Source: a phage. Taken from it: a stretch of 64,000 nucleotides of DNA. This document shows, piece by piece, positions 1-64,000 of this stretch. Position 1 is the first letter of the stretch. Each line of letters begins with the position of its first letter. Below the pieces are notes generated by a model. It was not told where the DNA came from. It was given only the letters and a program-made list of their open reading frames with translations, and ran no database searches. The translations under genes and the position numbers were made by a program. The stretch is from the sequence record OZ335964.1. One strand, given 5' to 3'.

Positions 1-141
1 AATATTAGAAACGATAATACGGTTACTAATACTGCTAACGTTGCCAATACGCAGATCTATAACAATAATAGGACAGTGCAGATAACTAGACCTCAAACTA
101 ATACACCTTCTCCTGGACTATTACAAAAAGGAATAGTTTAA
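1..141 (+). CDS. 3' end of upstream late structural gene (partial; gp29-like baseplate hub/tape-measure by synteny)
   Basis: Open frame 1 from window edge to TAA at 139-141, immediately before gene 48; Asn/Thr-rich tail. Identity by T4 order 29-48-54 only. Confidence 0.35.
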   Translation, partial: NIRNDNTVTNTANVANTQIYNNNRTVQITRPQTNTPSPGLLQKGIV

Positions 142-142
142 T

Positions 143-1189
143 ATGAAAATTCAAATTTTGGATGATGCTAAAGATACTATTAATCGGGGTATCAAAGCAT
201 CTGCTGGGTTTACTAAAAAACCAGATAATACAACATTAACCGCACAATTTCCGTCTGAACGAGCTAGCGGTAATGATACTTCTGGTATATACATAAATGA
301 CCTTTATAATAACGGCTTGTTGTTTACTGCCTATGATTATAAAGAGCGTGTTACCGGTTCTCTTCGAAATTTCAGAAACGAACATAGTACATTGCGTGGA
401 TTTGGTGCACAAGGAAAGATAAGCGACAAGGAATTTTATCAAACATCTTTTGATCGCGAGGCTGTTGCTAATATCCTACTTCCTCGTAGTCAATCCGATG
501 TTGACTCGGTGAGTCATAAGTTTAATGATGTGGGTGAATCTCTCGTTACACGTGGTGGTGGCACTATTTCTGGTGCGTTGTCTGCTATGGCATCAACCGC
601 CGTATTTGGTGGTTTGGAGAGTTTAACGGGTGGTTATCTTGCCGATAAAAACGAACAGATTTATAATACCGCTCGTAGCATGTATGCTGGCGCAGATCCT
701 AGAACTAAAAACTATGTTTGGCACTTAACACCACGTAGTATTGAAGACCTGCGCAATATATTGATTATCTATGAAACTTTTGTAGAATTGTCTTATGGTT
801 CCAGCGGTATTTCTAGCACAGCAAAGCAATTAAAAGCGGAAGTTGATGCATGGTATAAAAAGACAATTCTTTCTAAGACGGTTCCAGAAGGAGCGGATAC
901 TTCCGGTACTTTGTTTGAGGGCATAACAGACTTTTTGACCAACGTGACCACGGTATCGAATCCGACTATATGGATGATCTCTAACTTTGGTAAACGTTCT
1001 GCTTATGAAGGTCGTAGCGACGTTTTCGGTCCAGCGCAAATTACTAACGTAAGGCTTGACAAATCACCAGACGGTAAATTTGGTGGTTTGGCTATTTCTC
1101 CTAACTTGCCTAGTACCTTCGTTCTGGAAGTATCGTTCAGGGAGATTCTTACTCTTTCTCGCGGTACTGTGTTTGGGAGTTCATTATAA
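143..1189 (+). CDS. 48: baseplate tail-tube cap protein gp48
   Basis: 348 aa, + strand, stop overlaps next start (TAATG); size and position match T4 gene 48 upstream of 54 and alt. Confidence 0.55.
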   Translation: MKIQILDDAKDTINRGIKASAGFTKKPDNTTLTAQFPSERASGNDTSGIYINDLYNNGLLFTAYDYKERVTGSLRNFRNEHSTLRGFGAQGKISDKEFYQTSFDREAVANILLPRSQSDVDSVSHKFNDVGESLVTRGGGTISGALSAMASTAVFGGLESLTGGYLADKNEQIYNTARSMYAGADPRTKNYVWHLTPRSIEDLRNILIIYETFVELSYGSSGISSTAKQLKAEVDAWYKKTILSKTVPEGADTSGTLFEGITDFLTNVTTVSNPTIWMISNFGKRSAYEGRSDVFGPAQITNVRLDKSPDGKFGGLAISPNLPSTFVLEVSFREILTLSRGTVFGSSL

Positions 1190-2118
1190 TGTTTGATTTA
1201 AAAGATTTCAACGAACAAGCCGCAAATCTTGATTTTCAGCGTTCTAATCTATTTTCGGTGGCATTTGCCACCGTTCCTAGTAGCAAGACACAGCAAATTT
1301 TAGAAAATTTTGGTGGTGCTATTCATGATATTATACCAGGTAAATTAAATGATTATTTTGGTATCACAGAGGGTGATTATACCGATGCTGTAAAAAATTT
1401 GGCTATACATGGAGTGCGCAGAGCCGTTACATCGTCAGGTGTCAAAAAGTATCTTTTGGGTGCAATGTCATCCCGTGTAGTTCAATCTCTTTTGGGGCAA
1501 TTTGAAGTTGGTACATATGTCATGGATTGGTTCAACATGGCATATAAGACAAGCGGTTTGATGGTATATGCTGTTAAGGTTCCAGAAAACCGATTGAGTT
1601 ATGAAATGGACAGAAACCACAATGCGCCTAACATTAGAATTACTGGACGTGATTATGACCCGTTGATTCTTAGCTTTAGAATGGACGCTAGCGCGTCTAA
1701 TTACAGGGCGATGCAGGATTGGGTTAACTCTGTAGAAGACCCCGTTACAGGGCTTCGTGCGCTTCCTGTAGACGTTGAAGCAGATATTCAAGTTAACCTA
1801 CATAATCGCATGGGTGTACCTCACACTATCATGATGTTTAATGGTTGTGTTCCTGTTGGGGTTAGTGCACCTGAGTTGAGTTATGAAAACAACAACGAGA
1901 TCACTACATTCGACGTGACGTTTGCTTATAGGACAATGCAAGTTGGTGCTGTTGGTGAGCAAGCCGCTAGAGAATGGATTGAAGATAAGGCCATAAACCT
2001 TATTCAAAATACTATAGGTGAGGGTAAAACAGGTTCATTAACTTCTGCTGGTAGTGCATTATCTAGATTGCAGGGTGTTGGTGGTAGGGTAGTTAATACT
2101 ATCACTAGATTATTTTAA
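1189..2118 (+). CDS. 54: baseplate tail-tube initiator gp54
   Basis: 309 aa, translationally coupled to gene 48; synteny 48-54-alt; followed by strong hairpin terminator. Confidence 0.55.
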   Translation: MFDLKDFNEQAANLDFQRSNLFSVAFATVPSSKTQQILENFGGAIHDIIPGKLNDYFGITEGDYTDAVKNLAIHGVRRAVTSSGVKKYLLGAMSSRVVQSLLGQFEVGTYVMDWFNMAYKTSGLMVYAVKVPENRLSYEMDRNHNAPNIRITGRDYDPLILSFRMDASASNYRAMQDWVNSVEDPVTGLRALPVDVEADIQVNLHNRMGVPHTIMMFNGCVPVGVSAPELSYENNNEITTFDVTFAYRTMQVGAVGEQAAREWIEDKAINLIQNTIGEGKTGSLTSAGSALSRLQGVGGRVVNTITRLF

Positions 2119-2120
2119 TA

Positions 2121-2148
2121 CAAAAAGGGGGCAAATGCCCCCTTTTTT
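2121..2148. terminator. bidirectional rho-independent terminator
   Basis: GGGGGC-AAAT-GCCCCC hairpin flanked by A-run and T-run between convergent genes 54 (+) and lipoprotein (-). Confidence 0.7.
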
Positions 2149-2653
2149 AATTTAGCAGATCTTCACACTGTTTACGCAGTTTATGACGATATTCTTTAGA
2201 TTGCAGTAGTTGTACTTTTTCATAATCCCCTATTTCATATGCATTTGAGAGATCATCCTGATATGCTGCCTCTGTACCAATTCGGCAAATGTCGTATTGA
2301 CGGGCTTTTTTCAAATCTAATTGTTCTCTCTCAAATTCTTTTCTTCGTTTTTCTTCTCGCTCTTGATACTTTTTATTTTGATATTCGATGTTGCTCTTAA
2401 TCTCTGCAATTCGTTGCTGTGCTTCTTGTGGCAATCCTACACGCAAAGCGGCTTCATCTTTTTTCTGTAACAGGTCGATAACACAGTATTCTGGTTCTTG
2501 ATAAGTCTGATTACCATGTGGATGGTAGTACCAACGAGCGCAATGTTCTTCGATTGACTGTATAGAAGCCGTAGCCGTTCGATAGTCTTTAATATTAGCA
2601 CAACCAGTTAACATGAATACAGCCGCAAGTCCGATTGGTTTAATCATTTTCAT
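2147..2653 (-). CDS. predicted lipoprotein, unknown function
   Basis: N-terminus MKMIKPIGLAAVFMLTGC has a signal peptide with lipobox L-T-G-C; charged coiled-coil-like C-terminal half; start overlaps upstream stop (ATGA). Confidence 0.6.
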   Translation of the reverse strand: MKMIKPIGLAAVFMLTGCANIKDYRTATASIQSIEEHCARWYYHPHGNQTYQEPEYCVIDLLQKKDEAALRVGLPQEAQQRIAEIKSNIEYQNKKYQEREEKRRKEFEREQLDLKKARQYDICRIGTEAAYQDDLSNAYEIGDYEKVQLLQSKEYRHKLRKQCEDLLN

Positions 2654-3474
2654 TTAGTCACCTCACCGAAAATTGTAAATTGTCTACGATTCTCATCGCC
2701 GAAAGATTCTACTACGTCGTTTACCTTTATGCAAGTCCCGCGCGGTAAAATTACTTCACATTCGCAAGGATTCCATGCAATTGACCCAACAACAAAACCT
2801 TTATGATCTTTTACGTCAATTACCCATGATACATTACAAGAATGTTGCATCTTTCCGGTCATTGATTCATATCGATTCTCACAATAAAGGCTAGTGCTAT
2901 TTGAAAGCCAGCCTCCAAAGATGATCGGTGTCATGCTGGTCGACACAAAGTTTTTAAAGGTAAATTCCTTATCTTCAATAATACGCTCTATTGTCTGAAT
3001 GTCAAGATGTTGACCGCGATAAAGAGTACCGTTTAACTTTTCGGTTTTATCCATGACACAATCCATCAAATCGACGATCTCTGATATCTCATCGGTCATG
3101 TCTTCTTCCCCTAAGAGAGCACCATTTACCCATTCGTATTGTTCAGACACATAATCACAGATTGCATTATATTCTGCTGGGGTTATGTTGTTATGTTTGT
3201 AATGTTTGAACACATTATCTCCAAAGTCTTCAGAGTGTACTTCATACATCACATTAATGATTTTCTTGACAAATCCATAATCTTGTGTCTCGCGCTCAAG
3301 GAAGCGGATAACATTCACGTAATCATCAAAGTTAATCTGATCGCTGATCATCTCAGTGATCATGTAACCATTAATCCCCTCAATGTCATATGTTTCAATA
3401 TAATTGTCCATACGTTCCATCATTGATTCGCGTGATTCTTCCGAAAGACGAAAATCCTGTAATTTCTTGAACAT
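2650..3474 (-). CDS. ADP-ribosyltransferase-fold protein (Alt/Mod-like paralogue)
   Basis: 274 aa with R-S-E triad in order: TLYRGQ (Arg), FVSTSMT (STS), CECEVILPRG (ExE); same motif set as Alt next door. Confidence 0.55.
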   Translation of the reverse strand: MFKKLQDFRLSEESRESMMERMDNYIETYDIEGINGYMITEMISDQINFDDYVNVIRFLERETQDYGFVKKIINVMYEVHSEDFGDNVFKHYKHNNITPAEYNAICDYVSEQYEWVNGALLGEEDMTDEISEIVDLMDCVMDKTEKLNGTLYRGQHLDIQTIERIIEDKEFTFKNFVSTSMTPIIFGGWLSNSTSLYCENRYESMTGKMQHSCNVSWVIDVKDHKGFVVGSIAWNPCECEVILPRGTCIKVNDVVESFGDENRRQFTIFGEVTK

Positions 3475-3493
3475 TTTAAACCTCCCATATAAC

Positions 3494-3528
3494 AGAAAAC
3501 GGGGCTAGTATAAAACTAGTCCCCGTTT
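3494..3528 (-). terminator. rho-independent terminator downstream of alt
   Basis: 11-bp perfect stem ACGGGGCTAGT/ACTAGTCCCCGT followed on minus strand by T-rich tract. Confidence 0.6.
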
Positions 3529-3552
3529 GAGTCAACCATTATTTCTTAAAAA

Positions 3553-5604
3553 TTACATTTTAAATTTATCTGGCATAGCGTCTACAGATACCAGATCAGC
3601 GATAAGCTGACGTAGAGTTGCCTTATCTGCTTTCTTACGTTCGGTTTTAGCTTCGGTAATAAAGCTGGAGAAAGACAGGTCAGAAGCAGGTTTAACAACA
3701 CCTTCACGGATGAATGCATCACCGTCCGCGATCATCTCGCCAGATTCTTGTAATGCTGCCAGTTCATTTTTGTTCATAATATGTGCCTCAATGTAATAAG
3801 TTTCTTGTGAATCCGTCGATGCCGTAGCACGAGTTACCGTATCAAAGGATAACACAACACCGCGAGGAAGTAAAATCTCGCATTCTTTGTAAGCAAATGC
3901 TTTGTTACCTACTGGCAATACAGGGATGTTTTCCGCGCCAGCAATGGAGAAAGCAACATTAGCGCCACCTTCACCGCGAGATCCAGCCATAGAATCTACA
4001 CCAGCAACGGCACTAGCCACGTTTGCATTCCAGCCACCAAAAATGTTAGGTGCAAGGGAAGTGCTCACATAGTTTTTAAAGTAAAACGCTTTTTGCTTAC
4101 GTGCAGTTTCCCACATTTGAGACCGGAAGTCCATACCACGATACAGAATAGTACCAGGATCAAGTTTAACGCCATAGTTAGAGAAGGCATTATCCAGTGC
4201 ATCGCACATCTTGACCAATTCTTCTGGATCTGCGATGCCTTCAAACTCTTCCAGCTTACGGTCGGTTAGGAAGTTGTTCATATTGATGTATGCTGCATCG
4301 GCATATTCGCTCAACACAAAACCTTCCGCGCCAGGCAGATCAAGATCAATATCTGCCATCATTTCACCCATGTTGCTAGCAATTGCTTCAAACATACCGG
4401 AAGCAACATTACGTAGGGCATCGGTTTTAATCTGGGTGATATGACTACGCAGCATTTCAGCTTTTACATCTGCTGGCATAGACTGGTCTACTCGATCCAT
4501 TGCCAGTGCGGTGATCTTGTTTTCGAATACTTCCTCGCTCATGATTTCTTTTAAGCGTTTGATTGATGCTGCGATAACTTCCGCAGACAACGGATCATAT
4601 TGATCCTGAACTTTTACCAGTTCACTTACTGCGTATTTTGCATCGGCTTCGCTTTCAAAAATAGTACGCATGAAACCATAGCGAGTGATAATATCACTTG
4701 TCCAGTCATTCAGAGAACGGGCGGTTGAACGTTCTAAGGCTTGACGATCAATCAGAGTATTAAACTGTTTCTTAGGTTCGGCTTCGGTGATATCTTCTTC
4801 CGGTTTAAGATTAATTTTTTCTGGATGATTCACATAGTCGCTGTTATAGGTCGCTTGAGTTTTCAGCATTTCTTCTTTAGTCAAACGAGACTTAGCCGCT
4901 ACACGTTGTTCTGCTTCCGCGTTTCGTTCTTCTTCTGATGCAAGGCTAGCCGCATACGCTTCATCTTTAGTCAGAGATTCACCAGTAGCTTTAGATACCC
5001 AGCGATCACCTAAATCACTTTCTACTTTAGTGAACAGGGAATCATCAAGTTTAATCCCTTTAATCTTATCAATCGACATCCCGCGACGCTTGACAACAAC
5101 TAAAGCGATCTTTTTGCTGGTCATTACTTCCTGCTGGAATACTTCAAACTTAGGAGTACGACGCACCAAACGCTCTATAACGCGCTTAACCAGTTCGGTC
5201 TTACCTTTCATGCGGGATACGTTAAAACGGAACATAACAGCGTCTAATTGCGCTTTACGGGCTGTTTCCATAACCACATCAAAAGCACTTGCCATAACTG
5301 CAATCGGGTTATCGCCTAGACCATTTTTAAGCTGTACAATACGACCGCTTTTGTTCATCTCGCACAGTACAACATGTGCGGTCTTGTCACCCATACGAAT
5401 GATTTTAGGTGTTTTGTTGGTGAAGTTACAAAGACGGACAATCACATCTTTATCGCGTGTCTGTACTGCAAAAAGCTGTTTAGGGTTCTGCTTAGGCTTT
5501 AAGCACTGTACCGGAGCAATACTACCAAAGTTTTCTTCCTCTTCCGTCAACAGCCATTTCTCGAAAGATTCAATCATTAGATCGTCGATTTCTAAGTTAA
5601 ACAT
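3553..5604 (-). CDS. alt: ADP-ribosyltransferase Alt (packaged, modifies host RNA polymerase in T4)
   Basis: 683 aa (T4 Alt 682 aa); C-terminal ART motifs ILYRGM, YVSTSLA, YKECEILLPRG; synteny between 54 and 30. Confidence 0.8.
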   Translation of the reverse strand: MFNLEIDDLMIESFEKWLLTEEEENFGSIAPVQCLKPKQNPKQLFAVQTRDKDVIVRLCNFTNKTPKIIRMGDKTAHVVLCEMNKSGRIVQLKNGLGDNPIAVMASAFDVVMETARKAQLDAVMFRFNVSRMKGKTELVKRVIERLVRRTPKFEVFQQEVMTSKKIALVVVKRRGMSIDKIKGIKLDDSLFTKVESDLGDRWVSKATGESLTKDEAYAASLASEEERNAEAEQRVAAKSRLTKEEMLKTQATYNSDYVNHPEKINLKPEEDITEAEPKKQFNTLIDRQALERSTARSLNDWTSDIITRYGFMRTIFESEADAKYAVSELVKVQDQYDPLSAEVIAASIKRLKEIMSEEVFENKITALAMDRVDQSMPADVKAEMLRSHITQIKTDALRNVASGMFEAIASNMGEMMADIDLDLPGAEGFVLSEYADAAYINMNNFLTDRKLEEFEGIADPEELVKMCDALDNAFSNYGVKLDPGTILYRGMDFRSQMWETARKQKAFYFKNYVSTSLAPNIFGGWNANVASAVAGVDSMAGSRGEGGANVAFSIAGAENIPVLPVGNKAFAYKECEILLPRGVVLSFDTVTRATASTDSQETYYIEAHIMNKNELAALQESGEMIADGDAFIREGVVKPASDLSFSSFITEAKTERKKADKATLRQLIADLVSVDAMPDKFKM

Positions 5605-5645
5605 TTTATATCCTCTAGTTGATAACCTATAAACCTATATTTATG

Positions 5646-5673
5646 AAAAAAGGGGCTTAACGCCCCCTTTTTA
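5646..5673. terminator. hairpin terminator
   Basis: GGGGC-TTAAC-GCCCC hairpin with flanking A-run/T-run. Confidence 0.55.
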
Positions 5674-5886
5674 TTATAATGCACCATCAAGCAATTGCTC
5701 TAAGGTGTATCCTGAATAGTCTTTTTCAATCAGGATATATTTTCCTACTCGTTTAATCCAGCCACGCATTTCAACGTATTCTGCGTAGTTGATAGTGCGA
5801 GTTGTTCCATCTTCTAGCAAAGCAGTACCGATTTCGTTAATGCGGTCATAAGTTACGTCGGTGATGATGATTTCGATGTTAGCCAT
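5674..5886 (-). CDS. hypothetical small early protein
   Basis: 70 aa; preceded by promoter cassette and RBS AGGAG; begins MANIE like the 8047..8298 gene, whose first codons are part of the same cassette. Confidence 0.5.
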   Translation of the reverse strand: MANIEIIITDVTYDRINEIGTALLEDGTTRTINYAEYVEMRGWIKRVGKYILIEKDYSGYTLEQLLDGAL

Positions 5887-5922
5887 TTGATACTCCTTAG
5901 TAGTTCGTTTCGGTATGTGTGC

Positions 5923-5951
5923 ATTATAGGGGATCGATGATCCCCTGTCAA
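5923..5951 (-). promoter_or_regulatory. sigma70-type early promoter cassette
   Basis: Minus strand: TTGACA - 17 nt palindromic spacer GGGGATCATCGATCCCC - TATAAT, then conserved leader CCGAAACGAACT and RBS. Confidence 0.6.
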
Positions 5952-5958
5952 CAACTTT

Positions 5959-6477
5959 TTAGTTATTTTTTAATTGCTCATCTTGCAATAAAGCAATCAC
6001 ATGCTGGCGATGTTCTTCCGACTGAGGCACACCGAAAAAGTTTGTTTTGTAGAAATACTCTAATCGGTCTTCTCGTGTGCTCTCTTCCATCATGATCGCG
6101 GGTAGTCCGAGATTTCGGAAACGTCGCTTTTCTGCTGGCGTAAAATCGCTGTAATACAGCATAGAATCATCATTACCAGCAATGCTAAACTCATCCTTCA
6201 TGAAAGAGAATATTGCGTTTAAACGCTGTTTACCGTCCACGATTTCGATCTCATAGCGAGAGCCATCATCAATCTTAGCCATTGCGATAGCACCAACCGG
6301 AAAATCATTAATCAGGTTTTCGATAAACATACGTTTGTTTTCTGTGTCCCATACTAAAGGACGCTGATAATCTGGGTTCATGTTGATAAAGCCATCTTCT
6401 AGCCATGCTTCATAGACAGATATGACAAAGTTTTTAGTATTGGTATAGTAACGGCGTTTAGGCGTTAAACGGTTCAT
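5959..6477 (-). CDS. DUF262/ParB-like domain protein (GmrS N-terminal-domain-like)
   Basis: Motifs DYQRPLVW, FPVG and VDGKQRLNAI (DGQQR-like); start MNRLTPKRR chosen by RBS AGGAGA and coupling to upstream stop (track ORF extends to 6513). Confidence 0.6.
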   Translation of the reverse strand: MNRLTPKRRYYTNTKNFVISVYEAWLEDGFINMNPDYQRPLVWDTENKRMFIENLINDFPVGAIAMAKIDDGSRYEIEIVDGKQRLNAIFSFMKDEFSIAGNDDSMLYYSDFTPAEKRRFRNLGLPAIMMEESTREDRLEYFYKTNFFGVPQSEEHRQHVIALLQDEQLKNN

Positions 6478-6478
6478 G

Positions 6479-6811
6479 TTATAGTCTCCTGAATGGATCA
6501 TCACGTAAATCAATATCTTTTAAGAACTCATCCCATGAATGGCGGATATTGTTCTTAATTCTCCAGATAAGCGCAGGGATTGAACGCTCTCCCATCTGGA
6601 AGTAAGGATCATATGATCCGTATGCCCAATATGCTACTACAATTCCACAATCAGCGCAATAGTATTCTATTTCACTTGCTGGCGACCAAAGTCCATCAAT
6701 ATGATCGGTGATCTTGCTTTCGATGTTATGGCTATGGCAATCAGGGCAACGGATGCAATGACCTTGTTTATCGTAATTTGACGTTAGCGAATACTTAAAC
6801 AATCTCATCAT
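6479..6811 (-). CDS. Cys-rich zinc-ribbon protein
   Basis: 110 aa with CIRCPDC ... CADCG cysteine clusters; start overlaps upstream stop (ATGATGA). Confidence 0.5.
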   Translation of the reverse strand: MMRLFKYSLTSNYDKQGHCIRCPDCHSHNIESKITDHIDGLWSPASEIEYYCADCGIVVAYWAYGSYDPYFQMGERSIPALIWRIKNNIRHSWDEFLKDIDLRDDPFRRL

Positions 6812-7572
6812 AGATCCTTATTGGCTTCAAATACTGCCTTTGCGAATCCTCGCGGGGTAAGTGACCTGATAGTCTTTGTTCTGGTTCCTTTCCCGCCTAG
6901 CTTAGAATGCTGTTTACTGTACCCTTTCTCAATCGGCAACGGTTTCTTTTCTGGCATTATAAAGCCTTGTCCGGTCCATAAGCAAGTCTTTTTCGGGTAC
7001 ATATCACGGGCGGCAATATACTCAGGAAACGTAGGATGTATATCATCTTCCGGCAAATAACCGCCATATTCCCACGGGTGGAACATGTAATCAGGCTTAC
7101 GCCACATGCTAGAGATAACGCTTACAGGATTCTCTATCATGTAGGGAACTCCTAGCCATTCACCCAAATAAGCTGTTATTTTAGCTGCCCGTACATCATG
7201 AACTTGAATTAATGGTCCTTGCTCTCGTTTCTTTCGTTCAAAGTGTGCAGCGCCACTAACAGCTAAATTTGAACAGCTAGGAAACGCAAAGATCATATCC
7301 GGTTTGCCCCATTCAAGATCCATCGCCCTTTCCAACCAATCCAGATCTATCCATGAATTAACATAAGTTAAATTTGGGTGTTCAAATCGAGTGTTATACT
7401 TTTTATATGTTCCATGATCGGCATCATCAGCATTAAAGCAGATCACTTTATGACCTGCTTTAGCCCATTCTAGACCCATAATACCGGACCCATCGAATGT
7501 ACAAAATATAAGTTTACTTTCCGTGGTTTTCATGATAGCCATACTCTCTTTCTGCTTTGGTTCTAACTGCAA
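6808..7572 (-). CDS. SAM-dependent methyltransferase-like protein with C5-cytosine-MTase-type motifs
   Basis: 254 aa; FDGSGIMG (motif I FxGxG), FAFPSCS (motif IV Pro-Cys), MIENPVS (motif VI ENV-like) with canonical spacing; no obvious TRD or motifs VIII-X, so function uncertain. Confidence 0.45.
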   Translation of the reverse strand: MQLEPKQKESMAIMKTTESKLIFCTFDGSGIMGLEWAKAGHKVICFNADDADHGTYKKYNTRFEHPNLTYVNSWIDLDWLERAMDLEWGKPDMIFAFPSCSNLAVSGAAHFERKKREQGPLIQVHDVRAAKITAYLGEWLGVPYMIENPVSVISSMWRKPDYMFHPWEYGGYLPEDDIHPTFPEYIAARDMYPKKTCLWTGQGFIMPEKKPLPIEKGYSKQHSKLGGKGTRTKTIRSLTPRGFAKAVFEANKDL

Positions 7573-8050
7573 CGGCTTCTTCTAGTGTGTCGAAACACCC
7601 TAGATATTTTCTATCACCGCGTCGACCGCCGCCAATTCTAACTACCCATTTATTGTATTTGTTTTTATGTATTCCACTATGTCCGCTTGTATTCTTTTTA
7701 GACTTTGTTTGATTTCTCATGTTGTCGCGGTGTAGTTTAAGTTCAAAGTTAACCGCTCTATTATCTGTCTTAATGTGATTAATATGATCTACTTCATATC
7801 CTTCTGGTATAGGTCCATTGTGGATAATATAACATACTCGATGAACTTTGTAGTTAATAATTTTACCGTCAATTTTTATTGACGATTCAAGATAACGTCC
7901 ACCACTTCCTAGTGACCCGACCTCCTTTCCAGCCCATGCAGCATTCCATTGTTTTATTCTTGATGGGTGTATATCTGTTCTCTCCTTCCATGTAAGGATA
8001 CCAGTGTCAGGATCATAATTAAAGTATTTCTTCCAGTCTATATTGTTCAC
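7514..8050 (-). CDS. HNH homing endonuclease with AP2-like DNA-binding domain
   Basis: 178 aa; HNH_3-type motif VDHINHIKTDNRAVNFEL plus AP2-like SGHSGIHKNKYNKWVVRIGGGRRGDRKYLGCFDTLEEAVAVR. Confidence 0.75.
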   Translation of the reverse strand: MNNIDWKKYFNYDPDTGILTWKERTDIHPSRIKQWNAAWAGKEVGSLGSGGRYLESSIKIDGKIINYKVHRVCYIIHNGPIPEGYEVDHINHIKTDNRAVNFELKLHRDNMRNQTKSKKNTSGHSGIHKNKYNKWVVRIGGGRRGDRKYLGCFDTLEEAVAVRTKAEREYGYHENHGK

Positions 8051-8298
8051 GCTGCCCCCATTGGTTTGATAGTAACAGAATCTAAAAGACCTTTGTTAGC
8101 CAGTTCGCGGCAAGTTTTCAGATCCGTAACTTCCCAGCCAGCCGCAATCAGGTTATCAATCAGGCTGTTAGCAACTTCTTCGCTCATGAAAGAGCACTGT
8201 TTGCCGATGGTGTAGCGTACACGCTGTAATTTCAGTTTACGGAAGCCTTTAACGTTCAGGTCTTTAGCGATTTTCTTTGCGGTTTCGATGTTAGCCAT
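8047..8298 (-). CDS. hypothetical small early protein
   Basis: 83 aa; promoter cassette and RBS upstream; stop overlaps HNH start. Confidence 0.5.
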   Translation of the reverse strand: MANIETAKKIAKDLNVKGFRKLKLQRVRYTIGKQCSFMSEEVANSLIDNLIAAGWEVTDLKTCRELANKGLLDSVTIKPMGAA

Positions 8299-8338
8299 TG
8301 TTTGATTCTCCTAAGTGGTATCTCGTCTTGATGTTTGT

Positions 8339-8368
8339 ATTGTAGGGGATCTCCCGATCCCCTGTCAA
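8339..8368 (-). promoter_or_regulatory. sigma70-type early promoter cassette
   Basis: TTGACA - 18 nt palindromic spacer GGGGATCGGGAGATCCCC - TACAAT on minus strand. Confidence 0.55.
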
Positions 8369-8381
8369 CAACTTTTTTAGA

Positions 8382-8855
8382 TTATTTGCACCAAATTCGA
8401 ATTATTTCGTCTCGTTCAAATTTCTGCCAGATTACTCGGTCACCCGCTGCCATGATACTGACAAATCCAGTTGTGTTTCCTGTGTACTTGCTTTTAGTCT
8501 CGGCATCATATTCAAAGAATGGTGCTTTAAGATCGCTAAACTCATCTTTTCCCACAAACTTCATAACATGACGATGCGCGTAATATTCGCTTCTTAGTGT
8601 TGTTGTGATAGTTCCGTCATTATTTGATTTCAGATGTAATTCTGCATCTTCATAAAGACTTGCATCTCGTTGTTTACTTTCAATACCGTCGTTATATGTT
8701 GATTTCGTTGCACTCCAACATTGATAAGTTTTATCAACATTTTCGATCTTTTCCTGTGTCATATCAAAAAGCGGTGCAACCTTTTTCTTAGCCGCGTGTG
8801 CTACGTTGGTCATGGACAGTGCTGCAACAACCACAATAGCAATAATCTTCTTCAT
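8382..8855 (-). CDS. secreted/periplasmic protein, unknown function
   Basis: 157 aa; N-terminal signal peptide MKKIIAIVVVAALSMTNVAHA. Confidence 0.6.
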   Translation of the reverse strand: MKKIIAIVVVAALSMTNVAHAAKKKVAPLFDMTQEKIENVDKTYQCWSATKSTYNDGIESKQRDASLYEDAELHLKSNNDGTITTTLRSEYYAHRHVMKFVGKDEFSDLKAPFFEYDAETKSKYTGNTTGFVSIMAAGDRVIWQKFERDEIIRIWCK

Positions 8856-8885
8856 AGTATTCTCCTTTTGTTTTGTGTTGGGAGT

Positions 8886-8914
8886 ATCTTAGCGACACTC
8901 CCGTTATTTTTCAA
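8886..8914 (-). promoter_or_regulatory. early promoter cassette (variant)
   Basis: TTGAAA - 17 nt - TAAGAT on minus strand; -10 lies in loop of GGGAGT..ACTCCC inverted repeat. Confidence 0.45.
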
Positions 8915-8919
8915 ATCTT

Positions 8920-9201
8920 TTATTCGTGATTAGTTTCGATGTTATACATTTTGCACCAGTTCAGCCAATCGCCCAGATCTTGATAGTTGATGCTTTTATC
9001 TGCTGCCATCGTTTTGGTCTTGATACCCATATGTGCGTTATGAGTAAGCATTTTTACAGTGAACTCAATTTTATCGCCTTTAGCTTTAACATCAACCAGT
9101 TTGGTCCACTGGCTACCAGCGCCGCGAATGTTCATACCAACGATGTTTCCGATGTATGCTTCTTTGTTTTTCAGGATTTCGGTTGCTTTGATGAATTTCA
9201 T
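8920..9201 (-). CDS. hypothetical protein
   Basis: 93 aa ORF with RBS and promoter cassette upstream. Confidence 0.5.
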   Translation of the reverse strand: MKFIKATEILKNKEAYIGNIVGMNIRGAGSQWTKLVDVKAKGDKIEFTVKMLTHNAHMGIKTKTMAADKSINYQDLGDWLNWCKMYNIETNHE

Positions 9202-9234
9202 TTTTGATTCTCCAGTTCGTTTCGGTATGGGTGT

Positions 9235-9263
9235 ATTATGCTATGTTCTTACTTTGGTGTCAA
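9235..9263 (-). promoter_or_regulatory. sigma70-type early promoter cassette
   Basis: TTGACA - 17 nt - CATAAT on minus strand, followed by conserved leader and RBS. Confidence 0.5.
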
Positions 9264-9270
9264 CAACTTT

Positions 9271-9540
9271 TTAGATATTTTCAGAAATAAATTTTAAAAC
9301 TTGACGTAAATGTTTCTCATCTTTGATAGTCGCCGGAAGTTCTTCTTTTACTTCCTGTGCAAGATAGATATTTCCGTTCCAAGTGAAAGATCCGTCTTCG
9401 TTTACGCGATAGCTGAACATCCACTCGCAATCATTTTCGATTTCATATACACACAGAAGGGTGTAATCGTTAAAGCTATTGATTTCAAGGTCGAAGCCGT
9501 GACGTTTTGCAAAGTTGGTAGTGGTTTTAGTCAGTGCCAT
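9271..9540 (-). CDS. hypothetical protein
   Basis: 89 aa; shares near-identical leader/RBS with the 8047..8298 gene. Confidence 0.5.
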   Translation of the reverse strand: MALTKTTTNFAKRHGFDLEINSFNDYTLLCVYEIENDCEWMFSYRVNEDGSFTWNGNIYLAQEVKEELPATIKDEKHLRQVLKFISENI

Positions 9541-9580
9541 TGTTTGATTCTCCTAAGTGGTATCTCGTTTCGATGGGTGT

Positions 9581-9609
9581 ATTATGCTATACACAGGATC
9601 TGGTGTCAA
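9581..9609 (-). promoter_or_regulatory. sigma70-type early promoter cassette
   Basis: TTGACA - 17 nt - CATAAT on minus strand. Confidence 0.5.
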
Positions 9610-9633
9610 TGCCTTTTTTAAAAATTTTGGCAA

Positions 9634-9659
9634 TAAAAAAGCCGACACTAAGGTCGGCT
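9634..9659 (-). terminator. rho-independent terminator
   Basis: GCCGAC-ACTAAG-GTCGGC hairpin followed on minus strand by T-run. Confidence 0.6.
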
Positions 9660-9666
9660 AATAAAA

Positions 9667-9975
9667 TCAACGAGATAGATAATCGTTTTGCGCGATCTGG
9701 TCGGCGTATGCTGGTGTTATGTCAATCGCCAACACTTTAACGCGTGCTTTCTTGCGACCTGGGTTTTCTCGTAACCAGTGCTCATGACCGTGCACATTTT
9801 TATATTTTGATGCGGTTTCGAAGGTACGGATCGGACCTGGATAATCTGCGTAAAGGATCTCTAGGTCTTCGGTGATGTAAAAATATACATCATAATTACT
9901 GTTCTCTAGTTTAAGCAGAGAATTGCGAAATTGTGGTAAATTCTCGCGGGTAAATTCAACTACAAGATTTTTCAT
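9667..9975 (-). CDS. HxHW/AVDV paralogue family member 1
   Basis: 102 aa from MKNLVVEF (RBS GAGGA upstream); track ORF's 49-aa extension runs through a terminator hairpin; motifs YFYITEDLEI, HGHEHW, VLAIDI. Confidence 0.55.
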   Translation of the reverse strand: MKNLVVEFTRENLPQFRNSLLKLENSNYDVYFYITEDLEILYADYPGPIRTFETASKYKNVHGHEHWLRENPGRKKARVKVLAIDITPAYADQIAQNDYLSR

Positions 9976-9997
9976 AGTGATATCCTCATTCAGATAG

Positions 9998-10022
9998 ATT
10001 AAAAGGGGCTTAATGCCCCCTA
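9998..10022 (-). terminator. rho-independent terminator
   Basis: AGGGGC-TTAAT-GCCCCT hairpin with minus-strand T-run. Confidence 0.55.
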
Positions 10023-10024
10023 TA

Positions 10025-10312
10025 TTAAAACAGTCCTTCCTGTACACCGTAGTAGAGTTCATCGCTGATAATTTCATTAATGCGACGGTGTGCATATTCC
10101 TGATTTGCGAAGTTGTCAGCAAGTTCTACTTTAGTTTCGCCGTCATGAGTCCATTTAGTGATAACTTTACCATCTGCAAATTTGAAGTTGAACTCTTTAG
10201 CTACCGCATCGCGTACCAGACATGCAAACTTGTTGTTGCGGATTGCATTATCGGTTTCGTGTGCAGCGTGAGCAAATTTGTTAACTTTCAGAGTGATAGT
10301 AATGTATGCCAT
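10025..10312 (-). CDS. hypothetical protein
   Basis: 95 aa ORF with cassette promoter and RBS. Confidence 0.5.
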   Translation of the reverse strand: MAYITITLKVNKFAHAAHETDNAIRNNKFACLVRDAVAKEFNFKFADGKVITKWTHDGETKVELADNFANQEYAHRRINEIISDELYYGVQEGLF

Positions 10313-10358
10313 AATTTGATTCTCCTAGTTAGAAAGTGTATCTCGTTTCGATGGGTGT

Positions 10359-10387
10359 ATTATGCTATACACCCGATCCGGTGTCAA
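10359..10387 (-). promoter_or_regulatory. sigma70-type early promoter cassette
   Basis: TTGACA - 17 nt - CATAAT on minus strand. Confidence 0.5.
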
Positions 10388-10394
10388 CAACTTT

Positions 10395-10688
10395 TTATAA
10401 AATAATTTTTTGATATTTTTCTATGATGTTCGTGTAATTCACATCAACCGCTATCACCGTTGCTTCGAATCCACCGTTTAGCCAATGGCTATGGTCATGA
10501 TCGTGAAAGAAACCAAGACCAGTGCGAAGACCTTCTTTATATTCGGCGCGTACATTTAGAGAATCGTCGATAAACAGATAAAACCATGAATTTTTACTAG
10601 GATTGATGATACAACCTTTCAGATTAGGGAGAATATCACGACTAAGAATAAACTTATCACCTACTTTGAACATAATATTAGTCCTCAC
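10395..10688 (-). CDS. HxHW/AVDV paralogue family member 2
   Basis: 97 aa; FYLFIDDSLNV, HDHDHSHW, VIAVDV. Confidence 0.55.
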   Translation of the reverse strand: MRTNIMFKVGDKFILSRDILPNLKGCIINPSKNSWFYLFIDDSLNVRAEYKEGLRTGLGFFHDHDHSHWLNGGFEATVIAVDVNYTNIIEKYQKIIL

Positions 10689-10998
10689 TTATAAGGTCAA
10701 ACCAATTGTTTTTCGCATAATGCTTAATGCGTGCTTGATCTGCTTCCGCTGGTGATAGATTCCATGCAACCACTACAACTTCTGACGCATCGTCATCCGT
10801 TTCTGATACCCAATGATTGTGATTCATACAGTTATTTGCGATCGAGTGAGCAAATGATTTCATCACTGGAGACGTATAATCATAGTAACGGATTTTCAGA
10901 TTTTCATCAACGTACAAATAGATCGTATAAGGTTTATATTCAGTAACCAGTAACAGACAGTTACGCAATTCTGGGAAAATATTTTTAGTTAATTTCAT
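10678..10998 (-). CDS. HxHW/AVDV paralogue family member 3
   Basis: 106 aa; IYLYVDENLKI, NHNHW, VVVVAW; N-terminus similar to member 1. Confidence 0.55.
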   Translation of the reverse strand: MKLTKNIFPELRNCLLLVTEYKPYTIYLYVDENLKIRYYDYTSPVMKSFAHSIANNCMNHNHWVSETDDDASEVVVVAWNLSPAEADQARIKHYAKNNWFDLISED

Positions 10999-11200
10999 AT
11001 TCTAGTTCTCCGTAATATACGGTAATCCATTTTTCTTCATACTTTGTATCTTTCCAACACACAATCCCGTTTACTGTGCAATCTTTGGAATTGACGAATG
11101 ATTCATATTGTTCTGCATCTTCCATCATTGCATGAGCGGTCTTTTCATCGAATATATCGCAGATCGCTTTATATGCTCGATAATCTTTAAATTTGCTCAT
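10985..11200 (-). CDS. hypothetical small protein, tandem duplicate A
   Basis: Starts MSKFKDYRAYK (track ORF has 4 extra codons); paralogue of adjacent 11203..11412 (MSKFKDYKAY...MMEDA). Confidence 0.5.
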   Translation of the reverse strand: MSKFKDYRAYKAICDIFDEKTAHAMMEDAEQYESFVNSKDCTVNGIVCWKDTKYEEKWITVYYGELEYEIN

Positions 11201-11202
11201 AA

Positions 11203-11412
11203 TTAAGACCACTCAAGAGTTTTTGAAAACACATCTATCCATTGTTGAGTATATGCGGTTTCTTTCCATGATACAATACCAGTCGAATAATGGTTTTTGT
11301 TTCCAGAAAAGGACGGGCATTTTGATGCATCTTCCATCATCTTTTCGGCGAACTCCGCGTCATATACCCGCAGGATCTGTTGATATGCTTTATAATCTTT
11401 AAATTTGCTCAT
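11203..11412 (-). CDS. hypothetical small protein, tandem duplicate B
   Basis: 69 aa; paralogue of 10985..11200. Confidence 0.5.
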   Translation of the reverse strand: MSKFKDYKAYQQILRVYDAEFAEKMMEDASKCPSFSGNKNHYSTGIVSWKETAYTQQWIDVFSKTLEWS

Positions 11413-11677
11413 AATTGTTAACTACCTTATCAGCTTCTTTTATTGTTTTTACATCAACTGCGATAATCCGTAAAGGTTCGTCGAAGGTCCACCAATGATC
11501 GTGAATATCGGCTTGTGATTTATCACCAAAGGAATCACGAATATCATTTTTACATTTATAGCTAATGTGACCTTCATAGTCAACATAAAGGTAATTATCG
11601 AAAATCGGCGTTTTTAAGATCATACCGAAAAATCTTTCTTTGTGTGTCTTATCCAGTGTTGCAGTAATTCGCATCAT
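11399..11677 (-). CDS. HxHW/AVDV paralogue family member 4
   Basis: 92 aa; LYVDYEGHISY, HDHW, IIAVDV. Confidence 0.55.
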   Translation of the reverse strand: MMRITATLDKTHKERFFGMILKTPIFDNYLYVDYEGHISYKCKNDIRDSFGDKSQADIHDHWWTFDEPLRIIAVDVKTIKEADKVVNNYEQI

Positions 11678-11689
11678 AATATATTCCTC

Positions 11690-11869
11690 TTAGAAAGGGA
11701 TGGTCATTTCTTGAGCTTGTACATTCTCGTTAGGATTAAACTTCATCCAACCGATATTGTCTACCAGCATATGTACATTTTTATCATATCCTACGTGAGT
11801 AGTCAACACTAAATGTGCTTTACCTTCAACGATGATTTCCATGTACTTCTGAACTTCGATAGCTTTCAT
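11690..11869 (-). CDS. small ORF (59 aa), below track threshold
   Basis: Hand-translated MKAIEVQKYMEIIVEGKAHLVLTTHVGYDKNVHMLVDNIGWMKFNPNENVQAQEMTIPF; RBS GGAGAATCAAAA and promoter cassette directly upstream. Confidence 0.4.
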   Translation of the reverse strand: MKAIEVQKYMEIIVEGKAHLVLTTHVGYDKNVHMLVDNIGWMKFNPNENVQAQEMTIPF

Positions 11870-11902
11870 TTTTGATTCTCCGTTTGTTGTCTTGATGGGA
11901 GT

Positions 11903-11931
11903 ATCTTACTACTCCCTTTAATCATTGTCAA
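11903..11931 (-). promoter_or_regulatory. early promoter cassette
   Basis: TTGACA - 17 nt - TAAGAT; -10 inside GGGAGTA..TACTCCC hairpin. Confidence 0.5.
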
Positions 11932-11934
11932 CTA

Positions 11935-12102
11935 TTATTTGTTAATTTCTGGTGCGTTGCTCGGATAGTAACCTTCTTTAACACCTAGATATTTTGCAAC
12001 CATTCCGGGGATCTTCTGTGCTACTACGATATCGAATTTCAGGTAGTCTTCACCGTGGTTTGCTACAATGTATGCTTCGCATTCTGCTTTAGTCTGGAAC
12101 AT
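11935..12102 (-). CDS. hypothetical small protein
   Basis: 55 aa from MFQTK with RBS AGGAGAATAAAA; track ORF's extension uses a GTG that overlaps the promoter -10 TATAAT. Confidence 0.45.
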   Translation of the reverse strand: MFQTKAECEAYIVANHGEDYLKFDIVVAQKIPGMVAKYLGVKEGYYPSNAPEINK

Positions 12103-12135
12103 TTTTATTCTCCTATATCTCGTTGGTATGTGTGC

Positions 12136-12164
12136 ATTATAGGGGATCACCGATCCCCTGTCAA
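12136..12164 (-). promoter_or_regulatory. sigma70-type early promoter cassette
   Basis: TTGACA - 17 nt palindromic spacer GGGGATCGGTGATCCCC - TATAAT on minus strand. Confidence 0.6.
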
Positions 12165-12169
12165 CAACT

Positions 12170-12463
12170 TTATAATGCTTTATATGCGTATTTCATAAAT
12201 TTGTCTGCCACTTCATTGGCATGTTCAGATTCTACGCCTGATTCGAGAACAATAGCTAGGTCGGTTTCGTCATTCCCGCCGTACCAATGATTTGATGTTC
12301 GATTTTTTTCAATTGGAAATTGGTCACTTTTATCTGTGCGACAAAATACATCTAAATGCTCGTCGATGTAAAAGATCCAATCCTCATAAAGAATAACGGT
12401 ATTAGCCAGATTTTTATTACCTTCAACGAAAGGTTCGGCTACAAACAAATTAGTATGTTCCAT
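12170..12463 (-). CDS. HxHW/AVDV paralogue family member 5
   Basis: 97 aa; IFYIDEHLDV, SNHW, LAIVLE. Confidence 0.5.
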   Translation of the reverse strand: MEHTNLFVAEPFVEGNKNLANTVILYEDWIFYIDEHLDVFCRTDKSDQFPIEKNRTSNHWYGGNDETDLAIVLESGVESEHANEVADKFMKYAYKAL

Positions 12464-12520
12464 AGTATTTTCCTCAATTTGTGGGAGAGTATTGCCCCTC
12501 CCGATGATTGTTATATTATA

Positions 12521-12841
12521 TCACACAAAATGGCGTGTCAATGCTTCTTTTGCGGTTCCGCTAAGACTTTCGATCTCGCCTGGCATAACATCAACTGCCA
12601 GAACTTCTACAACATCCTCTGATCCTAACCAGTGAGTATGACCTTTGTAGAACTTGATAACCAGACTACCTTCCTCGTCCCATTTAACGCTATCGCTAGC
12701 CCACCACACATCACCGTCGATAAAGTTGATGTAAAGCACACTACGCCACATTGAATTAATTACTTTCAATACTGCGCCTTTCATCTCTTCCACGGTGTGG
12801 TCTTCCATTTTGAAGACCTCACCTACCTGAACTTTTGCCAT
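12521..12841 (-). CDS. HxHW/AVDV paralogue family member 6
   Basis: 106 aa; LYINFIDGDV, HTHW, VLAVDV. Confidence 0.55.
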   Translation of the reverse strand: MAKVQVGEVFKMEDHTVEEMKGAVLKVINSMWRSVLYINFIDGDVWWASDSVKWDEEGSLVIKFYKGHTHWLGSEDVVEVLAVDVMPGEIESLSGTAKEALTRHFV

Positions 12842-12858
12842 TTAGTCACCTCTCTTTA

Positions 12859-13038
12859 TTACATAACAATCACGCCAGCCGTTGAAAGTTGATGTTTCAA
12901 CTGAGCATTTTCTGCTACTGTCAAATCAATGATTTCTTGTGACGCTGCAATCATATAACCATTGGTGATATTGTTTTGCATCAGTTCAATGGTTTCTTCG
13001 TTGTAGCGGATTTTAGCGATGATTTCGTTGAAGTTCAT
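12859..13038 (-). CDS. small ORF (59 aa), below track threshold
   Basis: Hand-translated MNFNEIIAKIRYNEETIELMQNNITNGYMIAASQEIIDLTVAENAQLKHQLSTAGVIVM; RBS and promoter cassette upstream. Confidence 0.4.
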   Translation of the reverse strand: MNFNEIIAKIRYNEETIELMQNNITNGYMIAASQEIIDLTVAENAQLKHQLSTAGVIVM

Positions 13039-13072
13039 GTTTGATTCTCCTAGTTCGTTTCGGTATGTGTGT

Positions 13073-13101
13073 AGTATAGGGGATCACCGATCCCCTGTCA
13101 A
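13073..13101 (-). promoter_or_regulatory. sigma70-type early promoter cassette
   Basis: TTGACA - 17 nt palindromic spacer GGGGATCGGTGATCCCC - TATACT. Confidence 0.55.
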
Positions 13102-13114
13102 CAACTTTTTTGAA

Positions 13115-13591
13115 TTATTTTTCTTGATGCTCGCGCTCGTACTTTTCGAAATAAAATTCTACTGGCTGGTCGTGGATTGACAGTAAGCCAAAGCGTTTAG
13201 CCGCTCGCAACCCCATATTGCGCTGAATGTACTTCTGGAAGTTCTCGCGTATACACTTACGCCAGTATTCTAAGCCCATACAGCTTTTATAAAGATTGCA
13301 TTGCACACACGCCGGATTCATGTTATCAAGTATATCATGCTCCGGTTTATGCATTCCTACAACCTTATACTTCCACGATCCATCATCATTACGGGCAATT
13401 CGTCCATTTTCATCATAGACTACTTTTGAGCGTCGTAATACTGGTTTGATGTGGTCTGCGTGCCAGCGATCCCCTAGTTCCTCGCCACAATAGGCACAAT
13501 GTCCACCATATTTCATTTTCAGGATCTGGCGTTGCTCTTTCTTTGACAATTTTTTAGGTTTAGGGGCTTTCGCCCCTTCATTATCACACAT
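13115..13591 (-). CDS. HNH-motif zinc-finger endonuclease-like protein
   Basis: 158 aa; CAYCG ... HADHIKP ... N ... CVQCN: canonical HNH Cys/His pattern; stop coupled to ligase start. Confidence 0.55.
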   Translation of the reverse strand: MCDNEGAKAPKPKKLSKKEQRQILKMKYGGHCAYCGEELGDRWHADHIKPVLRRSKVVYDENGRIARNDDGSWKYKVVGMHKPEHDILDNMNPACVQCNLYKSCMGLEYWRKCIRENFQKYIQRNMGLRAAKRFGLLSIHDQPVEFYFEKYEREHQEK

Positions 13592-15086
13592 CGAATACCT
13601 CTTTTACTGTATTTGCAGTGGTCTTGTCGTAGCGAATACGTTTGATGATCGGGAGAAATAAAGAGAACTCCGGTTCATCTTCTTTACGTGATTTGCTGCG
13701 GATATACCCGTTGCATGTCATCTCAATGACTTTTCCAATCAGGTTATGACGGTCAGCCCATAACATTTCTCGGTCAAGTTCATTTCGACGATCGAACGGA
13801 ATTACACGTTCGATACCATCATCACCTTTTTCGGTTGTAGTGTCGGTTAATCCCGATCCGGTGTTAGTCATCATTCGTCCACACGCACTACGGACAGTAA
13901 AACCGCCTACCTTATTGGGGTCTTTACTATGCGGATATACATCAACAATTTCCGCGTCGAAGTCAATCACTTCTTTAAATTTAACCTGATCTTTACTACG
14001 GCGATCTTCAAATACACCATGCAGATTTTTAAGGATAATACCTTCTAAGCCCATGTTTACATAGCGATGATATACTTCGCGAGCTTCATCGATATTGTTA
14101 ACTACAGTATTTTCGATTATCTGAACACGAGGATCGTTAAGTTCTTCAACAATCTGTTTTAGTTCTTCGAATCGATCTTTATATTGCTTCGTTGCTTTCT
14201 CGTTTCCGTAATACACATCACGGTCGATAACATCCCAGACAGTGTAAACAATACATTGGGCTTCTTCTTTTGGAATAGTTCCTTTCAGTGATTTGTTGAG
14301 GATACCATTTCCGGTCTGACGATCTGCAACAACGGATTCTTTTACTGCTTCCGCTACTGGCGTTAATGGTATTTCCTCTTCTTCAAATATCCATGACAGA
14401 GTACCATCATAAACGCTCTCAACGAAGTTCTGCGCTGGTGTTTGCGAAAGGGTAGGCATATATACCAATTCGCCATCTAGAACAATTCCACGGCCTCGTA
14501 GACGCTCTAAAACAGAAAACAAATCATCCAGCCCCTGGTAGGTATTACCTGAACGGGTATATATTGCTAATGTTTCCCCGTCAATATCAGCCATACCACG
14601 AGCGCCATCACTTTTAAGTTGTGCATATGCCGGATATTTGATATTAGCAATAGCCTTATCAGAATATGACGATGCAAGGTGGCATGGTTGCTGGGGGATC
14701 AGTTTCTTCCATACCTTGTTTGAAGTGGTAGCGGAACAACCGCATTCCAGATCACGATTCAGGACCATCATTGCAACTTTAGCATCATCTTCTGACAAGC
14801 AAGTCAGAGTATCGGTAACTAGCTGTAATGCTGCATTACCAGTTACTTGACGCGTGGCAAGTTTATTTTTAAAGACCTGCAATGCACCGGATAAAGACAA
14901 TACAGACGAATAGCGCGATGGTTTATCGTATTTCTTTACGCCAAACGTAACCTGTTTGCAATATGCCAGATAAAAGCATTCTTTCAGCGTTTCATTGCTT
15001 GCAGATTCTTTCAGGATCTTTTCTTTCAGCGATGTTTTGTCGGTCGCTGCAAGCTGGTTAATGATATTAAGAATTGACATTTTCAC
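13584..15086 (-). CDS. 30: ATP-dependent DNA ligase
   Basis: 500 aa (T4 gp30 487 aa); adenylation motif I KSDGARG; synteny alt...30...31. Confidence 0.9.
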   Translation of the reverse strand: MKMSILNIINQLAATDKTSLKEKILKESASNETLKECFYLAYCKQVTFGVKKYDKPSRYSSVLSLSGALQVFKNKLATRQVTGNAALQLVTDTLTCLSEDDAKVAMMVLNRDLECGCSATTSNKVWKKLIPQQPCHLASSYSDKAIANIKYPAYAQLKSDGARGMADIDGETLAIYTRSGNTYQGLDDLFSVLERLRGRGIVLDGELVYMPTLSQTPAQNFVESVYDGTLSWIFEEEEIPLTPVAEAVKESVVADRQTGNGILNKSLKGTIPKEEAQCIVYTVWDVIDRDVYYGNEKATKQYKDRFEELKQIVEELNDPRVQIIENTVVNNIDEAREVYHRYVNMGLEGIILKNLHGVFEDRRSKDQVKFKEVIDFDAEIVDVYPHSKDPNKVGGFTVRSACGRMMTNTGSGLTDTTTEKGDDGIERVIPFDRRNELDREMLWADRHNLIGKVIEMTCNGYIRSKSRKEDEPEFSLFLPIIKRIRYDKTTANTVKEVFDV

Positions 15087-15546
15087 CTCGTTTTGTTAAA
15101 CGTTCACGAATATCATTGAGGATACTACAAAATTCCGATTCGGTCAATATGGTCTTTAACGGATCAGTTCCACCTATGCTATGACGCAATTTCTTATTTC
15201 CGGTAGCGAGTAATGCTTTACAAAATTCTGGGTTATTCCGTGCCATCGTAACAAATGCCAGATGCACCAGTCTGTAATAATGCTCACTCATTCTATGAAT
15301 CGGGCGACCCTGAAAATATAGCATGTGATTCTCTATCTTTTCAGCCCTTCCGGTTCTTTTTGCTTTGCCACCGTGCATCAAAAAGATTTCTCTTTGTCTC
15401 TGAGGGTTCTTAAATCTTAGCCCCTGTAAAAATCCTTCTGTGCTGTTAATATCGCAACCAAATAGACGGAATGGTCTTTTATTGAAATTACTCAATTCAC
15501 CCGATGGATAAGGTCCACCCGCATAGATATCAATTTCAGAAGTCAT
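15067..15546 (-). CDS. NADAR/YbiA-like (DUF1768) domain protein
   Basis: 159 aa; GELSNFNKRPFRLFGCDINSTEGFLQGLRF parallels E. coli YbiA GDFSNFAAWPIKVDGKTWPTSEHYFQAQKF; C-terminal ALLATG also shared. Confidence 0.6.
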   Translation of the reverse strand: MTSEIDIYAGGPYPSGELSNFNKRPFRLFGCDINSTEGFLQGLRFKNPQRQREIFLMHGGKAKRTGRAEKIENHMLYFQGRPIHRMSEHYYRLVHLAFVTMARNNPEFCKALLATGNKKLRHSIGGTDPLKTILTESEFCSILNDIRERLTKRGENVNS

Positions 15547-15700
15547 TGAAACTAATCTCGCTAATCATAGAGAACGGATCATAATCGTCATGAGGAATAT
15601 CGATAGTAATCGAATGAGGATTTACCCATACACCAAACTGGTCTTCTTCGGTGAATACTTCGGTATGGATTTCGTGGATGTTTACATTCATAGTTTTCAT
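15536..15700 (-). CDS. small ORF (54 aa), below track threshold
   Basis: Hand-translated MKTMNVNIHEIHTEVFTEEDQFGVWVNPHSITIDIPHDDYDPFSMISEISFNDF; stop overlaps start of NADAR gene; RBS AAGGAA upstream. Confidence 0.35.
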   Translation of the reverse strand: MKTMNVNIHEIHTEVFTEEDQFGVWVNPHSITIDIPHDDYDPFSMISEISFNDF

Positions 15701-15743
15701 AATAAAATTCCTTAATAATCAATAACTTACAAAATCATATAGC

Positions 15744-15772
15744 CAAAATATAGGCGGGATTATTTCCCGCCG
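15744..15772 (-). terminator. rho-independent terminator after gene 31
   Basis: GGCGGGA-TTATTT-CCCGCC hairpin with minus-strand T-run. Confidence 0.6.
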
Positions 15773-15782
15773 TTTAAAATCA

Positions 15783-16106
15783 TTAACCGTAAACTACCAC
15801 AATATTCTGTTTGTGCGTTACAGTCCATTTCAGGTCGATCTCTTCTTCCTTCTTAACGCCGTTAATAACGTCTGGATGAGGAACTTTATTCATCTTGCCA
15901 TGTGGCAGTAGAACAATTTTACCCAGCAATTCTTTATCTACAGTTTCACCAATATCAATAATCTTACCTACCAGCGGAATCTCGCCCATAGTGCGCTTTT
16001 GCTCAATAATGATCCCCATAGAGCTTTTTACTTCGGTCCCTGCGCTTTCTGCTTTAGCTTCGATAATTACATAATCACCAAGTGCTTTAGGAGTTTTAAC
16101 GGTCAT
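15783..16106 (-). CDS. 31: GroES-like co-chaperonin gp31
   Basis: 107 aa; resembles T4 gp31 (GEYVI..., NVPHP mobile-loop region); synteny 30-31-cd. Confidence 0.7.
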   Translation of the reverse strand: MTVKTPKALGDYVIIEAKAESAGTEVKSSMGIIIEQKRTMGEIPLVGKIIDIGETVDKELLGKIVLLPHGKMNKVPHPDVINGVKKEEEIDLKWTVTHKQNIVVVYG

Positions 16107-16147
16107 AATTTTATTACCTCTTCAAATCAATACAGTTTAATGATGAA

Positions 16148-16468
16148 TTATTTATAAATTTCGACGATCTGCGCTGGAGTCAGCCCGTCTACATTAATCA
16201 GACTATCAAGCCCAAAACTACGGAAACCTTCAACTGCAATTTCATATACTGGCAAAGATGTTTCTGATTCTTTACGCGGTTTTTCAACATTCGGAACTAA
16301 CCACTTTTCGTATGTTTCAAACGGCATCAGTGCCGGATCTCTCGTAGCGATCATCTCGCGGACAGTACCATCTTTCTTAGTAAACTGCAAAGAGTGAGTA
16401 CCGACCGAAAACATTTTCTTTAGTGCTTCACGAAGTGCGATATTATCAATTTGTTCGGTCATTATCAA
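16148..16468 (-). CDS. hypothetical protein
   Basis: 106 aa ORF between 31 and cd; stop overlaps cd start. Confidence 0.5.
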   Translation of the reverse strand: MIMTEQIDNIALREALKKMFSVGTHSLQFTKKDGTVREMIATRDPALMPFETYEKWLVPNVEKPRKESETSLPVYEIAVEGFRSFGLDSLINVDGLTPAQIVEIYK

Positions 16469-16961
16469 TACCCTTCAAATCAGTCAATAATGCTTTTGGA
16501 ATACGCGTGATCGTAATATCTGCATTATTAAGAATATCAGCCCAATCACGCCCACCATTTCGATCATATGTGTCGCAATAGTATAGATGTTTAATTCCAC
16601 TGTTTGCAATTGCTTTAGCGCAATCTGGACACGGTGAAGCAGTACACCACATACTAGCACCTTCAATCGATACACCGCTACGGGCAGCAAACAAAATAGC
16701 ATTTAATTCAGCATGGATCTCGTTTTTCTGTGACCATGCACTATGTTCTGGTCGTTTTTCTGGGATCATTTTGCCGTCATCATCCAGCCAACCGCTTTTA
16801 TGTGCATGACAGCTACAATTTACTTGCCCTGCTGGAGTGCCGTTAAATCCAGTAGAAATGATTCGCCCGTCTTTTTCAATTAGTGCGCCTACCTTCCACG
16901 AAACGCATTTAGAGTTCTTTGCGATTAGATAGGCGATCTGCATGTAAGTTTGTGACAACAT
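16446..16961 (-). CDS. cd: dCMP deaminase
   Basis: 171 aa; zinc-binding deaminase motifs HAELNAI and CTASPCPDCAKAI. Confidence 0.85.
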   Translation of the reverse strand: MLSQTYMQIAYLIAKNSKCVSWKVGALIEKDGRIISTGFNGTPAGQVNCSCHAHKSGWLDDDGKMIPEKRPEHSAWSQKNEIHAELNAILFAARSGVSIEGASMWCTASPCPDCAKAIANSGIKHLYYCDTYDRNGGRDWADILNNADITITRIPKALLTDLKGIDNDRTN

Positions 16962-16982
16962 AATATAATCCTCACATATTAA

Positions 16983-17186
16983 TTAACCGTATACGCGAAA
17001 GTATTCTACTGTTCCGTCGCTATACTGTTTTACATTGAATGTATTCACGCCATGATCATTGCTCATAATGACATATACACTGCGACGCTCATCACCAAAC
17101 GGGTTAACTGGTGCGGGTTCAATTTCAACATTAAAACCACGTTTAGCAAGTGCTTCGCCTAATTGCTTGAGTTTATCGGTAAACAT
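16983..17186 (-). CDS. hypothetical small protein
   Basis: 67 aa ORF between cd and pseT. Confidence 0.45.
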   Translation of the reverse strand: MFTDKLKQLGEALAKRGFNVEIEPAPVNPFGDERRSVYVIMSNDHGVNTFNVKQYSDGTVEYFRVYG

Positions 17187-18085
17187 TAAAAGTCTCCGTA
17201 GTTAACCTGAAAACATTCTACACCAATTGAGCGGTACATGTCAACCACTTGATCACGGTCGTCTACTGCCAAAACAACATGATAACGCGGTGCAATTTCA
17301 GAGAAGAAAATCTCTTTCTTCACTTCATGGTCAGGACGACGATCATTAGTTTCGCGCTGGAAGTGATCACTAGGTTCAATACCTTGTTCACGCAACCATT
17401 GCAGCGTATCTTCCTCGCAAACATCCTCACGTCCTGAGCACGTAATGATACGATAGCCATTATCACGATACAGTTTAAGCATTTCGATCACTTGCGGACG
17501 CGGTTTATCTTCTTTGACCTTTGTCCAGTCAAACGGATGACGACCGCCCTTATCCGCTAATGTTCCATCAATATCAAAGATCACTGCCTTCGGCAGCATT
17601 GTATTCGGTTTGTATACTTCTTGACCCATATATTCCTGCATCAGATAAAATTGGTTACGCAAATGAGAAAGTGGAATTGCTTTCTCGCCGCGATAGAAAT
17701 TACGTTTCTTTAGTGTCTCAAATGATTCATTGAACACTTGTTCAGTATACACCGCGTTAAATTCTTTTGCAAGTTCTTTGTAGAATACACGATGTTTTTC
17801 TTTCAGGTTGGTATCGGAGATAATGATACTCAATCCGCGTGATAGAGTCTCACGAGCAATCATTCTCTGAATAGACTCTACCAGCTTTTCTTTTTCCTTA
17901 GTATACTTGTATTTCAAAAGTGAGTCAACACCAAACAACATAAGACGAAGATCATCGCGATTCACATTACGATAATTACTAAACCGTTTACATGTTTCCA
18001 TAGCCCATGTAGTTTTACCAGACCCAGAACAACCAACGGTTAAAATCACTTCACATTTCGGCATTATTTCTCCTTCGGTTTGCAC
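17186..18085 (-). CDS. pseT: polynucleotide 5'-kinase/3'-phosphatase
   Basis: 299 aa (T4 PNK 301 aa); Walker A GCSGSGKTTWA and HAD phosphatase motif VIFDIDGTLAD. Confidence 0.9.
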   Translation of the reverse strand: MQTEGEIMPKCEVILTVGCSGSGKTTWAMETCKRFSNYRNVNRDDLRLMLFGVDSLLKYKYTKEKEKLVESIQRMIARETLSRGLSIIISDTNLKEKHRVFYKELAKEFNAVYTEQVFNESFETLKKRNFYRGEKAIPLSHLRNQFYLMQEYMGQEVYKPNTMLPKAVIFDIDGTLADKGGRHPFDWTKVKEDKPRPQVIEMLKLYRDNGYRIITCSGREDVCEEDTLQWLREQGIEPSDHFQRETNDRRPDHEVKKEIFFSEIAPRYHVVLAVDDRDQVVDMYRSIGVECFQVNYGDF

Positions 18086-18516
18086 CGTTCCTCATTAAGT
18101 TCTTTGCGATAATAACACATGATCAACTTACTTTCAAGTGTATATCTCTTAATATCAGCCAACCAAACTCTAAATTTTTGGGAGTCCTCCCACGACATAG
18201 AAACTCTAGGTTTACCGTCTATTGTATCCACTTTCAGGTTAATGTCAACTTTTTCTATTGGTGCTGGTAGTGGAGGATGTAATTTCGGTTCCTGTGAATA
18301 ATGGTCCATTGTACACGAAGAAAGAGCAAATACAATAGGCACAGCGAAGACATGGATTATGGCGGTCTGAAAATTCTTATGTGCTTTCTTAAACATCCAG
18401 TGTATCACGAAAATTGAAAACACCATAAGGATAATAATGCTTGCACCTATCCCCAGATAATCAACCAGATTAAAATTGTTTATCTGCTCTTGCGTAGGCA
18501 ATATTTCTATGCTCAT
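18064..18516 (-). CDS. membrane protein, unknown function
   Basis: 150 aa with two hydrophobic helices (IGASIIILMVFSIFVIHW, IIHVFAVPIVFAL); exact start uncertain. Confidence 0.45.
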   Translation of the reverse strand: MSIEILPTQEQINNFNLVDYLGIGASIIILMVFSIFVIHWMFKKAHKNFQTAIIHVFAVPIVFALSSCTMDHYSQEPKLHPPLPAPIEKVDINLKVDTIDGKPRVSMSWEDSQKFRVWLADIKRYTLESKLIMCYYRKELNEERCKPKEK

Positions 18517-18848
18517 TTAGTAGCCTCCTTTAATTCTTCGGTAAACTCCTTAAATGAATCATTAAGCTGTTTCTCTACCAACTTGGGTTTTTGTGCTACT
18601 ACATAGCCTCGTGTAGCGTCTTTCATTGCTTTGTTTTGTTCTTCTGCAAACTTAGTTCTTATTCCGTACATCTCCTTTTGTAGTGAGTCTACGACCTTCA
18701 TCTTTTCATCTGTCTTTTTCTTATACTCTGTAAATTCCTGATTCAGACGATCTACCTCCTTTTTATTTTCCCACCACATATTGCCACCTACCCCCAGCAA
18801 TACAGATATGATAACAATGTATATCAGCTTTGACATATTACCCCCCAA
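18513..18848 (-). CDS. membrane-anchored coiled-coil protein
   Basis: 111 aa; N-terminal TM segment LIYIVIISVLLGVGG then charged helical region. Confidence 0.5.
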   Translation of the reverse strand: MGGNMSKLIYIVIISVLLGVGGNMWWENKKEVDRLNQEFTEYKKKTDEKMKVVDSLQKEMYGIRTKFAEEQNKAMKDATRGYVVAQKPKLVEKQLNDSFKEFTEELKEATK

Positions 18849-18849
18849 C

Positions 18850-18876
18850 GACGAAAGGCGGGGAACTAGCCCCGCT
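18850..18876 (-). terminator. hairpin terminator after rnlA
   Basis: GCGGGG-AACTAG-CCCCGC hairpin just downstream of rnlA stop. Confidence 0.45.
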
Positions 18877-18881
18877 TATTA

Positions 18882-20051
18882 TTACCAATCAATCTTATCA
18901 GCCGGAATTAGTTTCTTATAATTCCGTAGATAGTAAGTTTTCATTGAAGCCAGAATACGGTCATAATCAAGACCATCAAATGCAATCATCAGACACATGA
19001 AAATATATGCTTGTGCATCACCATGTTTACGTGATTCGATAGTCGCATTGGATGCATATGTCTTTCTGTCTTCTCCAGCGTGTGCGTTATAAAATTCTGT
19101 TGCTGTCGTGAAGGCATTGCGAAGAATAGACCTGAATGCTTCCTCGAATAGCTCGATTCGTTCCAGTGCTTCCGGTTCTCCTTCATATGCAGCACGCAAA
19201 TCATCGGTTTCGCTTTCTACGACATAGTAGATCAGGTTATTAGGAAACATCGATGTGTTTTTAATGTTGTGCACACCAATATACCATTCACTCTTCACTT
19301 TGAACATTTGACCGTCTTTAGTGCGTGCAACAATTCCTTCGATACCTTCTGCGGTCCGAACTTCATCAAGAATATTGCTAAAACGCGCTGAATCAACCTG
19401 TAACGCATTTACCAGATGAGGACGTAGGATTGCGTCAGCAAATAGCATTTGATGCGGTACGTACTCTCCTGTGACGTTATGGCGTACATTCAGAAGTGTT
19501 AGCGACGGTTCAGAATATTCTACAACAATTCGGTTGCTGGGTGCTGTATATTCAAAGTTGAAAGTATAATCAGACCCAATATCGGCGATCTTAGCGCGTA
19601 GATCCGCATACTTCTCTGAATACAGAAGACCGTTTGCTCTCTCTGCCTGGCTTGAGTACAAGGCCGCTTTAGACTTCAACTGAACATAGCCGTTATCAAT
19701 GTATGTGCTTACTAGACTACCGTCCATTTTGTCCATGACCATTTCCACATCTTCCGGCTTAAAGCGAGCGCGATCATTCTCACCTAAATTAAAAAACTTC
19801 TCCATAGGACGAGATGCAATGCGGACAGGTCGGTCTTTATCATCGATTTCAAACATGATCCCGCGACACTCTAACGCATCTGGTTTATTCCACATTTCCG
19901 GTTTGCTCAAGTACAGATAACTAAAAATGCGCATACGGGTTTGCATTGCCGTAATTTCATCTTTGTAATAGAACGTATCAGATCCGTCACATAGTGCCAT
20001 CAGATTTTTGAACAATGCTAAAACTTTTTTGTTGTTTTCTTTTGTTGACAT
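18882..20051 (-). CDS. rnlA: RNA ligase 1
   Basis: 389 aa (T4 Rnl1 374 aa); nucleotidyltransferase motif I KMDGSL; synteny next to pseT. Confidence 0.8.
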   Translation of the reverse strand: MSTKENNKKVLALFKNLMALCDGSDTFYYKDEITAMQTRMRIFSYLYLSKPEMWNKPDALECRGIMFEIDDKDRPVRIASRPMEKFFNLGENDRARFKPEDVEMVMDKMDGSLVSTYIDNGYVQLKSKAALYSSQAERANGLLYSEKYADLRAKIADIGSDYTFNFEYTAPSNRIVVEYSEPSLTLLNVRHNVTGEYVPHQMLFADAILRPHLVNALQVDSARFSNILDEVRTAEGIEGIVARTKDGQMFKVKSEWYIGVHNIKNTSMFPNNLIYYVVESETDDLRAAYEGEPEALERIELFEEAFRSILRNAFTTATEFYNAHAGEDRKTYASNATIESRKHGDAQAYIFMCLMIAFDGLDYDRILASMKTYYLRNYKKLIPADKIDW

Positions 20052-20448
20052 AATTTGTGTTCCATTCTGGTTTAAATTTGGTGATCAAAACAGGTTCTTC
20101 GATATCGGCAGTGCTTATAATATCTTTACCCGTTGGATTCTCGATGTACAACTCAAAGCATTGGCGGTAATAGAATGTTACTGTCTTACCTTCCTCTAGC
20201 GCCTTATGAATATTCTTACTCTTGCGAGTATCCGCTGTTGGTGTTTGTCTGTTAATGCTCGTCCGGTAATAATTGATCCGCTTTCTGAGATTAACAGTCT
20301 GACCAATATATACCAGTTCATCATCAACCACAATAGCGTAAAGAACATTTAAACGGTTCTTCTGAGGCGGTAGAATCACATCACCATCTTTACACTCTAA
20401 ACATGAATATTTAACGAATCCATAGTTTTCTATTAGCTCATTAATCAT
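19987..20448 (-). CDS. denA: endonuclease II (GIY-YIG family)
   Basis: 153 aa; NVLYAIVVDDELVYIGQTVNLRKRINYYRT closely matches remembered T4 EndoII GIY-YIG core. Confidence 0.8.
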   Translation of the reverse strand: MINELIENYGFVKYSCLECKDGDVILPPQKNRLNVLYAIVVDDELVYIGQTVNLRKRINYYRTSINRQTPTADTRKSKNIHKALEEGKTVTFYYRQCFELYIENPTGKDIISTADIEEPVLITKFKPEWNTNYVNKRKQQKSFSIVQKSDGTM

Positions 20449-20469
20449 TATCCTTTCCTCACGTCACAA

Positions 20470-20492
20470 CAAAGGCGGGATTTCTCCCGCCC
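20470..20492 (-). terminator. hairpin terminator
   Basis: GGCGGGA-TTTC-TCCCGCC hairpin between denA start and upstream gene stop. Confidence 0.45.
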
Positions 20493-20498
20493 ACCTTA

Positions 20499-20897
20499 TT
20501 AACTTTCCAGAATATCGCGAGCTTCGTTACGCTCCTTGATGATTTTCAGGACAAATTCCAGTTTTTCTTTGTTCAGTGTTCCGTTTTCCATTGCTTCTTT
20601 GACGGTAAACACTCCGCCACCTTGCCCGTATACAGTGACAGTGATTTCACCTAACATCGTGGTATGAAAACCGCCAATTTTCGGTGATTCGAAAGAAACA
20701 ATCACCTCACGGATAGTATTGCCATCGTTGATTTCTTCCAGCGTAATATCGCTTTTGTAAGCGGTTGCTTTAACCATACGGATCAGCATAGTCTGATCTG
20801 GGGAGATGGTCATTTTGTCCATTGCATGTTGCAATGCAGCGTAACCGAAAACTTTAACGAAGTCCAGAACGTCTTTGCGAGTTTGAAATTTAATCAT
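20499..20897 (-). CDS. hypothetical protein
   Basis: 132 aa ORF with cassette promoter and RBS AAGGAG. Confidence 0.5.
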   Translation of the reverse strand: MIKFQTRKDVLDFVKVFGYAALQHAMDKMTISPDQTMLIRMVKATAYKSDITLEEINDGNTIREVIVSFESPKIGGFHTTMLGEITVTVYGQGGGVFTVKEAMENGTLNKEKLEFVLKIIKERNEARDILES

Positions 20898-20938
20898 CTT
20901 GATACTCCTTAGTAAGTTAGTTTCGTTTCGATGGGGGT

Positions 20939-20967
20939 ATCTTACTACCCCCGTTTCAGGCTGTCAA
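20939..20967 (-). promoter_or_regulatory. early promoter cassette
   Basis: TTGACA - 17 nt - TAAGAT; -10 in loop of GGGGGTA..TACCCCC hairpin; conserved leader CATCGAAACGAAAC. Confidence 0.5.
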
Positions 20968-21186
20968 CTACTTTTTAATGACAAGTTCGAATTTTGCTAC
21001 CTTACGTCCTCGTTTATTGAAAGCAACCCACGGACGGTTTTCAATGTAGAACAATTCTTCGCCAATAATGAATACTGGCTGATTGTAAAGGCGACCCATC
21101 AGGTCACGCTGGCGAATGGTAGTAGATTCGTATACTTCGCCTACTACAAAGTGTTTGCTGATAGAGTCGGTGCAAGTAAATTTCAT
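20968..21186 (-). CDS. hypothetical small protein
   Basis: 72 aa; C-terminus VAKFELVIKK resembles 47700..47906 (VAKFEIIE). Confidence 0.5.
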   Translation of the reverse strand: MKFTCTDSISKHFVVGEVYESTTIRQRDLMGRLYNQPVFIIGEELFYIENRPWVAFNKRGRKVAKFELVIKK

Positions 21187-21219
21187 TTTGATTCTCCTGT
21201 GTTTCGTTTCGATGGGGGT

Positions 21220-21248
21220 ATCTTACTACCCCCGCTATTCAGTGTCAA
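21220..21248 (-). promoter_or_regulatory. early promoter cassette
   Basis: TTGACA - 17 nt - TAAGAT; near-identical to the 20939..20967 copy. Confidence 0.5.
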
Positions 21249-21255
21249 CTACTTT

Positions 21256-21474
21256 TTACTTGTTGTATTCATTCCACCATTGAGTGAGCTTATCAATTAT
21301 TTTTGTGTTTCTATCCAACTTATCCCACCGTTTTCGAGGGTTTATCAACCGGAATAGGTAAGGTGTACTTGTTAAGTGAACTCTGTCAATATAGTGATTG
21401 ATGTACTGTTTTTCAATTCTAAGTTTCATCTTTTTACGATGAAAATATGCAATGACTTGTTCTTCTGTTTCCAT
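21256..21474 (-). CDS. hypothetical small protein
   Basis: 72 aa basic protein. Confidence 0.45.
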   Translation of the reverse strand: METEEQVIAYFHRKKMKLRIEKQYINHYIDRVHLTSTPYLFRLINPRKRWDKLDRNTKIIDKLTQWWNEYNK

Positions 21475-21498
21475 ATGTTCCTCCGTTTCGATGTGCGT

Positions 21499-21528
21499 AT
21501 TATGCTATGGCAAGATCTGATTGTCAAC
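21499..21528 (-). promoter_or_regulatory. sigma70-type early promoter cassette
   Basis: TTGACA - 18 nt - CATAAT on minus strand. Confidence 0.45.
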
Positions 21529-21540
21529 ACCCAATAACAA

Positions 21541-21566
21541 AAAAGTCGCCACTATGGGCGACTTTG
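21541..21566 (-). terminator. rho-independent terminator
   Basis: GTCGCC-ACTATG-GGCGAC hairpin with minus-strand T-run. Confidence 0.6.
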
Positions 21567-21574
21567 AACAAACA

Positions 21575-22051
21575 TTAATCATGACCGTGATTTGCAATAT
21601 CCGCTCGCGTCTTATCTTTGTGATTTCCTACGTCAAAGACACGATAACCATTTTCACGCAAAACTTTAATCACTTCTGGGTTATCTTCGAATACCCCCAC
21701 TACTCCATCTTTATCAAAGGATTTAATTACCTCTAATTTGATGTGATAGTCTTTACGGGAATCGGTACGTCCTCTCATAAAGATTTTATCAAAACATACA
21801 CCGTTAGAAATTAACCAATCAATTGTTTCCATGTAAGCATGTGAACTTCGTCCGGTGAGGATGTAAATCAAATGCCCGTTGTCGGAAAGAGCATTGATAA
21901 CACGGATTACATCGTAAATGGGGGAATCTCCCCCACATGCCTTGTTATATTCGATCCATGACTCGACTTTATCAAGATTTTCGGTTGGCATCTTTGCTAG
22001 TCGATGTGTTGGATCTGTGATCGTAAAATCTAAATCGACAAAATATATCAT
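21575..22051 (-). CDS. HAD-superfamily phosphatase (possible nucleotidase)
   Basis: 158 aa; motif I FVDLDFTIT (DxDxT), ILTGR, C-terminal VFEDNPE; coupled to nrdB stop (ATGA). Confidence 0.55.
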   Translation of the reverse strand: MIYFVDLDFTITDPTHRLAKMPTENLDKVESWIEYNKACGGDSPIYDVIRVINALSDNGHLIYILTGRSSHAYMETIDWLISNGVCFDKIFMRGRTDSRKDYHIKLEVIKSFDKDGVVGVFEDNPEVIKVLRENGYRVFDVGNHKDKTRADIANHGHD

Positions 22052-23208
22052 AGATATTTCCCGAATCGGTTGTAGTCATCGTCTGTTAAATCGGTATTAA
22101 CCTGAGACACCAGATACATAATCTCTACTTCCTGCGCTGCATTCTGCACTTCGTCAGAGTTTAACCACTTACGCATCCACGGTAAAGGATGACGACGAAC
22201 ACTAAACGGGCTTTTCAGTCCGGCAGCACGCATACGGGAATCTGCCAGGTATTCTACATAGGTTTTCAGAATTTCCGGTGACAGGTTAGGAATTGCCCCC
22301 ATTGCGAATAGGTGGTCTACCCATTCTTTTTCTTGCTCGACAACATCCAGAAAGATTTTCGTTGCTTCGTCTTCAAGTTCTTCCGCAATCTGTTTCCACT
22401 CATCACCATCAGCCCCCGTTTGCCATTGACGAATAATGTATTGTGTGCCTTTTAAGTGAAGTTGTTCATCACGCGCAATAAATTTCATGATCTTCGCGTT
22501 ACCTTCCAGTAAACCACGTTCGGCAAAGCTGAAAGTACATGCAAAGGACACATAAAAACGGATTGCTTCCAAAGCATTGACGCAGTGTGCACACAGATAA
22601 ATCGAAGCCATCAGATCTCGTTTTGTATCTTCAAAAAATCTTCTTGCATCATCTAATGCTGTCGGGTCGTCTCGTTCTTCCCAATAGCGGAGATCTTCTT
22701 TTGCGTTCTCATACTTACGAATCCAATAGAGAACATCATCATAATATTGCCCGATAGATTCCGCTCGCTTCATGATAGCAGGGTTATCGATGATCTGGTC
22801 AAACTCACTAGCCGGATCAATAAAACAGTTACGCATAATGTGAGTATAACTGCGGCTATGAATCGTTTCGCTGAATGTCCATGTTTGCAACCATGTATCA
22901 AGAGTCGGATCAGATACAATTGGACCAAATGCTGCGGACGGTGCGCGACCTTGAATAGAATCAAGTAATGTCTGATACTTCAAGTTTTCGGTAAAGAAAC
23001 GCTTTTCAACGTCACCCATATTAAGATATTGAATGCGGTCAGTTGCAAGCGAGATCTCTTCTGGACGCCAGAAAAATGACAATTGCTTTTCGATCAGTTC
23101 TTCAAATACTTGATGACGCTGAATATCATAGCGAGCGATACCCAACCCACTACCCAGAAACATCGGTTCGTTCATAATATCAACATGTTCGCGGTTAAAT
23201 ACGCTCAT
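22048..23208 (-). CDS. nrdB: ribonucleotide reductase small subunit
   Basis: 386 aa (T4 NrdB 388 aa); uninterrupted, no intron; synteny with nrdA. Confidence 0.9.
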   Translation of the reverse strand: MSVFNREHVDIMNEPMFLGSGLGIARYDIQRHQVFEELIEKQLSFFWRPEEISLATDRIQYLNMGDVEKRFFTENLKYQTLLDSIQGRAPSAAFGPIVSDPTLDTWLQTWTFSETIHSRSYTHIMRNCFIDPASEFDQIIDNPAIMKRAESIGQYYDDVLYWIRKYENAKEDLRYWEERDDPTALDDARRFFEDTKRDLMASIYLCAHCVNALEAIRFYVSFACTFSFAERGLLEGNAKIMKFIARDEQLHLKGTQYIIRQWQTGADGDEWKQIAEELEDEATKIFLDVVEQEKEWVDHLFAMGAIPNLSPEILKTYVEYLADSRMRAAGLKSPFSVRRHPLPWMRKWLNSDEVQNAAQEVEIMYLVSQVNTDLTDDDYNRFGKYL

Positions 23209-23223
23209 TAATTCACCTCACTA

Positions 23224-23391
23224 TCACTTTTTAACACAAAAGAACTTAGTATTTCTGTTTATTTCGTTATCCTGTTGCAATTCCTGCACGGCTTCAAAAC
23301 AACTTTGATGTGATGAAAACTCCACGCTGGTAACAGTTCCTTTATTATATGAGCCTACGCTAACGGAAAGCAATAACCATATTGTAGCCAT
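23224..23391 (-). CDS. small ORF (55 aa), tandem paralogue 1
   Basis: Hand-translated MATIWLLLSVSVGSYNKGTVTSVEFSSHQSCFEAVQELQQDNEINRNTKFFCVKK; start overlaps upstream stop (TAATG). Confidence 0.45.
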   Translation of the reverse strand: MATIWLLLSVSVGSYNKGTVTSVEFSSHQSCFEAVQELQQDNEINRNTKFFCVKK

Positions 23392-23564
23392 TAGTTCACC
23401 TTCTGCTTTTCAACACAGTACAGATTCATAAAGCGTTTATTGTCTTCGCGGATAATCTCGCGAGCTTTAACGCAATCCTGCTTTGTTGCAAATTCAATAC
23501 TTGACATGTTTCCGTAATTATACATTGAATTGCTGATTGCAATCAATAACCATACAGTAGCCAT
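23391..23564 (-). CDS. small ORF (57 aa), tandem paralogue 2
   Basis: Hand-translated MATVWLLIAISNSMYNYGNMSSIEFATKQDCVKAREIIREDNKRFMNLYCVEKQKVN; paralogue of 23224..23391; coupled on both sides. Confidence 0.45.
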   Translation of the reverse strand: MATVWLLIAISNSMYNYGNMSSIEFATKQDCVKAREIIREDNKRFMNLYCVEKQKVN

Positions 23565-23731
23565 TATTCGACAACCTCAAAGCATTTATCATCAGGAAGA
23601 ATAGCCCATTCTACGCCGTATTCATCCTCAACGTAGTAGCAAGTCCCATCATGTCGAGCATCATATACATCACCGACAACAAAGCTATCGGCTAGTTCAA
23701 AATCTACAGCAACACATTTTAATTTGGTCAT
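23564..23731 (-). CDS. hypothetical small protein
   Basis: 55 aa from MTKLKCV with RBS GAGGA; track ORF's 21-codon extension overlaps the promoter. Confidence 0.45.
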   Translation of the reverse strand: MTKLKCVAVDFELADSFVVGDVYDARHDGTCYYVEDEYGVEWAILPDDKCFEVVE

Positions 23732-23762
23732 AATAAAATCCTCACTTGTTTTTGATGGTTGT

Positions 23763-23791
23763 ATTATAGCGGGGATTTCTCCCCGCGTCAA
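23763..23791 (-). promoter_or_regulatory. sigma70-type early promoter cassette
   Basis: TTGACG - 17 nt palindromic spacer CGGGGAGAAATCCCCGC - TATAAT. Confidence 0.5.
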
Positions 23792-23800
23792 CACTTATTT

Positions 23801-26044
23801 TTACAGTTTGCAAGATGAACATTCGCTAGCGTCTTCCGTACCATCAGCACCATCACGCACGTTAGCGTAATACAGTGTCTTGAGGCCGTAATATTGAGCA
23901 AATAACATATCATCTAATACATCAGCAATATCGACTTTACCAGTCTTATAAGTGCTTGGATCATAGGATGTATTGGAACTAATCGCCTGGTCGACAAACT
24001 TCTGCATAATAGCTGCCAGTGTCAGATAAGGCTTGTTACCTTTCTTGATCAGTGTCCAAAGCAAGTCAATAACATCAGCATTATTCTCTACGTTCGGAAT
24101 AACCTGATTAAATTGCCCTTCTTTCGATCCTTTAACCGATACAATCCCGCGAGGCGGTTCAATACCGTTTGTGCTGTTAGACACCTGAGAAGACGACTCA
24201 CAAGGCATCAGCGCCGAAAGCGTACTGTTACGAATGCCATATTTTTTCAGGTCTTCGCGCAGTTCTTCCCAATCCATCTCATACACCGGGTCAACCAGTT
24301 CATCTACTGTCTTTTTGTACCAGTCGATAGGCAGTTCACCGCGACCATAACGTGTTTCGTGCATCAGTTCGCAAGCACCCTTCTCTTTAGCCAGTTGCAC
24401 ACTAGCCTTAATCAGAGCATATTGCAAGCGTTCAAACGTTTTATGCGTAAACTCGTTGGCGTCTTCATATGTGAAGAAATTATCCGCCAGATATGATGCA
24501 AAGTTAGTCACACCAACACCCAGAGAGCGACGTTTTTTTGCTGTCAGAGCTTGTTCTACGGGATAATCCTGGTAATCTAACAAGTTGTCAAGTGCACGCA
24601 CCATAACCATAGCAATGCGTTCTACTTCTTCCATGTTTTCGATATCGAAATTACCTAAAACATATGCTGCCAAAGTACATAGGCTGATCTCTGAATCATC
24701 ACGCCCCATTGGTTTAGTAGGCAGTGCAATTTCGCAACACAGGTTAGATTGTTTAATCGGTGCTACATTGCGAATAAACGCCCCGTGATTGTTCATGTTG
24801 TCTGTGAACGCTGGATAGATTCGACCAGTGTTAAAACGTTCAATTGCCACCGCTAAAAACAGGTCTTCGGCTTTAACACGAGTTTTACGAACACTCGGAT
24901 CTTTTTCCAGTTTTTCGTAAAGCTGGCGGAAACCTTCCTCATCTCGGAAGTACAGATCCCACAACAAGCCACCTGCAACATCTGGACTAAACAGAGTAAT
25001 GTAATCCCGTTTAAGGAATCGCTCTACCATCAGGTTATTAATCTGTACGCCGTAATCAAGATGGCGAATGCGGTTATCTTCTACCCCTTTGTTGTTCTTC
25101 AACACAATAAGACTTTCAAACTCTAAATGCCACATTGGGTAATAGAGAGTCGCCGCCCCGCCACGAATACCGCCTTGTGAGCATGACTTAACGGCAGTCT
25201 GAAAATGTTTCCAGAATGGGATAACGCCAGTATGACGAACTTCACCATGCCCGATCTTAGATCCTTCCGCGCGAATCATGCCAGCGTTGATACCGATGCC
25301 AGCACGCTTACTAATATACTTGATGATTGCATTTGCTGTTTCGTTGATGCCCTGCAATGAGTCATCAGATTCGATCACCACACACGAACTAAATTGGCGT
25401 GTTGGAGTACGCACACCAGCCATAATCGGAGTAGGAAGAGAAATTTGCTTATTAGCAACAGCATTATAAAAATCAATCACATGTTCAAGTCGATTTTCTG
25501 TCTCTTCTTGATGTAAACACATACCGATCAGCATATACGCAAATTGCGGTGTTTCGATGATTTTCTTAGTGCTGCGATCCTGAACAAGATATTTCTCTTT
25601 TAATTGCATCGCACCAGCATAGGTCATTTTAAAATCAAGTTTATGATCGATGAATTTCTCCAGATATTCCACTTCTTCACGGGAATACTTTTGCAGAATT
25701 TCGCGATCATATTTTCCGGTTGCAATATTACGCTCAATATGGCTGTAAAAATCAATCGGTTGGAATTGACCGTATACTGATTTACGAAGCGCGAACATTG
25801 CAAGGTTACTTGCTACATATTGATAATCAGGTGTTTCTACAGTAATGTTGTCTGCGGCGACCTTAATCAATACTTTCTGGATATCGTTGGTAGACATACC
25901 TTCTGTCAGAAGTGGTTCAACCATATCAAACAATTCATATGGATCAACGTTATGACCTTCGGCTGCCGCTTCCAGAATTTTCATTACTTTTTCTTTTTCA
26001 AACGGAACAGTCAGACCGGAAGACTTAACAACATTTTTAATCAT
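23801..26044 (-). CDS. nrdA: ribonucleotide reductase large subunit
   Basis: 747 aa (T4 NrdA 754 aa); ATP-cone N-terminus, class I RNR catalytic core. Confidence 0.9.
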   Translation of the reverse strand: MIKNVVKSSGLTVPFEKEKVMKILEAAAEGHNVDPYELFDMVEPLLTEGMSTNDIQKVLIKVAADNITVETPDYQYVASNLAMFALRKSVYGQFQPIDFYSHIERNIATGKYDREILQKYSREEVEYLEKFIDHKLDFKMTYAGAMQLKEKYLVQDRSTKKIIETPQFAYMLIGMCLHQEETENRLEHVIDFYNAVANKQISLPTPIMAGVRTPTRQFSSCVVIESDDSLQGINETANAIIKYISKRAGIGINAGMIRAEGSKIGHGEVRHTGVIPFWKHFQTAVKSCSQGGIRGGAATLYYPMWHLEFESLIVLKNNKGVEDNRIRHLDYGVQINNLMVERFLKRDYITLFSPDVAGGLLWDLYFRDEEGFRQLYEKLEKDPSVRKTRVKAEDLFLAVAIERFNTGRIYPAFTDNMNNHGAFIRNVAPIKQSNLCCEIALPTKPMGRDDSEISLCTLAAYVLGNFDIENMEEVERIAMVMVRALDNLLDYQDYPVEQALTAKKRRSLGVGVTNFASYLADNFFTYEDANEFTHKTFERLQYALIKASVQLAKEKGACELMHETRYGRGELPIDWYKKTVDELVDPVYEMDWEELREDLKKYGIRNSTLSALMPCESSSQVSNSTNGIEPPRGIVSVKGSKEGQFNQVIPNVENNADVIDLLWTLIKKGNKPYLTLAAIMQKFVDQAISSNTSYDPSTYKTGKVDIADVLDDMLFAQYYGLKTLYYANVRDGADGTEDASECSSCKL

Positions 26045-26087
26045 ATTACCTCACTTCATATTTTAGCAGGAACAAGTTTATCCTCCA

Positions 26088-26107
26088 TATTGGGGGCTTT
26101 CGCCCCC
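26088..26107 (-). other. GNRA-type stem-loop (possible terminator or RNA stability element)
   Basis: GGGGGC-TTTC-GCCCCC; minus-strand reading GGGGGCGAAAGCCCCC is identical to the hairpin 3' of gene 34; no clear minus-strand T-run. Confidence 0.35.
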
Positions 26108-26113
26108 CTTTGT

Positions 26114-27346
26114 TTATACTGCCATTTGAGCGGTGATTGCTGGATGGCTTTGATAGTTGTGAATTTTAAAGTCTTTCGGAGTCTTTGTCAATACCTCATC
26201 TAATGATTTAAATTCCGGCAACTCAATTGTTGGTTTATCAAACGGAACACGGCTTAACTGTTCCATAACTTGATCAAAATGGTTTTTGTAAATGTGAGTA
26301 TCTCCACCAGAGAAAATCAGTTCTCCTACCTCAAGATCACACATTTTCGCTATGATGTGAGTTAACAGCGCATAGCTGGCAACATTAAAGGGCAAGCCCA
26401 AAAAGCTGTCTACGCTTCGCTGAAACCACATACAAGACAGTTTACCTTCATTGACATAGAATTGTACGAACGGATGACATACACCCAATACAGCATTATG
26501 TGTTCCTTGTACGTTCCATGAGTCAATGATGATACGTCGATCCGTTGGATTGTTTTTAATTTGTTCAATCACGTTTTGTAACTGGTCTTCCCAAATCTTC
26601 GGGCGATAGACATATTCTTCATCGTCTTTAGTGCTCGATGTGTCTACGTCCATACTAGCAAAGATCGTGGTATCTGGCGCTAAAATATCCCCGCCCAGAT
26701 AATCACTATCAAGCAGATAACCGAAATAACCATCATCTACCCATTCCTGGAATCCCCACAAGCAATATGCATCATTAACAAAATTAGATTGAGTCTTCCA
26801 GTGGTCTGCTACTAAGAATAGATTATATTCAGAATCAAACTCTTCATAACGCATACCACGCCAGATGGCACATAAACGGTCTTCTGTTTCATTGGTTGGC
26901 GTAAAGTCTTCTACCCACGGGTGCTTAAATGTATGTGTATATTTGCTCTTAACGCGCTTAATTTTGATTTCACCGTGTGGATGAATCGGTTTGCGTCGCC
27001 AAGCCATACCATACATATTGCCGACATTATAACCATTGAATCGCAAAGGATTCTTTTCTTTCATATCAAGACAGTTGCCGCGCCAAATGTCGAAGGCTTC
27101 TTCGTCAAACTTACCGCGTGTAATTTCCTGTAAGCGACGGCGGTCAAGTGATCCCTCCATAAACCATAGCAACTCGCCAATTACAGAGGCTGTAGCCATC
27201 TTTTTAGTGGTCAGTAAGGGGAAACCCTTGCTTAAATCGATTCGCATCTCTGCGCCGAATTTAGAGAGCGTACCTACCCCCGTGCGGTCTTCACGAGGCC
27301 AGCCATTATCAAGAACATCACGCAACAGTTTCAAATATTCTTTCAT
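26114..27346 (-). CDS. td: thymidylate synthase with large in-frame insertion
   Basis: 410 aa; DRTGVGT, RRIIIDSWN, CHPFVQFYV and C-terminal MAV match ThyA, but ~120 extra residues lie between the MYGMAWRR and IWEDQLQ blocks. Confidence 0.8.
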   Translation of the reverse strand: MKEYLKLLRDVLDNGWPREDRTGVGTLSKFGAEMRIDLSKGFPLLTTKKMATASVIGELLWFMEGSLDRRRLQEITRGKFDEEAFDIWRGNCLDMKEKNPLRFNGYNVGNMYGMAWRRKPIHPHGEIKIKRVKSKYTHTFKHPWVEDFTPTNETEDRLCAIWRGMRYEEFDSEYNLFLVADHWKTQSNFVNDAYCLWGFQEWVDDGYFGYLLDSDYLGGDILAPDTTIFASMDVDTSSTKDDEEYVYRPKIWEDQLQNVIEQIKNNPTDRRIIIDSWNVQGTHNAVLGVCHPFVQFYVNEGKLSCMWFQRSVDSFLGLPFNVASYALLTHIIAKMCDLEVGELIFSGGDTHIYKNHFDQVMEQLSRVPFDKPTIELPEFKSLDEVLTKTPKDFKIHNYQSHPAITAQMAV

Positions 27347-27587
27347 CCCACTTCACCTTTTTCTTATTGATTGCTTTCTTACGCAGTTTTGCTACTGTCT
27401 CGTCAATATCGATAAAGACAACGCCCGGATCGAATACAGTAACAGGTCTTGAAATGTCGCTATTTTCCTGTACTGGAAGCCATGACGCTTTAGCTTCATC
27501 ATAGAGATATTGTAAACCGTAATAATCTACGGCTACTGCGTAGTTTTCACTGGTAGCTGACCATAATTGAATAATGGTTATTTTCAT
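27318..27587 (-). CDS. hypothetical protein
   Basis: 89 aa from MKITIIQ (track ORF starts 9 codons earlier). Confidence 0.45.
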   Translation of the reverse strand: MKITIIQLWSATSENYAVAVDYYGLQYLYDEAKASWLPVQENSDISRPVTVFDPGVVFIDIDETVAKLRKKAINKKKVKWDERIFETVA

Positions 27588-27680
27588 TATTGTTCCCGTC
27601 CGCAATGTAAACACCGACTACCAGCAAACATCAAAGATTCACCACAATGTTTGCACTCATAATCTGTCAGAATTTTCATG

Positions 27681-28268
27681 TTACACCTTCTTACGTTCTA
27701 AAATTTGTTCGCTGATCAGGTAATCATCAAGGAAGTAATTATGTTCTTCTTTTGTTGCAAAGTCAAAATATAATTCCTGAATCATTTCCTTAGAGATACC
27801 AACATCATATTCAAATGGATCGTTGATTCCTGAACGTTGAACATACGTTAACACAATACGATCCGCAAAGTCAACCGCTTTTTCAATCAGGGAAGGTCCA
27901 CCGATAACACTTACCAAACCTTGCGTTTTCTCTAGGGCTTTTAACAGATCCTTCAATTCAATTCCAGTGTACACATCAGGTTGGTCGCCGTTTTTTGTTT
28001 TCGGTTCTGGCTTGCTGGTATCGGTGCTAACAACCACATTCAAGCGCCCCCAAAGTGCTTTAGGCAGACTTTCAAAGGTATTACGTCCCATTACTACCGC
28101 AGCAAAATCAACCTCACCAATGGTGCGGATTTTAAAGTTCTCCATATCTTTTTTGATTGGACGACCCCACGGTAAACCGCCTTTAAAACCAAAAGCCCAA
28201 TTTTCATCCGACATTTTAGTGTCACCAATCGCAAATACACATTGAATCATAATATAATCTCCTGTCAA
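27681..28268 (-). CDS. frd: dihydrofolate reductase
   Basis: 195 aa (T4 Frd 193 aa); DHFR N-terminal motif around GGLPW; synteny td-frd-32. Confidence 0.85.
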   Translation of the reverse strand: MTGDYIMIQCVFAIGDTKMSDENWAFGFKGGLPWGRPIKKDMENFKIRTIGEVDFAAVVMGRNTFESLPKALWGRLNVVVSTDTSKPEPKTKNGDQPDVYTGIELKDLLKALEKTQGLVSVIGGPSLIEKAVDFADRIVLTYVQRSGINDPFEYDVGISKEMIQELYFDFATKEEHNYFLDDYLISEQILERKKV

Positions 28269-28594
28269 ATCAATTTAAAGAAGTTTTCGTTTACATTTTC
28301 TTCGGTGATTGCTGTCTTAAATTCAGCTTCATCATCAGGCGAAACATAATAGCGTTCGGAATAATCACGCCACATTTTCAGTAAGCTAACACCAACATTA
28401 ACACCATTTTCCCAGAAACGGAATACAATTTTATGTGCGGTGTAACGGTAATCACTTTGAATCAAGCTACCATCCCCGCGACGAGATTCATAAACCGTAA
28501 TACATTCACGATTAGCGGCTTTAATGCATTCTTCAATAGTTCCACACGAGACAATTTCGGTTGATTCGTCTACGATTTTTTCTACTGTCCACAT
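28265..28594 (-). CDS. hypothetical protein
   Basis: 109 aa; stop coupled to frd start. Confidence 0.5.
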   Translation of the reverse strand: MWTVEKIVDESTEIVSCGTIEECIKAANRECITVYESRRGDGSLIQSDYRYTAHKIVFRFWENGVNVGVSLLKMWRDYSERYYVSPDDEAEFKTAITEENVNENFFKLI

Positions 28595-28625
28595 AATATA
28601 ATCCTCTCTTTGTTTCTATGTTTGT

Positions 28626-28653
28626 ATTATACATCATCTGTGTTCGGCGTCAA
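28626..28653 (-). promoter_or_regulatory. sigma70-type promoter
   Basis: TTGACG - 16 nt - TATAAT on minus strand upstream of 28265..28594. Confidence 0.45.
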
Positions 28654-28979
28654 CCTTTTTGTTCCATGAAAAGCGGTGCTGTTTCTTCTTTCAGTTTAAT
28701 AACTAGCGCGGAAACTTCATCAAGAAAATCTTTTTCCATATGAGCAAGCATTGATTTAGAATCTTTGATGACTTTCAAAGAATATTCACTTAGATTTCCT
28801 TTTCCTAACAATAATGCGGGATACACACTATGTGGGATCTCGATTTCATGATATTCACTCATAGTATAATATTTGTGAATTTTTAAATCTATATTTCTTC
28901 GTTGTACGTCTACATCAGCAATGACATACAGAAGTTCGATTTTATCACTTTTCTGGGAAAGGGTAGCATTCAAAAACAT
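28650..28979 (-). CDS. hypothetical protein
   Basis: 109 aa ORF with RBS GGAGGA. Confidence 0.5.
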   Translation of the reverse strand: MFLNATLSQKSDKIELLYVIADVDVQRRNIDLKIHKYYTMSEYHEIEIPHSVYPALLLGKGNLSEYSLKVIKDSKSMLAHMEKDFLDEVSALVIKLKEETAPLFMEQKG

Positions 28980-29008
28980 TGTTAATCCTCCGTTGTTTCG
29001 ATGAGTTC

Positions 29009-29036
29009 ATTATACATTACCTCGCCAACATGTCAA
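29009..29036 (-). promoter_or_regulatory. sigma70-type promoter
   Basis: TTGACA - 16 nt - TATAAT on minus strand. Confidence 0.45.
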
Positions 29037-29062
29037 CACCTTTTTCATAAATTTTTAGGCAA

Positions 29063-29088
29063 TAAAAAAGCCTCCCCGAAGGGAGGCT
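29063..29088 (-). terminator. rho-independent terminator after gene 32
   Basis: GCCTCCC-CGAA-GGGAGGC hairpin followed on minus strand by TTTTTTATT. Confidence 0.75.
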
Positions 29089-29098
29089 GTAAAATTCA

Positions 29099-30073
29099 TT
29101 ACATCGCTAACAGAGAGTCCAGGTCATCCAGATCAGAAGCGGAGGAAGTACCGCCACCCAGGTCCAGAGATGCCATCAGATCATCAGCGGAAGAATCTGA
29201 CGCCGTGCTAGCTGCGTTAATACCAACTACAGTGCTAGCTGCGGTAATACCAGAATCGAATGCATTTAAAGCAGCGTCAAAATCGTCAAGCTGGCTGTTA
29301 ATCGCTGCCGCAGCACTGGAAGCCGCAGCACCAGCTACCATAGAAACGCCCATAGTTTTCTTAAATTTGGTTTCCAGTTCATCGAACGGTTTAAACTGGC
29401 TAGGCGCTACAATCTCTCCCAGGTCAACCATGTTTTCCATCAGATATTTCTGATATGCTTCGTCTTCAATTTTCGGAAGCTGTGATTGCTGCATGAAACG
29501 AGAATCATCATAGTTCTGGTGTTTATCAACCTTCTTAGCTTTCAGGAGGAAGTTAGCACCGGAGAACACACAAGTTACATCGACCGGAACTTCGCCCATA
29601 TCGGTATTCACGTTCACCATTGCAACGATCTTATCATAAATTTTCTGACCGAAGCGGAATTTGAATACCTTACCTTCATTTTCTGGTGCTTGAGGATCTT
29701 TCAGTACCAGAATATTTGCGTAGTAAGAGGCTTTACGCTTAATCAGTTGCCATTCGGTTTTGTCGGTATTGTACAGGTCTTTTTCGTTAATATATTTGCA
29801 CACAGGGCAAGAATCAAAATCACCGTGGGTGCTGGAGCAGTTTTCCCAATACCATTTTCCATTAACTTTGAAGGAATGGTTTACCAGTTTCACAATCGGC
29901 AGACCGTCTTCTGTCTTAGACGGCAGGAAGCGAATCAGGGCTTCACCGTTACCTGCTGCATCAGTCTTAATCTTCCACTCTTTCGGGTCTTCTTTGGAGA
30001 AACCGTTGCCACCTTTCAGTGCGGCCAGTTGAGCTTGCAGTTTGGAGCTATCTTGACGACGAAACATGTTCAT
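29099..30073 (-). CDS. 32: single-stranded DNA-binding protein gp32
   Basis: 324 aa; ALIRFLPSK, NGKWYWENCSSTHGDFDSCPVC, ENEGKVFKFRFG closely match T4 gp32 including the Zn site. Confidence 0.9.
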   Translation of the reverse strand: MNMFRRQDSSKLQAQLAALKGGNGFSKEDPKEWKIKTDAAGNGEALIRFLPSKTEDGLPIVKLVNHSFKVNGKWYWENCSSTHGDFDSCPVCKYINEKDLYNTDKTEWQLIKRKASYYANILVLKDPQAPENEGKVFKFRFGQKIYDKIVAMVNVNTDMGEVPVDVTCVFSGANFLLKAKKVDKHQNYDDSRFMQQSQLPKIEDEAYQKYLMENMVDLGEIVAPSQFKPFDELETKFKKTMGVSMVAGAAASSAAAAINSQLDDFDAALNAFDSGITAASTVVGINAASTASDSSADDLMASLDLGGGTSSASDLDDLDSLLAM

Positions 30074-30133
30074 AATTATACCTCTTTATACATTAACTAT
30101 TGATTAATTTACGTTTTATACTATATCAGATAC

Positions 30134-30730
30134 TTAATTGCTTGTCAATACTTTATCAATTATATCTAACAGTTTTGGCTTTCTATTTTCAAATTCTAAC
30201 ATCTCTTCGGGAGAAATGTCAACTACTTCTGTTTTGTTGAAAAAGTTTGGGTCTATAGCATCAGCAACAAAGTTTCTCGCAAGTGCTGCCGCTTTCTCAT
30301 GAACATATATTCCCAAATATATCAACTTCTTTCTTTCGACCTGAATATTGGCAACATATTTACCATCTCGTTTATAAAGACTAACACCGATATATTCAGA
30401 CGATCGACCTTTCTGTTTACCCATATTTCTTGAGTTTTGTTGCTCGTTCGCATCTCTCAAGTTTTCAATCCTATTATCTGTTATAATTCGGTTAACATGG
30501 TCAACGTATTTTGGCATGTATCCATGATGCATAAAGAAAATTATTCTATGCTCTTTATGATGTTTACCATCGATACACACCAATCTGTATCCATGACTAG
30601 GATTAACTCCACCCGCTCTAGATCCGACTTTATGCTTTCTGTTTGTCGATATCTTGCGAATCAGCTTACCGTTATCATATTTAAAGAGTTCATGACAACG
30701 AGCATACAATTCAGGATCATATGTTTTCAC
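30134..30730 (-). CDS. HNH homing endonuclease with AP2-like domain
   Basis: 198 aa; HNH_3 motif VDHVNRIITDNRIENLR plus AP2-like SEYIGVSLYKRDGKYVANIQV; sits between 59 and 32. Confidence 0.7.
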   Translation of the reverse strand: MKTYDPELYARCHELFKYDNGKLIRKISTNRKHKVGSRAGGVNPSHGYRLVCIDGKHHKEHRIIFFMHHGYMPKYVDHVNRIITDNRIENLRDANEQQNSRNMGKQKGRSSEYIGVSLYKRDGKYVANIQVERKKLIYLGIYVHEKAAALARNFVADAIDPNFFNKTEVVDISPEEMLEFENRKPKLLDIIDKVLTSN

Positions 30731-31394
30731 CTTTTAACCTCGATATTTCTTTACACTCTTTAACTACTTTAACAAATAATGCTCTTGCTTTTGCGGCGTC
30801 AATAACAAGTAGTTTCTTGTACGCCTTCATTTTAACACTATAAGTTTGCCAAATCAAGTCTTTGGCTACCTTGTCGTGTTCGTCGATTATATTTAGAAAG
30901 CTATCTAACAACATAAACGACTCAAACGATATAATCCGATTTTGCAGTAGTTTAAAGATACCGCTAGTTTCGGTTGCGGGATTGTATGTAATTAGCTCTT
31001 TAAGAGTAACCCCGCGTTTCTCGGAGAAGTATACCAGACTTTTAATGTCATCGTCAAATCTTGTTGCTGCATCAGTGATCTTACCGATATACTCCATGTA
31101 AAATCCGTATGCGTCAACATCAGTGATTTCGCCTACCCATGCATCGGTATTAGCTACCAGATTGCTTAGGAATAGGAAGTATAATTCTCTTAGATTGTAC
31201 TTTTCCGCTAATTTCGCGAAATAATACTTATCTCTGCGTTTATTGAATGCGGCATCAGATAACCGCATCCTCCAATTGTATTTTACGCAATCGTAACGCC
31301 CGTTCATATGAGCTTTCATCATGCAATATAACATATACACAGATTTAGCATTAATTCGCATATCTGGATCTGGAGGAAGACGGTTTCTGATCAT
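30717..31394 (-). CDS. 59: helicase loader gp59
   Basis: 225 aa; KSVYMLY, MNGRYDCVKYNWRMRLSDAAFNKRRDKY, FLSNLVAN, SFMLLDSFLNIIDEHD closely match T4 gp59. Confidence 0.85.
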   Translation of the reverse strand: MIRNRLPPDPDMRINAKSVYMLYCMMKAHMNGRYDCVKYNWRMRLSDAAFNKRRDKYYFAKLAEKYNLRELYFLFLSNLVANTDAWVGEITDVDAYGFYMEYIGKITDAATRFDDDIKSLVYFSEKRGVTLKELITYNPATETSGIFKLLQNRIISFESFMLLDSFLNIIDEHDKVAKDLIWQTYSVKMKAYKKLLVIDAAKARALFVKVVKECKEISRLKGENI

Positions 31395-31403
31395 ACATAC
31401 CCC

Positions 31404-31673
31404 TTAAATATCGAGAGTGTTGGTCGGTTCGTCGATCACTCCCTTCCTGAGCGTTCTATTTACTATACATTCTTGTGTGATCTTGTCAATAATGGACACC
31501 GGAATATATTTCTGATAGTGACCATATTCTATAGAGTTTTCCTCTACAAACTGCGTTGTCGCTTCAAGATAGGTCAATCCCTCTTCAACAACTAGTTTTT
31601 CGATTGCAAGACCGTTTGCTGTTTTGTTCGCGGCTTTTACCGCATGTTCATTAAGCATTGAACACCCGATCAT
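31404..31673 (-). CDS. 33: late transcription co-activator gp33
   Basis: 89 aa; GLTYLEATTQFVEENSI matches T4 gp33 GMSYLEATTAFLEENSI; C-terminal TNTLDI conserved. Confidence 0.7.
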   Translation of the reverse strand: MIGCSMLNEHAVKAANKTANGLAIEKLVVEEGLTYLEATTQFVEENSIEYGHYQKYIPVSIIDKITQECIVNRTLRKGVIDEPTNTLDI

Positions 31674-31926
31674 AGAGTTCTACTGCTTCGTCGCGTTCTG
31701 CTTCGAAGGTTTCGCGCTGTTGTTGGTGATACAGTTTAAACAGAATGCCCCACATTTTACCGTCTACGCCTAATTCTTCTTTAGCACGCTGCTTTATCTC
31801 TTTGATCTTATCGCCGTATGCTTCTTGAATGGTTTTCTGATCGCTGGCTTCTTTAATCAGTTGTGCCAGGGTATTTCCGTGCACTGCTTCGTCAAATACT
31901 ACTTTTTCTTTTTTCTGTTCAGTCAT
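31651..31926 (-). CDS. dsbA: DsbA-like dsDNA-binding protein (by synteny)
   Basis: 91 aa acidic/basic helical protein between 33 and rnh, as T4 dsbA; sequence identity not verifiable from memory. Confidence 0.4.
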   Translation of the reverse strand: MTEQKKEKVVFDEAVHGNTLAQLIKEASDQKTIQEAYGDKIKEIKQRAKEELGVDGKMWGILFKLYHQQQRETFEAERDEAVELYDRVFNA

Positions 31927-31930
31927 AATA

Positions 31931-32530
31931 TTAACCCTCTTTAGTCATTAATTGAAAACCACGTTCAGCTTTTGAGATTTCGCTAGGACGTAAATCGTCA
32001 CCCACATATTCTAGCATCATTTCTCGGATAATGTCAAGTGCTTTTTCATCACCTGATTTTAACTCGAACTCAAGTTCATAATGAGCAGTGTCGCCAATTC
32101 CTTCGCCTACTTTGCCATAATAGAAAGTGTCTTTGCACATTTCCACTATACCACAATCCATATCTAGAGTCAATGACTTGCGATATGTCATTACTTGCAT
32201 TATTGTAGTGATATAGTCGGAGTTTACCCCTAGACTATCAATAAAATGGACGAACTCATCCCAATTTGAAAATGTAATTTCCTCGCGGTTGAATAGTCCA
32301 GATTCATTATCACCAATTTTGACCATGATCTCTGATTTTCTACAGTCAAGTCGTGCATAAATTCCTTTTTGACGTAGAGCATGATCTTCGGTATCATAAT
32401 AAAATTCGTGTTTTAGAATGTTATCTCGGTCTAAGAGATTGTACCCGTCATACATTGCCACCCACAAATCACAGATGGTTTCGACGCCAATTTGTGAGTG
32501 TGCATAGTATTTTAATTCAAGTTCTTTCAT
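31931..32530 (-). CDS. CYTH-domain protein (triphosphate tunnel metalloenzyme / CyaB-like)
   Basis: 199 aa; N-terminal ELELKY (ExExK signature) and C-terminal acidic strand YELEFELK; not in T4 between dsbA and rnh. Confidence 0.5.
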   Translation of the reverse strand: MKELELKYYAHSQIGVETICDLWVAMYDGYNLLDRDNILKHEFYYDTEDHALRQKGIYARLDCRKSEIMVKIGDNESGLFNREEITFSNWDEFVHFIDSLGVNSDYITTIMQVMTYRKSLTLDMDCGIVEMCKDTFYYGKVGEGIGDTAHYELEFELKSGDEKALDIIREMMLEYVGDDLRPSEISKAERGFQLMTKEG

Positions 32531-32540
32531 GTGTCAACCC

Positions 32541-33488
32541 TTAGAACTCACCAATTTTCTGCAACATTTTAACTAACGCATTTGTTACAAAATAGTTATA
32601 AATTTTACCGCGTGGTGCTGGTTTAGATTTTTCCCATGACTCCAGAATCTGGTTCTGAATATCATCTGGGATGTAATCAAAATCAATAAGTTCGCGGTTT
32701 TCGTCAAAGCGTCGTGCTTCTTCCTCTGTCATCAAAGACTTTGGATCTTCGGCATCGAAAATTTGCTCTAACCATTTGGTCGCAACTGGTTTAGCTCGCT
32801 CCCCTTCCAGTCGAGAGATAATAAAATCACTACGACATTTGACAGAAGCTACACCGTCTTTTGCGTCACCCTTAACACATTTTACCATAAGGTCTTTGTA
32901 AGGACTACCATATTTGCATTTCTTCCATGCTTTCTGTACTGGCGCCCACTGTTTCACGTTTTTGTATTTGTGCAACTGTGTGTAGTCACCATCACCGGAG
33001 TTGATCAGCACCTGACGACCTTCTACAGAAAACTTTTTAGTTAACACAGCGATTATATCATCCGCTTCAACTTTGTCAACCTTAATAACGTGATAAGGCA
33101 TGTTCTCTTTAAACTCTTCTGTGATCTTATTGATCGCAGCAAAGATCATCTCCCAATCACGCGGGTCTGCGTCTCGCTTTTCCTTGCGGTTACGCTTGTA
33201 ATAAGGTGCGATATCACGTCGCCAGTAACCTTTGCTTGAATCAAAAGCAAGTACCGTAATCGGGTATTGCTCTTTGAATTTTGTCATATTATAACGCATG
33301 GTGTCAAGAATAAGATGACGGATCATGCCTTCACTAATAGGATCTTCCGGTTTAAAGGTATGCGAGATAGTAGCAATCATAAGCTGCGACATATCAATCA
33401 AATGCACACCTTCCGGCAGTTTATCTTCTGGATCATCGAAGAAATCATTAAGTGTAGCGGTAGTTTTTGTAAACGGGTTATACGTCAT
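32541..33488 (-). CDS. rnh: RNase H (5'-3' exonuclease, FEN-1 family)
   Basis: 315 aa (T4 305 aa); GYWRRD, YYKRNR, ADDIIAVLTKKFS, SGDGDYTQLHKY, ASVKCRSDF, IDFDYIPD, PRGKIY match T4 RNase H. Confidence 0.85.
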   Translation of the reverse strand: MTYNPFTKTTATLNDFFDDPEDKLPEGVHLIDMSQLMIATISHTFKPEDPISEGMIRHLILDTMRYNMTKFKEQYPITVLAFDSSKGYWRRDIAPYYKRNRKEKRDADPRDWEMIFAAINKITEEFKENMPYHVIKVDKVEADDIIAVLTKKFSVEGRQVLINSGDGDYTQLHKYKNVKQWAPVQKAWKKCKYGSPYKDLMVKCVKGDAKDGVASVKCRSDFIISRLEGERAKPVATKWLEQIFDAEDPKSLMTEEEARRFDENRELIDFDYIPDDIQNQILESWEKSKPAPRGKIYNYFVTNALVKMLQKIGEF

Positions 33489-33490
33489 AA

Positions 33491-33676
33491 TTAAGTTCTC
33501 TCCACTCTCACAACAACAGACTCATCAAACGAGCTAGATACTTCACGATCATACCCGTATTTCTCCATAACTCGCAGAATTGCATTGTTTAATTCGGCAC
33601 GGAAATAATTGTAATCCTTATCTGGGATTCTGTCAACTATCCATTTTGCACCGTCTGACAAATCAACTTTAACCAT
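33491..33676 (-). CDS. hypothetical small protein
   Basis: 61 aa, coupled to rnh. Confidence 0.4.
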   Translation of the reverse strand: MVKVDLSDGAKWIVDRIPDKDYNYFRAELNNAILRVMEKYGYDREVSSSFDESVVVRVERT

Positions 33677-33712
33677 AATAACATCCTCTCTTTATTTGTC
33701 AAGCCTTCATTT

Positions 33713-33720
33713 TATAAATA
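33713..33720 (+). promoter_or_regulatory. T4-type late promoter
   Basis: Exact TATAAATA ~29 nt upstream of gene 34 ATG. Confidence 0.6.
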
Positions 33721-33748
33721 ATCTCATACTATAACAGGAGATCATATA

Positions 33749-36700
33749 ATGGCAGATTTATTAAATCAACATTTTAAAGCCACATTTGGCTTTGATGCTG
33801 GTAACGAAAAAGTCGTTAATGTAGCACTTGCAGATAAGAACACTCTCACTGATGCCGTTAACGTCGAATTTTTCAATTACCATAACGGTATTACGCAGTA
33901 TGACACAACTCGCGGTTATGATCAATACGGTACTGCAATCTATCAAAACCGTCCTTACTATGCAAAAGAAGATATCGCAAAACCAGCCGGAGAATTTGAT
34001 CCGACTAAATGGCAAGCACTGCGTACTGATCCACGTTGGGATTACATTGCAGCGACGTCCGGCGATACTCCCTTAAAGTCCGGTGATTATATCGCGGCGG
34101 ATTGCCAATTTGCAAACTTGACTTTCTCTATGCCTAACAAACCAGCCGAGGGAGATACTATAACAGTAAAAGATATCGGTGGCAAGTGTGGCGTAAACGA
34201 ATTATCGTTCCTTAGTTCCGGTCATGAGTTCTATCATAACGGAAACGTGTATAATCGCAAGTGGTATTGCACTACCCCTTATTCTATGGTGTATTTCATC
34301 TTTGCTCGTAACCGTTGGCATGTCTATCAGACTGGAACGGAGCCGCGCGGGGTATATGCACAACCAGCGATCGATCCTATCCAGATGCAGAACGGCGATC
34401 AGATATTCCGTCGCAGTGCGTTAGGTGAAATCAGTCTCGTGTTGCCTAAATTCGCTAATAATGGTGATGTGGTTTATACCACGGATCTGGATGGTCTGAC
34501 AGCAACCAACCACGTTACGATCAAGACTCATGAAGGAGCGCCGGATCATTCAATTGGCGCGGCTGGCGTGAAAGAGATTGTTGGTAAACGTAGCGGTCAT
34601 GGTGCATTCATCTTTGATATTGCAGAAAACTTATGGCGTGTCTGGGATGGCGACCAGTCTGTTCGTTTAAATCCGATTGTATCGGATACCCGTTTATCTC
34701 CGAATAGCTATGTTGCTGTATTTGGTGACAAAGATGTTACTCTGACTCTTCCTAGCAATGTAGAAATTGGTGACCGTATTCAGGTATCTATGCAGTATAT
34801 GCACGGAAACCAGAATTGCAAAATCGTAACTGCTGACGCAGATACAAAAATTCTTATGCAAAAGAATATGTTACAATTCCCTAAACGCAGTGAATACCCA
34901 TTCAACGGCGTTAATACATGGGGCGAAGTAACAGAATTATCATTCAATGCAGAGAAAGATTATGTTCCTTATCTGGAGTTCTCTTATACAGAAGGTGATG
35001 ACGGTAAGAAACACTGGTTGATTGCACATGCTCACCCGATGGTTGAACGCGTCGATCCTAAGCGTAAAGCGCGTGTAGGTGTTATTGCACTGGCTACTCA
35101 GGAAGAAACCAATAAAAACCATGAAGATAATCCTAACGATGAAGTAGCAGTTACCCCAAAAATGCTGGCTAACAAAACCGCAACCGAAACACGACGCGGT
35201 ATTGCTCGCATTGCTACTCAGGCGGAAACTCATCAAAATACTGGTTCCAACTTCCTCGATGATGTTATTGTTACGCCTAAAAAGCTGAATAACTGCGTTG
35301 CTACCGAAGAACGACGCGGGGTACTGGAAATCGCTACCCAGAATGAAACTAACGAAGGCTTAGACGATACCCGCGCTATTACTCCTAAGAAATTAGAAGA
35401 ACGTCGCGCTAGCGAAACTCTGGCAGGGATCGCGGAAATTGTAACTAATGGCGGTAAAGCTGCAACCGTTCGCGGTCAAACTGGCACTGGCATTTATGAT
35501 ATTAATGACCATGCTAAGATTGTTACCCCGCATAACCTGAATGAAGTTAAAGCTACCGAAACGTCTCGCGGTGTGGGTTATCTGGCAACTGATGCAGAAG
35601 TGCAAGGAGCAACGGAAACAACGCCACAAGATGCATTATTCATCACTACCCGTACTTTAACTAAGCGCACAGCAACAGAAACACGCACCGGGATCGCGGA
35701 GATTGCAACTCAGGAAGAAACCAACTTAGGGCAAAGTGATAACCATATTGTTACGCCTAAAAAGCTGCATACTCGCCGTGCTACTGAAACACTTCACGGT
35801 TTGGCTGAAATTGCCACACAAGACGAGTTTGACGCAGGACGCGATGATGCTCGCATTTCTACCCCGTTGAAGATTAAAACTTTCTTTGAACGTGCACAAC
35901 GTCTGAAAGTAGATCCGACTCAAGGGCTTAATCTTGAGGGTAATTTGTGGGATGGTATCACGATTCGCGGTTTGGATGCAAATGAAACCACTAAAGGTGT
36001 TGCTAAAGTTGCTACCCAGCAATTAACCGATGAAGGTCAAGATGATACTACCATTATCACGCCGAAAAAGCTACATGCTAAAAAGGCAACAGAAGATAAA
36101 GAAGGTATTATTCGAGTTGCTACAGAAGAAGAGGCTAAAGGTGGTGATTTAGGTAATGTTGCAATCACTCCTAAAACCTTTAAACTGGTTGTTCAGGATG
36201 CAGAAGACTGGAAAGCTACCGAAGGACGACGCGGATTCCTGAAAGTATCAACCAAAGAAAACTGTTTCGTTGGTGACAATTTACAGGGTTCTACTCAAGC
36301 ACTTGAACAATACCAGCATGAAGGGATTGCCGTAACTCCACGCGGTTTAAACTATGCTCTTGATAATTTCTTACCGAAAATGGCAACCGCTCAGAATAGT
36401 TTGAAATTAGGCAACGTAGAGGCCGCTAAATGGGCGCGTAGAGACGTAGATCAGGTTATTGAGTCCAACTATACCTTTAATAAAAAAGTCACTGTAAAAG
36501 GCGAATTAGAGGGATTAAAATCTGGATCGTTTGAAACTCTTTATATAACCAAAAATTCAACAGAAGAGGCGAGTACAGGGAATCTTGTTTTAGGTCTTCG
36601 TGGACAGAATGGTCATACCGGAATTGCACTGCATGGAACAACCGGAGACGTTGAGAACTCATGGGCTATGCTGGTAGGTGGCACTGGAACGAATCAAATC

Positions 36701-37480
36701 ACCAGTCCAACGGCAATTGCTTTTGGTGGAATTAATGATGTTGGTTATATTGACCATTATGCTTTTGCAATTGAACGTAATGGTGATGTTGCAGCATATC
36801 AGGATTTTATCGCAGGTCGTAACCTGATGGCTAAATCAGGTGGTCTTTACATCGGTGATCATGAAAATGCGGCAATGACTTACGCTTCCGGTGTTCTTAA
36901 TATTGGACACGGTAAAGTAAACTTTAAGGCTGGTTATCAGGAATTGACCACAGAGATCGCAGGACAGAAATATCAAATTGTTCATGCAGGAAACGCTGAC
37001 GAAGTTCTTAACCGTCAATTTGTTAAGAATGCTGGTGATACGATGACCGGAAAGCTGATTATGGACAATGCCGCAATTGTTTCTGTTAAACATGAAGCAA
37101 CGGCAGCAACCGCACCAGCCATCGGTAATATCGGCTTCTGGAATATGCGCGTGGCAACACAGAATATTGCAGACACCTACCCAGAAAAGAAAAATGGTAC
37201 ATTGATGCAATGGGGTACTGATGAAAACGGCCTTACCCAAATCTGGTCGCCTGATGGTACTCATAAGCATTATATCCGTTCCGGTACAGATGGTCAATGG
37301 ACCGCATGGGGCGAAATTTACACCAAACAGAACAAGCCTACTGCTCAGGAAATCGGGGCAGTGGTTGCCGAAGGTGGTTTGATGAACTCTATGACGGTGC
37401 GTGACTGGATCAAGGTTGGTAATGTTAAAATCATCGCCAATAATCTGACTCGTACCGTAGATTTTATCTGGGAAGACTAA
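33749..37480 (+). CDS. 34: long tail fibre proximal subunit gp34
   Basis: 1243 aa (T4 gp34 1289 aa); first of four + strand late genes; internal ~40-aa repeats. Confidence 0.75.
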   Translation: MADLLNQHFKATFGFDAGNEKVVNVALADKNTLTDAVNVEFFNYHNGITQYDTTRGYDQYGTAIYQNRPYYAKEDIAKPAGEFDPTKWQALRTDPRWDYIAATSGDTPLKSGDYIAADCQFANLTFSMPNKPAEGDTITVKDIGGKCGVNELSFLSSGHEFYHNGNVYNRKWYCTTPYSMVYFIFARNRWHVYQTGTEPRGVYAQPAIDPIQMQNGDQIFRRSALGEISLVLPKFANNGDVVYTTDLDGLTATNHVTIKTHEGAPDHSIGAAGVKEIVGKRSGHGAFIFDIAENLWRVWDGDQSVRLNPIVSDTRLSPNSYVAVFGDKDVTLTLPSNVEIGDRIQVSMQYMHGNQNCKIVTADADTKILMQKNMLQFPKRSEYPFNGVNTWGEVTELSFNAEKDYVPYLEFSYTEGDDGKKHWLIAHAHPMVERVDPKRKARVGVIALATQEETNKNHEDNPNDEVAVTPKMLANKTATETRRGIARIATQAETHQNTGSNFLDDVIVTPKKLNNCVATEERRGVLEIATQNETNEGLDDTRAITPKKLEERRASETLAGIAEIVTNGGKAATVRGQTGTGIYDINDHAKIVTPHNLNEVKATETSRGVGYLATDAEVQGATETTPQDALFITTRTLTKRTATETRTGIAEIATQEETNLGQSDNHIVTPKKLHTRRATETLHGLAEIATQDEFDAGRDDARISTPLKIKTFFERAQRLKVDPTQGLNLEGNLWDGITIRGLDANETTKGVAKVATQQLTDEGQDDTTIITPKKLHAKKATEDKEGIIRVATEEEAKGGDLGNVAITPKTFKLVVQDAEDWKATEGRRGFLKVSTKENCFVGDNLQGSTQALEQYQHEGIAVTPRGLNYALDNFLPKMATAQNSLKLGNVEAAKWARRDVDQVIESNYTFNKKVTVKGELEGLKSGSFETLYITKNSTEEASTGNLVLGLRGQNGHTGIALHGTTGDVENSWAMLVGGTGTNQITSPTAIAFGGINDVGYIDHYAFAIERNGDVAAYQDFIAGRNLMAKSGGLYIGDHENAAMTYASGVLNIGHGKVNFKAGYQELTTEIAGQKYQIVHAGNADEVLNRQFVKNAGDTMTGKLIMDNAAIVSVKHEATAATAPAIGNIGFWNMRVATQNIADTYPEKKNGTLMQWGTDENGLTQIWSPDGTHKHYIRSGTDGQWTAWGEIYTKQNKPTAQEIGAVVAEGGLMNSMTVRDWIKVGNVKIIANNLTRTVDFIWED
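35040..36250 (+). repeat. tandem coding repeats within gene 34
   Basis: About ten ~40-aa units of form ATETxRG(I/V)AxIATQxE...ITPKKL (RRGIARIATQAETHQN, RRGVLEIATQNETNEG, RTGIAEIATQEETNLG, LHGLAEIATQDEF...). Confidence 0.6.
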
Positions 37481-37484
37481 TTAA

Positions 37485-37505
37485 AAGGGGGCGAAAGCCC
37501 CCCTA
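37485..37505 (+). other. GNRA-type stem-loop between genes 34 and 35
   Basis: GGGGGCGAAAGCCCCC, same sequence as the hairpin 3' of td. Confidence 0.4.
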
Positions 37506-37515
37506 TGGGGTTATT

Positions 37516-38655
37516 ATGACACAAGAGATAGAATTACGCAATACTGGAATTAAGTTTGCGCATTTCGACGAAGACTCCGCGACATTTACAAGCATTTCAG
37601 AAAACAACTCTGTGATGTATAAGCTGGAAGTGCGCGGATCTAATGCGGATTCTTCCAAACCAGCAAGGATTAGATTTAATGGAGTGGAGATCGTCGGGAC
37701 TGGCTATGAGACTGGCCTAAACTTTAAAGTTCTTACTCCAACTGGACAATTGCACGAAGAAAAGGTATTCTATGGTCGTGGTGCTGTATTGGCAATGCGT
37801 GATTATCTTTCTTTACTGAAAGGGGATTATATTATCGCAATGGCATCACATGGAGAACTATTTGCAGATGTTGTAAGTGATGGCATATTTGCTAAGTTAG
37901 GATCTGTATCATTCCCAAATCACATTTTGTTACAGCAAATGCCTCGTGTGTCCTATGCTGCAATTTATTCTACTAAAATGGGTAAAATTGTGTGCGAAGG
38001 GATGCAAGCAACGCACGGAGAAGGTCAAGATTCGTCTATACAAATTGAGAAAGTTTATGATACTATAGACGATCTTGCAATTACAGGAACACCACAACGA
38101 TTTTTAGATTATCCGGTCGAGTATGTTAGCGAAGATGCCGAACATTTCGAGCTAATACAATGGCCTCATGATGAGATCAGCGCACCACTTGAAGATTTTA
38201 ACATCAAGACAGGTGACAAACTATCAATATCTTTTGAATTGTTCCGTGATAGTGCCGCAGCCGCAGCCAACGTAACAGCGCGATTCTTCCATAACTATTT
38301 TATGGAGGGTCAATATAAAACTGGCGTTCGTTATAATGCCAGCCAGAAAGATCAATGGGAAAAGTTCGAAGCTGTTTATACTGTACCGGAAGGTGTCGAT
38401 AGTGTAGTAACTGGTTGTATCAGATATCCAACCAACTCCAATGAAGGTGTTGTTAAGGTTAGAAACATCCTGATCACTCCTATAAGTGGTGTCGTCAAAA
38501 CTACCGGACCTACTTCCTTTGGTGTTAACGGTATTAGAACAACTCACATTCAGGATAACGGTGATTTTACTAACCCTGTTATGAGTCTTCTTAAACTACC
38601 TAGAGACAATAAACATATCACATCCAACAACTTTAAAGAGTTCGATGTTGATTAA
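37516..38655 (+). CDS. 35: long tail fibre hinge protein gp35
   Basis: 379 aa (T4 gp35 372 aa); position 34-35-36-37. Confidence 0.6.
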   Translation: MTQEIELRNTGIKFAHFDEDSATFTSISENNSVMYKLEVRGSNADSSKPARIRFNGVEIVGTGYETGLNFKVLTPTGQLHEEKVFYGRGAVLAMRDYLSLLKGDYIIAMASHGELFADVVSDGIFAKLGSVSFPNHILLQQMPRVSYAAIYSTKMGKIVCEGMQATHGEGQDSSIQIEKVYDTIDDLAITGTPQRFLDYPVEYVSEDAEHFELIQWPHDEISAPLEDFNIKTGDKLSISFELFRDSAAAAANVTARFFHNYFMEGQYKTGVRYNASQKDQWEKFEAVYTVPEGVDSVVTGCIRYPTNSNEGVVKVRNILITPISGVVKTTGPTSFGVNGIRTTHIQDNGDFTNPVMSLLKLPRDNKHITSNNFKEFDVD

Positions 38656-38666
38656 CATTTTTAACA

Positions 38667-38696
38667 AGCCGATCCTCGTGGTCGGCTTTATTTTTA
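38667..38696 (+). terminator. rho-independent terminator after gene 35
   Basis: AGCCGA..TCGGCT hairpin followed by TTTATTTTTAT. Confidence 0.6.
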
Positions 38697-38816
38697 TACA
38701 GTTGGTTAAAACATAACCAAAACGAAGAAAGATCTTTAGAATAATAGAAAATTTGTTTCGGCTAAAAAATAGTCAGTGCCTACGGCACGTCGCGAAGCGA
38801 TATTTTGTTAACATTC

Positions 38817-38824
38817 TATAAATA
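38817..38824 (+). promoter_or_regulatory. T4-type late promoter
   Basis: Exact TATAAATA ~34 nt upstream of gene 36 ATG. Confidence 0.6.
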
Positions 38825-38857
38825 CTCGGAACTATAACTAATTTTTGAGGTTACTTT

Positions 38858-40348
38858 ATGGCAGATTTGAAACATGGATCTACTGTAGGTGGATCTCCCA
38901 TTTGGACGCAAGGAAACTTGACGATCCAGCCAGCGGGTGATCAGCTTTTCTACAAAGGTCATAAAATCTATACCGCTTTTGATAAACCTTCGGCTGCCGA
39001 TTTTGATGCTGTTAGTGCATCCGAAGGTGGTACATTTCAGAAACTGGTCCATTTTGAGGAAGGTTTAAGCGTAGGTAGCGCATCGGCGGGTGAAACCAAA
39101 AAGAATGGTATCTTTAAAGGCCAGAGTGATGCTGCTAATTTTGACGGTGTAAGCTGGGGTTTGCATTCATGGAAGTCAATCGGCTTTGTTAATGCCCGTG
39201 ATGGCGTTATCATGGCGTATATTGACACCACAACGGGCGAATTTAAGTCTAAAGGGACTATCGAAGGGACAACCATTAAAGACACAGGTCAACGCGTCTA
39301 TAGCCCTGTTAATAAACCAACGAATAATGATTTAGATTTGGTGTCTCGTCGCGGTGATACCCTCACAGGAACATATAATTTAAACACTGTCACTGTTAAA
39401 CTATCGGTTGATTCGAAATTAATTGCAAGGGAACGTGATTTAATTAATTTTGATGCGACTAAGATCTATTATGGTAACGTTCTTGATACGTTGGTCTTCC
39501 GAAGTAAAGATGAGCCTACCATTTTTGTTAATGGCAAAGAAGGTCGTTTTTATCACACCAACAATAAACCAACTAAAGCCGATGTTGGACTAGGCAATGT
39601 CACCAATGATGCACAGGTTAAACGTGCTGGTGATATTATGGAAGGCAACTTGCAAGCGCCTAGAATGCTGGCGACAAACGATCCTGCTGGTCCTAATGAA
39701 TTGGTTCGTTTGAGCTACTTTGAGAAAAAATCAATGGTAGCAAATCCAACCATCATTGGAAACGTTGATTGGAACACTCTTATTAATCGCGGTATCTATC
39801 GTGTGGAAAATGCTGGATCAGGTACTAATAAACCGTCTGATAGCTATTATAACGGCGTTTTGATGGTATATCGCCCAGAAGATGCGGTCGGTACTCGTCG
39901 AATTGTTCAGGTGTATTATCCTGAATCTATTGACCATCCGATGTGCTGGCGTTCTTGTTCTAATGAATCGTGGACTGCATGGAACTATGTAGATCACCGT
40001 AAATTAGCCGATATTCGCTATGTTAACGTAACTGGCGATACCATGACAGGACCGTTAACTGTTCCGGCTGCAAATGGAGTTAGAACGGCTAAAACTAACT
40101 ATAATGGGGATAATTGCTATGCGGCTTTAAGTGGTGCTGATGGCACTGCTATGATTCACCGTATTAGTGATATTAAAGGGACCGAAAAGCTGGGGATCAC
40201 CCACGACTCAAAGGTCGTGTTTTTCCGTTCTAGAAACAATACTCAAACCGTAGACCGCTATCAGCTTTATCATGAAGGTAATAAACCAACTCCGGCTGAT
40301 GTTGGCGCAGTTCCACTTAATGCGGTGATTGATTTTGGTACTTTCTAA
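38858..40348 (+). CDS. 36: long tail fibre distal subunit gp36
   Basis: 496 aa; N-terminus MADL as in genes 34 and 37; repeated NKPT(K/P)ADVG motif; synteny. Confidence 0.6.
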   Translation: MADLKHGSTVGGSPIWTQGNLTIQPAGDQLFYKGHKIYTAFDKPSAADFDAVSASEGGTFQKLVHFEEGLSVGSASAGETKKNGIFKGQSDAANFDGVSWGLHSWKSIGFVNARDGVIMAYIDTTTGEFKSKGTIEGTTIKDTGQRVYSPVNKPTNNDLDLVSRRGDTLTGTYNLNTVTVKLSVDSKLIARERDLINFDATKIYYGNVLDTLVFRSKDEPTIFVNGKEGRFYHTNNKPTKADVGLGNVTNDAQVKRAGDIMEGNLQAPRMLATNDPAGPNELVRLSYFEKKSMVANPTIIGNVDWNTLINRGIYRVENAGSGTNKPSDSYYNGVLMVYRPEDAVGTRRIVQVYYPESIDHPMCWRSCSNESWTAWNYVDHRKLADIRYVNVTGDTMTGPLTVPAANGVRTAKTNYNGDNCYAALSGADGTAMIHRISDIKGTEKLGITHDSKVVFFRSRNNTQTVDRYQLYHEGNKPTPADVGAVPLNAVIDFGTF

Positions 40349-40350
40349 TT

Positions 40351-40378
40351 TTAGCGGGGATTATCTCCCCGCTTTTCT
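40351..40378 (+). terminator. rho-independent terminator after gene 36
   Basis: AGCGGGGA-TTAT-CTCCCCGCT hairpin followed by TTTTCT. Confidence 0.65.
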
Positions 40379-40418
40379 AAATAATATTATTCTAATAACC
40401 GTTTAAGGATTTTATAAA

Positions 40419-43049
40419 ATGGCAGATTTAAGCAGAATCCAATTTAAACGCACTAGCACTAAAGGCCGTCGACCTGATGCTGGTACGATGAATCCGGGGG
40501 AATTGGCAATCAATCTTGCGGATCAATATCTTCTTACTAAAAATGATTCCGGTGCTATTATCAATTTAAGTTGTCCTCCGGTTTATGACCGTGATGTTAC
40601 AATGGCGGGTAAAGTTAAAGGAAATAATTATATTTTAAGTAAAACCGCTAACTATCTGGAAGATCAGACAGCGCGAGATCTTAACTACTTTGGTGCTTTC
40701 CGTACCAATGGTCTTGATGGTTTTCTCGAACTCACGCTAAACGTTCCTCATTCTTCTGGTGTTCAGCATGGTCGAGGATTTACTTTCCAGTATGGACACA
40801 CAGGAAACCGTGTAGAAACTTATGGTTATAATAAAGAAGGACAAAAAGCATTTAGTTATAAAATGTATCACGAAGGTGATAAACCAACTCCAGGAGAATT
40901 GAACGTCTATAGCAAACAAGAAATTGACCGTATGTTTGTGAAAAACGTTAAAATGTCTGTTCCTTCCGGTGACGCAACTCGTGGTTACTTTAAGATCGCG
41001 ACCGCAATGATTCCGCAGAATGGTCGAATGGCATTTTTACGAATTTACGGCGGAAACGGATATAATGTTAACTCCTACGACCAGGTTGATTTCCTTGAAA
41101 TTGTGATTCGCGGTGGTAATAATAACCCTAAAGGTGTTAGTATTGCTGCATATCGTCGAAATTCTTTGAACGTACATGAGGTATTTGCAATTAATACTTC
41201 CGGTGATAACTATGACATTTATGTTAACTATGGTCGTTACACCGATAACGTTATTGTCGAGTTTGGAAAAACTGTTGATGTTGCATTGACTGTTCATGAT
41301 GTTCCTGAATTTTCTGCGACTAAACCAGCAACCGGAACTAAATTTGATGCTCGTGTTATTACGATGTTCAACACCGAAAACAAAGCCGGAACGTTGATGT
41401 TTGATAATAACTCACAAGCAACCTATGATATTGTGAGCCTTAATAACGTACCAGACAACAATAAAAAATATATGCGTAAATTCCGCAGTCGTGCGGCGGA
41501 AACAATATGGCATGAAACTGTTCAAGGTGATGTGTATCGTTTGGCTACTGGTTCTACCGACCAAAAAGAAGTATTAAAAATTGTTGGTAGTGATGGTTTA
41601 TTTGTCGATAGACTTCATCTGCAAGGCAATAACGCGATTCGTATGTGGCGTCCTACTGGTCGTAGTAACTATTTTGAATATATGGATCAGCGAGATGGTG
41701 CTAATAAGCGTCAAGGTTGGTTTGGCTTTGGTTCTATAGATACTAACGATTTTCAATGGTATAGTGACGAAGGTAAAAACTTTGTTAAGCTAGAAGCAAG
41801 TGGTCAAGTATCTTTAAGTACTGGTGCGACCAAAATTGTATACACTAATGGTCAATATGTAGCTGCCAATTCTGATGCATACCGTATGATCTTTGGTAAT
41901 TACGGTGCATTCTGGCGTAATGACGGCACTAAAGTTTATCTTCTTTCTACGGCTGAAAATGATAAATTTGGTGGCTGGAATACCTACCGACCGTTTATCT
42001 ATAATTTAGTATCTGGAAACGTTGATTTGGGTGGTGATACCACAGCCTCCGCATTGACCTTAGAAGGTGCAAGCAAAACCGCTCGATTTGGTGGTCATGT
42101 TTATACAGGCGGTAACTTACATAATACAGGTCAGTATATAACTATGGAGGCCGGACTTGCTGGTCAATCAATGGATTATATTCGTTTTAACCATTGGGGT
42201 AGTAGCAGCACCGGACGAAATAACATCTTGTATGTTGAAGACAGCAAAGGTCGTCATTTTTCTACCGAACGTTCTTCCACAGGAGCACTTAAAGCTGACT
42301 TTTTAGGTGAACTCGAAGTTGGTGGTAAGCTGACATGGGGTAAGGGTACAGCTAAATCCTCGTTTAACTTACGAGTGTGGGGCAATGATTCCCGTAAACA
42401 AGTGTTTGAATGTGCGGACGAAAGCGGTTGGCATTTCTATACCCAGCGTGCGGGTGGTCCTGGAACTAATGTAATTGAGTTTAACGTAAACGGTAGGATT
42501 ACTGTTCCTGAATTATATGTTGGTACTGCTGCATCAATATCTAAAATCAATGGTGCTTTTGGTGTCGGTACTACTAATGGATTAGGTGGTAGTTCAATTA
42601 CTCTGGGTGATAGTGATACTGGCTTTAAGCAAAATGGCGATGGCAACCTTGATGTTTATGCTAACAACGTTGCAGTAATGCGTTTTACTTCTGGTGCGAT
42701 TACCGCAAACAAACAATTGAACGTATCTGGTCGTGTTAACCCGTCTGATTATGGAAACTTTGATGGTCGTTATATCAAAAAGACCAGAGGATGGACTAGA
42801 ATATGGACGGGTACACTAGGTGGGAATACTCAGACCGGAACATTGCCTCAAGACCTTCGCTACCGTAACGTGTGGATCGTAATGGCTGATGGATTTAAAA
42901 ACTTCTTCCGTTTTGGTGATGACGGTACTTATTATCTGTCTGGTTATGGAGGTTGGATTAAAATGCAACTTCACTCTAGTGGTAAGATCTTTAAAAATAT
43001 TCAAGACCATTATTGCGTTCCTCGCGAAATTTGGGTTGAAAACGAATAA
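40419..43049 (+). CDS. 37: long tail fibre distal subunit / receptor-binding protein gp37
   Basis: 876 aa; N-terminus MADL; Gly-rich C-terminal region; immediately upstream of holin t with no gene 38-sized ORF between. Confidence 0.65.
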   Translation: MADLSRIQFKRTSTKGRRPDAGTMNPGELAINLADQYLLTKNDSGAIINLSCPPVYDRDVTMAGKVKGNNYILSKTANYLEDQTARDLNYFGAFRTNGLDGFLELTLNVPHSSGVQHGRGFTFQYGHTGNRVETYGYNKEGQKAFSYKMYHEGDKPTPGELNVYSKQEIDRMFVKNVKMSVPSGDATRGYFKIATAMIPQNGRMAFLRIYGGNGYNVNSYDQVDFLEIVIRGGNNNPKGVSIAAYRRNSLNVHEVFAINTSGDNYDIYVNYGRYTDNVIVEFGKTVDVALTVHDVPEFSATKPATGTKFDARVITMFNTENKAGTLMFDNNSQATYDIVSLNNVPDNNKKYMRKFRSRAAETIWHETVQGDVYRLATGSTDQKEVLKIVGSDGLFVDRLHLQGNNAIRMWRPTGRSNYFEYMDQRDGANKRQGWFGFGSIDTNDFQWYSDEGKNFVKLEASGQVSLSTGATKIVYTNGQYVAANSDAYRMIFGNYGAFWRNDGTKVYLLSTAENDKFGGWNTYRPFIYNLVSGNVDLGGDTTASALTLEGASKTARFGGHVYTGGNLHNTGQYITMEAGLAGQSMDYIRFNHWGSSSTGRNNILYVEDSKGRHFSTERSSTGALKADFLGELEVGGKLTWGKGTAKSSFNLRVWGNDSRKQVFECADESGWHFYTQRAGGPGTNVIEFNVNGRITVPELYVGTAASISKINGAFGVGTTNGLGGSSITLGDSDTGFKQNGDGNLDVYANNVAVMRFTSGAITANKQLNVSGRVNPSDYGNFDGRYIKKTRGWTRIWTGTLGGNTQTGTLPQDLRYRNVWIVMADGFKNFFRFGDDGTYYLSGYGGWIKMQLHSSGKIFKNIQDHYCVPREIWVENE

Positions 43050-43091
43050 GGAAAACTCCCAGGGAAGGGAAACTACTAAGGAGAAACGGCT

Positions 43092-43331
43092 ATGGTCTAT
43101 AATATCGTCATTGGTGCTTTGTCTAATTTCGGAATGAAATTATTGTCAAAGTTAATTAGTGAAAAGATGCTCACTAAAATTTTCTTCTACTGCGCTCGTC
43201 GTCTTGCGGCGTATACCAATACGCCAATTGATGATCGTTTTGTGGAAGAACTTTATAAGGAGTTTAATAAAGATCAGTCAGAAGATAGCAACGAGCAAAA
43301 TAAAAATAGTGATAGTCAAGTACCTAAATAA
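43092..43331 (+). CDS. hypothetical small protein
   Basis: 79 aa; hydrophobic N-terminus, acidic C-terminus; occupies the position of T4 gene 38 but is too small and shows no adhesin-like Gly-rich motifs. Confidence 0.4.
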   Translation: MVYNIVIGALSNFGMKLLSKLISEKMLTKIFFYCARRLAAYTNTPIDDRFVEELYKEFNKDQSEDSNEQNKNSDSQVPK

Positions 43332-43364
43332 GAGTACACTGTCATAGTTATTTTAGGGCATTAT

Positions 43365-44021
43365 ATGCAAGTTTCTGAAAAAGAGAAAGACTTTGCTATC
43401 TCAAATGTCCTGCGCGCTATTTTCACAACTAAAAGCACGGAGTTGCTCGTACTTCGTGTTTTTGCTGCCGTCGTGTTGTCCATATTAGCATTTGTCGTTT
43501 ATAGCAAAAACGAGTTATTTGCCTTGTATAAAGAGACTCGTTATGAGACTTATGCTCACGTTCTCCAGGTAGAGAAAGACCGCAATTTTGATAATGCAGC
43601 ACAGGAGCAGTTACAGATAGTTCATGTGTCGGCTGATGCCGATTTTTCTGCTGTTTTTAGTTTTCGTCCGAAAAACCTAAATTATTTTGTTGATTTGGTG
43701 GCATATGAAGGAAAGCTACCGCATACAATCGATGAAAAAAATTTAGGCGGATTTCCTATCAATAAAACGAGTGAAGAATATCGTAGGCATCTTTTAGGTA
43801 AATCCTATTTTACCGATAAAGATTTCCAGTATATTCCGTCGAGGGAGAAAAAATTAGAGAATATCGATATAGGGTTTATGTATTCTTGTCCTATATTCAA
43901 TCTCGATAATGTCTATTCTGGTAGTATCGCCATTGCATGGAAGAATAAACCGGATATTGACATTGAGAATTTAGATACTCTTTGCAATCAATCTGCCAGA
44001 ATCCTCGGAAGGATTAGATAA
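43365..44021 (+). CDS. t: holin T
   Basis: 218 aa (T4 T 218 aa); LEQLQIVHVSADADFSAVFSFRPKNLNYFVDLVAYEGKLP and MYSCPIFNLDNVYSG match T4 holin almost residue-for-residue. Confidence 0.85.
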   Translation: MQVSEKEKDFAISNVLRAIFTTKSTELLVLRVFAAVVLSILAFVVYSKNELFALYKETRYETYAHVLQVEKDRNFDNAAQEQLQIVHVSADADFSAVFSFRPKNLNYFVDLVAYEGKLPHTIDEKNLGGFPINKTSEEYRRHLLGKSYFTDKDFQYIPSREKKLENIDIGFMYSCPIFNLDNVYSGSIAIAWKNKPDIDIENLDTLCNQSARILGRIR

Positions 44022-44025
44022 CTTA

Positions 44026-44058
44026 AAGGGGAAGCCTTTCGGCCTCCCCTTCTTTTTT
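44026..44058 (+). terminator. rho-independent terminator after t
   Basis: GGGGAAGCC-TTTC-GGCCTCCCC hairpin followed by TTCTTTTTTATT. Confidence 0.65.
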
Positions 44059-44305
44059 ATTGGCGCATAGAAGCCCCTGAATCACATTTTGACGCTGTAT
44101 GATGAAAACATGTAGCGTACCAGTCATCGGCTTGTTTGTCTTCGTCAGAGAACGCATAGTTTCGTTGTATGCCGTTTTCTACTTTGACCAGTACAATAGC
44201 TGTTTCTGGAAGATCAATCAATCGGACAAAATCACCATCTTCCCACTCTACACGAGCAATATCATAACCCATCTCAAAATAAACAATCGCTTGCTCTAAT
44301 CTCAT
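44057..44305 (-). CDS. hypothetical protein
   Basis: 82 aa ORF. Confidence 0.4.
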   Translation of the reverse strand: MRLEQAIVYFEMGYDIARVEWEDGDFVRLIDLPETAIVLVKVENGIQRNYAFSDEDKQADDWYATCFHHTASKCDSGASMRQ

Positions 44306-44634
44306 TCTGGAAACTTCCCGTAAATGTTTTCTGCCAACATACGCGCATCGCTAATGATATCTTTCATGCTATGACCGTAGTGTTCAGCCATTGAGTTGAC
44401 ACAATCAACAAAGAAATTATAACGTCGACGGTTTAAGATTTCTTCTCTGTTATAGTTTTCATATTTGACGGTCGAGTGTGCTTTCTCTATTGCCTTGATC
44501 GCTATATTGACTTCATTGATAATGGTTTTAGCATTGTATGCGCCACGACGGATCAGGATATTTGTCAATTCTCTTGCAATATCTTGCAATTCTTCATATT
44601 CATGTTCAAACATAATCAACCTCTCAAAATACAA
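44302..44634 (-). CDS. hypothetical protein
   Basis: 110 aa ORF, coupled to neighbours. Confidence 0.5.
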   Translation of the reverse strand: MYFERLIMFEHEYEELQDIARELTNILIRRGAYNAKTIINEVNIAIKAIEKAHSTVKYENYNREEILNRRRYNFFVDCVNSMAEHYGHSMKDIISDARMLAENIYGKFPE

Positions 44635-44637
44635 TCC

Positions 44638-44970
44638 TTACAGATGAAAACCTGTTACAATTACCGCATCGATCATACCGCTAGGGATAAACGGTTCACC
44701 CTCTTTTATCTCAACTTTGAATTGATGCCATTTCGCTAATACTTCTTCCGGTACACCCAGAGATTCGGCATCTGCTTTAGTTTCATCCATAATCCAACTA
44801 GGCTGCATGAGAGCATAGTTTACATAGTCCATTTCTGGGGTCATGTCATCAATGTTAATATATTTGCAGTTGACGCGTTTCAGAATTTCAAATTCTTTAT
44901 TGTCAACCTGTACCATGTATAATTCAGTAGTTTCTGGAATCAGTTCCCACACAATCAGTACATTTTTCAT
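44638..44970 (-). CDS. hypothetical protein
   Basis: 110 aa ORF. Confidence 0.5.
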   Translation of the reverse strand: MKNVLIVWELIPETTELYMVQVDNKEFEILKRVNCKYINIDDMTPEMDYVNYALMQPSWIMDETKADAESLGVPEEVLAKWHQFKVEIKEGEPFIPSGMIDAVIVTGFHL

Positions 44971-44978
44971 AGTTCACC

Positions 44979-45347
44979 TCACTTAACAAAGATTTTCTTT
45001 AATGCTTTCAGGATCGTTGCTTCCGGCGCTTCTTCCGGTGGAGGAAGCAATTCTACCACTTCCTCTTCCAACTCGATATAGTCTACCAGATATTCTACAT
45101 AGAATGCAAGTGCTTCCATGAAATTAAATGCTACATCCGATTCACCACAAGCGCCTACATGCATTGTATAAACATCACTGCGATCAAGTTTGTGGATGCT
45201 CCCCAGATAGTTCCGGTTATACCAGACTTCCCACACTTTCAGCTTTCCAGTTTTGGTTGCTGTTTTATAATCGGTTTCGTAGTGGTGCAATTGACGTTGC
45301 AGATCATTGATAATAACACATTTTTCGTAATTGTTTTGAATTTCCAT
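44979..45347 (-). CDS. hypothetical protein
   Basis: 122 aa ORF. Confidence 0.5.
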   Translation of the reverse strand: MEIQNNYEKCVIINDLQRQLHHYETDYKTATKTGKLKVWEVWYNRNYLGSIHKLDRSDVYTMHVGACGESDVAFNFMEALAFYVEYLVDYIELEEEVVELLPPPEEAPEATILKALKKIFVK

Positions 45348-45357
45348 GATGTAATCC

Positions 45358-45549
45358 TCACTTATCGTTAAGAAGTTCTAAAACTTTCTGTCGTACTTTG
45401 TCAATATTAGTTGATTCAAAAACTGTACGGTATCCCCAGCTTTGACCGTATGAGCGCGAGCAATCCCCATATCCCCATTGTTCAACCTGATAGTATTCAA
45501 GGAATGGATGTTGCCGAACTATGATACCATCACGATTAAAAATTACCAT
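45358..45549 (-). CDS. hypothetical small protein
   Basis: 63 aa ORF. Confidence 0.4.
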   Translation of the reverse strand: MVIFNRDGIIVRQHPFLEYYQVEQWGYGDCSRSYGQSWGYRTVFESTNIDKVRQKVLELLNDK

Positions 45550-45572
45550 AATATAATCCTCAAGTCAACAAC

Positions 45573-45854
45573 TTATTTTCGGTTGTACTTCTGCCACTTT
45601 CGGTAATACTGCTTGTAAACCTGTTTTGCGTTTTCACCATCTTTACTATACATGTTATCTACCATCAAGTCAATAAGACCTTCCGGTGTCTGGTAGTTCC
45701 CCGCTCGAATAAGTTCTTTAATTAAAGTGTCCTGATGATCTTTGTATACTACGTTAATGATGGTCTTTTCTGCTTTCTTCGTCCCGATCATCCGGTGATT
45801 AGCTTTCATCGCATCCCACCAATCTTTTGTGATCTTCATGTTATTGAATTGCAT
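45573..45854 (-). CDS. hypothetical protein
   Basis: 93 aa basic protein. Confidence 0.45.
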   Translation of the reverse strand: MQFNNMKITKDWWDAMKANHRMIGTKKAEKTIINVVYKDHQDTLIKELIRAGNYQTPEGLIDLMVDNMYSKDGENAKQVYKQYYRKWQKYNRK

Positions 45855-45865
45855 AATTTAACCTC

Positions 45866-46624
45866 TTACTTGCACACGTATTGATCTACATCAATTGCGC
45901 CACCGAATGTAGGATGACGTTTTTCAAATCGAATAGTTCCGTCGTTTGGTTCGAAAACGGAGTATTCATATAGATCTTTCTTGCCAACATTCTTATAAAA
46001 CCCGCCTTTAGTCATAACGGTTTCTTGTACGTTTGCTTTGTGTACGTTGTATTCGTCAATGTATACAAAATCAACCATCTTCCCATTTTTAATGGTTACT
46101 TTAAGATCTCCTGGTTGGTTTCCATATTTTGCATACAGTGGAGCTTCTTTAATTTTGGTGGAAATTCCATCTTTCATACTCCACTCATAACGAACGGTGC
46201 ATTGATAGGTAAAAGTTTCGACCTTCGGTTCTTCCACCACTTTTTCTTCCTGTTTCGGTTGTTCTTCGTCAACCTTCACGGAAGTCTCTGAATCGCTTTC
46301 TGACGCGGTTTCTTCTTTAGGTAATACATTCATCAAGTTTTGGATTTGAGCGTTGTATACAGCCTCCAGTGGCTGAATCTGCCCGATATTGATCATTGTA
46401 TCACGAACAGTTTTATTCCAGTTGCGTTGCTCTTGTTTCAGAGACGGATCAATCTTAACAGCCTTAACATATACTTCATGAAGTTTCGAATCCAGTGCGG
46501 AGATTGACTCATTAGCACAAATAAACTTCTCTGATTTGGTAGTGGCTTTAGCGCAATCAAAGGACGCAGCATTAGCACCGAAAGCAGTAGCAGAAAGAAC
46601 GATAGCAGCGATAATGTTTTTCAT
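45866..46624 (-). CDS. secreted protein with LprI/DUF1311-like N-terminal domain
   Basis: 252 aa from MKNIIAAIVLSATAFGANA (signal peptide); ASFDCAKATTKSEKFIC...LDSKL...QRNWNKTVRD pattern; track ORF's extension overlaps the promoter. Confidence 0.5.
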   Translation of the reverse strand: MKNIIAAIVLSATAFGANAASFDCAKATTKSEKFICANESISALDSKLHEVYVKAVKIDPSLKQEQRNWNKTVRDTMINIGQIQPLEAVYNAQIQNLMNVLPKEETASESDSETSVKVDEEQPKQEEKVVEEPKVETFTYQCTVRYEWSMKDGISTKIKEAPLYAKYGNQPGDLKVTIKNGKMVDFVYIDEYNVHKANVQETVMTKGGFYKNVGKKDLYEYSVFEPNDGTIRFEKRHPTFGGAIDVDQYVCK

Positions 46625-46658
46625 AATATATTCCTCAGTGTTTTGTCTTGATGGGAGT

Positions 46659-46687
46659 ATCTTACTACTCCCCTGTTCTGGTGTCAA
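46659..46687 (-). promoter_or_regulatory. early promoter cassette
   Basis: TTGACA - 17 nt - TAAGAT; -10 within GGGAGTA..TACTCCC hairpin. Confidence 0.5.
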
Positions 46688-46706
46688 CTACTTTTTAAAT
46701 TTCTTC

Positions 46707-46850
46707 TACAGTAAAGTCTTCAATGTTGTTGTGCTCGGCGAACGTTGCCAGACCAGCATCCCATGCATCATCCTCAGAGAAGAATACACCGTAACGTTCA
46801 TATCCTTTAGCGCCTTCAAATTTAACCATTAATTTATGAGTATGTTTCAT
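46707..46850 (-). CDS. small ORF (47 aa), below track threshold
   Basis: Hand-translated MKHTHKLMVKFEGAKGYERYGVFFSEDDAWDAGLATLPSTTTLKTLL; RBS GGAGAATCAAAA and promoter cassette upstream. Confidence 0.35.
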
Positions 46851-46882
46851 TTTTGATTCTCCTTCGTTGTCTTGATGAGTTT

Positions 46883-46911
46883 AGTATAGGGGATCGCCGA
46901 TCCCCTGTCAA
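46883..46911 (-). promoter_or_regulatory. sigma70-type early promoter cassette
   Basis: TTGACA - 17 nt palindromic spacer GGGGATCGGCGATCCCC - TATACT. Confidence 0.55.
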
Positions 46912-46920
46912 CCGCTATTT

Positions 46921-47133
46921 TTAATTTTTACCCGCTCGTGCATTAATACGCATTTTCTGCATAGCCATGATCTGGGTTATTGCTTCTTCTTTACGTTCTT
47001 GTGTGATAACGTGACCAGATTCCGCAAACTCTCCAGCGACTTCTTCCACGATCTCGCGAATTTGAGAACGTCCAAAGATGCGGTTTCCTTCGTAGCTCAT
47101 AAACTCGGTTACTACTTGCTCGATAGATTTCAT
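46921..47133 (-). CDS. hypothetical small protein
   Basis: 70 aa from MKSIEQVV (RBS GGAGAATCAC); track ORF has 15-codon extension. Confidence 0.45.
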   Translation of the reverse strand: MKSIEQVVTEFMSYEGNRIFGRSQIREIVEEVAGEFAESGHVITQERKEEAITQIMAMQKMRINARAGKN

Positions 47134-47172
47134 GTGATTCTCCTTTCGTTTGGTATGGGAGTATGTTACTAC

Positions 47173-47201
47173 TCCCATTTCTTTACGTCAACAACTATTT
47201 T
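47173..47201 (-). promoter_or_regulatory. early promoter cassette
   Basis: TTGACG - 17 nt - TAACAT; GGGAGTAGTAACATACTCCC hairpin spans -10. Confidence 0.4.
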
Positions 47202-47425
47202 AAATTATTTTCGACCTTCATCCATTCCGCGTATTCTTGCGCGGCTACTTTCGGATTTAGTCCGTCTTCGTACATTGCTTCAAGTAATTCTTCGTCGGTG
47301 GGCTTATACCCTAGATAAGCCTCCACCTGATTTTTCCAAATTTTATACCAGTTCATATTATCACCAGTCAAGAGCGCGTGTCTCTGCGTCTTCCCATGCT
47401 TGGTCCATAACAGCCTTGAAAACAT
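47195..47425 (-). CDS. hypothetical small protein
   Basis: 76 aa ORF; an internal start at MNWYKIW (47356) would remove the 65-nt overlap with the upstream gene. Confidence 0.4.
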   Translation of the reverse strand: MFSRLLWTKHGKTQRHALLTGDNMNWYKIWKNQVEAYLGYKPTDEELLEAMYEDGLNPKVAAQEYAEWMKVENNLK

Positions 47426-47633
47426 ATTCTAAAGTATCATCTTTAGAGAATCCGAAGACCTTAGACGGAATATCTTCAATTGCTACTCCCGCAACTTCTG
47501 CATTACGCGCTTGGCAATAATGCAACTCTAAGTTATCGAGATAGCGACCGCCTAATTTCTCCATATCATCCCAGCATTTCCAGTAACCTACTTTATCTGC
47601 AATTGCCAACACTTTGCTGTTTTTGTTGCTCAT
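47361..47633 (-). CDS. hypothetical protein
   Basis: 90 aa from MSNKNSKVL (RBS GGAGAATCAAAG); track ORF's extension overlaps the promoter. Confidence 0.45.
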   Translation of the reverse strand: MSNKNSKVLAIADKVGYWKCWDDMEKLGGRYLDNLELHYCQARNAEVAGVAIEDIPSKVFGFSKDDTLEYVFKAVMDQAWEDAETRALDW

Positions 47634-47664
47634 CTTTGATTCTCCTTTTGTTTGATATGGGAGT

Positions 47665-47693
47665 ATATTACTACTCCCATTATTCACTGTCAA
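47665..47693 (-). promoter_or_regulatory. early promoter cassette
   Basis: TTGACA - 17 nt - TAATAT; GGGAGTAGTAATATACTCCC hairpin spans -10. Confidence 0.45.
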
Positions 47694-47699
47694 TAGATT

Positions 47700-47906
47700 T
47701 TATTCGATTATTTCAAATTTTGCTACCGGATCACCGTTTCGTTTGGTTGCAGTAAGTTTCTGTTTGTCAAAGTAAAACCAAATATAGTCACCATGAACTA
47801 CATCAAATGTGTTTCCGCTATTGTCCGTGAATACATCAACATCATAATCACACCCAACACTAAAGCTATAATTGATGTGATCGGTTTCAATGCAACGTAC
47901 TTTCAT
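47700..47906 (-). CDS. hypothetical small protein
   Basis: 68 aa from MKVRCIETD (RBS AAGGAGATTC); C-terminal VAKFEIIE resembles 20968..21186. Confidence 0.45.
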   Translation of the reverse strand: MKVRCIETDHINYSFSVGCDYDVDVFTDNSGNTFDVVHGDYIWFYFDKQKLTATKRNGDPVAKFEIIE

Positions 47907-47937
47907 TTTTGAATCTCCTTTTTGTTTCACTGTGTGT

Positions 47938-47966
47938 ATTATGCAATGCTGGATTATGGAAGTCAA
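47938..47966 (-). promoter_or_regulatory. sigma70-type promoter
   Basis: TTGACT - 17 nt - CATAAT on minus strand. Confidence 0.4.
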
Positions 47967-47980
47967 ACAACTTTTCAAAT

Positions 47981-48006
47981 AAAAAAGCCGACCACAAGGA
48001 TCGGCT
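47981..48006 (-). terminator. rho-independent terminator
   Basis: GCCGA..TCGGC hairpin with minus-strand T-run (plus A6). Confidence 0.55.
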
Positions 48007-48016
48007 TAATAGTCAG

Positions 48017-48412
48017 TTACTTACTAAATTTCTTTTTGGCTTCGTCTACTGCATGAGATGCCAGCACCGCTGCCGCATGTGCACTTTTATCTGTGTTGCA
48101 TAGAACACCCAGATAAACATCACGCCAAAGTTTAATCATCTCGTAGATCATATCAATATCATTTTCTTGTTTGTTGGCGATGCTATTCGTCGTTATCTGG
48201 TAAGGCAACGGTTTGATCTGTACTGGTTCCGCCATCGGGCTAATCGGTTTCGGATCGGTCATAATAGGTGCTGTTGTTGGTGATGTTTTCCATACGTCAT
48301 TATTCCACGGTTTAACGGTTGTACCGTATATTTTATAAGGATTTTTGTCTGGATCAACCATCCATGTATGATGGATACCTAAACCATTTGAAGTGATGCG
48401 TCGTTCAGTCAT
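48017..48412 (-). CDS. hypothetical protein
   Basis: 131 aa ORF. Confidence 0.5.
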   Translation of the reverse strand: MTERRITSNGLGIHHTWMVDPDKNPYKIYGTTVKPWNNDVWKTSPTTAPIMTDPKPISPMAEPVQIKPLPYQITTNSIANKQENDIDMIYEMIKLWRDVYLGVLCNTDKSAHAAAVLASHAVDEAKKKFSK

Positions 48413-48617
48413 GTTTTACCCCCTCTGATAATTCTTTCATCAAGCTGTCGATCTTTGCTCTGTGTTCTGGCGTGTTTGTCATCTCTGCTAATTTGCTCAG
48501 AGATTCACCGGTGATCCGGTTGGATTCTTCCAGTGTTTCAACGACAATTGGCACAATCTTTTTATTGTTGTACAGAAATGCAATATAACCGCCTTCTGGA
48601 TATTCTTTCATAATCAA
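48405..48617 (-). CDS. hypothetical small protein
   Basis: 70 aa, coupled to gene 52. Confidence 0.45.
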   Translation of the reverse strand: MIMKEYPEGGYIAFLYNNKKIVPIVVETLEESNRITGESLSKLAEMTNTPEHRAKIDSLMKELSEGVKHD

Positions 48618-49993
48618 CCCTTCTTAAGTTCTTTAAGATCTTTCTTATATTCCTTCATTGCGGTCGTCTTTGTCCAATACTCATATTCACTATGATGTTT
48701 ATCGGCATCTTTGACCAGTCGATCATACTCTTCTTGAGTAACGCTATACAATGGCATAGAAACGAGCTTATCGGCATATGGACGCAGTTTTTCATGTTCA
48801 TTGATGGATTGCATTACCTCGGCCTTTTTCTTGCCCTGTAGCTCGATTTCGCCCTTAATTACGCGGTCGATAAATTCGGCTTTAGCCATTGCATAATTGT
48901 ATGCTTCCAGTGTTTCGGCTTGCATCAATTCAATGCGTTTATCGACATACCCTAAGCGGATTTCGACGAATCGACGAATCAGGTCGCTAGCTTTCTCGAA
49001 TACTTCAACTAAACCACGTTCATTAACCACTACGATATTCTGGGCTACTAACTGCGTTAGTTTAAAATCCTTCATGATTTGCTCATGTCGAGCGGATTCA
49101 TCTTCGCTTTTGAAATAATCTCGTTTCAGTGTTACTTCAAATCTGAAACCATCCTTAGAGCAACGGTCATTATACGATACAATCAGATCTTTTTCTTCCA
49201 GTGCATCCAGCACCGCTACATATTCTTCACGGTCGAACTTATAAGGAACTTCCGTTATTGTCAGCTTAGTCTTGCCATTTAATTCATATGTACCCTCAAG
49301 AATCACGCCATCGCGATCATCTCGCGGGATAACTTTACCCGTGAATTTCGGGAATTGAACACTAGGTTCTTTATCCAGTTTTCCGGCAAGTGCTAGCTCT
49401 GTGCATTCAATGAGGCTTTCCAGTGAATGCGGTAAAATGTCAGTTTTATACCCTGTAGCAATACCACTAATACCATTAGCCAATACCATTGGCACAACTG
49501 GCAAGTAGAAGGCTGGCGGGATGTGTTCCAGATCTTCGTGCTTAGGTGCGCAATTCATATCTTTATAGATTTTAAAGAAGTTTTCATGCACACGAGCAAA
49601 GATATAACGTGCCGCACCTGCTTTCTGGACTAAACGCGATCCGAAGTTACCTTGACCGTCAAGCAGTGGAGTATTATTGCTCCATGTATTCGCCATGAGT
49701 GATCCGGCTTCTACGGCATTAGTTTCCCCGTGGTGATAACCCAACTCAGCAACACCAGATCCAATATCTGCCATCTTACGGAATTTCTTACGGTCGCCTT
49801 TACTCTTTTGAAGTGCACATTCCATAACAAAGCGTTGCACTGGTTTAAGCCCATCTACCAATTGAGGAATCCCGCGTTCCTCGGCAGAATAGATCGCATA
49901 TTCCTTAGCTTCATTATGTACAATGCTTTCAAGGCTGCGGTAAGTAAATGTGTTTACAATTTGACTAATTTTATCCATCTTCACCTCATACAC
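48614..49993 (-). CDS. 52: DNA topoisomerase II medium subunit (GyrA-like)
   Basis: 459 aa (T4 gp52 442 aa); GyrA-type LVDGLKPVQR and HHGE motifs. Confidence 0.85.
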   Translation of the reverse strand: MYEVKMDKISQIVNTFTYRSLESIVHNEAKEYAIYSAEERGIPQLVDGLKPVQRFVMECALQKSKGDRKKFRKMADIGSGVAELGYHHGETNAVEAGSLMANTWSNNTPLLDGQGNFGSRLVQKAGAARYIFARVHENFFKIYKDMNCAPKHEDLEHIPPAFYLPVVPMVLANGISGIATGYKTDILPHSLESLIECTELALAGKLDKEPSVQFPKFTGKVIPRDDRDGVILEGTYELNGKTKLTITEVPYKFDREEYVAVLDALEEKDLIVSYNDRCSKDGFRFEVTLKRDYFKSEDESARHEQIMKDFKLTQLVAQNIVVVNERGLVEVFEKASDLIRRFVEIRLGYVDKRIELMQAETLEAYNYAMAKAEFIDRVIKGEIELQGKKKAEVMQSINEHEKLRPYADKLVSMPLYSVTQEEYDRLVKDADKHHSEYEYWTKTTAMKEYKKDLKELKKG

Positions 49994-50348
49994 GCTTACA
50001 AATCACATTCTTTACTTTATCAGATTTATCAGCCCAATCCAATAGCCATTTTAACGGAAGGATTGAAACAATAAACGGGGCAGCAATCAAAGCAAACATG
50101 ATACACCGGATAATCAGGAAAACGCAAGTGACAAAACTAGCGATAGTGATCCCGACAAAACAAAATACCATAGAAAACAGAGTAATGATATAGAAAGGCC
50201 AGAATACCCACTCCCGCATCTTAACGCCTTTGTATTCTCTGAATTGCTTAAAATCTACAAACAACTCTCGGATAGACGCGTACAGGACCGAAAAATCATC
50301 TTTCATTGCTCTGAATGAGCAATCTTCTATTTTAGAATGACCTAACAT
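49986..50348 (-). CDS. membrane protein, unknown function
   Basis: 120 aa with two long hydrophobic segments. Confidence 0.5.
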   Translation of the reverse strand: MLGHSKIEDCSFRAMKDDFSVLYASIRELFVDFKQFREYKGVKMREWVFWPFYIITLFSMVFCFVGITIASFVTCVFLIIRCIMFALIAAPFIVSILPLKWLLDWADKSDKVKNVICKRV

Positions 50349-50350
50349 TA

Positions 50351-50644
50351 TTAACCGCCTTTCATCATTGATACTGGAATTGTTTTCTGATTTGTGTATA
50401 ATTGGCCTACTTCAATTTTTTCTTGAATCACCACAACGTTACAATATCCACTGTCTTTAAGTTTTCTGATAATGACTCGCTTTTGTTCGTCGGTGATAGG
50501 ATTGACTGTTCTCACCAATTCACCGCAAATAATAGCACCATCTTTACAATTACCAGTAACTTTCATGCTACGACCGTGAACAACAACCACATCACCGTAA
50601 ATCACATTTTCGTCGTCGTATTTGGTAATAACCGTGACCGTCAT
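50351..50644 (-). CDS. hypothetical protein
   Basis: 97 aa ORF. Confidence 0.5.
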   Translation of the reverse strand: MTVTVITKYDDENVIYGDVVVVHGRSMKVTGNCKDGAIICGELVRTVNPITDEQKRVIIRKLKDSGYCNVVVIQEKIEVGQLYTNQKTIPVSMMKGG

Positions 50645-50657
50645 AATGTATTCCCTC

Positions 50658-50682
50658 TAAGAAAGGCCGCGCAAAGCGGCCT
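50658..50682 (-). terminator. hairpin terminator
   Basis: GGCCGC-GCAAA-GCGGCC hairpin downstream of 50690..51016. Confidence 0.5.
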
Positions 50683-50689
50683 ATGTTGA

Positions 50690-51016
50690 TTATTGTTCTA
50701 CAGTATAACCGTTGTTTTCAAGCCATGCAATAACAATCTTTTCACCAATTTCATCGAGCATTTCATCAGAACCATATTCTTTGATGAAAGTCGATGGATC
50801 ATTATTGCTTACTACGTGCTGGATCACAACATGTTCAGGAATTGCGTCTAGCAGTTCGCTATGATCATACTCATTAACGATATCTTCAACACTAACATTA
50901 TTAACCAAATCAACATCATCCATAGTCACAGTAACGCGACCGGACGGACGCAGTGAATATTGGCTACTTTCAACTTCAACATGTGCACTTTCGCAAGTAA
51001 CTTTCATATCAACCAT
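50690..51016 (-). CDS. hypothetical acidic protein
   Basis: 108 aa, strongly acidic. Confidence 0.5.
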   Translation of the reverse strand: MVDMKVTCESAHVEVESSQYSLRPSGRVTVTMDDVDLVNNVSVEDIVNEYDHSELLDAIPEHVVIQHVVSNNDPSTFIKEYGSDEMLDEIGEKIVIAWLENNGYTVEQ

Positions 51017-51030
51017 AATTAATTCCTCTG

Positions 51031-52032
51031 TTAGTAATGGCTAAAACCTTCGGTTACATCTTCAACCACATAGTAACGATGACAGCGCATTTTGGCATTC
51101 GCATAATCTTTCGGGATACTTACAACGTGACGCGGATCAACTTTACATTTAATGATTCTGCCTCGTCCACCGCCATAGTGCGGAATATAGTGTTTCGCTG
51201 CAACATGGAGGCCATTAGAGCAAGTACGGTCATCATCTGGGTCCACGTCTTTACGCTTCATTTTAACCGTGCGCCCTGGGCTATTATCAAACGTATGCGT
51301 AAAGAAATCTTTATAATCAACATCAACACGTTTCCATGCATAGAAACAACCATCTTCCCCGATCTCAATGTCGTTGTGCTCTAAGAAGTCAAACAGACGA
51401 TCTACGGCCTTACGGCTAGGGTTTTTCTTGCACTTCTCAAAGAAGTTCAGATAGTGCGTATATGGCTTATTCTCTTTAATCGACTCCACAACTCGACGAG
51501 TCAGATTATTATCAAGAACAATATTATGATAATACACAATACCATTTTCGATACGGAAAGCGCCGTGATAATATACTTCAACCGCTTTCTTAATGTCAAT
51601 CAGCGTAATTGCTTTAATGAAATCATTCTGCTTAACTGCTTCCAGTGCTTCATTAAAGTTAACATGTGATGGATCAGCAGTATAAACAATGTCACCACAT
51701 GTAATAGTAATAAACTTAGTTGAGGCTATGGCTACGATTTTTGAGGAAGTAGTCACGGGCTTTTTTGCGCGTTCACCGCCTTTTCCTTTACTGGTTTTAC
51801 GGCGTGCTTTACGTTTTTCTAGTGCCTTGCGACCTTCCGCTACTGCGTCTTTCTGAATCAGTAATACACGGGAGGCAGTGCGACGAGATACACCAAATGC
51901 TGCCGCAAGTGCTTCGCGGGTAGTAAACTTACCTTCGCCCCACTGTTTAGCCAGTTTGATTTGTTTTGCAGAGTCCAGACATTGAACGTTACGGTCAGAG
52001 ACGGTGATTTTTGCTTTAGTCATAGTATTCAT
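51031..52032 (-). CDS. rIIB: RIIB protein
   Basis: 333 aa (T4 rIIB 312 aa); NPSRKAVDRLFDFL, FYAWKRV, CSNGLHV, YIPHYG, DPRHVVSIPKDYANAKMR, VVEDVTE match T4 rIIB. Confidence 0.85.
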   Translation of the reverse strand: MNTMTKAKITVSDRNVQCLDSAKQIKLAKQWGEGKFTTREALAAAFGVSRRTASRVLLIQKDAVAEGRKALEKRKARRKTSKGKGGERAKKPVTTSSKIVAIASTKFITITCGDIVYTADPSHVNFNEALEAVKQNDFIKAITLIDIKKAVEVYYHGAFRIENGIVYYHNIVLDNNLTRRVVESIKENKPYTHYLNFFEKCKKNPSRKAVDRLFDFLEHNDIEIGEDGCFYAWKRVDVDYKDFFTHTFDNSPGRTVKMKRKDVDPDDDRTCSNGLHVAAKHYIPHYGGGRGRIIKCKVDPRHVVSIPKDYANAKMRCHRYYVVEDVTEGFSHY

Positions 52033-52084
52033 TCCTCTATTAGTGGGCGACTCTCGCCGCCCGATTCACATCATTATACCAGAA

Positions 52085-52216
52085 TTATTTTGCTTCTACA
52101 ACCTTGCGGATTGTGCGGTCTGATACATTATAGATTCGTGCCAGTTCGCCTTTAGTCAAGCCGCGAGCGTATTGTTTACGGATGGTTTCTTTCTGGATAG
52201 CGGTCAGTTTAGTCAT
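52085..52216 (-). CDS. small helix-turn-helix protein (43 aa), below track threshold
   Basis: Hand-translated MTKLTAIQKETIRKQYARGLTKGELARIYNVSDRTIRKVVEAK; sits between rIIA stop and rIIB start. Confidence 0.4.
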   Translation of the reverse strand: MTKLTAIQKETIRKQYARGLTKGELARIYNVSDRTIRKVVEAK

Positions 52217-52227
52217 AATATCACCTC

Positions 52228-54336
52228 TTAAAATTTAACATTCTTAACCAGTTTCATAAAGTCTTGTGCTCGTTTGTCGTTGTGCAGAATACGATACCAG
52301 TTATCTACAATATCATACAGTAACGGGCTATTCTCTTTAAACTTCGCACAAACTGCTTTAATTCGTTCGTTTGCTGCCGTGAATTTTTCATCACAAATCT
52401 TTTTAGTTTCTTCGTCCATAATCCAACGGGTGTGAAGGAGTAACTTGGAAACCACTTTATTATAATGACGACCGTACAGTCTGTCAATAAATTCTGGAAC
52501 ACAGCGTTCTAATTCATCGTCATGATACAACATAGTGATCACACCCAGATATTCGCCATACCCCAGATGATTGGTCTTAACCTTCTTAGCCAGACCAGCC
52601 AGCTTACCGCGAACAAATTCTAGCGCACATTCCAGTTGTTCGTCAACGAGATATTTTTGTGTCTCATTACGGGTAATAATATACTTTGTTACCCCGAAGT
52701 AGTCAAGCGCCGTGTGTAATGTATTTTCATTATAGATCGATTGACGGCTACGGCTTTCGAATGCATCACCCACGCGGAACATGTGCAAGCCTGATAACTC
52801 GCGAATCTCTGCCGCTTTCATGTGATGGCTGGTTTTATGCCAACTGTCACCGATCTTTTCCACAATATACACGTTAGGCAGCTTAGGAGTCGCTTCACGC
52901 TGTACACGTTCTGTCTTCTCCGGCTTAACTGCTTTAGCACGCAGGTCGTCGGCCTCGGATACCTTAATCACGGTCATTTCAGATTCATCATAATACTGTT
53001 TGATGTACTCGAAAGTCTCCATATGTTTTTCGTTGTTCTGACGGAACACCAGTACCTTTTTATTGATGCCGTATTCCTGGACCATGCCGTTAAGAGTCAG
53101 TGCACGCAGTTTCGGTTTATCGGTATCATCAATAAGACATGTAATATCTTCTTTATGCATCCATACAAAATGCGTAATGTTGTATTGACTGCTAACGAAA
53201 GCAGGGCGCAATTTACTGATTGTATGTCGAGTACGATACAGAGTATACACTTGACCTTCTACGTCATTAGGCGAATCTTTACCAGCATTAACAAACTTAT
53301 TATAGATTTCTACCGGATCATCCCATTGTCCGATCTTACCCATCTTGCTAATAATATTGCGTTGAGTCGATGAATACTCGCTCATAAATTGCGCAAGTTT
53401 GCGCTCTGTTTTAATGTTGGCGATCTTTTCTTTAACCTTTTCCAACATCATTTCATTGATTTCTGCAATGCGTTTTTCGATGTTCGCTTTAGTCTCAATT
53501 GACAAGTGAACTTCTTCACGCGATGGCATCAGGTCCAGATCACCCAACTCAAAATTAATGTAAATGGTCTGGTGCTGGCGGTTTACAGCTTCTAACCATG
53601 TTCCGCGAACATATTCATACGGGATCGGATACTGGATCTTACCCATGATTGCATATACCACATAGGAATCGTTATCACGTCCATTACACACATAATAATT
53701 ATCAAAGCTAGGGAAATAATTAATTTCGATGGCATTGATATTAGGTTTGTGTTCCCCAAAATGACGCAGTACAAATTGTGCTTCTCGATGCCATGTCTGA
53801 ATATCTTTTTCCTTCACCGGAATAGTGATTTTCAGACCGTTGTCTTCATAGGTCGGTTCGTCGAAAATCTGCACCATTTTCGGCATAGAGTTTTGCACGA
53901 ATGCAGTAAAGCCATAAGCACGACCATTGTAGTAGTTTACGATTGTAAAGGTGTCGGTGTAGCTATAAGCAGATTTCGCACCTAAACCAAAAGATCCGAT
54001 ATAATCATTAGTCTGGTCTTTGGTTGATTCAAAGTAAACAGTAAACAGTTGTTCTAATTCTTTCTTAGACGGAATACCAGTACCATAATCACGCACAGAA
54101 AAATACGGTTCGATTGCAGTCGGTAAATGAATATCAAACGGACGATCTAAGGTTCCGGCTTCTTTGTGAGTGTCGGTAGCATTACATGAATACTCACGGA
54201 CGCAAGCACGCTCACAATATTGATAAGTGTTCTTAGAAAGCACCATAAAAGCCTTGCTACTTGCTTTCAGTGAAAAATCAACCGCACCGCTCAAGTCACT
54301 GCCAAATACTTCTTCATTATCAATATGCATTTTCAT
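52228..54336 (-). CDS. rIIA: RIIA protein (GHKL ATPase-like N-terminal domain)
   Basis: 702 aa (T4 rIIA 725 aa); DYGTGIP and GSFGLGAKSAYSYTDTF Bergerat-fold motifs; adjacent to rIIB. Confidence 0.85.
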   Translation of the reverse strand: MKMHIDNEEVFGSDLSGAVDFSLKASSKAFMVLSKNTYQYCERACVREYSCNATDTHKEAGTLDRPFDIHLPTAIEPYFSVRDYGTGIPSKKELEQLFTVYFESTKDQTNDYIGSFGLGAKSAYSYTDTFTIVNYYNGRAYGFTAFVQNSMPKMVQIFDEPTYEDNGLKITIPVKEKDIQTWHREAQFVLRHFGEHKPNINAIEINYFPSFDNYYVCNGRDNDSYVVYAIMGKIQYPIPYEYVRGTWLEAVNRQHQTIYINFELGDLDLMPSREEVHLSIETKANIEKRIAEINEMMLEKVKEKIANIKTERKLAQFMSEYSSTQRNIISKMGKIGQWDDPVEIYNKFVNAGKDSPNDVEGQVYTLYRTRHTISKLRPAFVSSQYNITHFVWMHKEDITCLIDDTDKPKLRALTLNGMVQEYGINKKVLVFRQNNEKHMETFEYIKQYYDESEMTVIKVSEADDLRAKAVKPEKTERVQREATPKLPNVYIVEKIGDSWHKTSHHMKAAEIRELSGLHMFRVGDAFESRSRQSIYNENTLHTALDYFGVTKYIITRNETQKYLVDEQLECALEFVRGKLAGLAKKVKTNHLGYGEYLGVITMLYHDDELERCVPEFIDRLYGRHYNKVVSKLLLHTRWIMDEETKKICDEKFTAANERIKAVCAKFKENSPLLYDIVDNWYRILHNDKRAQDFMKLVKNVKF

Positions 54337-54350
54337 AATATAATCCTCAC

Positions 54351-54608
54351 TTAATTAAAATCTTCTTTGTCCATCTCTGCGTAGATTGCATCCCACGCCC
54401 ATAAATCAATAAACGCATTATATGTCACGGTGCAATCGTTGTCAATCACTTCTTTCGCATATTTCTTGATGTTTTCGTAGGAAACTTGCGGATTAATTTT
54501 GTTCTTCCGAAGGTGCGCATATTCATACCTCAAACATTTCATAAACAGGTCCATCGATTTCTTTTCTCGATGACACTTGGCGATCATAAAATCAAAACTT
54601 CGACTCAT
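54351..54608 (-). CDS. hypothetical protein
   Basis: 85 aa ORF upstream of rIIA. Confidence 0.45.
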   Translation of the reverse strand: MSRSFDFMIAKCHREKKSMDLFMKCLRYEYAHLRKNKINPQVSYENIKKYAKEVIDNDCTVTYNAFIDLWAWDAIYAEMDKEDFN

Positions 54609-54619
54609 TTTTCTACTCC

Positions 54620-54814
54620 TTACACATTTTCAATCACCCATTGCAGATGGGCTTCTTCGGCAACCAGTTCAGCGCGGCTTTTCTCTAAGCACTTGCTGTA
54701 TTCTTTACGTTCCCACTCGGCAATTTCGTTTTTCAGGACTTCTTCATAGTAAGCAATTACTCCTTTCAGGTCTGAAACTTTACGGTTTGCCAATTCGATG
54801 TAATGGTTACGCAT
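54620..54814 (-). CDS. hypothetical small protein
   Basis: 64 aa. Confidence 0.4.
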   Translation of the reverse strand: MRNHYIELANRKVSDLKGVIAYYEEVLKNEIAEWERKEYSKCLEKSRAELVAEEAHLQWVIENV

Positions 54815-55010
54815 TTTGATTCTCCTTTGTTACTAGATAACGAATTTGGTCTTGCATTGCGATCAGTTCCCAGCGTGCTACTTTCATCATGGAAACTGAC
54901 TCTTTGAACATAATATTAGCTTTTTCCTTCTCCCCTGTCAAGTAGATTTCTGCAATTTTTTCACAAAATTTTTGAGTTTCTTCATTCTTAAACGGTTTCA
55001 TATAAGTCAA
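54807..55010 (-). CDS. hypothetical small protein
   Basis: 67 aa; promoter cassette upstream. Confidence 0.45.
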   Translation of the reverse strand: MTYMKPFKNEETQKFCEKIAEIYLTGEKEKANIMFKESVSMMKVARWELIAMQDQIRYLVTKENQNA

Positions 55011-55031
55011 CCTTTTGTTTTCGATGGGGAC

Positions 55032-55060
55032 ATTATGATATATCCCCGATCCAGTGACAA
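55032..55060 (-). promoter_or_regulatory. early promoter cassette
   Basis: TTGTCA - 17 nt - CATAAT; GGGGA..TCCCC inverted repeat spans -10. Confidence 0.4.
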
Positions 55061-55067
55061 CAGATTT

Positions 55068-55367
55068 TTAATCTTTTTTCAGTGCATCCATTACTCGCTC
55101 TGCGATCAGTTCTCGTAAGCACTGATAACCATGATATTTGATGGCAATGTCACGCAGATCATTAACCAGTTCCCGTACTTCATGGTCTTTCAGATCGTCT
55201 CTGTATTTCGATTTAATCGTATCTTTAGGTGGATTGCGGATAACCTGAAAACCTTGTTCTGCAATCACTGCGGCTTCTCGCTGGCGTTCATGCTGTACTG
55301 TATTTTTGATCAGGTCTGCTTCCATGAACTTTGCCATACTCATCATCATGTTATTCTTTTTGCTCAT
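55068..55367 (-). CDS. hypothetical protein
   Basis: 99 aa from MSKKNN (RBS GAGGA); track ORF has 12-codon extension. Confidence 0.45.
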   Translation of the reverse strand: MSKKNNMMMSMAKFMEADLIKNTVQHERQREAAVIAEQGFQVIRNPPKDTIKSKYRDDLKDHEVRELVNDLRDIAIKYHGYQCLRELIAERVMDALKKD

Positions 55368-55425
55368 TATTAAATCCTCATAAAAGAAAAGGGAGACTCC
55401 CATTATAGAGAATCTCCCTTGTATG

Positions 55426-55989
55426 TCAACTAAAATTTAAAGATGCAAACTCCCCGTGATGAATTTTTGCATATTCATCATATGCTCTAGCGGCTTCCTC
55501 CTGAGTAGCAAACGATCCTATGTATTTTCTGTATCCGTTTATCCTTATTTGTGCTTGCCACGGTCTTTTGCTAGATCCTTTGCGATGAGTAACACCATTA
55601 TATATGCTCGTGCACCCGTCCATTTTCTTTTTATTGTACATGTTTTGTTGTTGTGTTGCCTCCCGTAAATTTGGTGGATTGTTGTTTTCTGGATTCCCGT
55701 CTATGTGGTCTATTACCTTAACCTGTGTTCCATATTCAAGAAACCAGACAATTCTATGTACAAGATATGTAGATGTTCTCTTTTTAACCTTATTGTAAAC
55801 ATCTATTGCCAAATGACCGTAATTTAACTTTTTTGTTTTTACTTTATCACCGACTCGGTAGAAATATCCCTCTGGTAGACCATTAAAAGACGGACTATTT
55901 GTTTTGTGATATAGAACACCTTCCGTGTGTTCAAATCTGCGTTTTAATTCCTCTTGAATTTCAGTATTCCAAAATTTCGCACTTTTCAT
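55426..55989 (-). CDS. HNH homing endonuclease with AP2-like domain
   Basis: 187 aa; HNH_3 motif IDHIDGNPENNNPPNLR..QQQN plus AP2-like SIYNGVTHRKGSSKRPWQAQIRINGYRKYIGSFATQEEAARAYD; immediately downstream of gene 39. Confidence 0.7.
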   Translation of the reverse strand: MKSAKFWNTEIQEELKRRFEHTEGVLYHKTNSPSFNGLPEGYFYRVGDKVKTKKLNYGHLAIDVYNKVKKRTSTYLVHRIVWFLEYGTQVKVIDHIDGNPENNNPPNLREATQQQNMYNKKKMDGCTSIYNGVTHRKGSSKRPWQAQIRINGYRKYIGSFATQEEAARAYDEYAKIHHGEFASLNFS

Positions 55990-55990
55990 A

Positions 55991-57814
55991 TTATGACGCC
56001 ATCCATGCCTTCCTCATGTCTGAATCTTCACTATAGAGCAAATCGAATAGCTCTTTATAGTTTTCCGGTAACGTGATGATTTCCATTACAGGATCGTTGA
56101 TCACGCGATGATAATCTGATTCTGTAAGCGATGCTAACCCTTTGATATATCGAATGTTGTAACCTTTGATATTATCGCGATCGTTCTCGAAATCTTCTAG
56201 GTCATAATACCATCGAACATCATCACCTTTCTTTGGTTCCGCAATGATAATAGGTGTTTTGATAAACCGGATTCGTCCATCTTCGAACAATTCAGGCCAA
56301 CGAGCAAAGAAAGAGATCAGACTAGGTTTAATAGACCCGATGCCGTCAGTATCAGCGTCAGTCATAATCGCAATATTTTTGTATTGCATAACTTCCAGCG
56401 CATCAACACCAAATTGCAAACCAGTGATCGCCATGATGTTAAAAATTTCGGCGTTCTTAACGATCTTTGCCTCCGGTTGTTCCCACGTTGTAAGAGTTTT
56501 GCCTCGCAACGGGAAACCGCCATGTAAATCTTGATCACGTACAGAGATCAGATAGTTGATCGCGGAATCACCTTCCGTCAAAAACAGGGTAGTTTCTGCG
56601 TCAGTTCCAATAAGGTTAGCTTTAACGTGTTTTGCTACCTTAGCCCGTTTTGCTGCCTTTGCTGCCTTAGTCGCTGCCGCTTTATCTGCTGCCTCTTTGC
56701 GTGCCAAAACTACAGCAATAATAGGCATGATAATGTTTTCTTTCTTCGCAATGACTTTAGCCAGTTTTTTAAAATCCAGATCAATGTGTCGCTTGATATC
56801 ACCAGTTGGATTAGTCAAGCGTTCTTTTGTCTGTGAATCAAAACGAAGGTTAGGCAATTCACGAACAATAAGAATACAGGTCAATCCAGACTTAACCGCA
56901 GCTTTAGTAACATCAACCTTATATTCTTTCTTGATTCGTTTTACAATCTCTTCACAAAGATCATCTGTCACGTAGTCTACGTGTGTTCCCCCGTTTTTGG
57001 TAAACAGACCATTAGCAAATGATACTGATTTAAAACCTTCACCTTCAACCGCAGGAACTAGGGCAAGTGAAAAGTTTTTATCTTCAATGACAAACGGATC
57101 ATCATTGTATAGTTTAGCATAATCCTTGAACTTACTAACAATACGTTTACCATTAAACTTAAACGTGATCTTAGGAAAGATTACGCTCAATGATTGCAGA
57201 CGATCATGAACAATATCTAAAACAGAGTTGTCCATCATATAACCTTCGAAGTGGTCGAAGTCTGGGCAAAATGTAACCTTTGTTCCCTTCAATTTTGATG
57301 GTTTTGATGACCATGTGATATTTTCAGCACCGTTTGTGCACTGTACGGTCATTTCTGTTTCGCCGTCACAGGTCACACCAGTAAACCAATCGCTAAAGAA
57401 ATTTGACAACGACGATCCTACGCCGTTCATCCCTTGCGTGAGTCGATTTGTATCATCAAAGTTAGACCCTGCTTTTGTTCGTGTCCAAGCGGCTACAGGT
57501 TGCGGAATCTGCGTGCCCTCTGGGGTAGTAACCATATGTTGAGGAATACCGCGACCATTGTCTGTTACCGTAACAATATTGTTTTGGATATCGACGCTAA
57601 TCACATTGGCAAATTCAAAGTTAGTGCGGATCGCCTCGTCTACAGAGTTGTCGATGATCTCATCAATGATTTTAACCAGTCCAGGAACGTATGAAATTTT
57701 TGTCCACTTACCGAACAGGAAACGTTGATGTTCTTCGTATGTAGTTGACCCTATGTACATCCCAGCACGCTTAAGGACATGTTCACGATCAGATAAAATG
57801 CGGAACTCACTCAT
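55991..57814 (-). CDS. 39: DNA topoisomerase II large subunit (GyrB-like), uninterrupted 39+60 equivalent
   Basis: 607 aa; LKRAGMYIGS, IIDNSVDEA, DNGRGIP (GHKL ATPase) and TEGDSA (TOPRIM); length equals T4 gp39 (516) plus gp60 (160) fused. Confidence 0.85.
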   Translation of the reverse strand: MSEFRILSDREHVLKRAGMYIGSTTYEEHQRFLFGKWTKISYVPGLVKIIDEIIDNSVDEAIRTNFEFANVISVDIQNNIVTVTDNGRGIPQHMVTTPEGTQIPQPVAAWTRTKAGSNFDDTNRLTQGMNGVGSSLSNFFSDWFTGVTCDGETEMTVQCTNGAENITWSSKPSKLKGTKVTFCPDFDHFEGYMMDNSVLDIVHDRLQSLSVIFPKITFKFNGKRIVSKFKDYAKLYNDDPFVIEDKNFSLALVPAVEGEGFKSVSFANGLFTKNGGTHVDYVTDDLCEEIVKRIKKEYKVDVTKAAVKSGLTCILIVRELPNLRFDSQTKERLTNPTGDIKRHIDLDFKKLAKVIAKKENIIMPIIAVVLARKEAADKAAATKAAKAAKRAKVAKHVKANLIGTDAETTLFLTEGDSAINYLISVRDQDLHGGFPLRGKTLTTWEQPEAKIVKNAEIFNIMAITGLQFGVDALEVMQYKNIAIMTDADTDGIGSIKPSLISFFARWPELFEDGRIRFIKTPIIIAEPKKGDDVRWYYDLEDFENDRDNIKGYNIRYIKGLASLTESDYHRVINDPVMEIITLPENYKELFDLLYSEDSDMRKAWMAS

Positions 57815-57913
57815 TATTAAACCTCTTCATAACATAACCATAACTTACTGCAACCGCCACAAAGACGGCTGCAACAATCATATTAAAAATTGAGTGATTG
57901 TCAAGTATATGAC

Positions 57914-58087
57914 TCATGACACGCGCACATTTTTATCGTAATACCCGCCATTAATCCCGCGCGGGGCAGTCAATCCCTGTTTGCATTCTTTACCGCATTC
58001 AGGGCATTCTGCCTTTTCACGCTCGGAAATTTTGCGGATTTTCTGAAATTGACCGTGTTCTTCACAAGAATAATCGTATAATGGCAT
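57914..58087 (-). CDS. zinc-ribbon small protein
   Basis: 57 aa from MPLYDYSCEEHG...CPECG (CxxC...CxxC); track ORF extension overlaps dexA 3' end. Confidence 0.45.
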   Translation of the reverse strand: MPLYDYSCEEHGQFQKIRKISEREKAECPECGKECKQGLTAPRGINGGYYDKNVRVS

Positions 58088-58088
58088 A

Positions 58089-58757
58089 TTATCCCCTTTG
58101 TTTCTTAACTGAATTTGGATCTGGATTTTCTGGTAGGTCTTCCAGACCCATAGCATAACGTTGTGCATAGATTAGCATAAGAATATCGCGAGCGCAATCA
58201 TGAATTGCATCATGTGCGATAAAACCATCTAGCGTACCCATTGGTAACGGACACTCACACATCCCGCGATGCATCAATGTACGCTCAATGGCGGTGCGAA
58301 CATCTCGGATGTTCCAGAATCGCACAGGTTCAAGATTGAACGTCTCTCGTGTATTGTGTGCATCGCGGATCATATCAACTAGTAACGGAATATCAAACGC
58401 ATTACCGCGTGACCACATTACGGATTTAACCGGATCTATTCCTACGGATTCACAGAATGCGTTAAAACGCGCTAAACCTTCTTTAGTTGATACTTCCGTA
58501 CCATTTGTGATTAATTGCTTTCTCATGCCTTCTGAGGCGGTATTCTTCCACCATTCAACCACACCATGATCAAACACCCTTACACCTTTCTGGGAAGGAA
58601 TATCAAATTTTACCAGAAAGGAGTTGTCAACCAGTTCTTTAAATGTAGGTGGATTGTGCGGATCTTCTTTAAATCCGATTGCCGCCATATTGATCACCGC
58701 CCCATCAGGTGGATAACCTAAACTTTCAAAGTCAATCATTAAATCCACTGGAAGCAT
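58089..58757 (-). CDS. dexA: exonuclease A (DEDDh 3'-5' exonuclease)
   Basis: 222 aa from MLPVDLMIDFESLG (T4 DexA 227 aa); DxE and H-x4-D motifs; RBS GGAGGA. Confidence 0.65.
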   Translation of the reverse strand: MLPVDLMIDFESLGYPPDGAVINMAAIGFKEDPHNPPTFKELVDNSFLVKFDIPSQKGVRVFDHGVVEWWKNTASEGMRKQLITNGTEVSTKEGLARFNAFCESVGIDPVKSVMWSRGNAFDIPLLVDMIRDAHNTRETFNLEPVRFWNIRDVRTAIERTLMHRGMCECPLPMGTLDGFIAHDAIHDCARDILMLIYAQRYAMGLEDLPENPDPNSVKKQRG

Positions 58758-58758
58758 T

Positions 58759-59001
58759 TTAAATATCCTCCGCGATGTGCCGGAATAACTCCAGATCATT
58801 TTTATCAAGAATGAAACCGCTACAATCAATAATTCCTTTACCGTAATTATCGGTTAATAGTCGGTCCGTTGCCATGTATGCGCGTACTTTGTTGTTAAAA
58901 TTCATTACATGTTGTGCATAGTCACAATGAATCTTTTGACGGTTCCACGCGACAATTGATTCAAGATGAATTACCTTAGAGATATCGTTAATAACAACCA
59001 T
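58759..59001 (-). CDS. hypothetical small protein
   Basis: 80 aa, coupled to dexA. Confidence 0.45.
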   Translation of the reverse strand: MVVINDISKVIHLESIVAWNRQKIHCDYAQHVMNFNNKVRAYMATDRLLTDNYGKGIIDCSGFILDKNDLELFRHIAEDI

Positions 59002-59180
59002 ATCAAAAACCTCGCTTAGTGAAATGTTCGATCATTTTATTGATACATGCAGCTTCACTATCGCCGGACACATTCCAGCCATATAGACCCCATCTAAAAC
59101 ACATGGTAACAGTTCCATTGTGACGGCTTACCGTCACATCATTAAATTCTGGGATACTTCGCATAATCATAATAATTTCC

Positions 59181-60572
59181 TCAAATATAGTCTACTCGAT
59201 ACCGCGCACGGGTAACACCCACATATAATAACTGCATTGCCAATTCAAAGTCAACATTGTCTGTACACATGCAAGGAGTATACAGGAACACGCGGTCTAC
59301 GCTTATCCCTTGTGACTTATGAATGGTGCAAGCTGGTAATGCTTTTACATTCAAGAACATACGTTTCATCGTCCAGAAGGAATCCCAATCTGGTTTAAAT
59401 TTTGGATTCTCTTTCTTCATTTCGCGATATTGTCCGGCGACCGTATTCAGATAGATAGAGAAAATGTTCTTCTGACGTTGTTCTGTCAGAATGTTGATTT
59501 CTACTAAATCCGGTTTATCTGTAGTGATTCCGACTGCATCTAAACCGACTTTCTGATTTAGGATTTCTTTGTCTTCGTCATCATCGACGCTTTCCACTTT
59601 CAGAGTATAGCCTAAAACTGGTTGCGGATCTACCCCTGTGCAACGTAATGTAAATTCGCGCGGGATAACCTCTTTAACTCGGATCATCTCACCATTGTTA
59701 AAAATAACATTGGGAATCTTCTTCCCGCGTTCATCTCGCAGATATTCGATCAACGGTTCCTGAGTAACCAGAATTTCATCTACAATCACTGGTTCATCGG
59801 TGTTATAAACGCGCTTACGCACAATTTCATTGAGTTTTTCGACGCTCTTGTTAGTGTAGGCCAGAATACGGTTTTCCAACAAGTCTTCCGGCGTTTTAAC
59901 AGCTTCAAAATAATGTTTCATGAACTCTGGCAGCGTTGAGCTATGGAATACACCCTCGTTGTCGCACTGCTTTTCGAATACCCATTTACCGTTACGGACA
60001 GCAGTCGCCACATCAATTATTGGCGCATTAGATCGTTTAATCTCTGTAAGTTCTACATTCTGGAACCTTTCATCTGTGAAGAAAGGAGAGATCGACGTTG
60101 CACCGCTCGGATCAACTGGTCGTAACTGGTACAGATCACCCACGGCAATAATAACAATTCGACCGTTGATACTCTTCATGAGAATATCAAATAGTTTCTT
60201 ATCGACCATACTCGCTTCATCAACAATGATGATCTGAACATCATCTAGCTTAGGAGTATCTTTTTGTTCAAATACTTGAGTATCTTCATAGTTGGTTGGA
60301 TTTAGTCGCAGTAGTGCATGTAAAGTAAATGCTTGACGACCTACCGCCTTACTCAAAACTTTTTTAGCCTGGTGGGTAGGCGTTGCCAAAACCACACCAG
60401 TTACACCACGGCGGACCATTTCCTGGACAATGAATTTCATCATTGCGGTTTTACCAGTACCCGCCGCACCACGGACAGTTGTATGCTTCTTTTGTTCAAT
60501 GCGTTTCATTAGAACATCAAAAGCATGTTTTTGTCCGTCTGTCAACATATCGAAAGTTAATACTCTGCTCAT
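59181..60572 (-). CDS. dda: Dda DNA helicase (SF1B)
   Basis: 463 aa; FDMLTDGQKHAF, Walker A GAAGTGKT, ATPTHQAKKVLSK, IIIVDEASM match T4 Dda. Confidence 0.85.
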   Translation of the reverse strand: MSRVLTFDMLTDGQKHAFDVLMKRIEQKKHTTVRGAAGTGKTAMMKFIVQEMVRRGVTGVVLATPTHQAKKVLSKAVGRQAFTLHALLRLNPTNYEDTQVFEQKDTPKLDDVQIIIVDEASMVDKKLFDILMKSINGRIVIIAVGDLYQLRPVDPSGATSISPFFTDERFQNVELTEIKRSNAPIIDVATAVRNGKWVFEKQCDNEGVFHSSTLPEFMKHYFEAVKTPEDLLENRILAYTNKSVEKLNEIVRKRVYNTDEPVIVDEILVTQEPLIEYLRDERGKKIPNVIFNNGEMIRVKEVIPREFTLRCTGVDPQPVLGYTLKVESVDDDEDKEILNQKVGLDAVGITTDKPDLVEINILTEQRQKNIFSIYLNTVAGQYREMKKENPKFKPDWDSFWTMKRMFLNVKALPACTIHKSQGISVDRVFLYTPCMCTDNVDFELAMQLLYVGVTRARYRVDYI

Positions 60573-60886
60573 TATCCTAAAATCCTCACCTTGCGAACAC
60601 AGATAGTATTGAGTTCTCGCCGTACCCGTTCTTTTTCATATTCAGGAATTTTGTATTCTATACCATCCCGAACAATTTCAGAAGACCGGATTATACCAAA
60701 TTTTCGTTTAGGCACAACCTTGTATTTCGGTTCACCTGCCAATAGACTCTCACAATAATCTATCTGATCACACATTGACGCTAAAGCTGCATCATGTGTT
60801 TCGCAAGTTAGGACGCGACCTTTCGCGTCCACTGAGTATTGAAAGAATCCGTCTTTATCACGATAACATACAGCAAATACATGCAT
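60572..60886 (-). CDS. hypothetical protein
   Basis: 104 aa, coupled to dda (ATGA-type overlap). Confidence 0.5.
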   Translation of the reverse strand: MHVFAVCYRDKDGFFQYSVDAKGRVLTCETHDAALASMCDQIDYCESLLAGEPKYKVVPKRKFGIIRSSEIVRDGIEYKIPEYEKERVRRELNTICVRKVRILG

Positions 60887-61641
60887 TATAAACCTACCTT
60901 CGCTTTCATCAATTCAATCCACGACGCATCAATCGGAAGCCCGTATTTCACGCGTTCTTTTTGTGCTGGCGTTAAGTTCTCATACTTAGAAAGAGATTCA
61001 ATCAAAACGCTGGTATATTTTAGCACGATTTCGGTATTGTTTGCAATAGCCTTAAGTTTTTCCTCTTTCTTGTTGATTTCGCTAAGGGCTTGCTTGAGAT
61101 CTGCAATTTTCTGATAACGTTCTTCCATACGGAAGAGAGTATTTTTAATCGCTCGCTCGGCTGCCTCTGCTTTCTCCGGTTCGTTGTGCTTTTTGTGGCG
61201 CTCGATTGCTAATTTCTTTTCTTCGATTGCCATTTCCTGATTTTTGATGCGATTCTCGTTAAGTTCGATCCACTCTATGTACTTCGCACGTAGGGCAATT
61301 TCATCATCAGAAAGTTTACCGTTAGTTCCTAGTTCTTGGATCTCTTTAAGAGATTCGATAGTGTGATTACCACGGAAAGAATTGTATTTCAGTTTAACCG
61401 GAATCACATTTCCATCAACATAGCCCAGATTGCAATCAATGCGCTCTAAGGAGAGTCCATCATCACCTTCACCAAACTCCTCACCTGAATATGCGCAATG
61501 AGTCTGGCGATAGATGTTACGCACAGTGACTAAGCTCATAGAGAAGTCTTTGTTACGACGAGAAGCGCCAGCCATGATAGAGTTCAAACGGAAAACAACC
61601 AGCGCCAATTCTTCGTTAGATTTAAAAGCAAACAGTTTCAT
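60886..61641 (-). CDS. hypothetical protein (position of T4 srd)
   Basis: 251 aa; N-terminal Cys/His-containing region, C-terminal coiled coil; assignment by position only. Confidence 0.35.
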   Translation of the reverse strand: MKLFAFKSNEELALVVFRLNSIMAGASRRNKDFSMSLVTVRNIYRQTHCAYSGEEFGEGDDGLSLERIDCNLGYVDGNVIPVKLKYNSFRGNHTIESLKEIQELGTNGKLSDDEIALRAKYIEWIELNENRIKNQEMAIEEKKLAIERHKKHNEPEKAEAAERAIKNTLFRMEERYQKIADLKQALSEINKKEEKLKAIANNTEIVLKYTSVLIESLSKYENLTPAQKERVKYGLPIDASWIELMKAKVGL

Positions 61642-61670
61642 AATTGATTCTCCTTAGTTGGTATGTGTGT

Positions 61671-61699
61671 ATTATTGTCTATCTGGTTTGTGCTGTCAA
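61671..61699 (-). promoter_or_regulatory. sigma70-type promoter
   Basis: TTGACA - 17 nt - AATAAT on minus strand, then RBS AAGGAGAATCAATT. Confidence 0.4.
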
Positions 61700-61702
61700 C
61701 AC

Positions 61703-62206
61703 TTAAATTAAAGAAAATTTGTAAATCTCTATCAGGTCGCCATTGCACGCGTAAACTTCCTCGATCTCATCAAGGATCATGGTCGTCCCTGTCTTGTATA
61801 TGCACTCGCGCTCATCCGCCAACATAGCATACAAAGACAGTCGAGTAGTCGGATTGTCATACTCTTTAGACACCACTCGGTCTATAGCATGTTCGTAATA
61901 ATTCATGCAAGGCTTGGTAGGTTTTATTGCAATAATCTTTCCTGTTGCATAAACATCGGTTGCAAAGTCCTCTGCTGTTGATTGTAGTGGCGTAAAGCTC
62001 ATAGGACGCTCTACAACGAAAGAATCACCTACAATTAAGGTATCCAGCTTACGGCCTTCTCTTTTGCTCACACCGCGATACAAGGCTTCGTGATGCACTA
62101 ACCGTTCAGTCTTTTCAATCAATCCATTAAGGATCGACATATCGATATTTTCTTTAGAGTTCATCACTTCATCAATGATGTTAAGTTCTTCTGGTGTGAA
62201 TTGCAT
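61703..62206 (-). CDS. ADP-ribosyltransferase ModA/ModB-like
   Basis: 167 aa; ALYRGV (Arg), SFTP (S-T), ADEREC (ExE); position after dda as T4 modA/modB. Confidence 0.55.
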   Translation of the reverse strand: MQFTPEELNIIDEVMNSKENIDMSILNGLIEKTERLVHHEALYRGVSKREGRKLDTLIVGDSFVVERPMSFTPLQSTAEDFATDVYATGKIIAIKPTKPCMNYYEHAIDRVVSKEYDNPTTRLSLYAMLADERECIYKTGTTMILDEIEEVYACNGDLIEIYKFSLI

Positions 62207-62210
62207 AATA

Positions 62211-62240
62211 AAAAAGCCTCCAATCTTTCGACGGGAGGCA
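62211..62240. other. stem-loop in leader of Mod-like gene
   Basis: GCCTCC...GGAGGC inverted repeat flanked by A-run and T-rich sequence. Confidence 0.35.
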
Positions 62241-62287
62241 TAATAAAACCATTATAGAGTAGTGTCAATCACAAAGTGTATGTGATC

Positions 62288-62295
62288 TATAAATA
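62288..62295 (+). promoter_or_regulatory. T4-type late promoter
   Basis: Exact TATAAATA ~30 nt upstream of the + strand HNH gene ATG. Confidence 0.5.
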
Positions 62296-62324
62296 AGTTT
62301 GCTAGAACTAAAGGAGACCACAAA

Positions 62325-63254
62325 ATGAACTATAAACGTATTTATGATAACCTGATTGAACGTGCTAAGACTAGAACTATCGACGGATATACAGAAAAGC
62401 ATCACATCATACCACGTTGTATGAATGGAAGCGATGATGATAGCAATCTAGTTAGACTCACCCCAGAGGAACATTACATTGCTCACCTTCTGTTAGTTAA
62501 GATTTACCCAGATAACAGTAAATTGGTTTATGCTGCAAATATGATGTGCGTTTCTTCTGATTCACATAATGGAGAAAGACAGTCAAATAAACGTCATGGT
62601 TGGTTGCGTAGAAAAATGGCAGAGGCACATAGTAAAAGAATCCGCGATAGAATGGAGAACGATCCTGAATATAGAGCTAAGGTTTCGGAATGGGCTAGAA
62701 AAATGGGTAAAGCCATGAAAGGAGTTAAGCGAGGACCGGAATTTAGCAGAAAGTTGGCAGAAAGAAACAGAAATACCGTGATGAAAGAAGAAACTAAACG
62801 TAAAATCGGGGAAGCCAACAAAGGAAGGAAACGTACAGAAGAATATAAAAGAAAACATAGTGAGCGGTATAAGGGTGAAGGTAATCCGATGTATGGTAAA
62901 CGAGGAAAGGAACATCCGGCATATGGTACTAAACCGTGGAACAACCAAACATCATTTGTTGAGCAGAAAGCATGGTGGCGGTTCGCTGGCATGTTCTATG
63001 ACTGGTATCAGATGGATATTGACCGTGGGAAACATAAACGCCACGGTCATAAAAGAATGCTTGATGAATTGGGTTTTGTTGGTTGGCGAGAAAAAGAGCC
63101 AGCCGCAGCAAGACGATCAATTGAAATGTTTGCTAAAGGCTGGAATCCTTATGAAGACCAAGAATGGTTAGATTATATTAATACCCGCTTTCCAAACGAC
63201 GATAGTTTTCCGCGTTCTTCAACATATACAAAACAAACAAATCCTTTGCAGTAA
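62325..63254 (+). CDS. HNH homing endonuclease with NUMOD3-like repeats
   Basis: 309 aa; EKHHIIPRCMNGSDDDSNLVRLTPEEHYIAH (HNH) and repeated basic HSKRIRDRM / KRKIGEANKGRK / HSERYKGEGNPMYGKRGKEH motifs; only + strand gene in this block. Confidence 0.7.
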   Translation: MNYKRIYDNLIERAKTRTIDGYTEKHHIIPRCMNGSDDDSNLVRLTPEEHYIAHLLLVKIYPDNSKLVYAANMMCVSSDSHNGERQSNKRHGWLRRKMAEAHSKRIRDRMENDPEYRAKVSEWARKMGKAMKGVKRGPEFSRKLAERNRNTVMKEETKRKIGEANKGRKRTEEYKRKHSERYKGEGNPMYGKRGKEHPAYGTKPWNNQTSFVEQKAWWRFAGMFYDWYQMDIDRGKHKRHGHKRMLDELGFVGWREKEPAAARRSIEMFAKGWNPYEDQEWLDYINTRFPNDDSFPRSSTYTKQTNPLQ

Positions 63255-63702
63255 GACCTAATGCTAGGAATTTACACATAATAAAATGGAGTTGGTCCAC
63301 CGCCTCTAGGTATGTTTCGAGACGATCCGCCTCTGGCAAATCACTAAAGAGGCGGTTTCGTGCTTCCATGTGATTTGCTTTCCAGTGTTTCCATACCGCG
63401 CTCGCGTCCTTCCCGTTAGACATTCCACCTAATGCAGTATACAATTCTCGTGTTTCGTCGTCAAGAGCATTATCATTCGCTCGAATAAAATCTAAAATTT
63501 CTCCACACGTTTTCAATTCGTCAATTTTTGCTACCCACGGACGGTCCTTAGACACCTGATCCTGTAACGCTTTTTGCATATTCATCATGTGTTGGAACGG
63601 GTTATCACCGTTGGCGATGATTTCTTTATATTTTTCTTCTGCAAAATTCAGAGTTTCCGCATTTACTAAGTGTGCACAAGAATTAAATTCTGACATATTC
63701 AC
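63178..63702 (-). CDS. 56: gp56-like dCTP pyrophosphatase (tentative)
   Basis: 174 aa; ASAVWKHWKA and C-terminal LKNAENYRRLESGY resemble what I recall of T4 gp56; position after mod genes; 3' end overlaps HNH gene convergently. Confidence 0.45.
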   Translation of the reverse strand: MNMSEFNSCAHLVNAETLNFAEEKYKEIIANGDNPFQHMMNMQKALQDQVSKDRPWVAKIDELKTCGEILDFIRANDNALDDETRELYTALGGMSNGKDASAVWKHWKANHMEARNRLFSDLPEADRLETYLEAVDQLHFIMCKFLALGLTAKDLFVLYMLKNAENYRRLESGY

Positions 63703-63710
63703 CTCATTAA

Positions 63711-63983
63711 TTAAAATTTACAATATTTCATAAACCGCATTTTAGCCATCAGACCTTGTACGGTGTTCTCTTTGATATATTCCATGATCTGGTCGCGTGT
63801 AGCGCCCTCGTCCTGAATCATGGCGTTAACGTCTTTAGAATGCCACGGGCAACGGTCCCACAATACAATCTTTTCCCCTGCATTGATAAACTTTTCCAGT
63901 CGGTGCATTGTATCGGCTGACCGTGGTTCCGCATCAAGTACAAACACTCGCTGGTCTGGGAAAGGTATTTCATCTAATCCCAA
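63711..63983 (-). CDS. hypothetical protein
   Basis: 90 aa ORF at window edge. Confidence 0.45.
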   Translation of the reverse strand: MGLDEIPFPDQRVFVLDAEPRSADTMHRLEKFINAGEKIVLWDRCPWHSKDVNAMIQDEGATRDQIMEYIKENTVQGLMAKMRFMKYCKF

Positions 63984-64000
63984 AGTACCGCCAGTAATTG

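Follow-up and report, generated by a model that had tools for sequence, protein, structure and literature searches.

The late fibre and lysis genes

The DNA considered here, a stretch of 64,000 nucleotides from record OZ335964.1 (hereafter the window), belongs to a new RB49-like phage of the genus Krischvirus, which shares 92-94% nucleotide identity with many members (RB49, JSE, Phi1, kaaroe, Cognac and others) and is identical to none. In RB49, the equivalent of this 64-kb window runs from about 110 kb to the end of the genome and continues through the first about 11 kb.

Between 33.7 and 44.1 kb, the plus strand carries genes in the order g34-g35-g36-g37-Dc5-t. Genes 34 (33749-37480), 35 (37516-38655) and 36 (38858-40348), all on the plus strand, were identified by matches to PHROG tail-fibre families and by synteny with RB49. 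The next gene, g37 (40419-43049, plus strand; phrog_1699, E 5e-100), encodes the distal subunit of the long tail fibre, a mosaic protein of 876 aa. It is followed by an open reading frame of 79 aa with an ATG start (43092-43331, plus strand; phrog_402, Pfam PF26925), the equivalent of RB49 Dc5, and by the T4-type holin gene t (43365-44021, plus strand; PF11031, Phage_holin_T, E 5e-61; phrog_860). The holin, of 218 aa, matches PF11031 over its full length, is 48% identical to T4 T and has one transmembrane domain (TMD), with a Kyte-Doolittle maximum of 2.86 at aa 27-45. The product of g36 has 496 aa in both the window and RB49 as compared to 221 aa in T4, which indicates that the distal half-fibre is differently built in Krischvirus.

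Matches to the T4-type late promoter motif TATAAATA occur on the plus strand near this operon at 33713, before g34, and at 38817-38824, upstream of g36, the latter being the last plus-strand motif before the end of t. Since a scan of this strand found no late promoter motif between g36 and t, the genes g36-g37-Dc5-t would form one late transcription unit, and Dc5 is probably co-transcribed with g37 and t. A GC-rich hairpin, GGGGAAGCC-TTTC-GGCCTCCCC, followed by a T-run (44028-44058, given without a strand), was read by eye from the sequence and is absent from the consensus scan output; lying between convergent genes, it is likely the terminator of the late unit.

Two other reading frames of the window may be mentioned. 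An ORF of 309 aa on the plus strand (62288-63254), located amid early genes of the minus strand, has an HNH-like 'HHIIPR' motif, is preceded at 30 nt by a TATAAATA late-promoter motif and may encode a homing endonuclease. An ORF of 273 aa on the minus strand (45866-46687), whose RB49 counterpart RB49p262 has 252 aa, shows a signal-peptide-like N-terminus (MKNIIAAIVLSATAFGANAASFDC...) when read from an internal start, and its product may be a secreted protein or lipoprotein.

Gene 38 in the window and in the genus

The first-pass annotation of this DNA had pointed out that gene 38, which T4 has between 37 and t, is missing here, and this was borne out for both phages. T4 has g38 at that place, and between the end of g37 at 43049 and the start of t at 43365 the 79-aa ORF is the sole substantial reading frame of the window phage; an ORF of 62 aa overlaps it in another frame and is unsupported by any evidence. 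The whole window was searched by tblastn with the gp38 proteins of T4 (chaperone type) and of RB49 and FL04 (adhesin type), and the best match over the 64 kb had an E value of 0.76, with zero matches for RB49 gp38. No similarity to the C-terminus of T4 gp37 was found in the window either.

The displacement of g38 in Krischvirus has already been published (Trojet et al., PMC3157838) and was restated for five phages of the genus in a 2026 preprint (bioRxiv 10.64898/2026.04.02.716166). In RB49 (NC_005066), the gene occupies 45367-46143, some 100 kb away from g37, and its product carries the Pfam domains GP38 (PF05268) and Gp38_N (PF21721). RB49 gp38 is the experimentally supported receptor-binding protein (PMC3157838; PMC9569957), to which host-range mutations map (PMC9569957). 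The g38-less gap between g37 and t is thus a known trait of RB49-type members of the genus and adds nothing by itself; since the gene is encoded elsewhere, the gap alone does not imply that receptors are bound by gp37.

A displaced-locus g38 is present in 44 Krischvirus records, and about fifteen others lack roughly 0.9 kb at that locus, including FL04, FL15, FL20, kvi, MIZ4/5 and UPWr_E1. The closest 25 relatives that have the g37 body type of the window all carry the displaced gene (25/25). The ancestor of the window phage almost certainly had a displaced g38, and the gene may persist in this phage, used or not, at a locus that lies outside the window.

Architecture of gp37 and the exchanged cassette

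The body of gp37 is of the ordinary kind for the genus, with a Gp34_trimer domain (Pfam) at aa 419-528. Compared with the gp37 proteins of RB49 (979 aa) and kaaroe (920 aa), it is nearly identical for about 560-690 residues and fully divergent thereafter. At the nucleotide level, homology to kaaroe, the closest relative in this comparison, stops at 42104, whereas RB49 is still 71% matched up to 42493. From 43039 onward, 11 nt short of the g37 stop codon, the window is again homologous to RB49, kaaroe and FL04 alike. The segment lacking nucleotide homology to kaaroe (42105-43038, plus strand) is a swapped distal cassette, with a GC content of 0.41-0.435 as compared to 0.36-0.40 in its flanks.

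In RB49 and kaaroe, gp37 has a Peptidase_S74 C-terminus that aligns with the chaperone region of Salmonella phage S16 gp37 (PDB 6F45), and according to the published model this chaperone is cleaved off, after which a gp38 monomer caps the fibre (PMC9569957). Neither a Pfam scan nor alignment with the RB49 and kaaroe proteins revealed a Peptidase_S74 domain in the gp37 of the window.

The distal part of the window gp37 is composed of three segments. A motif at aa 655-700 (GNDSRKQVFECADESGWHFYTQR...NVNG; 42381-42518, plus strand) is common to RB49 gp37, to aa 314-360 of T7/T3 gp17 and to T4 gp34 (PDB 4UXE), which makes it a plausible candidate for the 5' crossover site. It is followed at aa 701-783 by a beta-helical repeat segment (GDSDTGFKQNGDGNLDVYANN...NVSGRVNPSDYGNFDG; 42519-42767, plus strand) that is 50-72% identical to E. 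coli prophage (P2/Mu-type) tail fibres, and of which aa 721-775 resemble the last beta-helical part of S16 gp37 (6F45_A residues 22-78). The third segment, aa 784-876, is discussed below. The last 226 aa, used in a word-indexed search, brought up nothing but prophage fibres, which have the GDSDTGFKQNGDG repeat in common with gp37 and not the tip; the entry P0016 was dismissed. As a separate observation, the roughly 46-residue GNDSRKQVFECADESGWHFYTQR...NVNG motif could be a general recombination hotspot among fibre genes.

On the 3' side, the conserved junction with the intergenic region (43039-43091, plus strand), from which window, RB49, kaaroe and FL04 align onward, includes a strong Shine-Dalgarno sequence for Dc5 (AAGGAG, 43078-43083). 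To judge from these alignments, every fibre-tip cassette in Krischvirus has its 3' boundary in this stretch, and the DNA from an internal point of g37 to the junction before Dc5 is one swappable cassette. FL04 keeps the junction region downstream of its g38. In the same phage (L011, 4936-5000), a non-coding relic AAAAAGAATTAA of an RB49-type g37 end is also found downstream of g38; the resemblance of the ...GAAAACGAATAA end of the window gene to this relic suggests microhomology at the crossover.

A T7-type tip at the end of gp37

The last 93 residues of gp37 are homologous to the tip domain of the T7 tail fibre. Residues 784-876 (42768-43046, plus strand) match residues 462-553 of T7 gp17 (4A0T/4A0U, 7BOZ; E 3e-25 for 4A0T/7BOZ) through the final ...VENE, with 47% identity to T7 from end to end and about 50% to T3, and form a putative receptor-binding domain. 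A deep mutational scan of T7 gp17 has identified the positions that are intolerant to substitution, namely 11 core, five salt-bridge and four glycine positions (PMC8043750). In the window tip, the salt-bridge positions (5/5) and intolerant glycines (4/4) are identical to those of T7, as are 7/11 core positions, and the remaining 4/11 show conservative replacements (I/V, L/I, F/M and I/L), so that all 20 structure-critical positions are conserved or conservatively replaced (20/20). The positions that govern host specificity in T7, on the other hand, differ (N501D, D520Y, R542Y, S541H). Such intact structural positions combined with differing specificity positions would be expected if the tip folds and functions but has another specificity.

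Structure prediction of the gp37 C-terminus had been proposed in the first-pass annotation as a check. An AF2 model based on a two-sequence alignment contained nine strands at a mean pLDDT of 54.6, where the T7 tip is an eight-stranded beta-sandwich, and when this low-confidence model was submitted to Foldseek, the only matches with E<=1e-3 were 4A0T/4A0U (top four; TM 0.62), a score that is in part derived from the sequence similarity itself. In T7 and T3, the tip domain binds host lipopolysaccharide as its first contact (LPS; PMC8043750). By analogy, the tip of the window phage probably binds the LPS core of its host, with a specificity different from that of T7 and T3. We consider it quite probable that the T7-type tip is the functional receptor-binding end of gp37.

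The location of the domain, in the place of S74, might suggest that it is likewise a cleavable folding module that is removed from mature fibres. This seems very improbable, because the mature T7 fibre retains the domain (the chains of PDB 7BOZ/7EY9 reach residue 553) and no S74 signature exists in the window gp37.

A weightier alternative is that the phage is still of the ordinary RB49 type, with a displaced gp38 acting as the adhesin and the T7-like domain serving as an additional or secondary binding module, or being structurally tolerated. The presence of the displaced gene in all 25 relatives with this g37 body, together with the experimental support for RB49 gp38 as a receptor-binding protein (PMC9569957), speaks for it. 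However, capping by gp38 of the S16/RB49 type follows the removal of S74, which the window gp37 does not possess, and the end of this protein is already occupied by a complete tip of the folded type. Moreover, an uncultured T4-like phage (contig L058, below) has the same type of tip and no g38 at the canonical position. We therefore regard the ordinary arrangement as rather unlikely for this phage, and full independence of the fibre from gp38 as having slightly better than even odds.

Homologues of the tip in other phages

When the tip was compared by tblastn with 50,697 phage records, 225 records gave matches, 100 of which were listed, the top 40 together with an evenly spaced 60. In these 100, identity did not exceed 53%; all were T7-like podophages not larger than 41 kb, and no Straboviridae occurred among them. 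Among 1.84 billion representative proteins, 57 were matched in a profile search. The closest of these, P0119 (71% identity), comes from an E. coli assembly, where its contig is siphovirus-like; the junction of the beta-helical segment into the tip is the same as in the window. Another match, P0120, was examined as a possible second gp37, since it has 873 aa and a T7-type tip, and was ruled out because it sits in a small siphovirus-like contig.

One match did turn out to be a gp37. P0134 is encoded by the uncultured T4-like contig L058 (Logan SRR23814683), which has the gene order gp32-gp59-dsbA-rnh-g34-g35-g36-g37-t-asiA-...-motA and whose nearest match is formed by the Edwardsiella phages PEi20/26 (78% over 45%). 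In its fibre region (2441-11245), the C-terminus of gp37 is a T7-type tip (40% identity) without S74, and t comes 35 nt after g37, with neither a g38 nor a small ORF in between. The combination of a T4-type fibre with a T7-type tip and no adjacent g38, which was not found among the sequenced isolates searched, has thus arisen at least twice.

The T7-like C-terminus might also be an assembly chimera or a non-functional relic. An exact look-up of the gp37 in public assemblies gave no match, a scan of IMG/VR with the tip gave no close relatives, and the 100 listed matches (of 225) include no Straboviridae, all of which would fit such an explanation. Nevertheless, it is hardly credible. The reading frame is unbroken, all structure-critical positions of the tip are intact, the same junction into the tip is present in P0119 and the architecture recurs in L058. 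In addition, the tip is only 47-53% identical to that of any T7-like phage, which excludes a co-assembled known phage as its source, and the GC content of the tip and cassette is close to that of the phage genome, which argues against a chimeric assembly as well as against a very recent import from a T7-like phage. In the IMG/VR data, contig L014 was also inspected because of a Dc5 that is 99% identical, and was set aside, as its g37 end differs from that of the window.

Dc5, the small gene before the holin

The ORF before t has the name Dc5 in the RB49 annotation; the window protein matches phrog_402 with an E value of 5e-20 and has a precomputed assignment to Pfam PF26925; no NCBIfam match was found, and neither was any mention of PF26925 or phrog_402 in the literature. 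Identity of the protein is 90% or more in 59 phage records, in contrast to the hypervariable fibre tip encoded next to it. Dc5 is thus a genuine gene and not a chance ORF. The start codon is ATG in the window, kaaroe and FL04, and GTG in RB49 (L001, 11002-11241), which accounts for the two alternative Dc5 annotations, of 79 and 65 aa, in the RB49 record.

The description of the ORF as having a hydrophobic N-terminus and an acidic tail proved accurate: the N-terminus is moderately hydrophobic (Kyte-Doolittle 19-residue maximum 1.31) and the tail acidic (DQSEDSNEQNKNSDSQVPK). In an alignment of the family, the N-terminal helix is moderately hydrophobic and has a conserved lysine, and is accompanied by an amphipathic helix, an invariant T-x-T-x-x-D-D and an acidic helix; the conserved motif F..E..FF..A..T.T..DD is present in the window protein. 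A low-confidence AF2 model also gave three helices. The hydrophobic segment of Dc5, with its maximum of 1.3 and the conserved lysine, makes a weak transmembrane helix; the Kyte-Doolittle maximum across the family is 1.3-2.1, and in two distant homologues there is a further, clearly hydrophobic segment at the N-terminus.

The position of Dc5, where T4 has g38, suggests that it might functionally replace g38, either as a small adhesin or as a chaperone of the fibre tip. A similar option was raised by Trojet et al. in 2011 for small ORFs after g37 in other phages (PMC3157838), and a match of seven residues with T4 gp38, EELYKEF, could be taken as further support. This explanation is nonetheless most improbable. 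The protein has no similarity to Gp38_N, GP38 or Tfa; specifically, alignment with the N-terminal domain of gp38, which the first-pass annotation had named as the observation that would speak against its view, was absent, there being no Pfam match of this kind and no significant blastp match with the gp38 proteins of RB49, FL04 and L044. Furthermore, Dc5 coexists with g38 in FL04 (g37-g38-Dc5-t), where it cannot be a replacement, and with a Gp38_N protein in L044. It is also nearly invariant (at least 90% identical) beside three different fibre ends, which argues against a tip-specific chaperone or adhesin, and its homologues in other lineages adjoin lysis genes. The heptad is not conserved in the family, and the invariant residues T42, T44, D47 and D48 are missing from T4 gp38. 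No glycine-rich motifs were found in the ORF, which has three glycines in 79 aa.

The heptad itself (Dc5 residues 52-58, 43245-43265; T4 gp38 residues 117-123) was judged a coincidence, and a relation of Dc5 to T4 gp38 was rejected, as this 7-mer in an unconserved part of the family is all that is shared. A role as an analogue of T4 RIII was likewise set aside, no similarity being detected; a tblastn search for an RIII homologue in RB49 and the window was negative, but the same search missed gp31 and is too insensitive to count. In L044 (129-3533), a Felix-O1-like viral contig of the Ounavirinae, a Gp38_N protein of 160 aa is encoded between the tail fibre gene and the Dc5-like gene, so gp38-type adhesins occur outside Straboviridae. 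The order of fibre, adhesin, Dc5 and 'holin' on this contig is that of FL04.

The genomic surroundings of the homologues are more informative about function. In the window, Dc5 adjoins the holin gene t and is thus located in the lysis cassette. In Ounavirinae, a homologue lies between the tail fibre gene and a 'putative holin', a coiled-coil protein with a single TMD, the stop and start codons overlapping. In Vibrio-phage-like genomes, the homologue comes immediately after an endolysin gene, and on two other contigs it comes after the gene of a TMD-coiled-coil protein and directly before a Phage_lysozyme or Peptidase_M15 endolysin. A T7-like arrangement has a TMD-coiled-coil protein on one side of the homologue and the small terminase on the other, so that the homologue takes the position occupied in T7 by holin 17.5. 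The sole exception is formed by 7-11-like podophages, where the homologue resides inside the structural module and not beside lysis genes. The loci beside lysis genes are, apart from that of the window, at about 3992-4560 in L005/L006, 3480-4213 in L007, 499-1230 in L049, 1381-2420 in L050, 745-1666 in L052 and 2720-3507 in L051. In all, at least six phage lineages unrelated to each other have a phrog_402/PF26925 homologue beside a single-TMD coiled-coil holin-like protein or an endolysin. On the basis of this gene association, we put the chance that Dc5 acts in lysis control, as a holin partner, an antiholin or a small holin, at about even.

Proposed mechanism and implications

The reading that in our view best accounts for the locus as a whole, with a probability of roughly 60%, is that of an exchanged fibre tip that binds the receptor directly, without a gp38 cap, next to a Dc5 gene linked to lysis. 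The genes g34-g35-g36-g37-Dc5-t would constitute a late operon for long tail fibres and lysis in a new Krischvirus. In the usual RB49-type situation, gp37 ends in the self-cleaving intramolecular chaperone S74, and gp38, supplied from a gene about 100 kb away, caps the fibre. In the window phage, the distal roughly 180-300 residues of gp37 have been exchanged by recombination, with the crossover on the 5' side at the shared fibre motif inside the gene and on the 3' side at the conserved junction by the stop codon. The incoming end lacks S74 and is made up of a beta-helical segment of prophage type and, after it, a complete T7 gp17-type tip. The gp37 trimer would then present three tip domains and bind the receptor directly, with no need for cleavage or a gp38 cap. 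Dc5, a conserved late gene that accompanies the holin gene, would most likely have its function in lysis control.

Since the T7-type tip has replaced the end that is processed by S74 and capped by gp38, we infer that receptor recognition by gp37 itself is likely in the window phage. The first-pass annotation had left a choice between recognition by the gp37 C-terminus and an adhesin encoded elsewhere. The first option is probably correct for the window phage, in which S74 is lost and a T7-type tip gained; the second holds for the genus, as illustrated by RB49 g38. A bolder version can be envisaged, in which the gp38 system has been abandoned altogether in favour of a self-folding, single-polypeptide fibre with a T7-type tip that reads the LPS core, and in which Dc5/PF26925 proteins are partners or regulators of single-TMD, T-like holins. 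As a whole, that version must be considered speculative and somewhat doubtful.

The new element is the T7-type C-terminus of gp37, which is a case of modular exchange of tail-fibre tips. At defined junctions, a complete receptor-binding domain has been exchanged between the fibres of podoviruses, the side fibres of siphoviruses and the long fibres of a T4-type myovirus. If the bolder version is correct, the T7-type tip represents a fourth tip solution for T4-type long fibres, with at least two origins (the window phage and L058). This has practical aspects. Receptor prediction for Straboviridae relies on gp38 or T4-type gp37 tips, and the window phage would be misclassified. No other phage receptor-binding domain is mapped as well as the T7 tip, for which a full deep mutational scan exists, and this knowledge could be transferred to a genus of broad host range that is relevant for therapy, and is of interest for fibre engineering. 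As for Dc5, it represents a widespread, unnamed family of small proteins whose linkage to holins and endolysins makes a role in lysis directly testable.

Comparison with known systems

RB49-type members of Krischvirus are the obvious reference. The window phage shares with them the genus, the g34-g35-g36-g37-Dc5-t order, the g37 body, the junction, Dc5 and t, whereas its gp37 lacks Peptidase_S74 and the S16-like cleavage region and has the T7-type tip instead. The locus of FL04 type (g37-g38-Dc5-t) has in common with the window Dc5 (100%), t and the junction; FL04 differs by a T2-like g37 with S74, and by a g38 that is at the canonical place and not at the displaced locus.

With the T7/T3 gp17 tip (4A0T, residues 465-553), homology extends over the whole domain, including the core, salt-bridge and glycine positions and the C-terminal VENE. 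In the window phage, however, the tip is mounted on the fibre of a T4-type contractile tail, to which it is connected by a prophage-type segment and not by the T7 pyramid domain, and the exterior-loop residues are different (N501D, D520Y, R542Y).

The gp37-gp38 system of Salmonella phage S16 and the T2-type phages (6F45) differs in that the window has no chaperone/cleavage region and no adjacent gp38. In T4, the receptor-binding site is carried by gp37 itself, as proposed here. The solution is nevertheless a different one, since T4 combines a gp37 needle tip with a Tfa-like gp38 chaperone, and neither the C-terminus of T4 gp37 nor T4 gp38 has a similar sequence in the window. A further parallel is L058, where g37 also has a T7-type tip and is followed by t without a g38, although this contig belongs to a distant lineage, has no Dc5 and possesses a short, T4-like g36.

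Follow-up and report, generated by a model that had tools for sequence, protein, structure and literature searches.

In bacteriophage T4 the interval between gene t and gene 52 is occupied on the early strand by asiA, arn and motA, and T4 possesses AsiA, Arn and MotA together with Mot-box promoters. For the T4 relative RB49, Nolan et al. (2006, PMC1524935), drawing on Desplats et al. (2002), report that searches for motA and for middle promoters were unsuccessful and that the early consensus is consistent with the mapped 5' ends of early transcripts. In the same paper AsiA is reported solely for phages other than RB49. The early regions of such phages also contain promoter-early stem-loop elements (PeSLs), which are mobile regulatory cassettes (Arbiol et al. 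2010, PMC2839356; Comeau et al. 2014, PMC4122927). Experiments on PeSLs of phi1 and RB49 other than those treated here have demonstrated that they act as promoters and terminators and form mini-circles (Arbiol et al. 2010, PMC2839356).

The stretch of phage DNA analysed in this study (the window; 64,000 nucleotides of record OZ335964.1) comes, as far as its sequence tells, from an RB49-like (Krischvirus) relative of T4. The Krischvirus phages RB49, Brandy and JK32 are 94-97% identical to the window, and the DNA of the t-52 region is matched by 59 phage records at 94-97% identity, the genus being taken from the taxonomy lines of RB49, Brandy, JK32 and SSG23 among these records. Gene order in the region is identical to that annotated in RB49 (RB49p255-p268) and is shared with phi1, JSE and other Krischvirus phages. 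Most ORFs have 93-100% protein identity to the RB49-type interval, and t, gene 52, the three ORFs that follow it and rIIB are common to the window and RB49-type genomes, as is the lack of asiA and motA. The t-52 stretch is very probably the hyperplastic (variable) early-gene region of RB49-like T4-type coliphages, and both this variability and the absence of asiA and motA are already known and ordinary for phages of this kind.

Gene content between t and gene 52

Fourteen co-oriented and tightly packed minus-strand ORFs of 51-252 aa fill positions 44057-48611 (Table 1), which bears out a preliminary description of twelve or more small ORFs and a 252-aa secreted protein between t and 52. Lengths refer to ATG starts with a Shine-Dalgarno sequence upstream. 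On the left the region is bordered by t, which shares 98.6-100% identity with its counterparts in RB49, Brandy, JK32 and SSG23, and the hairpin between t and ORF1 is likely to be a bidirectional terminator. On the right the start of ORF14 overlaps the stop codon of gene 52, whose product is 99% identical to RB49 gp52. By sequence comparison the ORFs other than ORF1, ORF4 and ORF7 are lineage-restricted orphans; ORF3 and ORF13, for example, have no match in Pfam or NCBIfam.

Table 1. Coordinates of genes and regulatory elements in the window, from gene t to the ORFs preceding rIIB.
Feature	Position	Strand	Detail
Gene t (holin), left border	43365-44021	+	Pfam Phage_holin_T 4.9e-61
G+C-rich hairpin between convergent t and ORF1	44025-44052		AAGGGGAGGCC-GAAA-GGCTTCCCCTT
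ORF1, 82 aa, Tad2-like (DUF2829)	44057-44305	-	Pfam PF11195; phrog_1048 2.4e-18
ORF2, 103 aa, fast-evolving orphan family	44302-44613	-	conserved C-terminal motif LAENIYGKFPE
ORF3, 110 aa	44638-44970	-	phrog_4658 4.2e-40
ORF4, 122 aa, remote T4 arn.4 relative	44979-45347	-	phrog_1594 3.1e-25
ORF5, 63 aa	45358-45549	-	phrog_6957 1.2e-42
Truncated PeSL-like remnant upstream of ORF5	45557-45578		repeat D14 links to 47180-47201
ORF6, 93 aa, fast-evolving orphan	45573-45854	-	phrog_15915
ORF7, 252 aa, predicted secreted protein	45866-46624	-	
PeSL upstream of ORF7	46651-46705	-	TTGACA (46687-46682), 17 nt, TAAGAT; repeat family D1
ORF8, 51 aa	46695-46850	-	phrog_19699 6.3e-41
PeSL upstream of ORF8	46883-46911	-	cassette TTGACAGGGGATCGGCGATCCCCTATACT
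ORF9, 70 aa	46921-47133	-	phrog_14966 2.7e-48
PeSL upstream of ORF9	47155-47209	-	TTGACG 47191-47186, TAACAT, hairpin GGGAGTAG..ACTCCC
ORF10, 53 aa	47195-47356	-	phrog_8655 4.6e-28
ORF11, 90 aa	47361-47633	-	phrog_7287 1.8e-38
PeSL upstream of ORF11	47657-47711	-	TTGACA 47693-47688, TAATAT, hairpin
ORF12, 68 aa, mobile cassette gene	47700-47906	-	phrog_9122
Predicted intrinsic terminator, then promoter	47938-48007	-	terminator 48007-47985 + T-run; TTGACT-17-CATAAT 47966-47938
ORF13, 131 aa orphan	48017-48412	-	phrog_15644
ORF14, 68 aa orphan	48405-48611	-	phrog_15105
Gene 52 (topoisomerase II medium subunit), right border	48614-49978/49993	-	
ORF15, 120 aa, hydrophobic membrane-type core	49986-50348	-	phrog_16033
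ORF16, 97 aa	50351-50644	-	phrog_14759
Hairpin	50664-50682		
ORF17, 108 aa, acidic	50690-51016	-	phrog_14049

Two of the three ORFs with relatives outside the lineage can be given a candidate function or location, and in both cases the label rests on a domain match just above the Pfam cutoff. ORF1 matches the Tad2-like model PF11195 (E 3.9e-6; 27.7 bits against a cutoff of 25) over positions 1-71 of 73, and P0027, a close cluster homologue, carries a precomputed PF11195 assignment. A sequence-profile search of ORF1 against solved structures, Tad2 chains included, gave no match. ORF1 is thus a Tad2-like protein by its Pfam-model match, and a candidate anti-Thoeris sponge for the gcADPR signal. 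It is phage-encoded and of similar length to the Tad2 (DUF2829) gcADPR sponges (82 vs 89 aa; Yirmiya et al., bioRxiv 10.1101/2023.05.01.538930), from which it is very diverged.

ORF7 begins with a Sec-type signal peptide, read from the sequence as MKNIIAAIVLSATAFGANA/AS, followed by an LprI/DUF1311 helical domain with conserved cysteines (PF07007), an acidic disordered linker and a hypervariable 8-stranded beta-barrel. The signal peptide ends ANA/AS with no cysteine at +1, and therefore has no lipobox; the product is predicted to be a soluble periplasmic protein. Relatives are found in E. coli prophage-like islands; conservation between the versions in phage and in E. coli is about 99% in the N-terminal half, the LprI domain being near-invariant. 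A secreted LprI/DUF1311 helical domain with conserved cysteines is shared with LprI of M. tuberculosis (LprI and MliC domains) and with Salmonella ScwA (PMC7933661), and a small second beta domain after the LprI domain with the former, but ORF7 differs from these proteins in not being a lipoprotein. No sequence match links its barrel to MliC (PF09864), and in structure the barrel resembles PliC or PhiA no more closely than it does unrelated barrels.

Promoter cassettes and gene gain and loss

Five complete sigma-70 consensus promoters, whose -35 hexamers are at 47966, 47693, 47191, 46911 and 46687, lie within the region. They consist of TTGACA, TTGACG or TTGACT, a 17-nt spacer and TAAGAT, TATACT, TAACAT, TAATAT or CATAAT, and four of the five overlap a stem-loop. 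Several ORFs had been said to possess promoter cassettes of their own, and this agrees with what we found; compared by sequence, these cassettes are the published PeSL elements. Like them, they combine sigma-70 -35 and -10 boxes with a G/C-rich stem-loop between the boxes or over the -10, have a stop codon upstream and a Shine-Dalgarno sequence and ATG downstream, and stand beside orphan genes in a hyperplastic region where indels fall at cassettes. There is no essential difference between the two, the window copies being known from sequence. At three sites the hairpin GGGAGTAG..ACTCCC spans the -10; in the cassette upstream of ORF7 the hairpin GGGGAGTAG..ACTCCC covers the -10, and in that upstream of ORF8 the hairpin GGGGATCGGCGATCCCC is within the spacer. 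The latter cassette type recurs at 5923, 8339, 12136 and 13073. The PeSLs are predicted to drive ORF7, ORF8, ORF9 and ORF11 respectively, and we infer promoter and terminator activity for the region's cassettes from their sequence and from the published work on RB49 and phi1.

Promoters of this kind are a feature of the window as a whole. The pattern TTGACA-N16-18-TANNNT occurs 32 times against 3.6 expected, a nine-fold enrichment reached in none of 100 shuffles, and 31 of the 32 occurrences are on the early strand. While sigma-70 promoters are enriched, Mot-box patterns (TGCTTtA, 11-13 nt, TAnnnT), which the preliminary description had named as something to look for, stay at chance level: the strict form has one match, in late-gene context, against 0.22 expected, and a loose form has 11 against 9.6.

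Comparison with relatives places most gene gain and loss at these cassettes. The ORF12 cassette is present in the window and missing from RB49; direct repeats at 47630-47666 and 47903-47939 flank the deletion. Relative to the window, Brandy and SSG23 each have about 0.5 kb of extra ORFs inserted exactly at the 47191 PeSL, which on this comparison is an insertion hot spot. The exception, one of three variable spots, is the locus of the ORF2 paralogue, which is not bounded by PeSLs; RB49p256.1 and p257 (ORF2 paralogue) are found in RB49 and not in the window. Sequence divergence is also uneven, as the ORF2 and ORF6 alleles of the window are only 53% and 51% identical to those of RB49, while ORF6 is 78% identical to that of SSG23 and 98-100% to those of Brandy and JK32.

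Search for the T4 regulators

None of the 17 ORFs from t to rIIB matches AsiA, MotA, Arn, Ndd or DenB in Pfam and PHROG. For AsiA (PF09010, phrog_1166) there is no match at E<=1 among the 17, and for MotA (PF09114 and PF09158, phrog_1345) there is no Pfam or PHROG match among ORFs of the region or of the genome type. The same models readily found the T4 proteins (AsiA 1e-42, the two MotA domains 1e-62 and 1e-69, Ndd 1e-91, Arn 1e-55, and DenB 4e-97 with PHROG). The genome outside the window was surveyed in RB49, as a reference relative and not the source phage. When T4 proteins were compared by phmmer --max with six-frame translations of the window and the whole of RB49 the sole match was rIIB, and Pfam recovered none of these T4 families among about 200 early-strand small ORFs spanning the whole genome type. 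Custom HMMs for MotA and for AsiA, the latter built from 8 genera, found nothing in six-frame translations. Profile-profile alignment (hhalign) to AsiA and MotA gave probabilities of 4.3% or less, against 95.8% for the positive control; those to MotA were at most 0.7%, with ORF13 at 0.3%. In all likelihood, then, no homologue of asiA, motA, arn, ndd or denB detectable from sequence is present in the region or elsewhere in the RB49-type genome. The earlier impression that none of the ORFs is recognisable as AsiA or MotA thus holds under more sensitive methods, and no diverged homologues of these or of Ndd and DenB came to light in the window or RB49.

It had also been remarked that only three ORFs, neither denB nor ndd, separate 52 from rIIB. 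There are exactly three, on the minus strand at 49986-51016, and they match only PHROG families of unknown function and neither Ndd (PF06591) nor DenB (phrog_1360); T4 Ndd and DenB likewise found nothing by phmmer in the six-frame window and RB49. As Pfam has no DenB model, the test for DenB rests on PHROG and phmmer.

The region occupies the same slot as asiA-arn-motA of T4, in the same early-strand orientation, and the two intervals have one gene family in common. T4 arn.4 matches phrog_1594 at 1.1e-26, the family to which ORF4 belongs, and the GenBank note to RB49p259 reads 'similar to T4 12.8kD in AsiA-MotA region'. Pairwise BLASTP gives no alignment between ORF4 and arn.4, so that the link is at profile level only. 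Each of the two is located between motA/52 and asiA/t, and ORF4 is, on this profile evidence, a syntenic anchor to the T4 interval. For asiA.1, arn.1, arn.2, arn.3 and motA.1 no counterpart was found between t and 52. The proposal that small ORFs replace the T4 asiA-motA region therefore stands as regards AsiA, Arn and MotA, but the replacement is incomplete, since a relative of T4 arn.4 still stands at the syntenic place.

Three other readings of the region have to be considered. Since several ORFs, at 51-70 aa, are very small and lack any known domain, it could be supposed that many are chance ORFs in DNA that is mostly regulatory or junk. The chance of this is negligible, as all 14 match PHROG families of phage proteins (1e-17 to 1e-156), lie on one strand with Shine-Dalgarno sequences, stop/start codon overlaps and almost no spacers, and keep their frames in four relatives even at 51-78% identity. 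In these four relatives, which were compared in detail, all ORFs recur except ORF12, missing from RB49; ORF1 (95-99% identity) and ORF4, the two searched collection-wide, each occur in 59 phage records at 95-100% identity, the same number as match the region's DNA. PHROG matches and recurrence together indicate real genes. Another reading is that asiA and motA are present but diverged beyond recognition, in a region orthologous to the T4 interval throughout. The flanks t, 52, rIIB and rIIA are syntenic with T4, and the profile-only kinship of ORF4 and arn.4, invisible to BLASTP, implies that orthologues may drift far apart in this part of the genome. It is nevertheless highly improbable, because AsiA of Pseudomonas and Aeromonas phages is still readily detected at 28-40% identity whereas no Krischvirus ORF exceeds 4.3% probability. 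In addition, the interval has no 211-aa two-domain ORF and there are no Mot boxes, and a profile of ORF2 searched against 1.84 billion proteins brought out no AsiA-like intermediates.

A non-homologous anti-sigma factor or activator could be hidden among the 11 ORFs without assignment, and at least one of these orphans might then be a sequence-unrelated substitute for AsiA or MotA which remodels sigma-70 or shuts off early promoters. ORF13 and ORF14 lie beside gene 52 in the position of motA, with no promoter or terminator in between, and the ORF2 family, predicted to be a small helical bundle, is near the position of asiA. ORF2, ORF6 and ORF14 (70-94% identity among relatives) evolve fast, like host-interaction proteins. 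From T4 it is also known that strong consensus early promoters must be silenced somehow once late transcription starts, a need that such a factor would meet. We consider this unlikely, though less so than the two preceding readings. Neither in sequence nor in profile comparisons do the ORFs resemble AsiA or MotA, and Alt, ModB, Srd, RpbA, gp55, gp33 and DsbA, which RB49-type genomes retain, may suffice. Moreover RB49, in the account of Nolan et al. (2006, PMC1524935, citing Desplats et al. 2002), is without an identifiable middle-promoter consensus.

Transcription programme and host interaction

The negative results of the T4-homologue searches and Mot-box scans indicate that the gene set for transcription and host takeover differs from that of T4, and promoters in the window follow the E. 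coli consensus. A different middle-transcription and host-takeover repertoire had been suggested before for this DNA and is supported here; such a difference has already been described for RB49-like phages (Nolan et al. 2006, PMC1524935) and is not a new inference. In the reading that we favour, that of a variable early region organised by PeSLs, unmodified host RNA polymerase would transcribe the cassettes directly after infection, and their stem-loops would attenuate read-through. Recombination between repeated cassettes would shuffle the orphan genes. The phage would then follow a two-stage programme, early and subsequently late by way of gp55, gp33 and gp45, without sigma appropriation. 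The products of the region may be accessory host-interaction factors rather than transcription factors, and would include the Tad2-like candidate sponge ORF1, the secreted ORF7, the arn.4 relative ORF4 and the fast-evolving ORF2, ORF6 and ORF14.

Gene content between t and gene 52

Fifty-nine phage records match the stretch 43300-50100 with nucleotide identities of 90-97%, and in 58 of them the match spans 80% or more of that stretch; identity is 96.9% for JK32, 96.1% for Brandy and 95.1% for RB49. The taxonomy lines of these three phages and of SSG23 assign them to Krischvirus, the genus of T4-type coliphages around RB49. In the RB49 record the genes follow one another as in the window: tail-fibre genes, dc5, t, RB49p255-p268 (each a 'hypothetical protein') and gene 52, followed by three hypothetical genes, rIIB, a 43-aa ORF and rIIA. 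The preliminary description of a run of small ORFs from t to gene 52, with three more before rIIB, is correct. Fourteen ORFs fill 44057-48611 of the minus strand with nearly no spacers, a Shine-Dalgarno sequence precedes most of them, and stop and start codons overlap in several. The three ORFs between gene 52 and rIIB encode 120, 97 and 108 aa.

Small ORFs between t and gene 52, with coordinates and lengths taken from ATG starts
ORF	Position	Strand	Length
ORF14	48405-48611	-	68 aa
ORF13	48017-48412	-	131 aa
ORF12	47700-47906	-	68 aa
ORF11	47361-47633	-	90 aa
ORF10	47195-47356	-	53 aa
ORF9	46921-47133	-	70 aa
ORF8	46695-46850	-	51 aa
ORF7	45866-46624	-	252 aa
ORF6	45573-45854	-	93 aa
ORF5	45358-45549	-	63 aa
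ORF4	44979-45347	-	122 aa
ORF3	44638-44970	-	110 aa
ORF2	44302-44613	-	103 aa
ORF1	44057-44305	-	82 aa

All 14 match PHROG phage protein families at 1e-17 or better, and all are found again in RB49, Brandy, JK32 and SSG23 save ORF12, which is missing in RB49. Judged by their sequences, they are genes rather than chance ORFs. Pfam and PHROG scans gave no assignment for any except ORF1, ORF4 and ORF7, and an NCBIfam scan of ten ORFs, including the unassigned ORF3, ORF5, ORF6, ORF11, ORF13 and ORF14, returned no match. Between rIIA and rIIB, the 43-aa helix-turn-helix ORF at 52085-52216 (minus strand; RB49p274) resembles the N-terminal helix-turn-helix of rIIB (phrog_609 positions 756-795; Pfam CENP-B_N, 7e-6); it looks as if the N-terminus of rIIB had been copied as a separate ORF.

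Homologues of the T4 middle-mode proteins

It had been proposed that AsiA and MotA cannot be recognised between t and gene 52, nor Ndd and DenB between gene 52 and rIIB, and searches at five levels bear this out, none of them finding a diverged homologue. Pfam and PHROG scans of the 17 ORFs did not match AsiA, MotA, Arn, Ndd or DenB, in Pfam even at E<=1. As positive controls, the T4 proteins matched their Pfam models strongly (AsiA 1e-42, MotA_activ 9e-62, MotCF 2e-69, Ndd 1.5e-91, Arn 8e-56), and T4 AsiA, MotA and DenB, the last of which is without a Pfam model, matched PHROG families at 1e-41 to 2e-98. When 16 T4 proteins from the t-to-rIIB interval were compared by phmmer --max with six-frame stop-to-stop fragments of at least 30 aa, from the window and the complete RB49 genome, rIIB was the only one recovered. 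A Pfam scan of about 200 early-strand ORFs (40-330 aa, called within strand domains and joined as GS-linked concatenates), covering the window and the part of RB49 beyond it, found none of the five T4 families at E<=0.01; its 'Serglycin' matches are GS-linker artefacts and are to be disregarded. Custom profiles of AsiA from eight phage lineages (identity down to 28%) and of MotA from seven, run with --max on the six-frame fragments, gave only noise, the top score of 13.9 bits falling within DNA polymerase. By hhalign, the alignment of each ORF reached probabilities of 0.1-4.3% against the AsiA and MotA alignments; the control, AsiA of Pseudomonas phage Astolliot against T4-group AsiA, reached 95.8%. 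The possibility that ORF13 and ORF14 correspond to MotA and MotA.1 was rejected, as neither has any such similarity by Pfam, PHROG, NCBIfam or hhalign. We conclude from these searches that homologues of the T4 middle-mode machinery are absent genome-wide, the whole-genome part having been searched in RB49.

The suggestion that the T4 interval has been replaced holds as far as homologues of asiA, arn and motA are concerned, but replacement is not entire, since ORF4 belongs to the family of T4 arn.4. ORF4 matches phrog_1594 at 3e-25 and arn.4 matches it at 1e-26, and the RB49 annotation already records the likeness of the ORF4 counterpart to a protein of the T4 asiA-motA region. Pairwise BLASTP of ORF4 and arn.4 gave no alignment, so their kinship is at profile level only.

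Promoter cassettes and variation among relatives

A strict pattern for T4 middle promoters (TGCTTNA-N11-13-TANAAT) yields a single site in the 64 kb against 0.22 expected, in a late-gene context, and a looser Mot-box pattern occurs 11 times against 9.6 expected. Unlike these MotA-box patterns, which stand at about chance level, the sigma-70 consensus TTGACA-N16-18-TANNNT is enriched, with 32 sites against 3.6 expected (a number reached in none of 100 shuffles), 31 of which are on the early strand. Five such promoters lie between t and gene 52, with -35 hexamers at 47966, 47693, 47191, 46911 and 46687, confirming that several of the small ORFs have promoter cassettes of their own. Those at 47693, 47191 and 46687 have a 55-nt repeat in common, in which the -10 is covered by the hairpin GGGAGTAG..ACTCCC; that at 46911 carries GGGGATCGGCGATCCCC within its spacer, a type found at four further sites in the window; and that at 47966 follows a predicted intrinsic terminator (48007-47985). 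As far as their sequence can tell, the five are promoter-early stem-loop (PeSL) cassettes as described for RB49 and phi1, for which Arbiol et al. 2010 (PMC2839356) reported the same anatomy and subclasses.

On the basis of T4 biology and of the literature on RB49 and phi1, a two-stage model of transcription can be proposed with two promoter classes, the sigma-70 consensus and the late TATAAATA. The cassettes would be fired by host sigma-70 RNA polymerase immediately on infection, with the PeSL hairpins curbing read-through, and late transcription would come next, via gp55, gp33 and gp45. The RB49 annotation includes these three proteins together with Alt, ModB, Srd, RpbA and DsbA, and gp33, DsbA and RpbA have matches to their Pfam families as well. 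The absence of T4 homologues by sensitive searches and the near-chance number of Mot boxes support the earlier view of a different middle-transcription and host-takeover repertoire.

The cassettes also coincide with differences in gene content. In RB49 the ORF12 cassette is missing, with breakpoints in direct repeats of the cassette leader (47630-47666 and 47903-47939), while Brandy and SSG23 each carry additional ORFs, about 0.5 kb, whose insertion point is precisely the 47191 cassette. Such indels agree with the published model, according to which orphan genes are shuffled by recombination from one PeSL to another. The ORF2 locus is a third variable spot, although PeSLs do not bound it; there RB49, JK32 and SSG23 have a second paralogue (about 30% identical) and a diverged ORF2 allele (53-74% identity). 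Against the four relatives, the fast-evolving ORF6 and ORF14 are 51-100% and 70-94% identical; ORF3, ORF4, ORF5, ORF7, ORF11 and gene 52 are 95-100% identical.

Several small protein families and endonuclease-like ORFs were also seen. In the ORF2 family (156218-156678 in RB49), which has one or two tandem paralogues in the relatives, the C-terminal motif (A/T)EN(I/V)(Y/H)GKFP(E/K) is invariant and identity elsewhere falls to about 30%; a direct PDB sequence search with ORF2 was empty or noise. ORF12 and a 72-aa ORF at 20968-21186 (minus strand) share the start MK..C and the C-terminal VAKFE(I/L); possibly they are paralogues within a small beta-rich family whose copies are scattered over the variable regions. 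At least five paralogous small ORFs at 9667-12841 (minus strand) have an HxHW motif and then a V/I-rich strand (e.g. HDHSHWL...VIAVDV); interspersed with PeSL promoters, they look like an orphan family that has been amplified locally. Homing-endonuclease-like ORFs are found at 62325-63254 (plus strand, 309 aa, with a NUMOD3 motif), inside a minus-strand early region where the matching RB49 interval is about 0.9 kb shorter, and among early genes at 30134-30532 and 55426-55989 (both minus strand, HNH_3 + AP2), RB49p040 being an annotated RB49 relative of the latter two.

Possible functions of ORF1 and ORF7

ORF1 matches the Pfam Tad2-like family (DUF2829) above its curated cutoff. Tad2 proteins act as sponges for gcADPR, the Thoeris signal (bioRxiv 10.1101/2023.05.01.538930). 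ORF1 is matched by 59 records at 95-99% identity, and is 'hypothetical' in every annotated record among those listed. Sequence and profile searches of the PDB with ORF1 were empty or noise and did not reach the solved Tad2 chains. In the Krischvirus records examined, t is followed first by a candidate anti-defence gene of Tad2-like type, and we found no literature linking Krischvirus to anti-defence genes. The anti-CBASS family Acb1 of Pfam is matched at 2e-50 by RB49 57B (60725-61189), whose annotation is 'RNA ligase'; 57B and ORF1 together make two candidate anti-signalling proteins in the lineage. A 180-aa early ORF at 5959-6501 (minus strand) matches GmrSD_N/DUF262 in Pfam at 2.7e-18; in a type IV restriction enzyme this domain is N-terminal, and here a phage encodes it.

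The signal peptide of ORF7 lacks a lipobox, and the protein scores above the Pfam cutoff for an LprI/DUF1311 domain. Proteins named 'LprI family' on E. coli chromosomes are among its homologues, and one of them adjoins hicAB in a prophage-like island where remnants of phages and transposases lie. In alignment, the first ~135 residues are ~99% conserved and the last ~115 are hypervariable, with C142, G153 and C251 the only invariant residues in that last part. In the AlphaFold model a disordered acidic linker joins a helical domain to an eight-stranded beta domain that is modelled with confidence (pLDDT ~90). A direct PDB sequence search was empty or noise, and the resemblance of the C-terminal fold to MliC/PliC lysozyme inhibitors is weak and non-specific, so that this identification is left as speculation. 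It is conceivable, though in our estimation improbable, that ORF7 is a member of a polymorphic periplasmic protein family, as yet undescribed, which Krischvirus phages have in common with E. coli prophage-like islands. In such a family delivery or anchoring would fall to the constant part (signal peptide, LprI domain, acidic linker), and the hypervariable beta-barrel, closed by a disulfide, would bind a target that itself changes fast, possibly a cell-wall hydrolase of competing phages such as their tail lysozyme. T4 Spackle is a superinfection-exclusion factor, and with a target of this kind ORF7 would, by analogy, be another.

The lack of asiA and motA in the RB49 group is well documented, and our finding is a correct rediscovery of a known property, because the absence is covered by Nolan et al. 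2006 (PMC1524935), who, citing Desplats et al. 2002, report that neither motA nor middle promoters could be identified in RB49 and who list AsiA only for RB69, 44RR, Aeh1 and KVP40, and the cassettes are covered by the PeSL papers. In contrast to T4, the RB49 lineage is without sigma appropriation by MotA and AsiA, its early promoters are of consensus sigma-70 type, and the orphan genes of its variable regions are shuffled by way of PeSL cassettes. Two small additions concern annotation, and in them lies the practical value: ORF1, a gene labelled hypothetical, is assigned as Tad2-like, and ORF7, of an LprI-domain family also present in E. coli islands, combines a constant part with a hypervariable C-terminal barrel. 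Host defences and the cell envelope, rather than transcription, are the most likely targets of the region's products, and ORF1 and ORF7 together suggest a region serving defence and counter-defence rather than transcription.

Follow-up and report, generated by a model that had tools for sequence, protein, structure and literature searches.

The rII region is a classic locus of molecular genetics, and the mode of action of its two proteins, rIIA and rIIB, is unknown beyond the countering of RexAB (PMC2993671, PMC11879866). The helix-turn-helix (HTH) of rIIB has led to its reading as a transcription factor (PMC7824862), and rIIB expression triggers a bacterial gasdermin/CARD defence (bioRxiv 10.1101/2023.05.28.542683). 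The phage RB49 has no detectable motA and no middle promoters (PMC1524935). In T4 and in Jiaodavirus, the HTH is found immediately after rIIA as the N-terminal part of rIIB, fused to a rIIB core of ~230 C-terminal residues with a T-C-S-x-G-L-H-V motif. The start of T4 rIIB tolerates large changes, as seen with the r1589 deletion and the FC0 frameshift region, and this would fit a separable N-terminal module.

In the window examined here (the whole stretch of phage DNA analysed, 64,000 nucleotides), a small free-standing ORF of 43 codons, ORF43, is located between the two rII genes (Table 1). The window is from an RB49-like T4-type coliphage of the genus Krischvirus, and the 3.4-kb stretch around ORF43 is 95-99% identical to 59 phage records. 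The original prediction of a 43-aa ORF between rIIA and rIIB was correct in position and sequence (translation MTKLTAIQKETIRKQYARGLTKGELARIYNVSDRTIRKVVEAK); the coding strand is the minus strand, as it is for every gene in the rIIA, ORF43 and rIIB region. ORF43 begins 11 nt past the rIIA stop and ends 61 nt ahead of the rIIB start, which was taken to be the second ATG (52023) following the annotation in relatives. Considered jointly, the results are best explained, with a probability of about 0.6, by ORF43 being the middle cistron of a rIIA-ORF43-rIIB operon in Krischvirus and in metagenomic relatives. Most likely, its product would be a minimal DNA-binding protein that is co-expressed with rIIA and rIIB.

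Table 1. Features of the rIIA-ORF43-rIIB region in the window, and the tandem-module rIIB of a metagenomic relative
Feature	Position	Strand	Remarks
rIIA homologue, 702 aa	54336..52228	minus	upstream cistron; phrog_612, E 9e-188
Perfect sigma-70-type promoter, TTGACA-17-TATAAT	52487..52459	minus	in 3' end of rIIA, 243 nt upstream of ORF43 ATG
rIIA stop, TAA	52230..52228	minus
ORF43 Shine-Dalgarno, GAGGTGAT	52227..52220	minus	3 nt before ATG, directly after rIIA stop
ORF43 CDS, 43 codons + TAA	52216..52085	minus	free-standing three-helix HTH (predicted); RB49p274, phrog_15481
ORF43 start, ATG	52216..52214	minus
Promoter-like element, TTGTAG, 17-nt spacer, TGGTATAAT	52101..52073	minus	reads toward rIIB
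-35 box, TTGTAG	52101..52096	minus	within ORF43 codons V-V-E
ORF43 stop, TAA	52087..52085	minus
Extended -10 box, TGGTATAAT	52081..52073	minus
Stem-loop, GGGCGGC-GAGA-GUCGCCC	52062..52045	minus	7-bp stem, 4-nt loop; the GGCGA..TCGCC hairpin
rIIB Shine-Dalgarno, GAGGA	52037..52033	minus
rIIB homologue, 330 aa	52023..51031	minus	phrog_609, E 2.4e-106
L004 rIIB, 459 aa	L004:4685-6064		ENA ERZ27260015 k141_60519

ORF43 is an already catalogued, ordinary kind of phage gene. The identical protein is on record from 515 contigs and is annotated as "hypothetical protein" in Krischvirus records such as that of RB49 (RB49p274, NC_005066). One record names it 'DNA binding HTH domain protein', UniRef uses 'HTH psq-type domain-containing protein', and one source applies the label 'sigma24 family'. 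In PHROGs, ORF43 matches a family of unknown function, phrog_15481 (E 3e-34, 117.7 bits), with residues 1-43 aligned to positions 1-43 of 43, so that ORF43 makes up the entire family profile. Literature searches on ORF43 or on the function of the rIIB HTH found nothing specific. What is new here is modest: the ORF43 module is of the same type as the N-terminal domain of rIIB, and ORF43 marks a clade in which this module is free, fused and in tandem.

The ORF43 Shine-Dalgarno (SD) sequence is an 8-nt complement to the 16S rRNA 3' end, and the homologues in all the other lineages have SD boxes reading GAGGTGA, AAGGTGA, GGTGAT or GAGAGGTAA. Judged from these signals, ORF43 is translated from its own strong ribosome-binding site. 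By tblastn, ORF43 was intact in 59/59 Krischvirus records, with one site per genome and an amino-acid identity of at least 99% in 54 of the records and of 95-99% in the other five. No paralogue appeared when the whole window, translated in all six frames, was scanned with the ORF43 HMM. Protein searches recovered homologues of 43-45 codons and 69-86% identity from six further metagenomic lineages (L004, L005/L006, L010/L011, L012, L013 and L014), whose contigs were analysed. The homologue is directly upstream of rIIB in all six, and the gene preceding it is full-length rIIA-sized wherever the contig covers it, with the exception of L012. In L012 (L012:57-1296, Logan SRR8048112_22734), the upstream gene encodes 236 aa comprising just the N- and C-terminal ends of rIIA, which reflects either an internal deletion or an assembly chimera. 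Outside these lineages, the more distant T4-like phages L015, L016 and Jiaodavirus, whose rIIB proteins are at most 48% identical, have no ORF in the rIIA-rIIB gap, and rIIB directly follows rIIA. A scan of IMG/VR returned only two Krischvirus contigs and one unrelated HTH (L023).

Nei-Gojobori analysis of the six lineages tested gave pairwise pS values of 0.47-0.91, which are mostly saturated, versus pN values of 0.02-0.26, and dN/dS was 0.02-0.30 wherever dS was finite. Across the family 25 of the 43 positions are invariant, including the entire recognition helix, and the stretch T21-R37 is invariant bar two conservative positions. On these sequence comparisons, ORF43 is a real gene under strong purifying selection. 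The original prediction would have been in doubt had the frame been disrupted in close relatives, or had the ORF been a diverged duplicate of rIIB DNA lacking start signals. Neither is the case, because the frame is undisrupted in all 59 Krischvirus records and the six divergent lineages and ORF43 has its own SD and ATG. A 32-aa protein (P0040) was considered as a disrupted ORF43 frame and rejected. Its contig (L020:2001-2128, ENA ERZ16268060 scaffold_22125) matches the window exactly as far as codon 12, where it switches abruptly to dense substitutions that run to the scaffold end, and we read it as a probable assembly artefact.

The HTH-like sequence that had been noticed, GLTKGELARIYNVSDRTIRK, is beyond chance. 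Residues 2-43 of ORF43 match Pfam PF04218 CENP-B_N (psq-type HTH) with 26.0 bits against a gathering score of 21.2, and three helices are predicted by AlphaFold2. Many weaker HTH families rank behind CENP-B_N, including PF04545 Sigma70_r4 (sigma-70 region 4; residues 2-38, 21.1 bits versus a gathering score of 24.1, E 2.2e-4), PF02796 HTH_7 (resolvase HTH; 18.3 versus 23.8), PF08765 Mor (17.6 versus 24.9) and HTH_28, all of which fall below threshold. The AlphaFold2 model, for which a 7-sequence family alignment was the input, has a pLDDT of 90.6 and helices at residues 6-18, 22-29 and 33-41. Foldseek searches of the PDB with this model returned only HTH DNA-binding domains, with E-values that were weak, as expected at 43 residues. 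The best matches were the N-terminal HTH of IS21 IstA (TMq 0.81, rmsd 1.1 Å), the DNA-binding domain of Hin (TMq 0.83), gamma-delta resolvase, CENP-B and NarL/LuxR types. The agreement with IstA and Hin (TMq 0.81-0.83, rmsd 1.1-1.5 Å) identifies the predicted structure as the three-helix fold.

ORF43 thus has the same predicted fold as the C-terminal HTH of Hin and gamma-delta resolvase, the N-terminal HTH of IstA and the CENP-B/psq domain (TMq 0.74-0.83; rmsd to IstA, Hin and CENP-B 1.1-1.6 Å), but the sequence identity to this group is merely 17-28%. Unlike these proteins, ORF43 has neither a recombinase or transposase domain nor an evident N-terminal minor-groove arm. The DNA-binding domain of Hin has 47-52 residues and binds DNA alone, and ORF43 is close to it in size. 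Sequence searches of the PDB with rIIB and with the ORF43 profile found nothing significant. In BFVD, the structural neighbours of the ORF43 model were small phage HTH proteins, HNH, NUMOD4 and group I intron endonucleases, and rIIB proteins, including the fused RIIA-RIIB of RB43. The ORF43 protein has a mass of 4,979 Da and a pI of 10.4. Collectively, the models show the predicted product to be a single three-helix HTH with no other domain, and such a fold, together with a net charge of +6.5, suggests that it probably binds DNA.

Comparison with rIIB proteins placed ORF43 in the same module type as their N-terminal HTH. Residues 7-45 of T4 rIIB (NC_000866) align with ORF43 at 41% identity, and the best non-Krischvirus tblastn matches in the phage collection were the extreme N-termini of Jiaodavirus rIIB (52.5% over 39 residues), in which the HTH spans residues 5-44. 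The pattern common to ORF43 and the rIIB HTH is L-T/D-x-x-Q-K-x-x-I ... G-x-T/S-K-x-x-L-A-x-x-Y/F-N/G-V-S-x-R/D-T-I-R/G-R/K-V. An N-terminal stretch aligned with the ORF43 HMM in 81 of the 120 rIIB homologues, typically over positions 4-43 and with a best score of 33.5 bits. Using hhalign, ORF43 matched 68 non-redundant rIIB N-termini of other T4-like phages with a probability of 98.9%, which assigns it to the rIIB-type N-terminal HTH module. The rIIB core (PF26926/phrog_609) is absent from ORF43, which matches just positions 756-795 of the 1055-position phrog_609 profile (E 0.009). ORF43 is therefore free-standing, in contrast to the rIIB HTH of T4 and Jiaodavirus.

When ORF43 was compared with the rIIB N-terminus of its own clade, as had been suggested, the similarity was evident at the profile level (95.2% by hhalign against the rIIB N-termini of the ORF43-bearing Krischvirus clade) but not by BLASTP, which found nothing against the neighbouring rIIB (E 26). 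The ORF43 HMM scored only 2.2 bits on the same protein, and these two results speak against ORF43 being a recent copy of its neighbour. The neighbouring rIIB keeps a divergent HTH of its own, with AlphaFold helices at residues 18-29, 36-42 and 47-56 (pLDDT ~97), followed by a low-confidence basic linker (82-92) and the core; a Foldseek search of the PDB with this rIIB model gave no meaningful match. In L004, the rIIB core is preceded by three HTH modules in tandem, besides the free ORF upstream. Module number and linkage vary at the rII site, since T4 has one fused copy, L004 three fused copies and one free, and the window one fused and one free. Of the proposal that ORF43 is a remnant duplication of the rIIB HTH, the shared module type is supported by hhalign and tblastn; the term remnant does not fit an ORF with its own SD and ATG and an intact frame. 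The strong selection that has maintained a free rIIB-like HTH in the rIIA-rIIB gap shows the module to be mobile and separable; depending on the phage, it occurs as one fused copy, as three fused copies or as a free copy.

The GGCGA..TCGCC hairpin that had been described as preceding ORF43 exists. However, it precedes ORF43 only by plus-strand numbering; as transcribed, the hairpin follows the ORF43 stop at a distance of 22 nt and comes 8 nt before the rIIB SD. The order of signals is the ORF43 stop, the -10 box, the stem-loop, the rIIB SD and the rIIB ATG, and folding of the 61-nt spacer between ORF43 and rIIB gave z = -2.0. The same -35 and -10 boxes are annotated in the GEC-3S record. In G37-3 (vB_EcoM_G37-3, MK327941; L019:128-215), an 11-nt deletion between two AAAATAAT repeats has removed the -10 box, and ORF43, its stop and the stem-loop are kept despite the deletion. 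Six lineages have a 7-10-bp GC-rich stem-loop at the same place, formed by unrelated sequences with z-scores of -1.5 to -4.7, and in three lineages the -10 box is enclosed in it. L012 has neither stem-loop nor promoter, and the stop of its small ORF overlaps the rIIB ATG (TGATG). No T-run follows the stem-loops, a simple terminator scan reported nothing at this site, and Rfam detected no family in 51800-52600. Our reading is that the stem-loop is an ordinary T4-type intercistronic structure of rIIB expression, which may be a 5' hairpin on the rIIB transcript or the 3' end of upstream transcripts. The promoter-like element and the stem-loop would serve the expression of rIIB, not of ORF43. The inverted repeat was rejected as an ORF43 operator because no two lineages have the same repeat sequence, whereas the recognition helix never changes, and no conserved candidate operator for ORF43 was found. 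A TGCTT on the plus strand at ~52090 was likewise rejected as a MotA box, being on the wrong strand and having no -10 partner; RB49, moreover, is without MotA. Recoding that would join ORF43 to rIIB was rejected as well, since the +1 frame, in which rIIB is read, is closed by a spacer TGA.

ORF43 may be transcribed from early-type promoters upstream. By its match to the consensus, the perfect sigma-70-type box in the 3' end of rIIA is a candidate for an early promoter that could drive joint transcription of ORF43 and rIIB. Three perfect 12/12 sigma-70 consensus promoters (TTGACA-16/17-TATAAT) occur on the minus strand (52459-52487, 54417-54445 and 55402-55429), one inside the rIIA 3' end and one just upstream of rIIA, and they are typical of T4-type early promoters. 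In L015 (L015:3918-4002, Logan SRR24744578_11021), a T4-like lineage without ORF43, the rIIA-rIIB gap contains a UUCG-tetraloop hairpin and then a GTTTAC-N17-TATAAT early-type promoter, in the reverse of the order in the window. The start regions of ORF43 and rIIB have 13/14 nt in common (ATAYTATGACTAAA). Three copies of the motif ATAYTATGACTRAA are present in the 64 kb versus 0.08 expected, each exactly on a start codon on the minus strand: at 52015-52028 (rIIB), at 52208-52221 (ORF43) and at 31918-31931 (a 91-aa ORF at 31926). The motif is absent from the other lineages and could be a common site for translation initiation or for a RegA-like translational repressor, or a start context that is favoured.

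Searching 1.84 billion protein representatives with the ORF43 profile gave 304 matches at E <= 0.001. Many of the top matches are proteins of 4-7 tandem HTH repeats; P0007-P0024 include many metagenomic proteins of 200-720 aa made of 4-7 tandem copies of the ORF43-type HTH. The best single-domain matches (39-49 bits) included small free HTH proteins as well as the C-terminal HTHs of HNH_3/NUMOD4 and GIY-YIG endonucleases, and the endonucleases (P0025 with 48.8 bits, P0043 with 46.8, and also P0076, P0101 and P0109) gave the highest single-domain scores outside the ORF43 family. By these profile scores, ORF43 is not uniquely rIIB-like, as the HTH domains of homing endonucleases outscore every rIIB HTH (33.5 bits at best). 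Duplication of rIIB is consequently not the sole reading of its origin. A fair, if unlikely, rival is that an HNH or GIY-YIG endonuclease once occupied the rIIA-rIIB gap and that only its DNA-binding HTH survived, domesticated into a free DNA-binding protein that might, for example, occupy or protect a target site or repress a promoter. The scores, the HNH, NUMOD4 and group I intron endonucleases among the BFVD neighbours, and the frequent presence of such genes between conserved genes of T4-type phages are in keeping with this origin. Against it, the comparison of scores is biased because the endonuclease set was chosen by similarity from a huge library. Moreover, no catalytic domain is present, all 43 residues being HTH; ORF43 is without a nuclease domain in the window phage and in every relative, and no nuclease ORF, let alone a full-length endonuclease, was found in the rIIA-rIIB gap in any lineage examined. 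In all seven lineages the first codon of the ORF coincides exactly with the beginning of the HTH and is preceded by an SD belonging to the ORF, and the position favours the link to rIIB because rIIB in other phages begins with the same module right after rIIA.

HTH modules of the ORF43 type can also mediate protein contacts, and ORF43 might be a protein-binding module, either a sigma-70 region-4-like mimic acting on RNA polymerase in a phage lineage without MotA and AsiA or a small subunit docking on rIIA or rIIB. This seems rather improbable. The weak Sigma70_r4 match, the 'sigma24 family' label, the strict synteny with rIIA and rIIB and the lack of detectable motA and middle promoters in RB49 (PMC1524935) are consistent with it, as is the distribution of AsiA: none of the 10 ORFs tested in the interval from gene 52 to holin t of the window matched the AsiA or MotA Pfam families, and the related lineage L015, which has no ORF43, has an AsiA gene a few kb downstream of the rIIA-rIIB gap. 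However, the Sigma70_r4 score is under the gathering score, the AsiA correlation involves very few lineages, and nucleic-acid binding is the likelier role for a strongly positive protein with structural neighbours that are DNA-bound. By our alignment, the -35-contact residues R584/E585 of E. coli sigma-70 correspond to D33/R34 in ORF43 and are not conserved. It is very improbable that ORF43 is instead a regulatory upstream ORF whose translation itself sets rIIB expression, through coupling or through unfolding of the stem-loop. The TGATG overlap in L012, and elsewhere the stem-loop between the ORF and the rIIB SD, would suit such a role, but a leader ORF would not hold 25/43 residues invariant or fold into a confident domain, most lineages have a promoter-like element between the ORF and rIIB, and no fusion product is possible because of the spacer TGA. 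Barely credible is a non-functional relic, be it a copy of the rIIB 5' end in decay or an ORF arisen by chance. The profile-level similarity to rIIB HTHs and the 13/14-nt match of the start regions point that way; the start motif, however, is also present at a third, unrelated gene start and missing in other lineages, and the low dN/dS at saturated synonymous sites, the intact frame, length and SD in 59 genomes and six divergent lineages, and the confident predicted fold all argue against decay.

As the middle cistron of the rIIA-ORF43-rIIB operon, ORF43 would bind nucleic acid, most likely a specific DNA site, via its invariant helix 2-turn-helix 3 (TKGELARxYNVSDRTIR), with DNA contact through helix 3 (S32-K38). 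Its sole tie to rII function is the synteny with rIIA and rIIB; it may act early in infection together with, or in the pathway of, rIIA and rIIB, possibly as a free trans-acting counterpart of the rIIB-type HTH. It is tentatively possible that RB49-like rII consists of three components, in which ORF43 is the canonical rIIB-type HTH split off as a trans-acting subunit and the HTH fused to rIIB has diverged. If so, the DNA-binding part of rII function would be physically separable from the rIIB core, giving a way to probe the role of the rIIB HTH, be it, for instance, in the countering of RexAB or in the triggering of gasdermin/CARD defences. Being very small and easy to synthesise, the ORF43 protein would also be a useful reagent in the search for the DNA or protein that this module type targets. 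The suggestion in the original prediction of a small regulator is plausible for a basic, minimal HTH of confident predicted fold that is under strong purifying selection. More speculatively, ORF43 might be a transcription factor for a lineage without MotA and AsiA, which is conceivable because RB49 is without motA and middle promoters and the window has no AsiA or MotA Pfam match in the interval from gene 52 to holin t, where T4 carries asiA and motA. A 273-aa ORF in this interval (45866-46687, minus strand) matched Pfam LprI (lysozyme inhibitor) with 24.5 bits versus a gathering score of 22.
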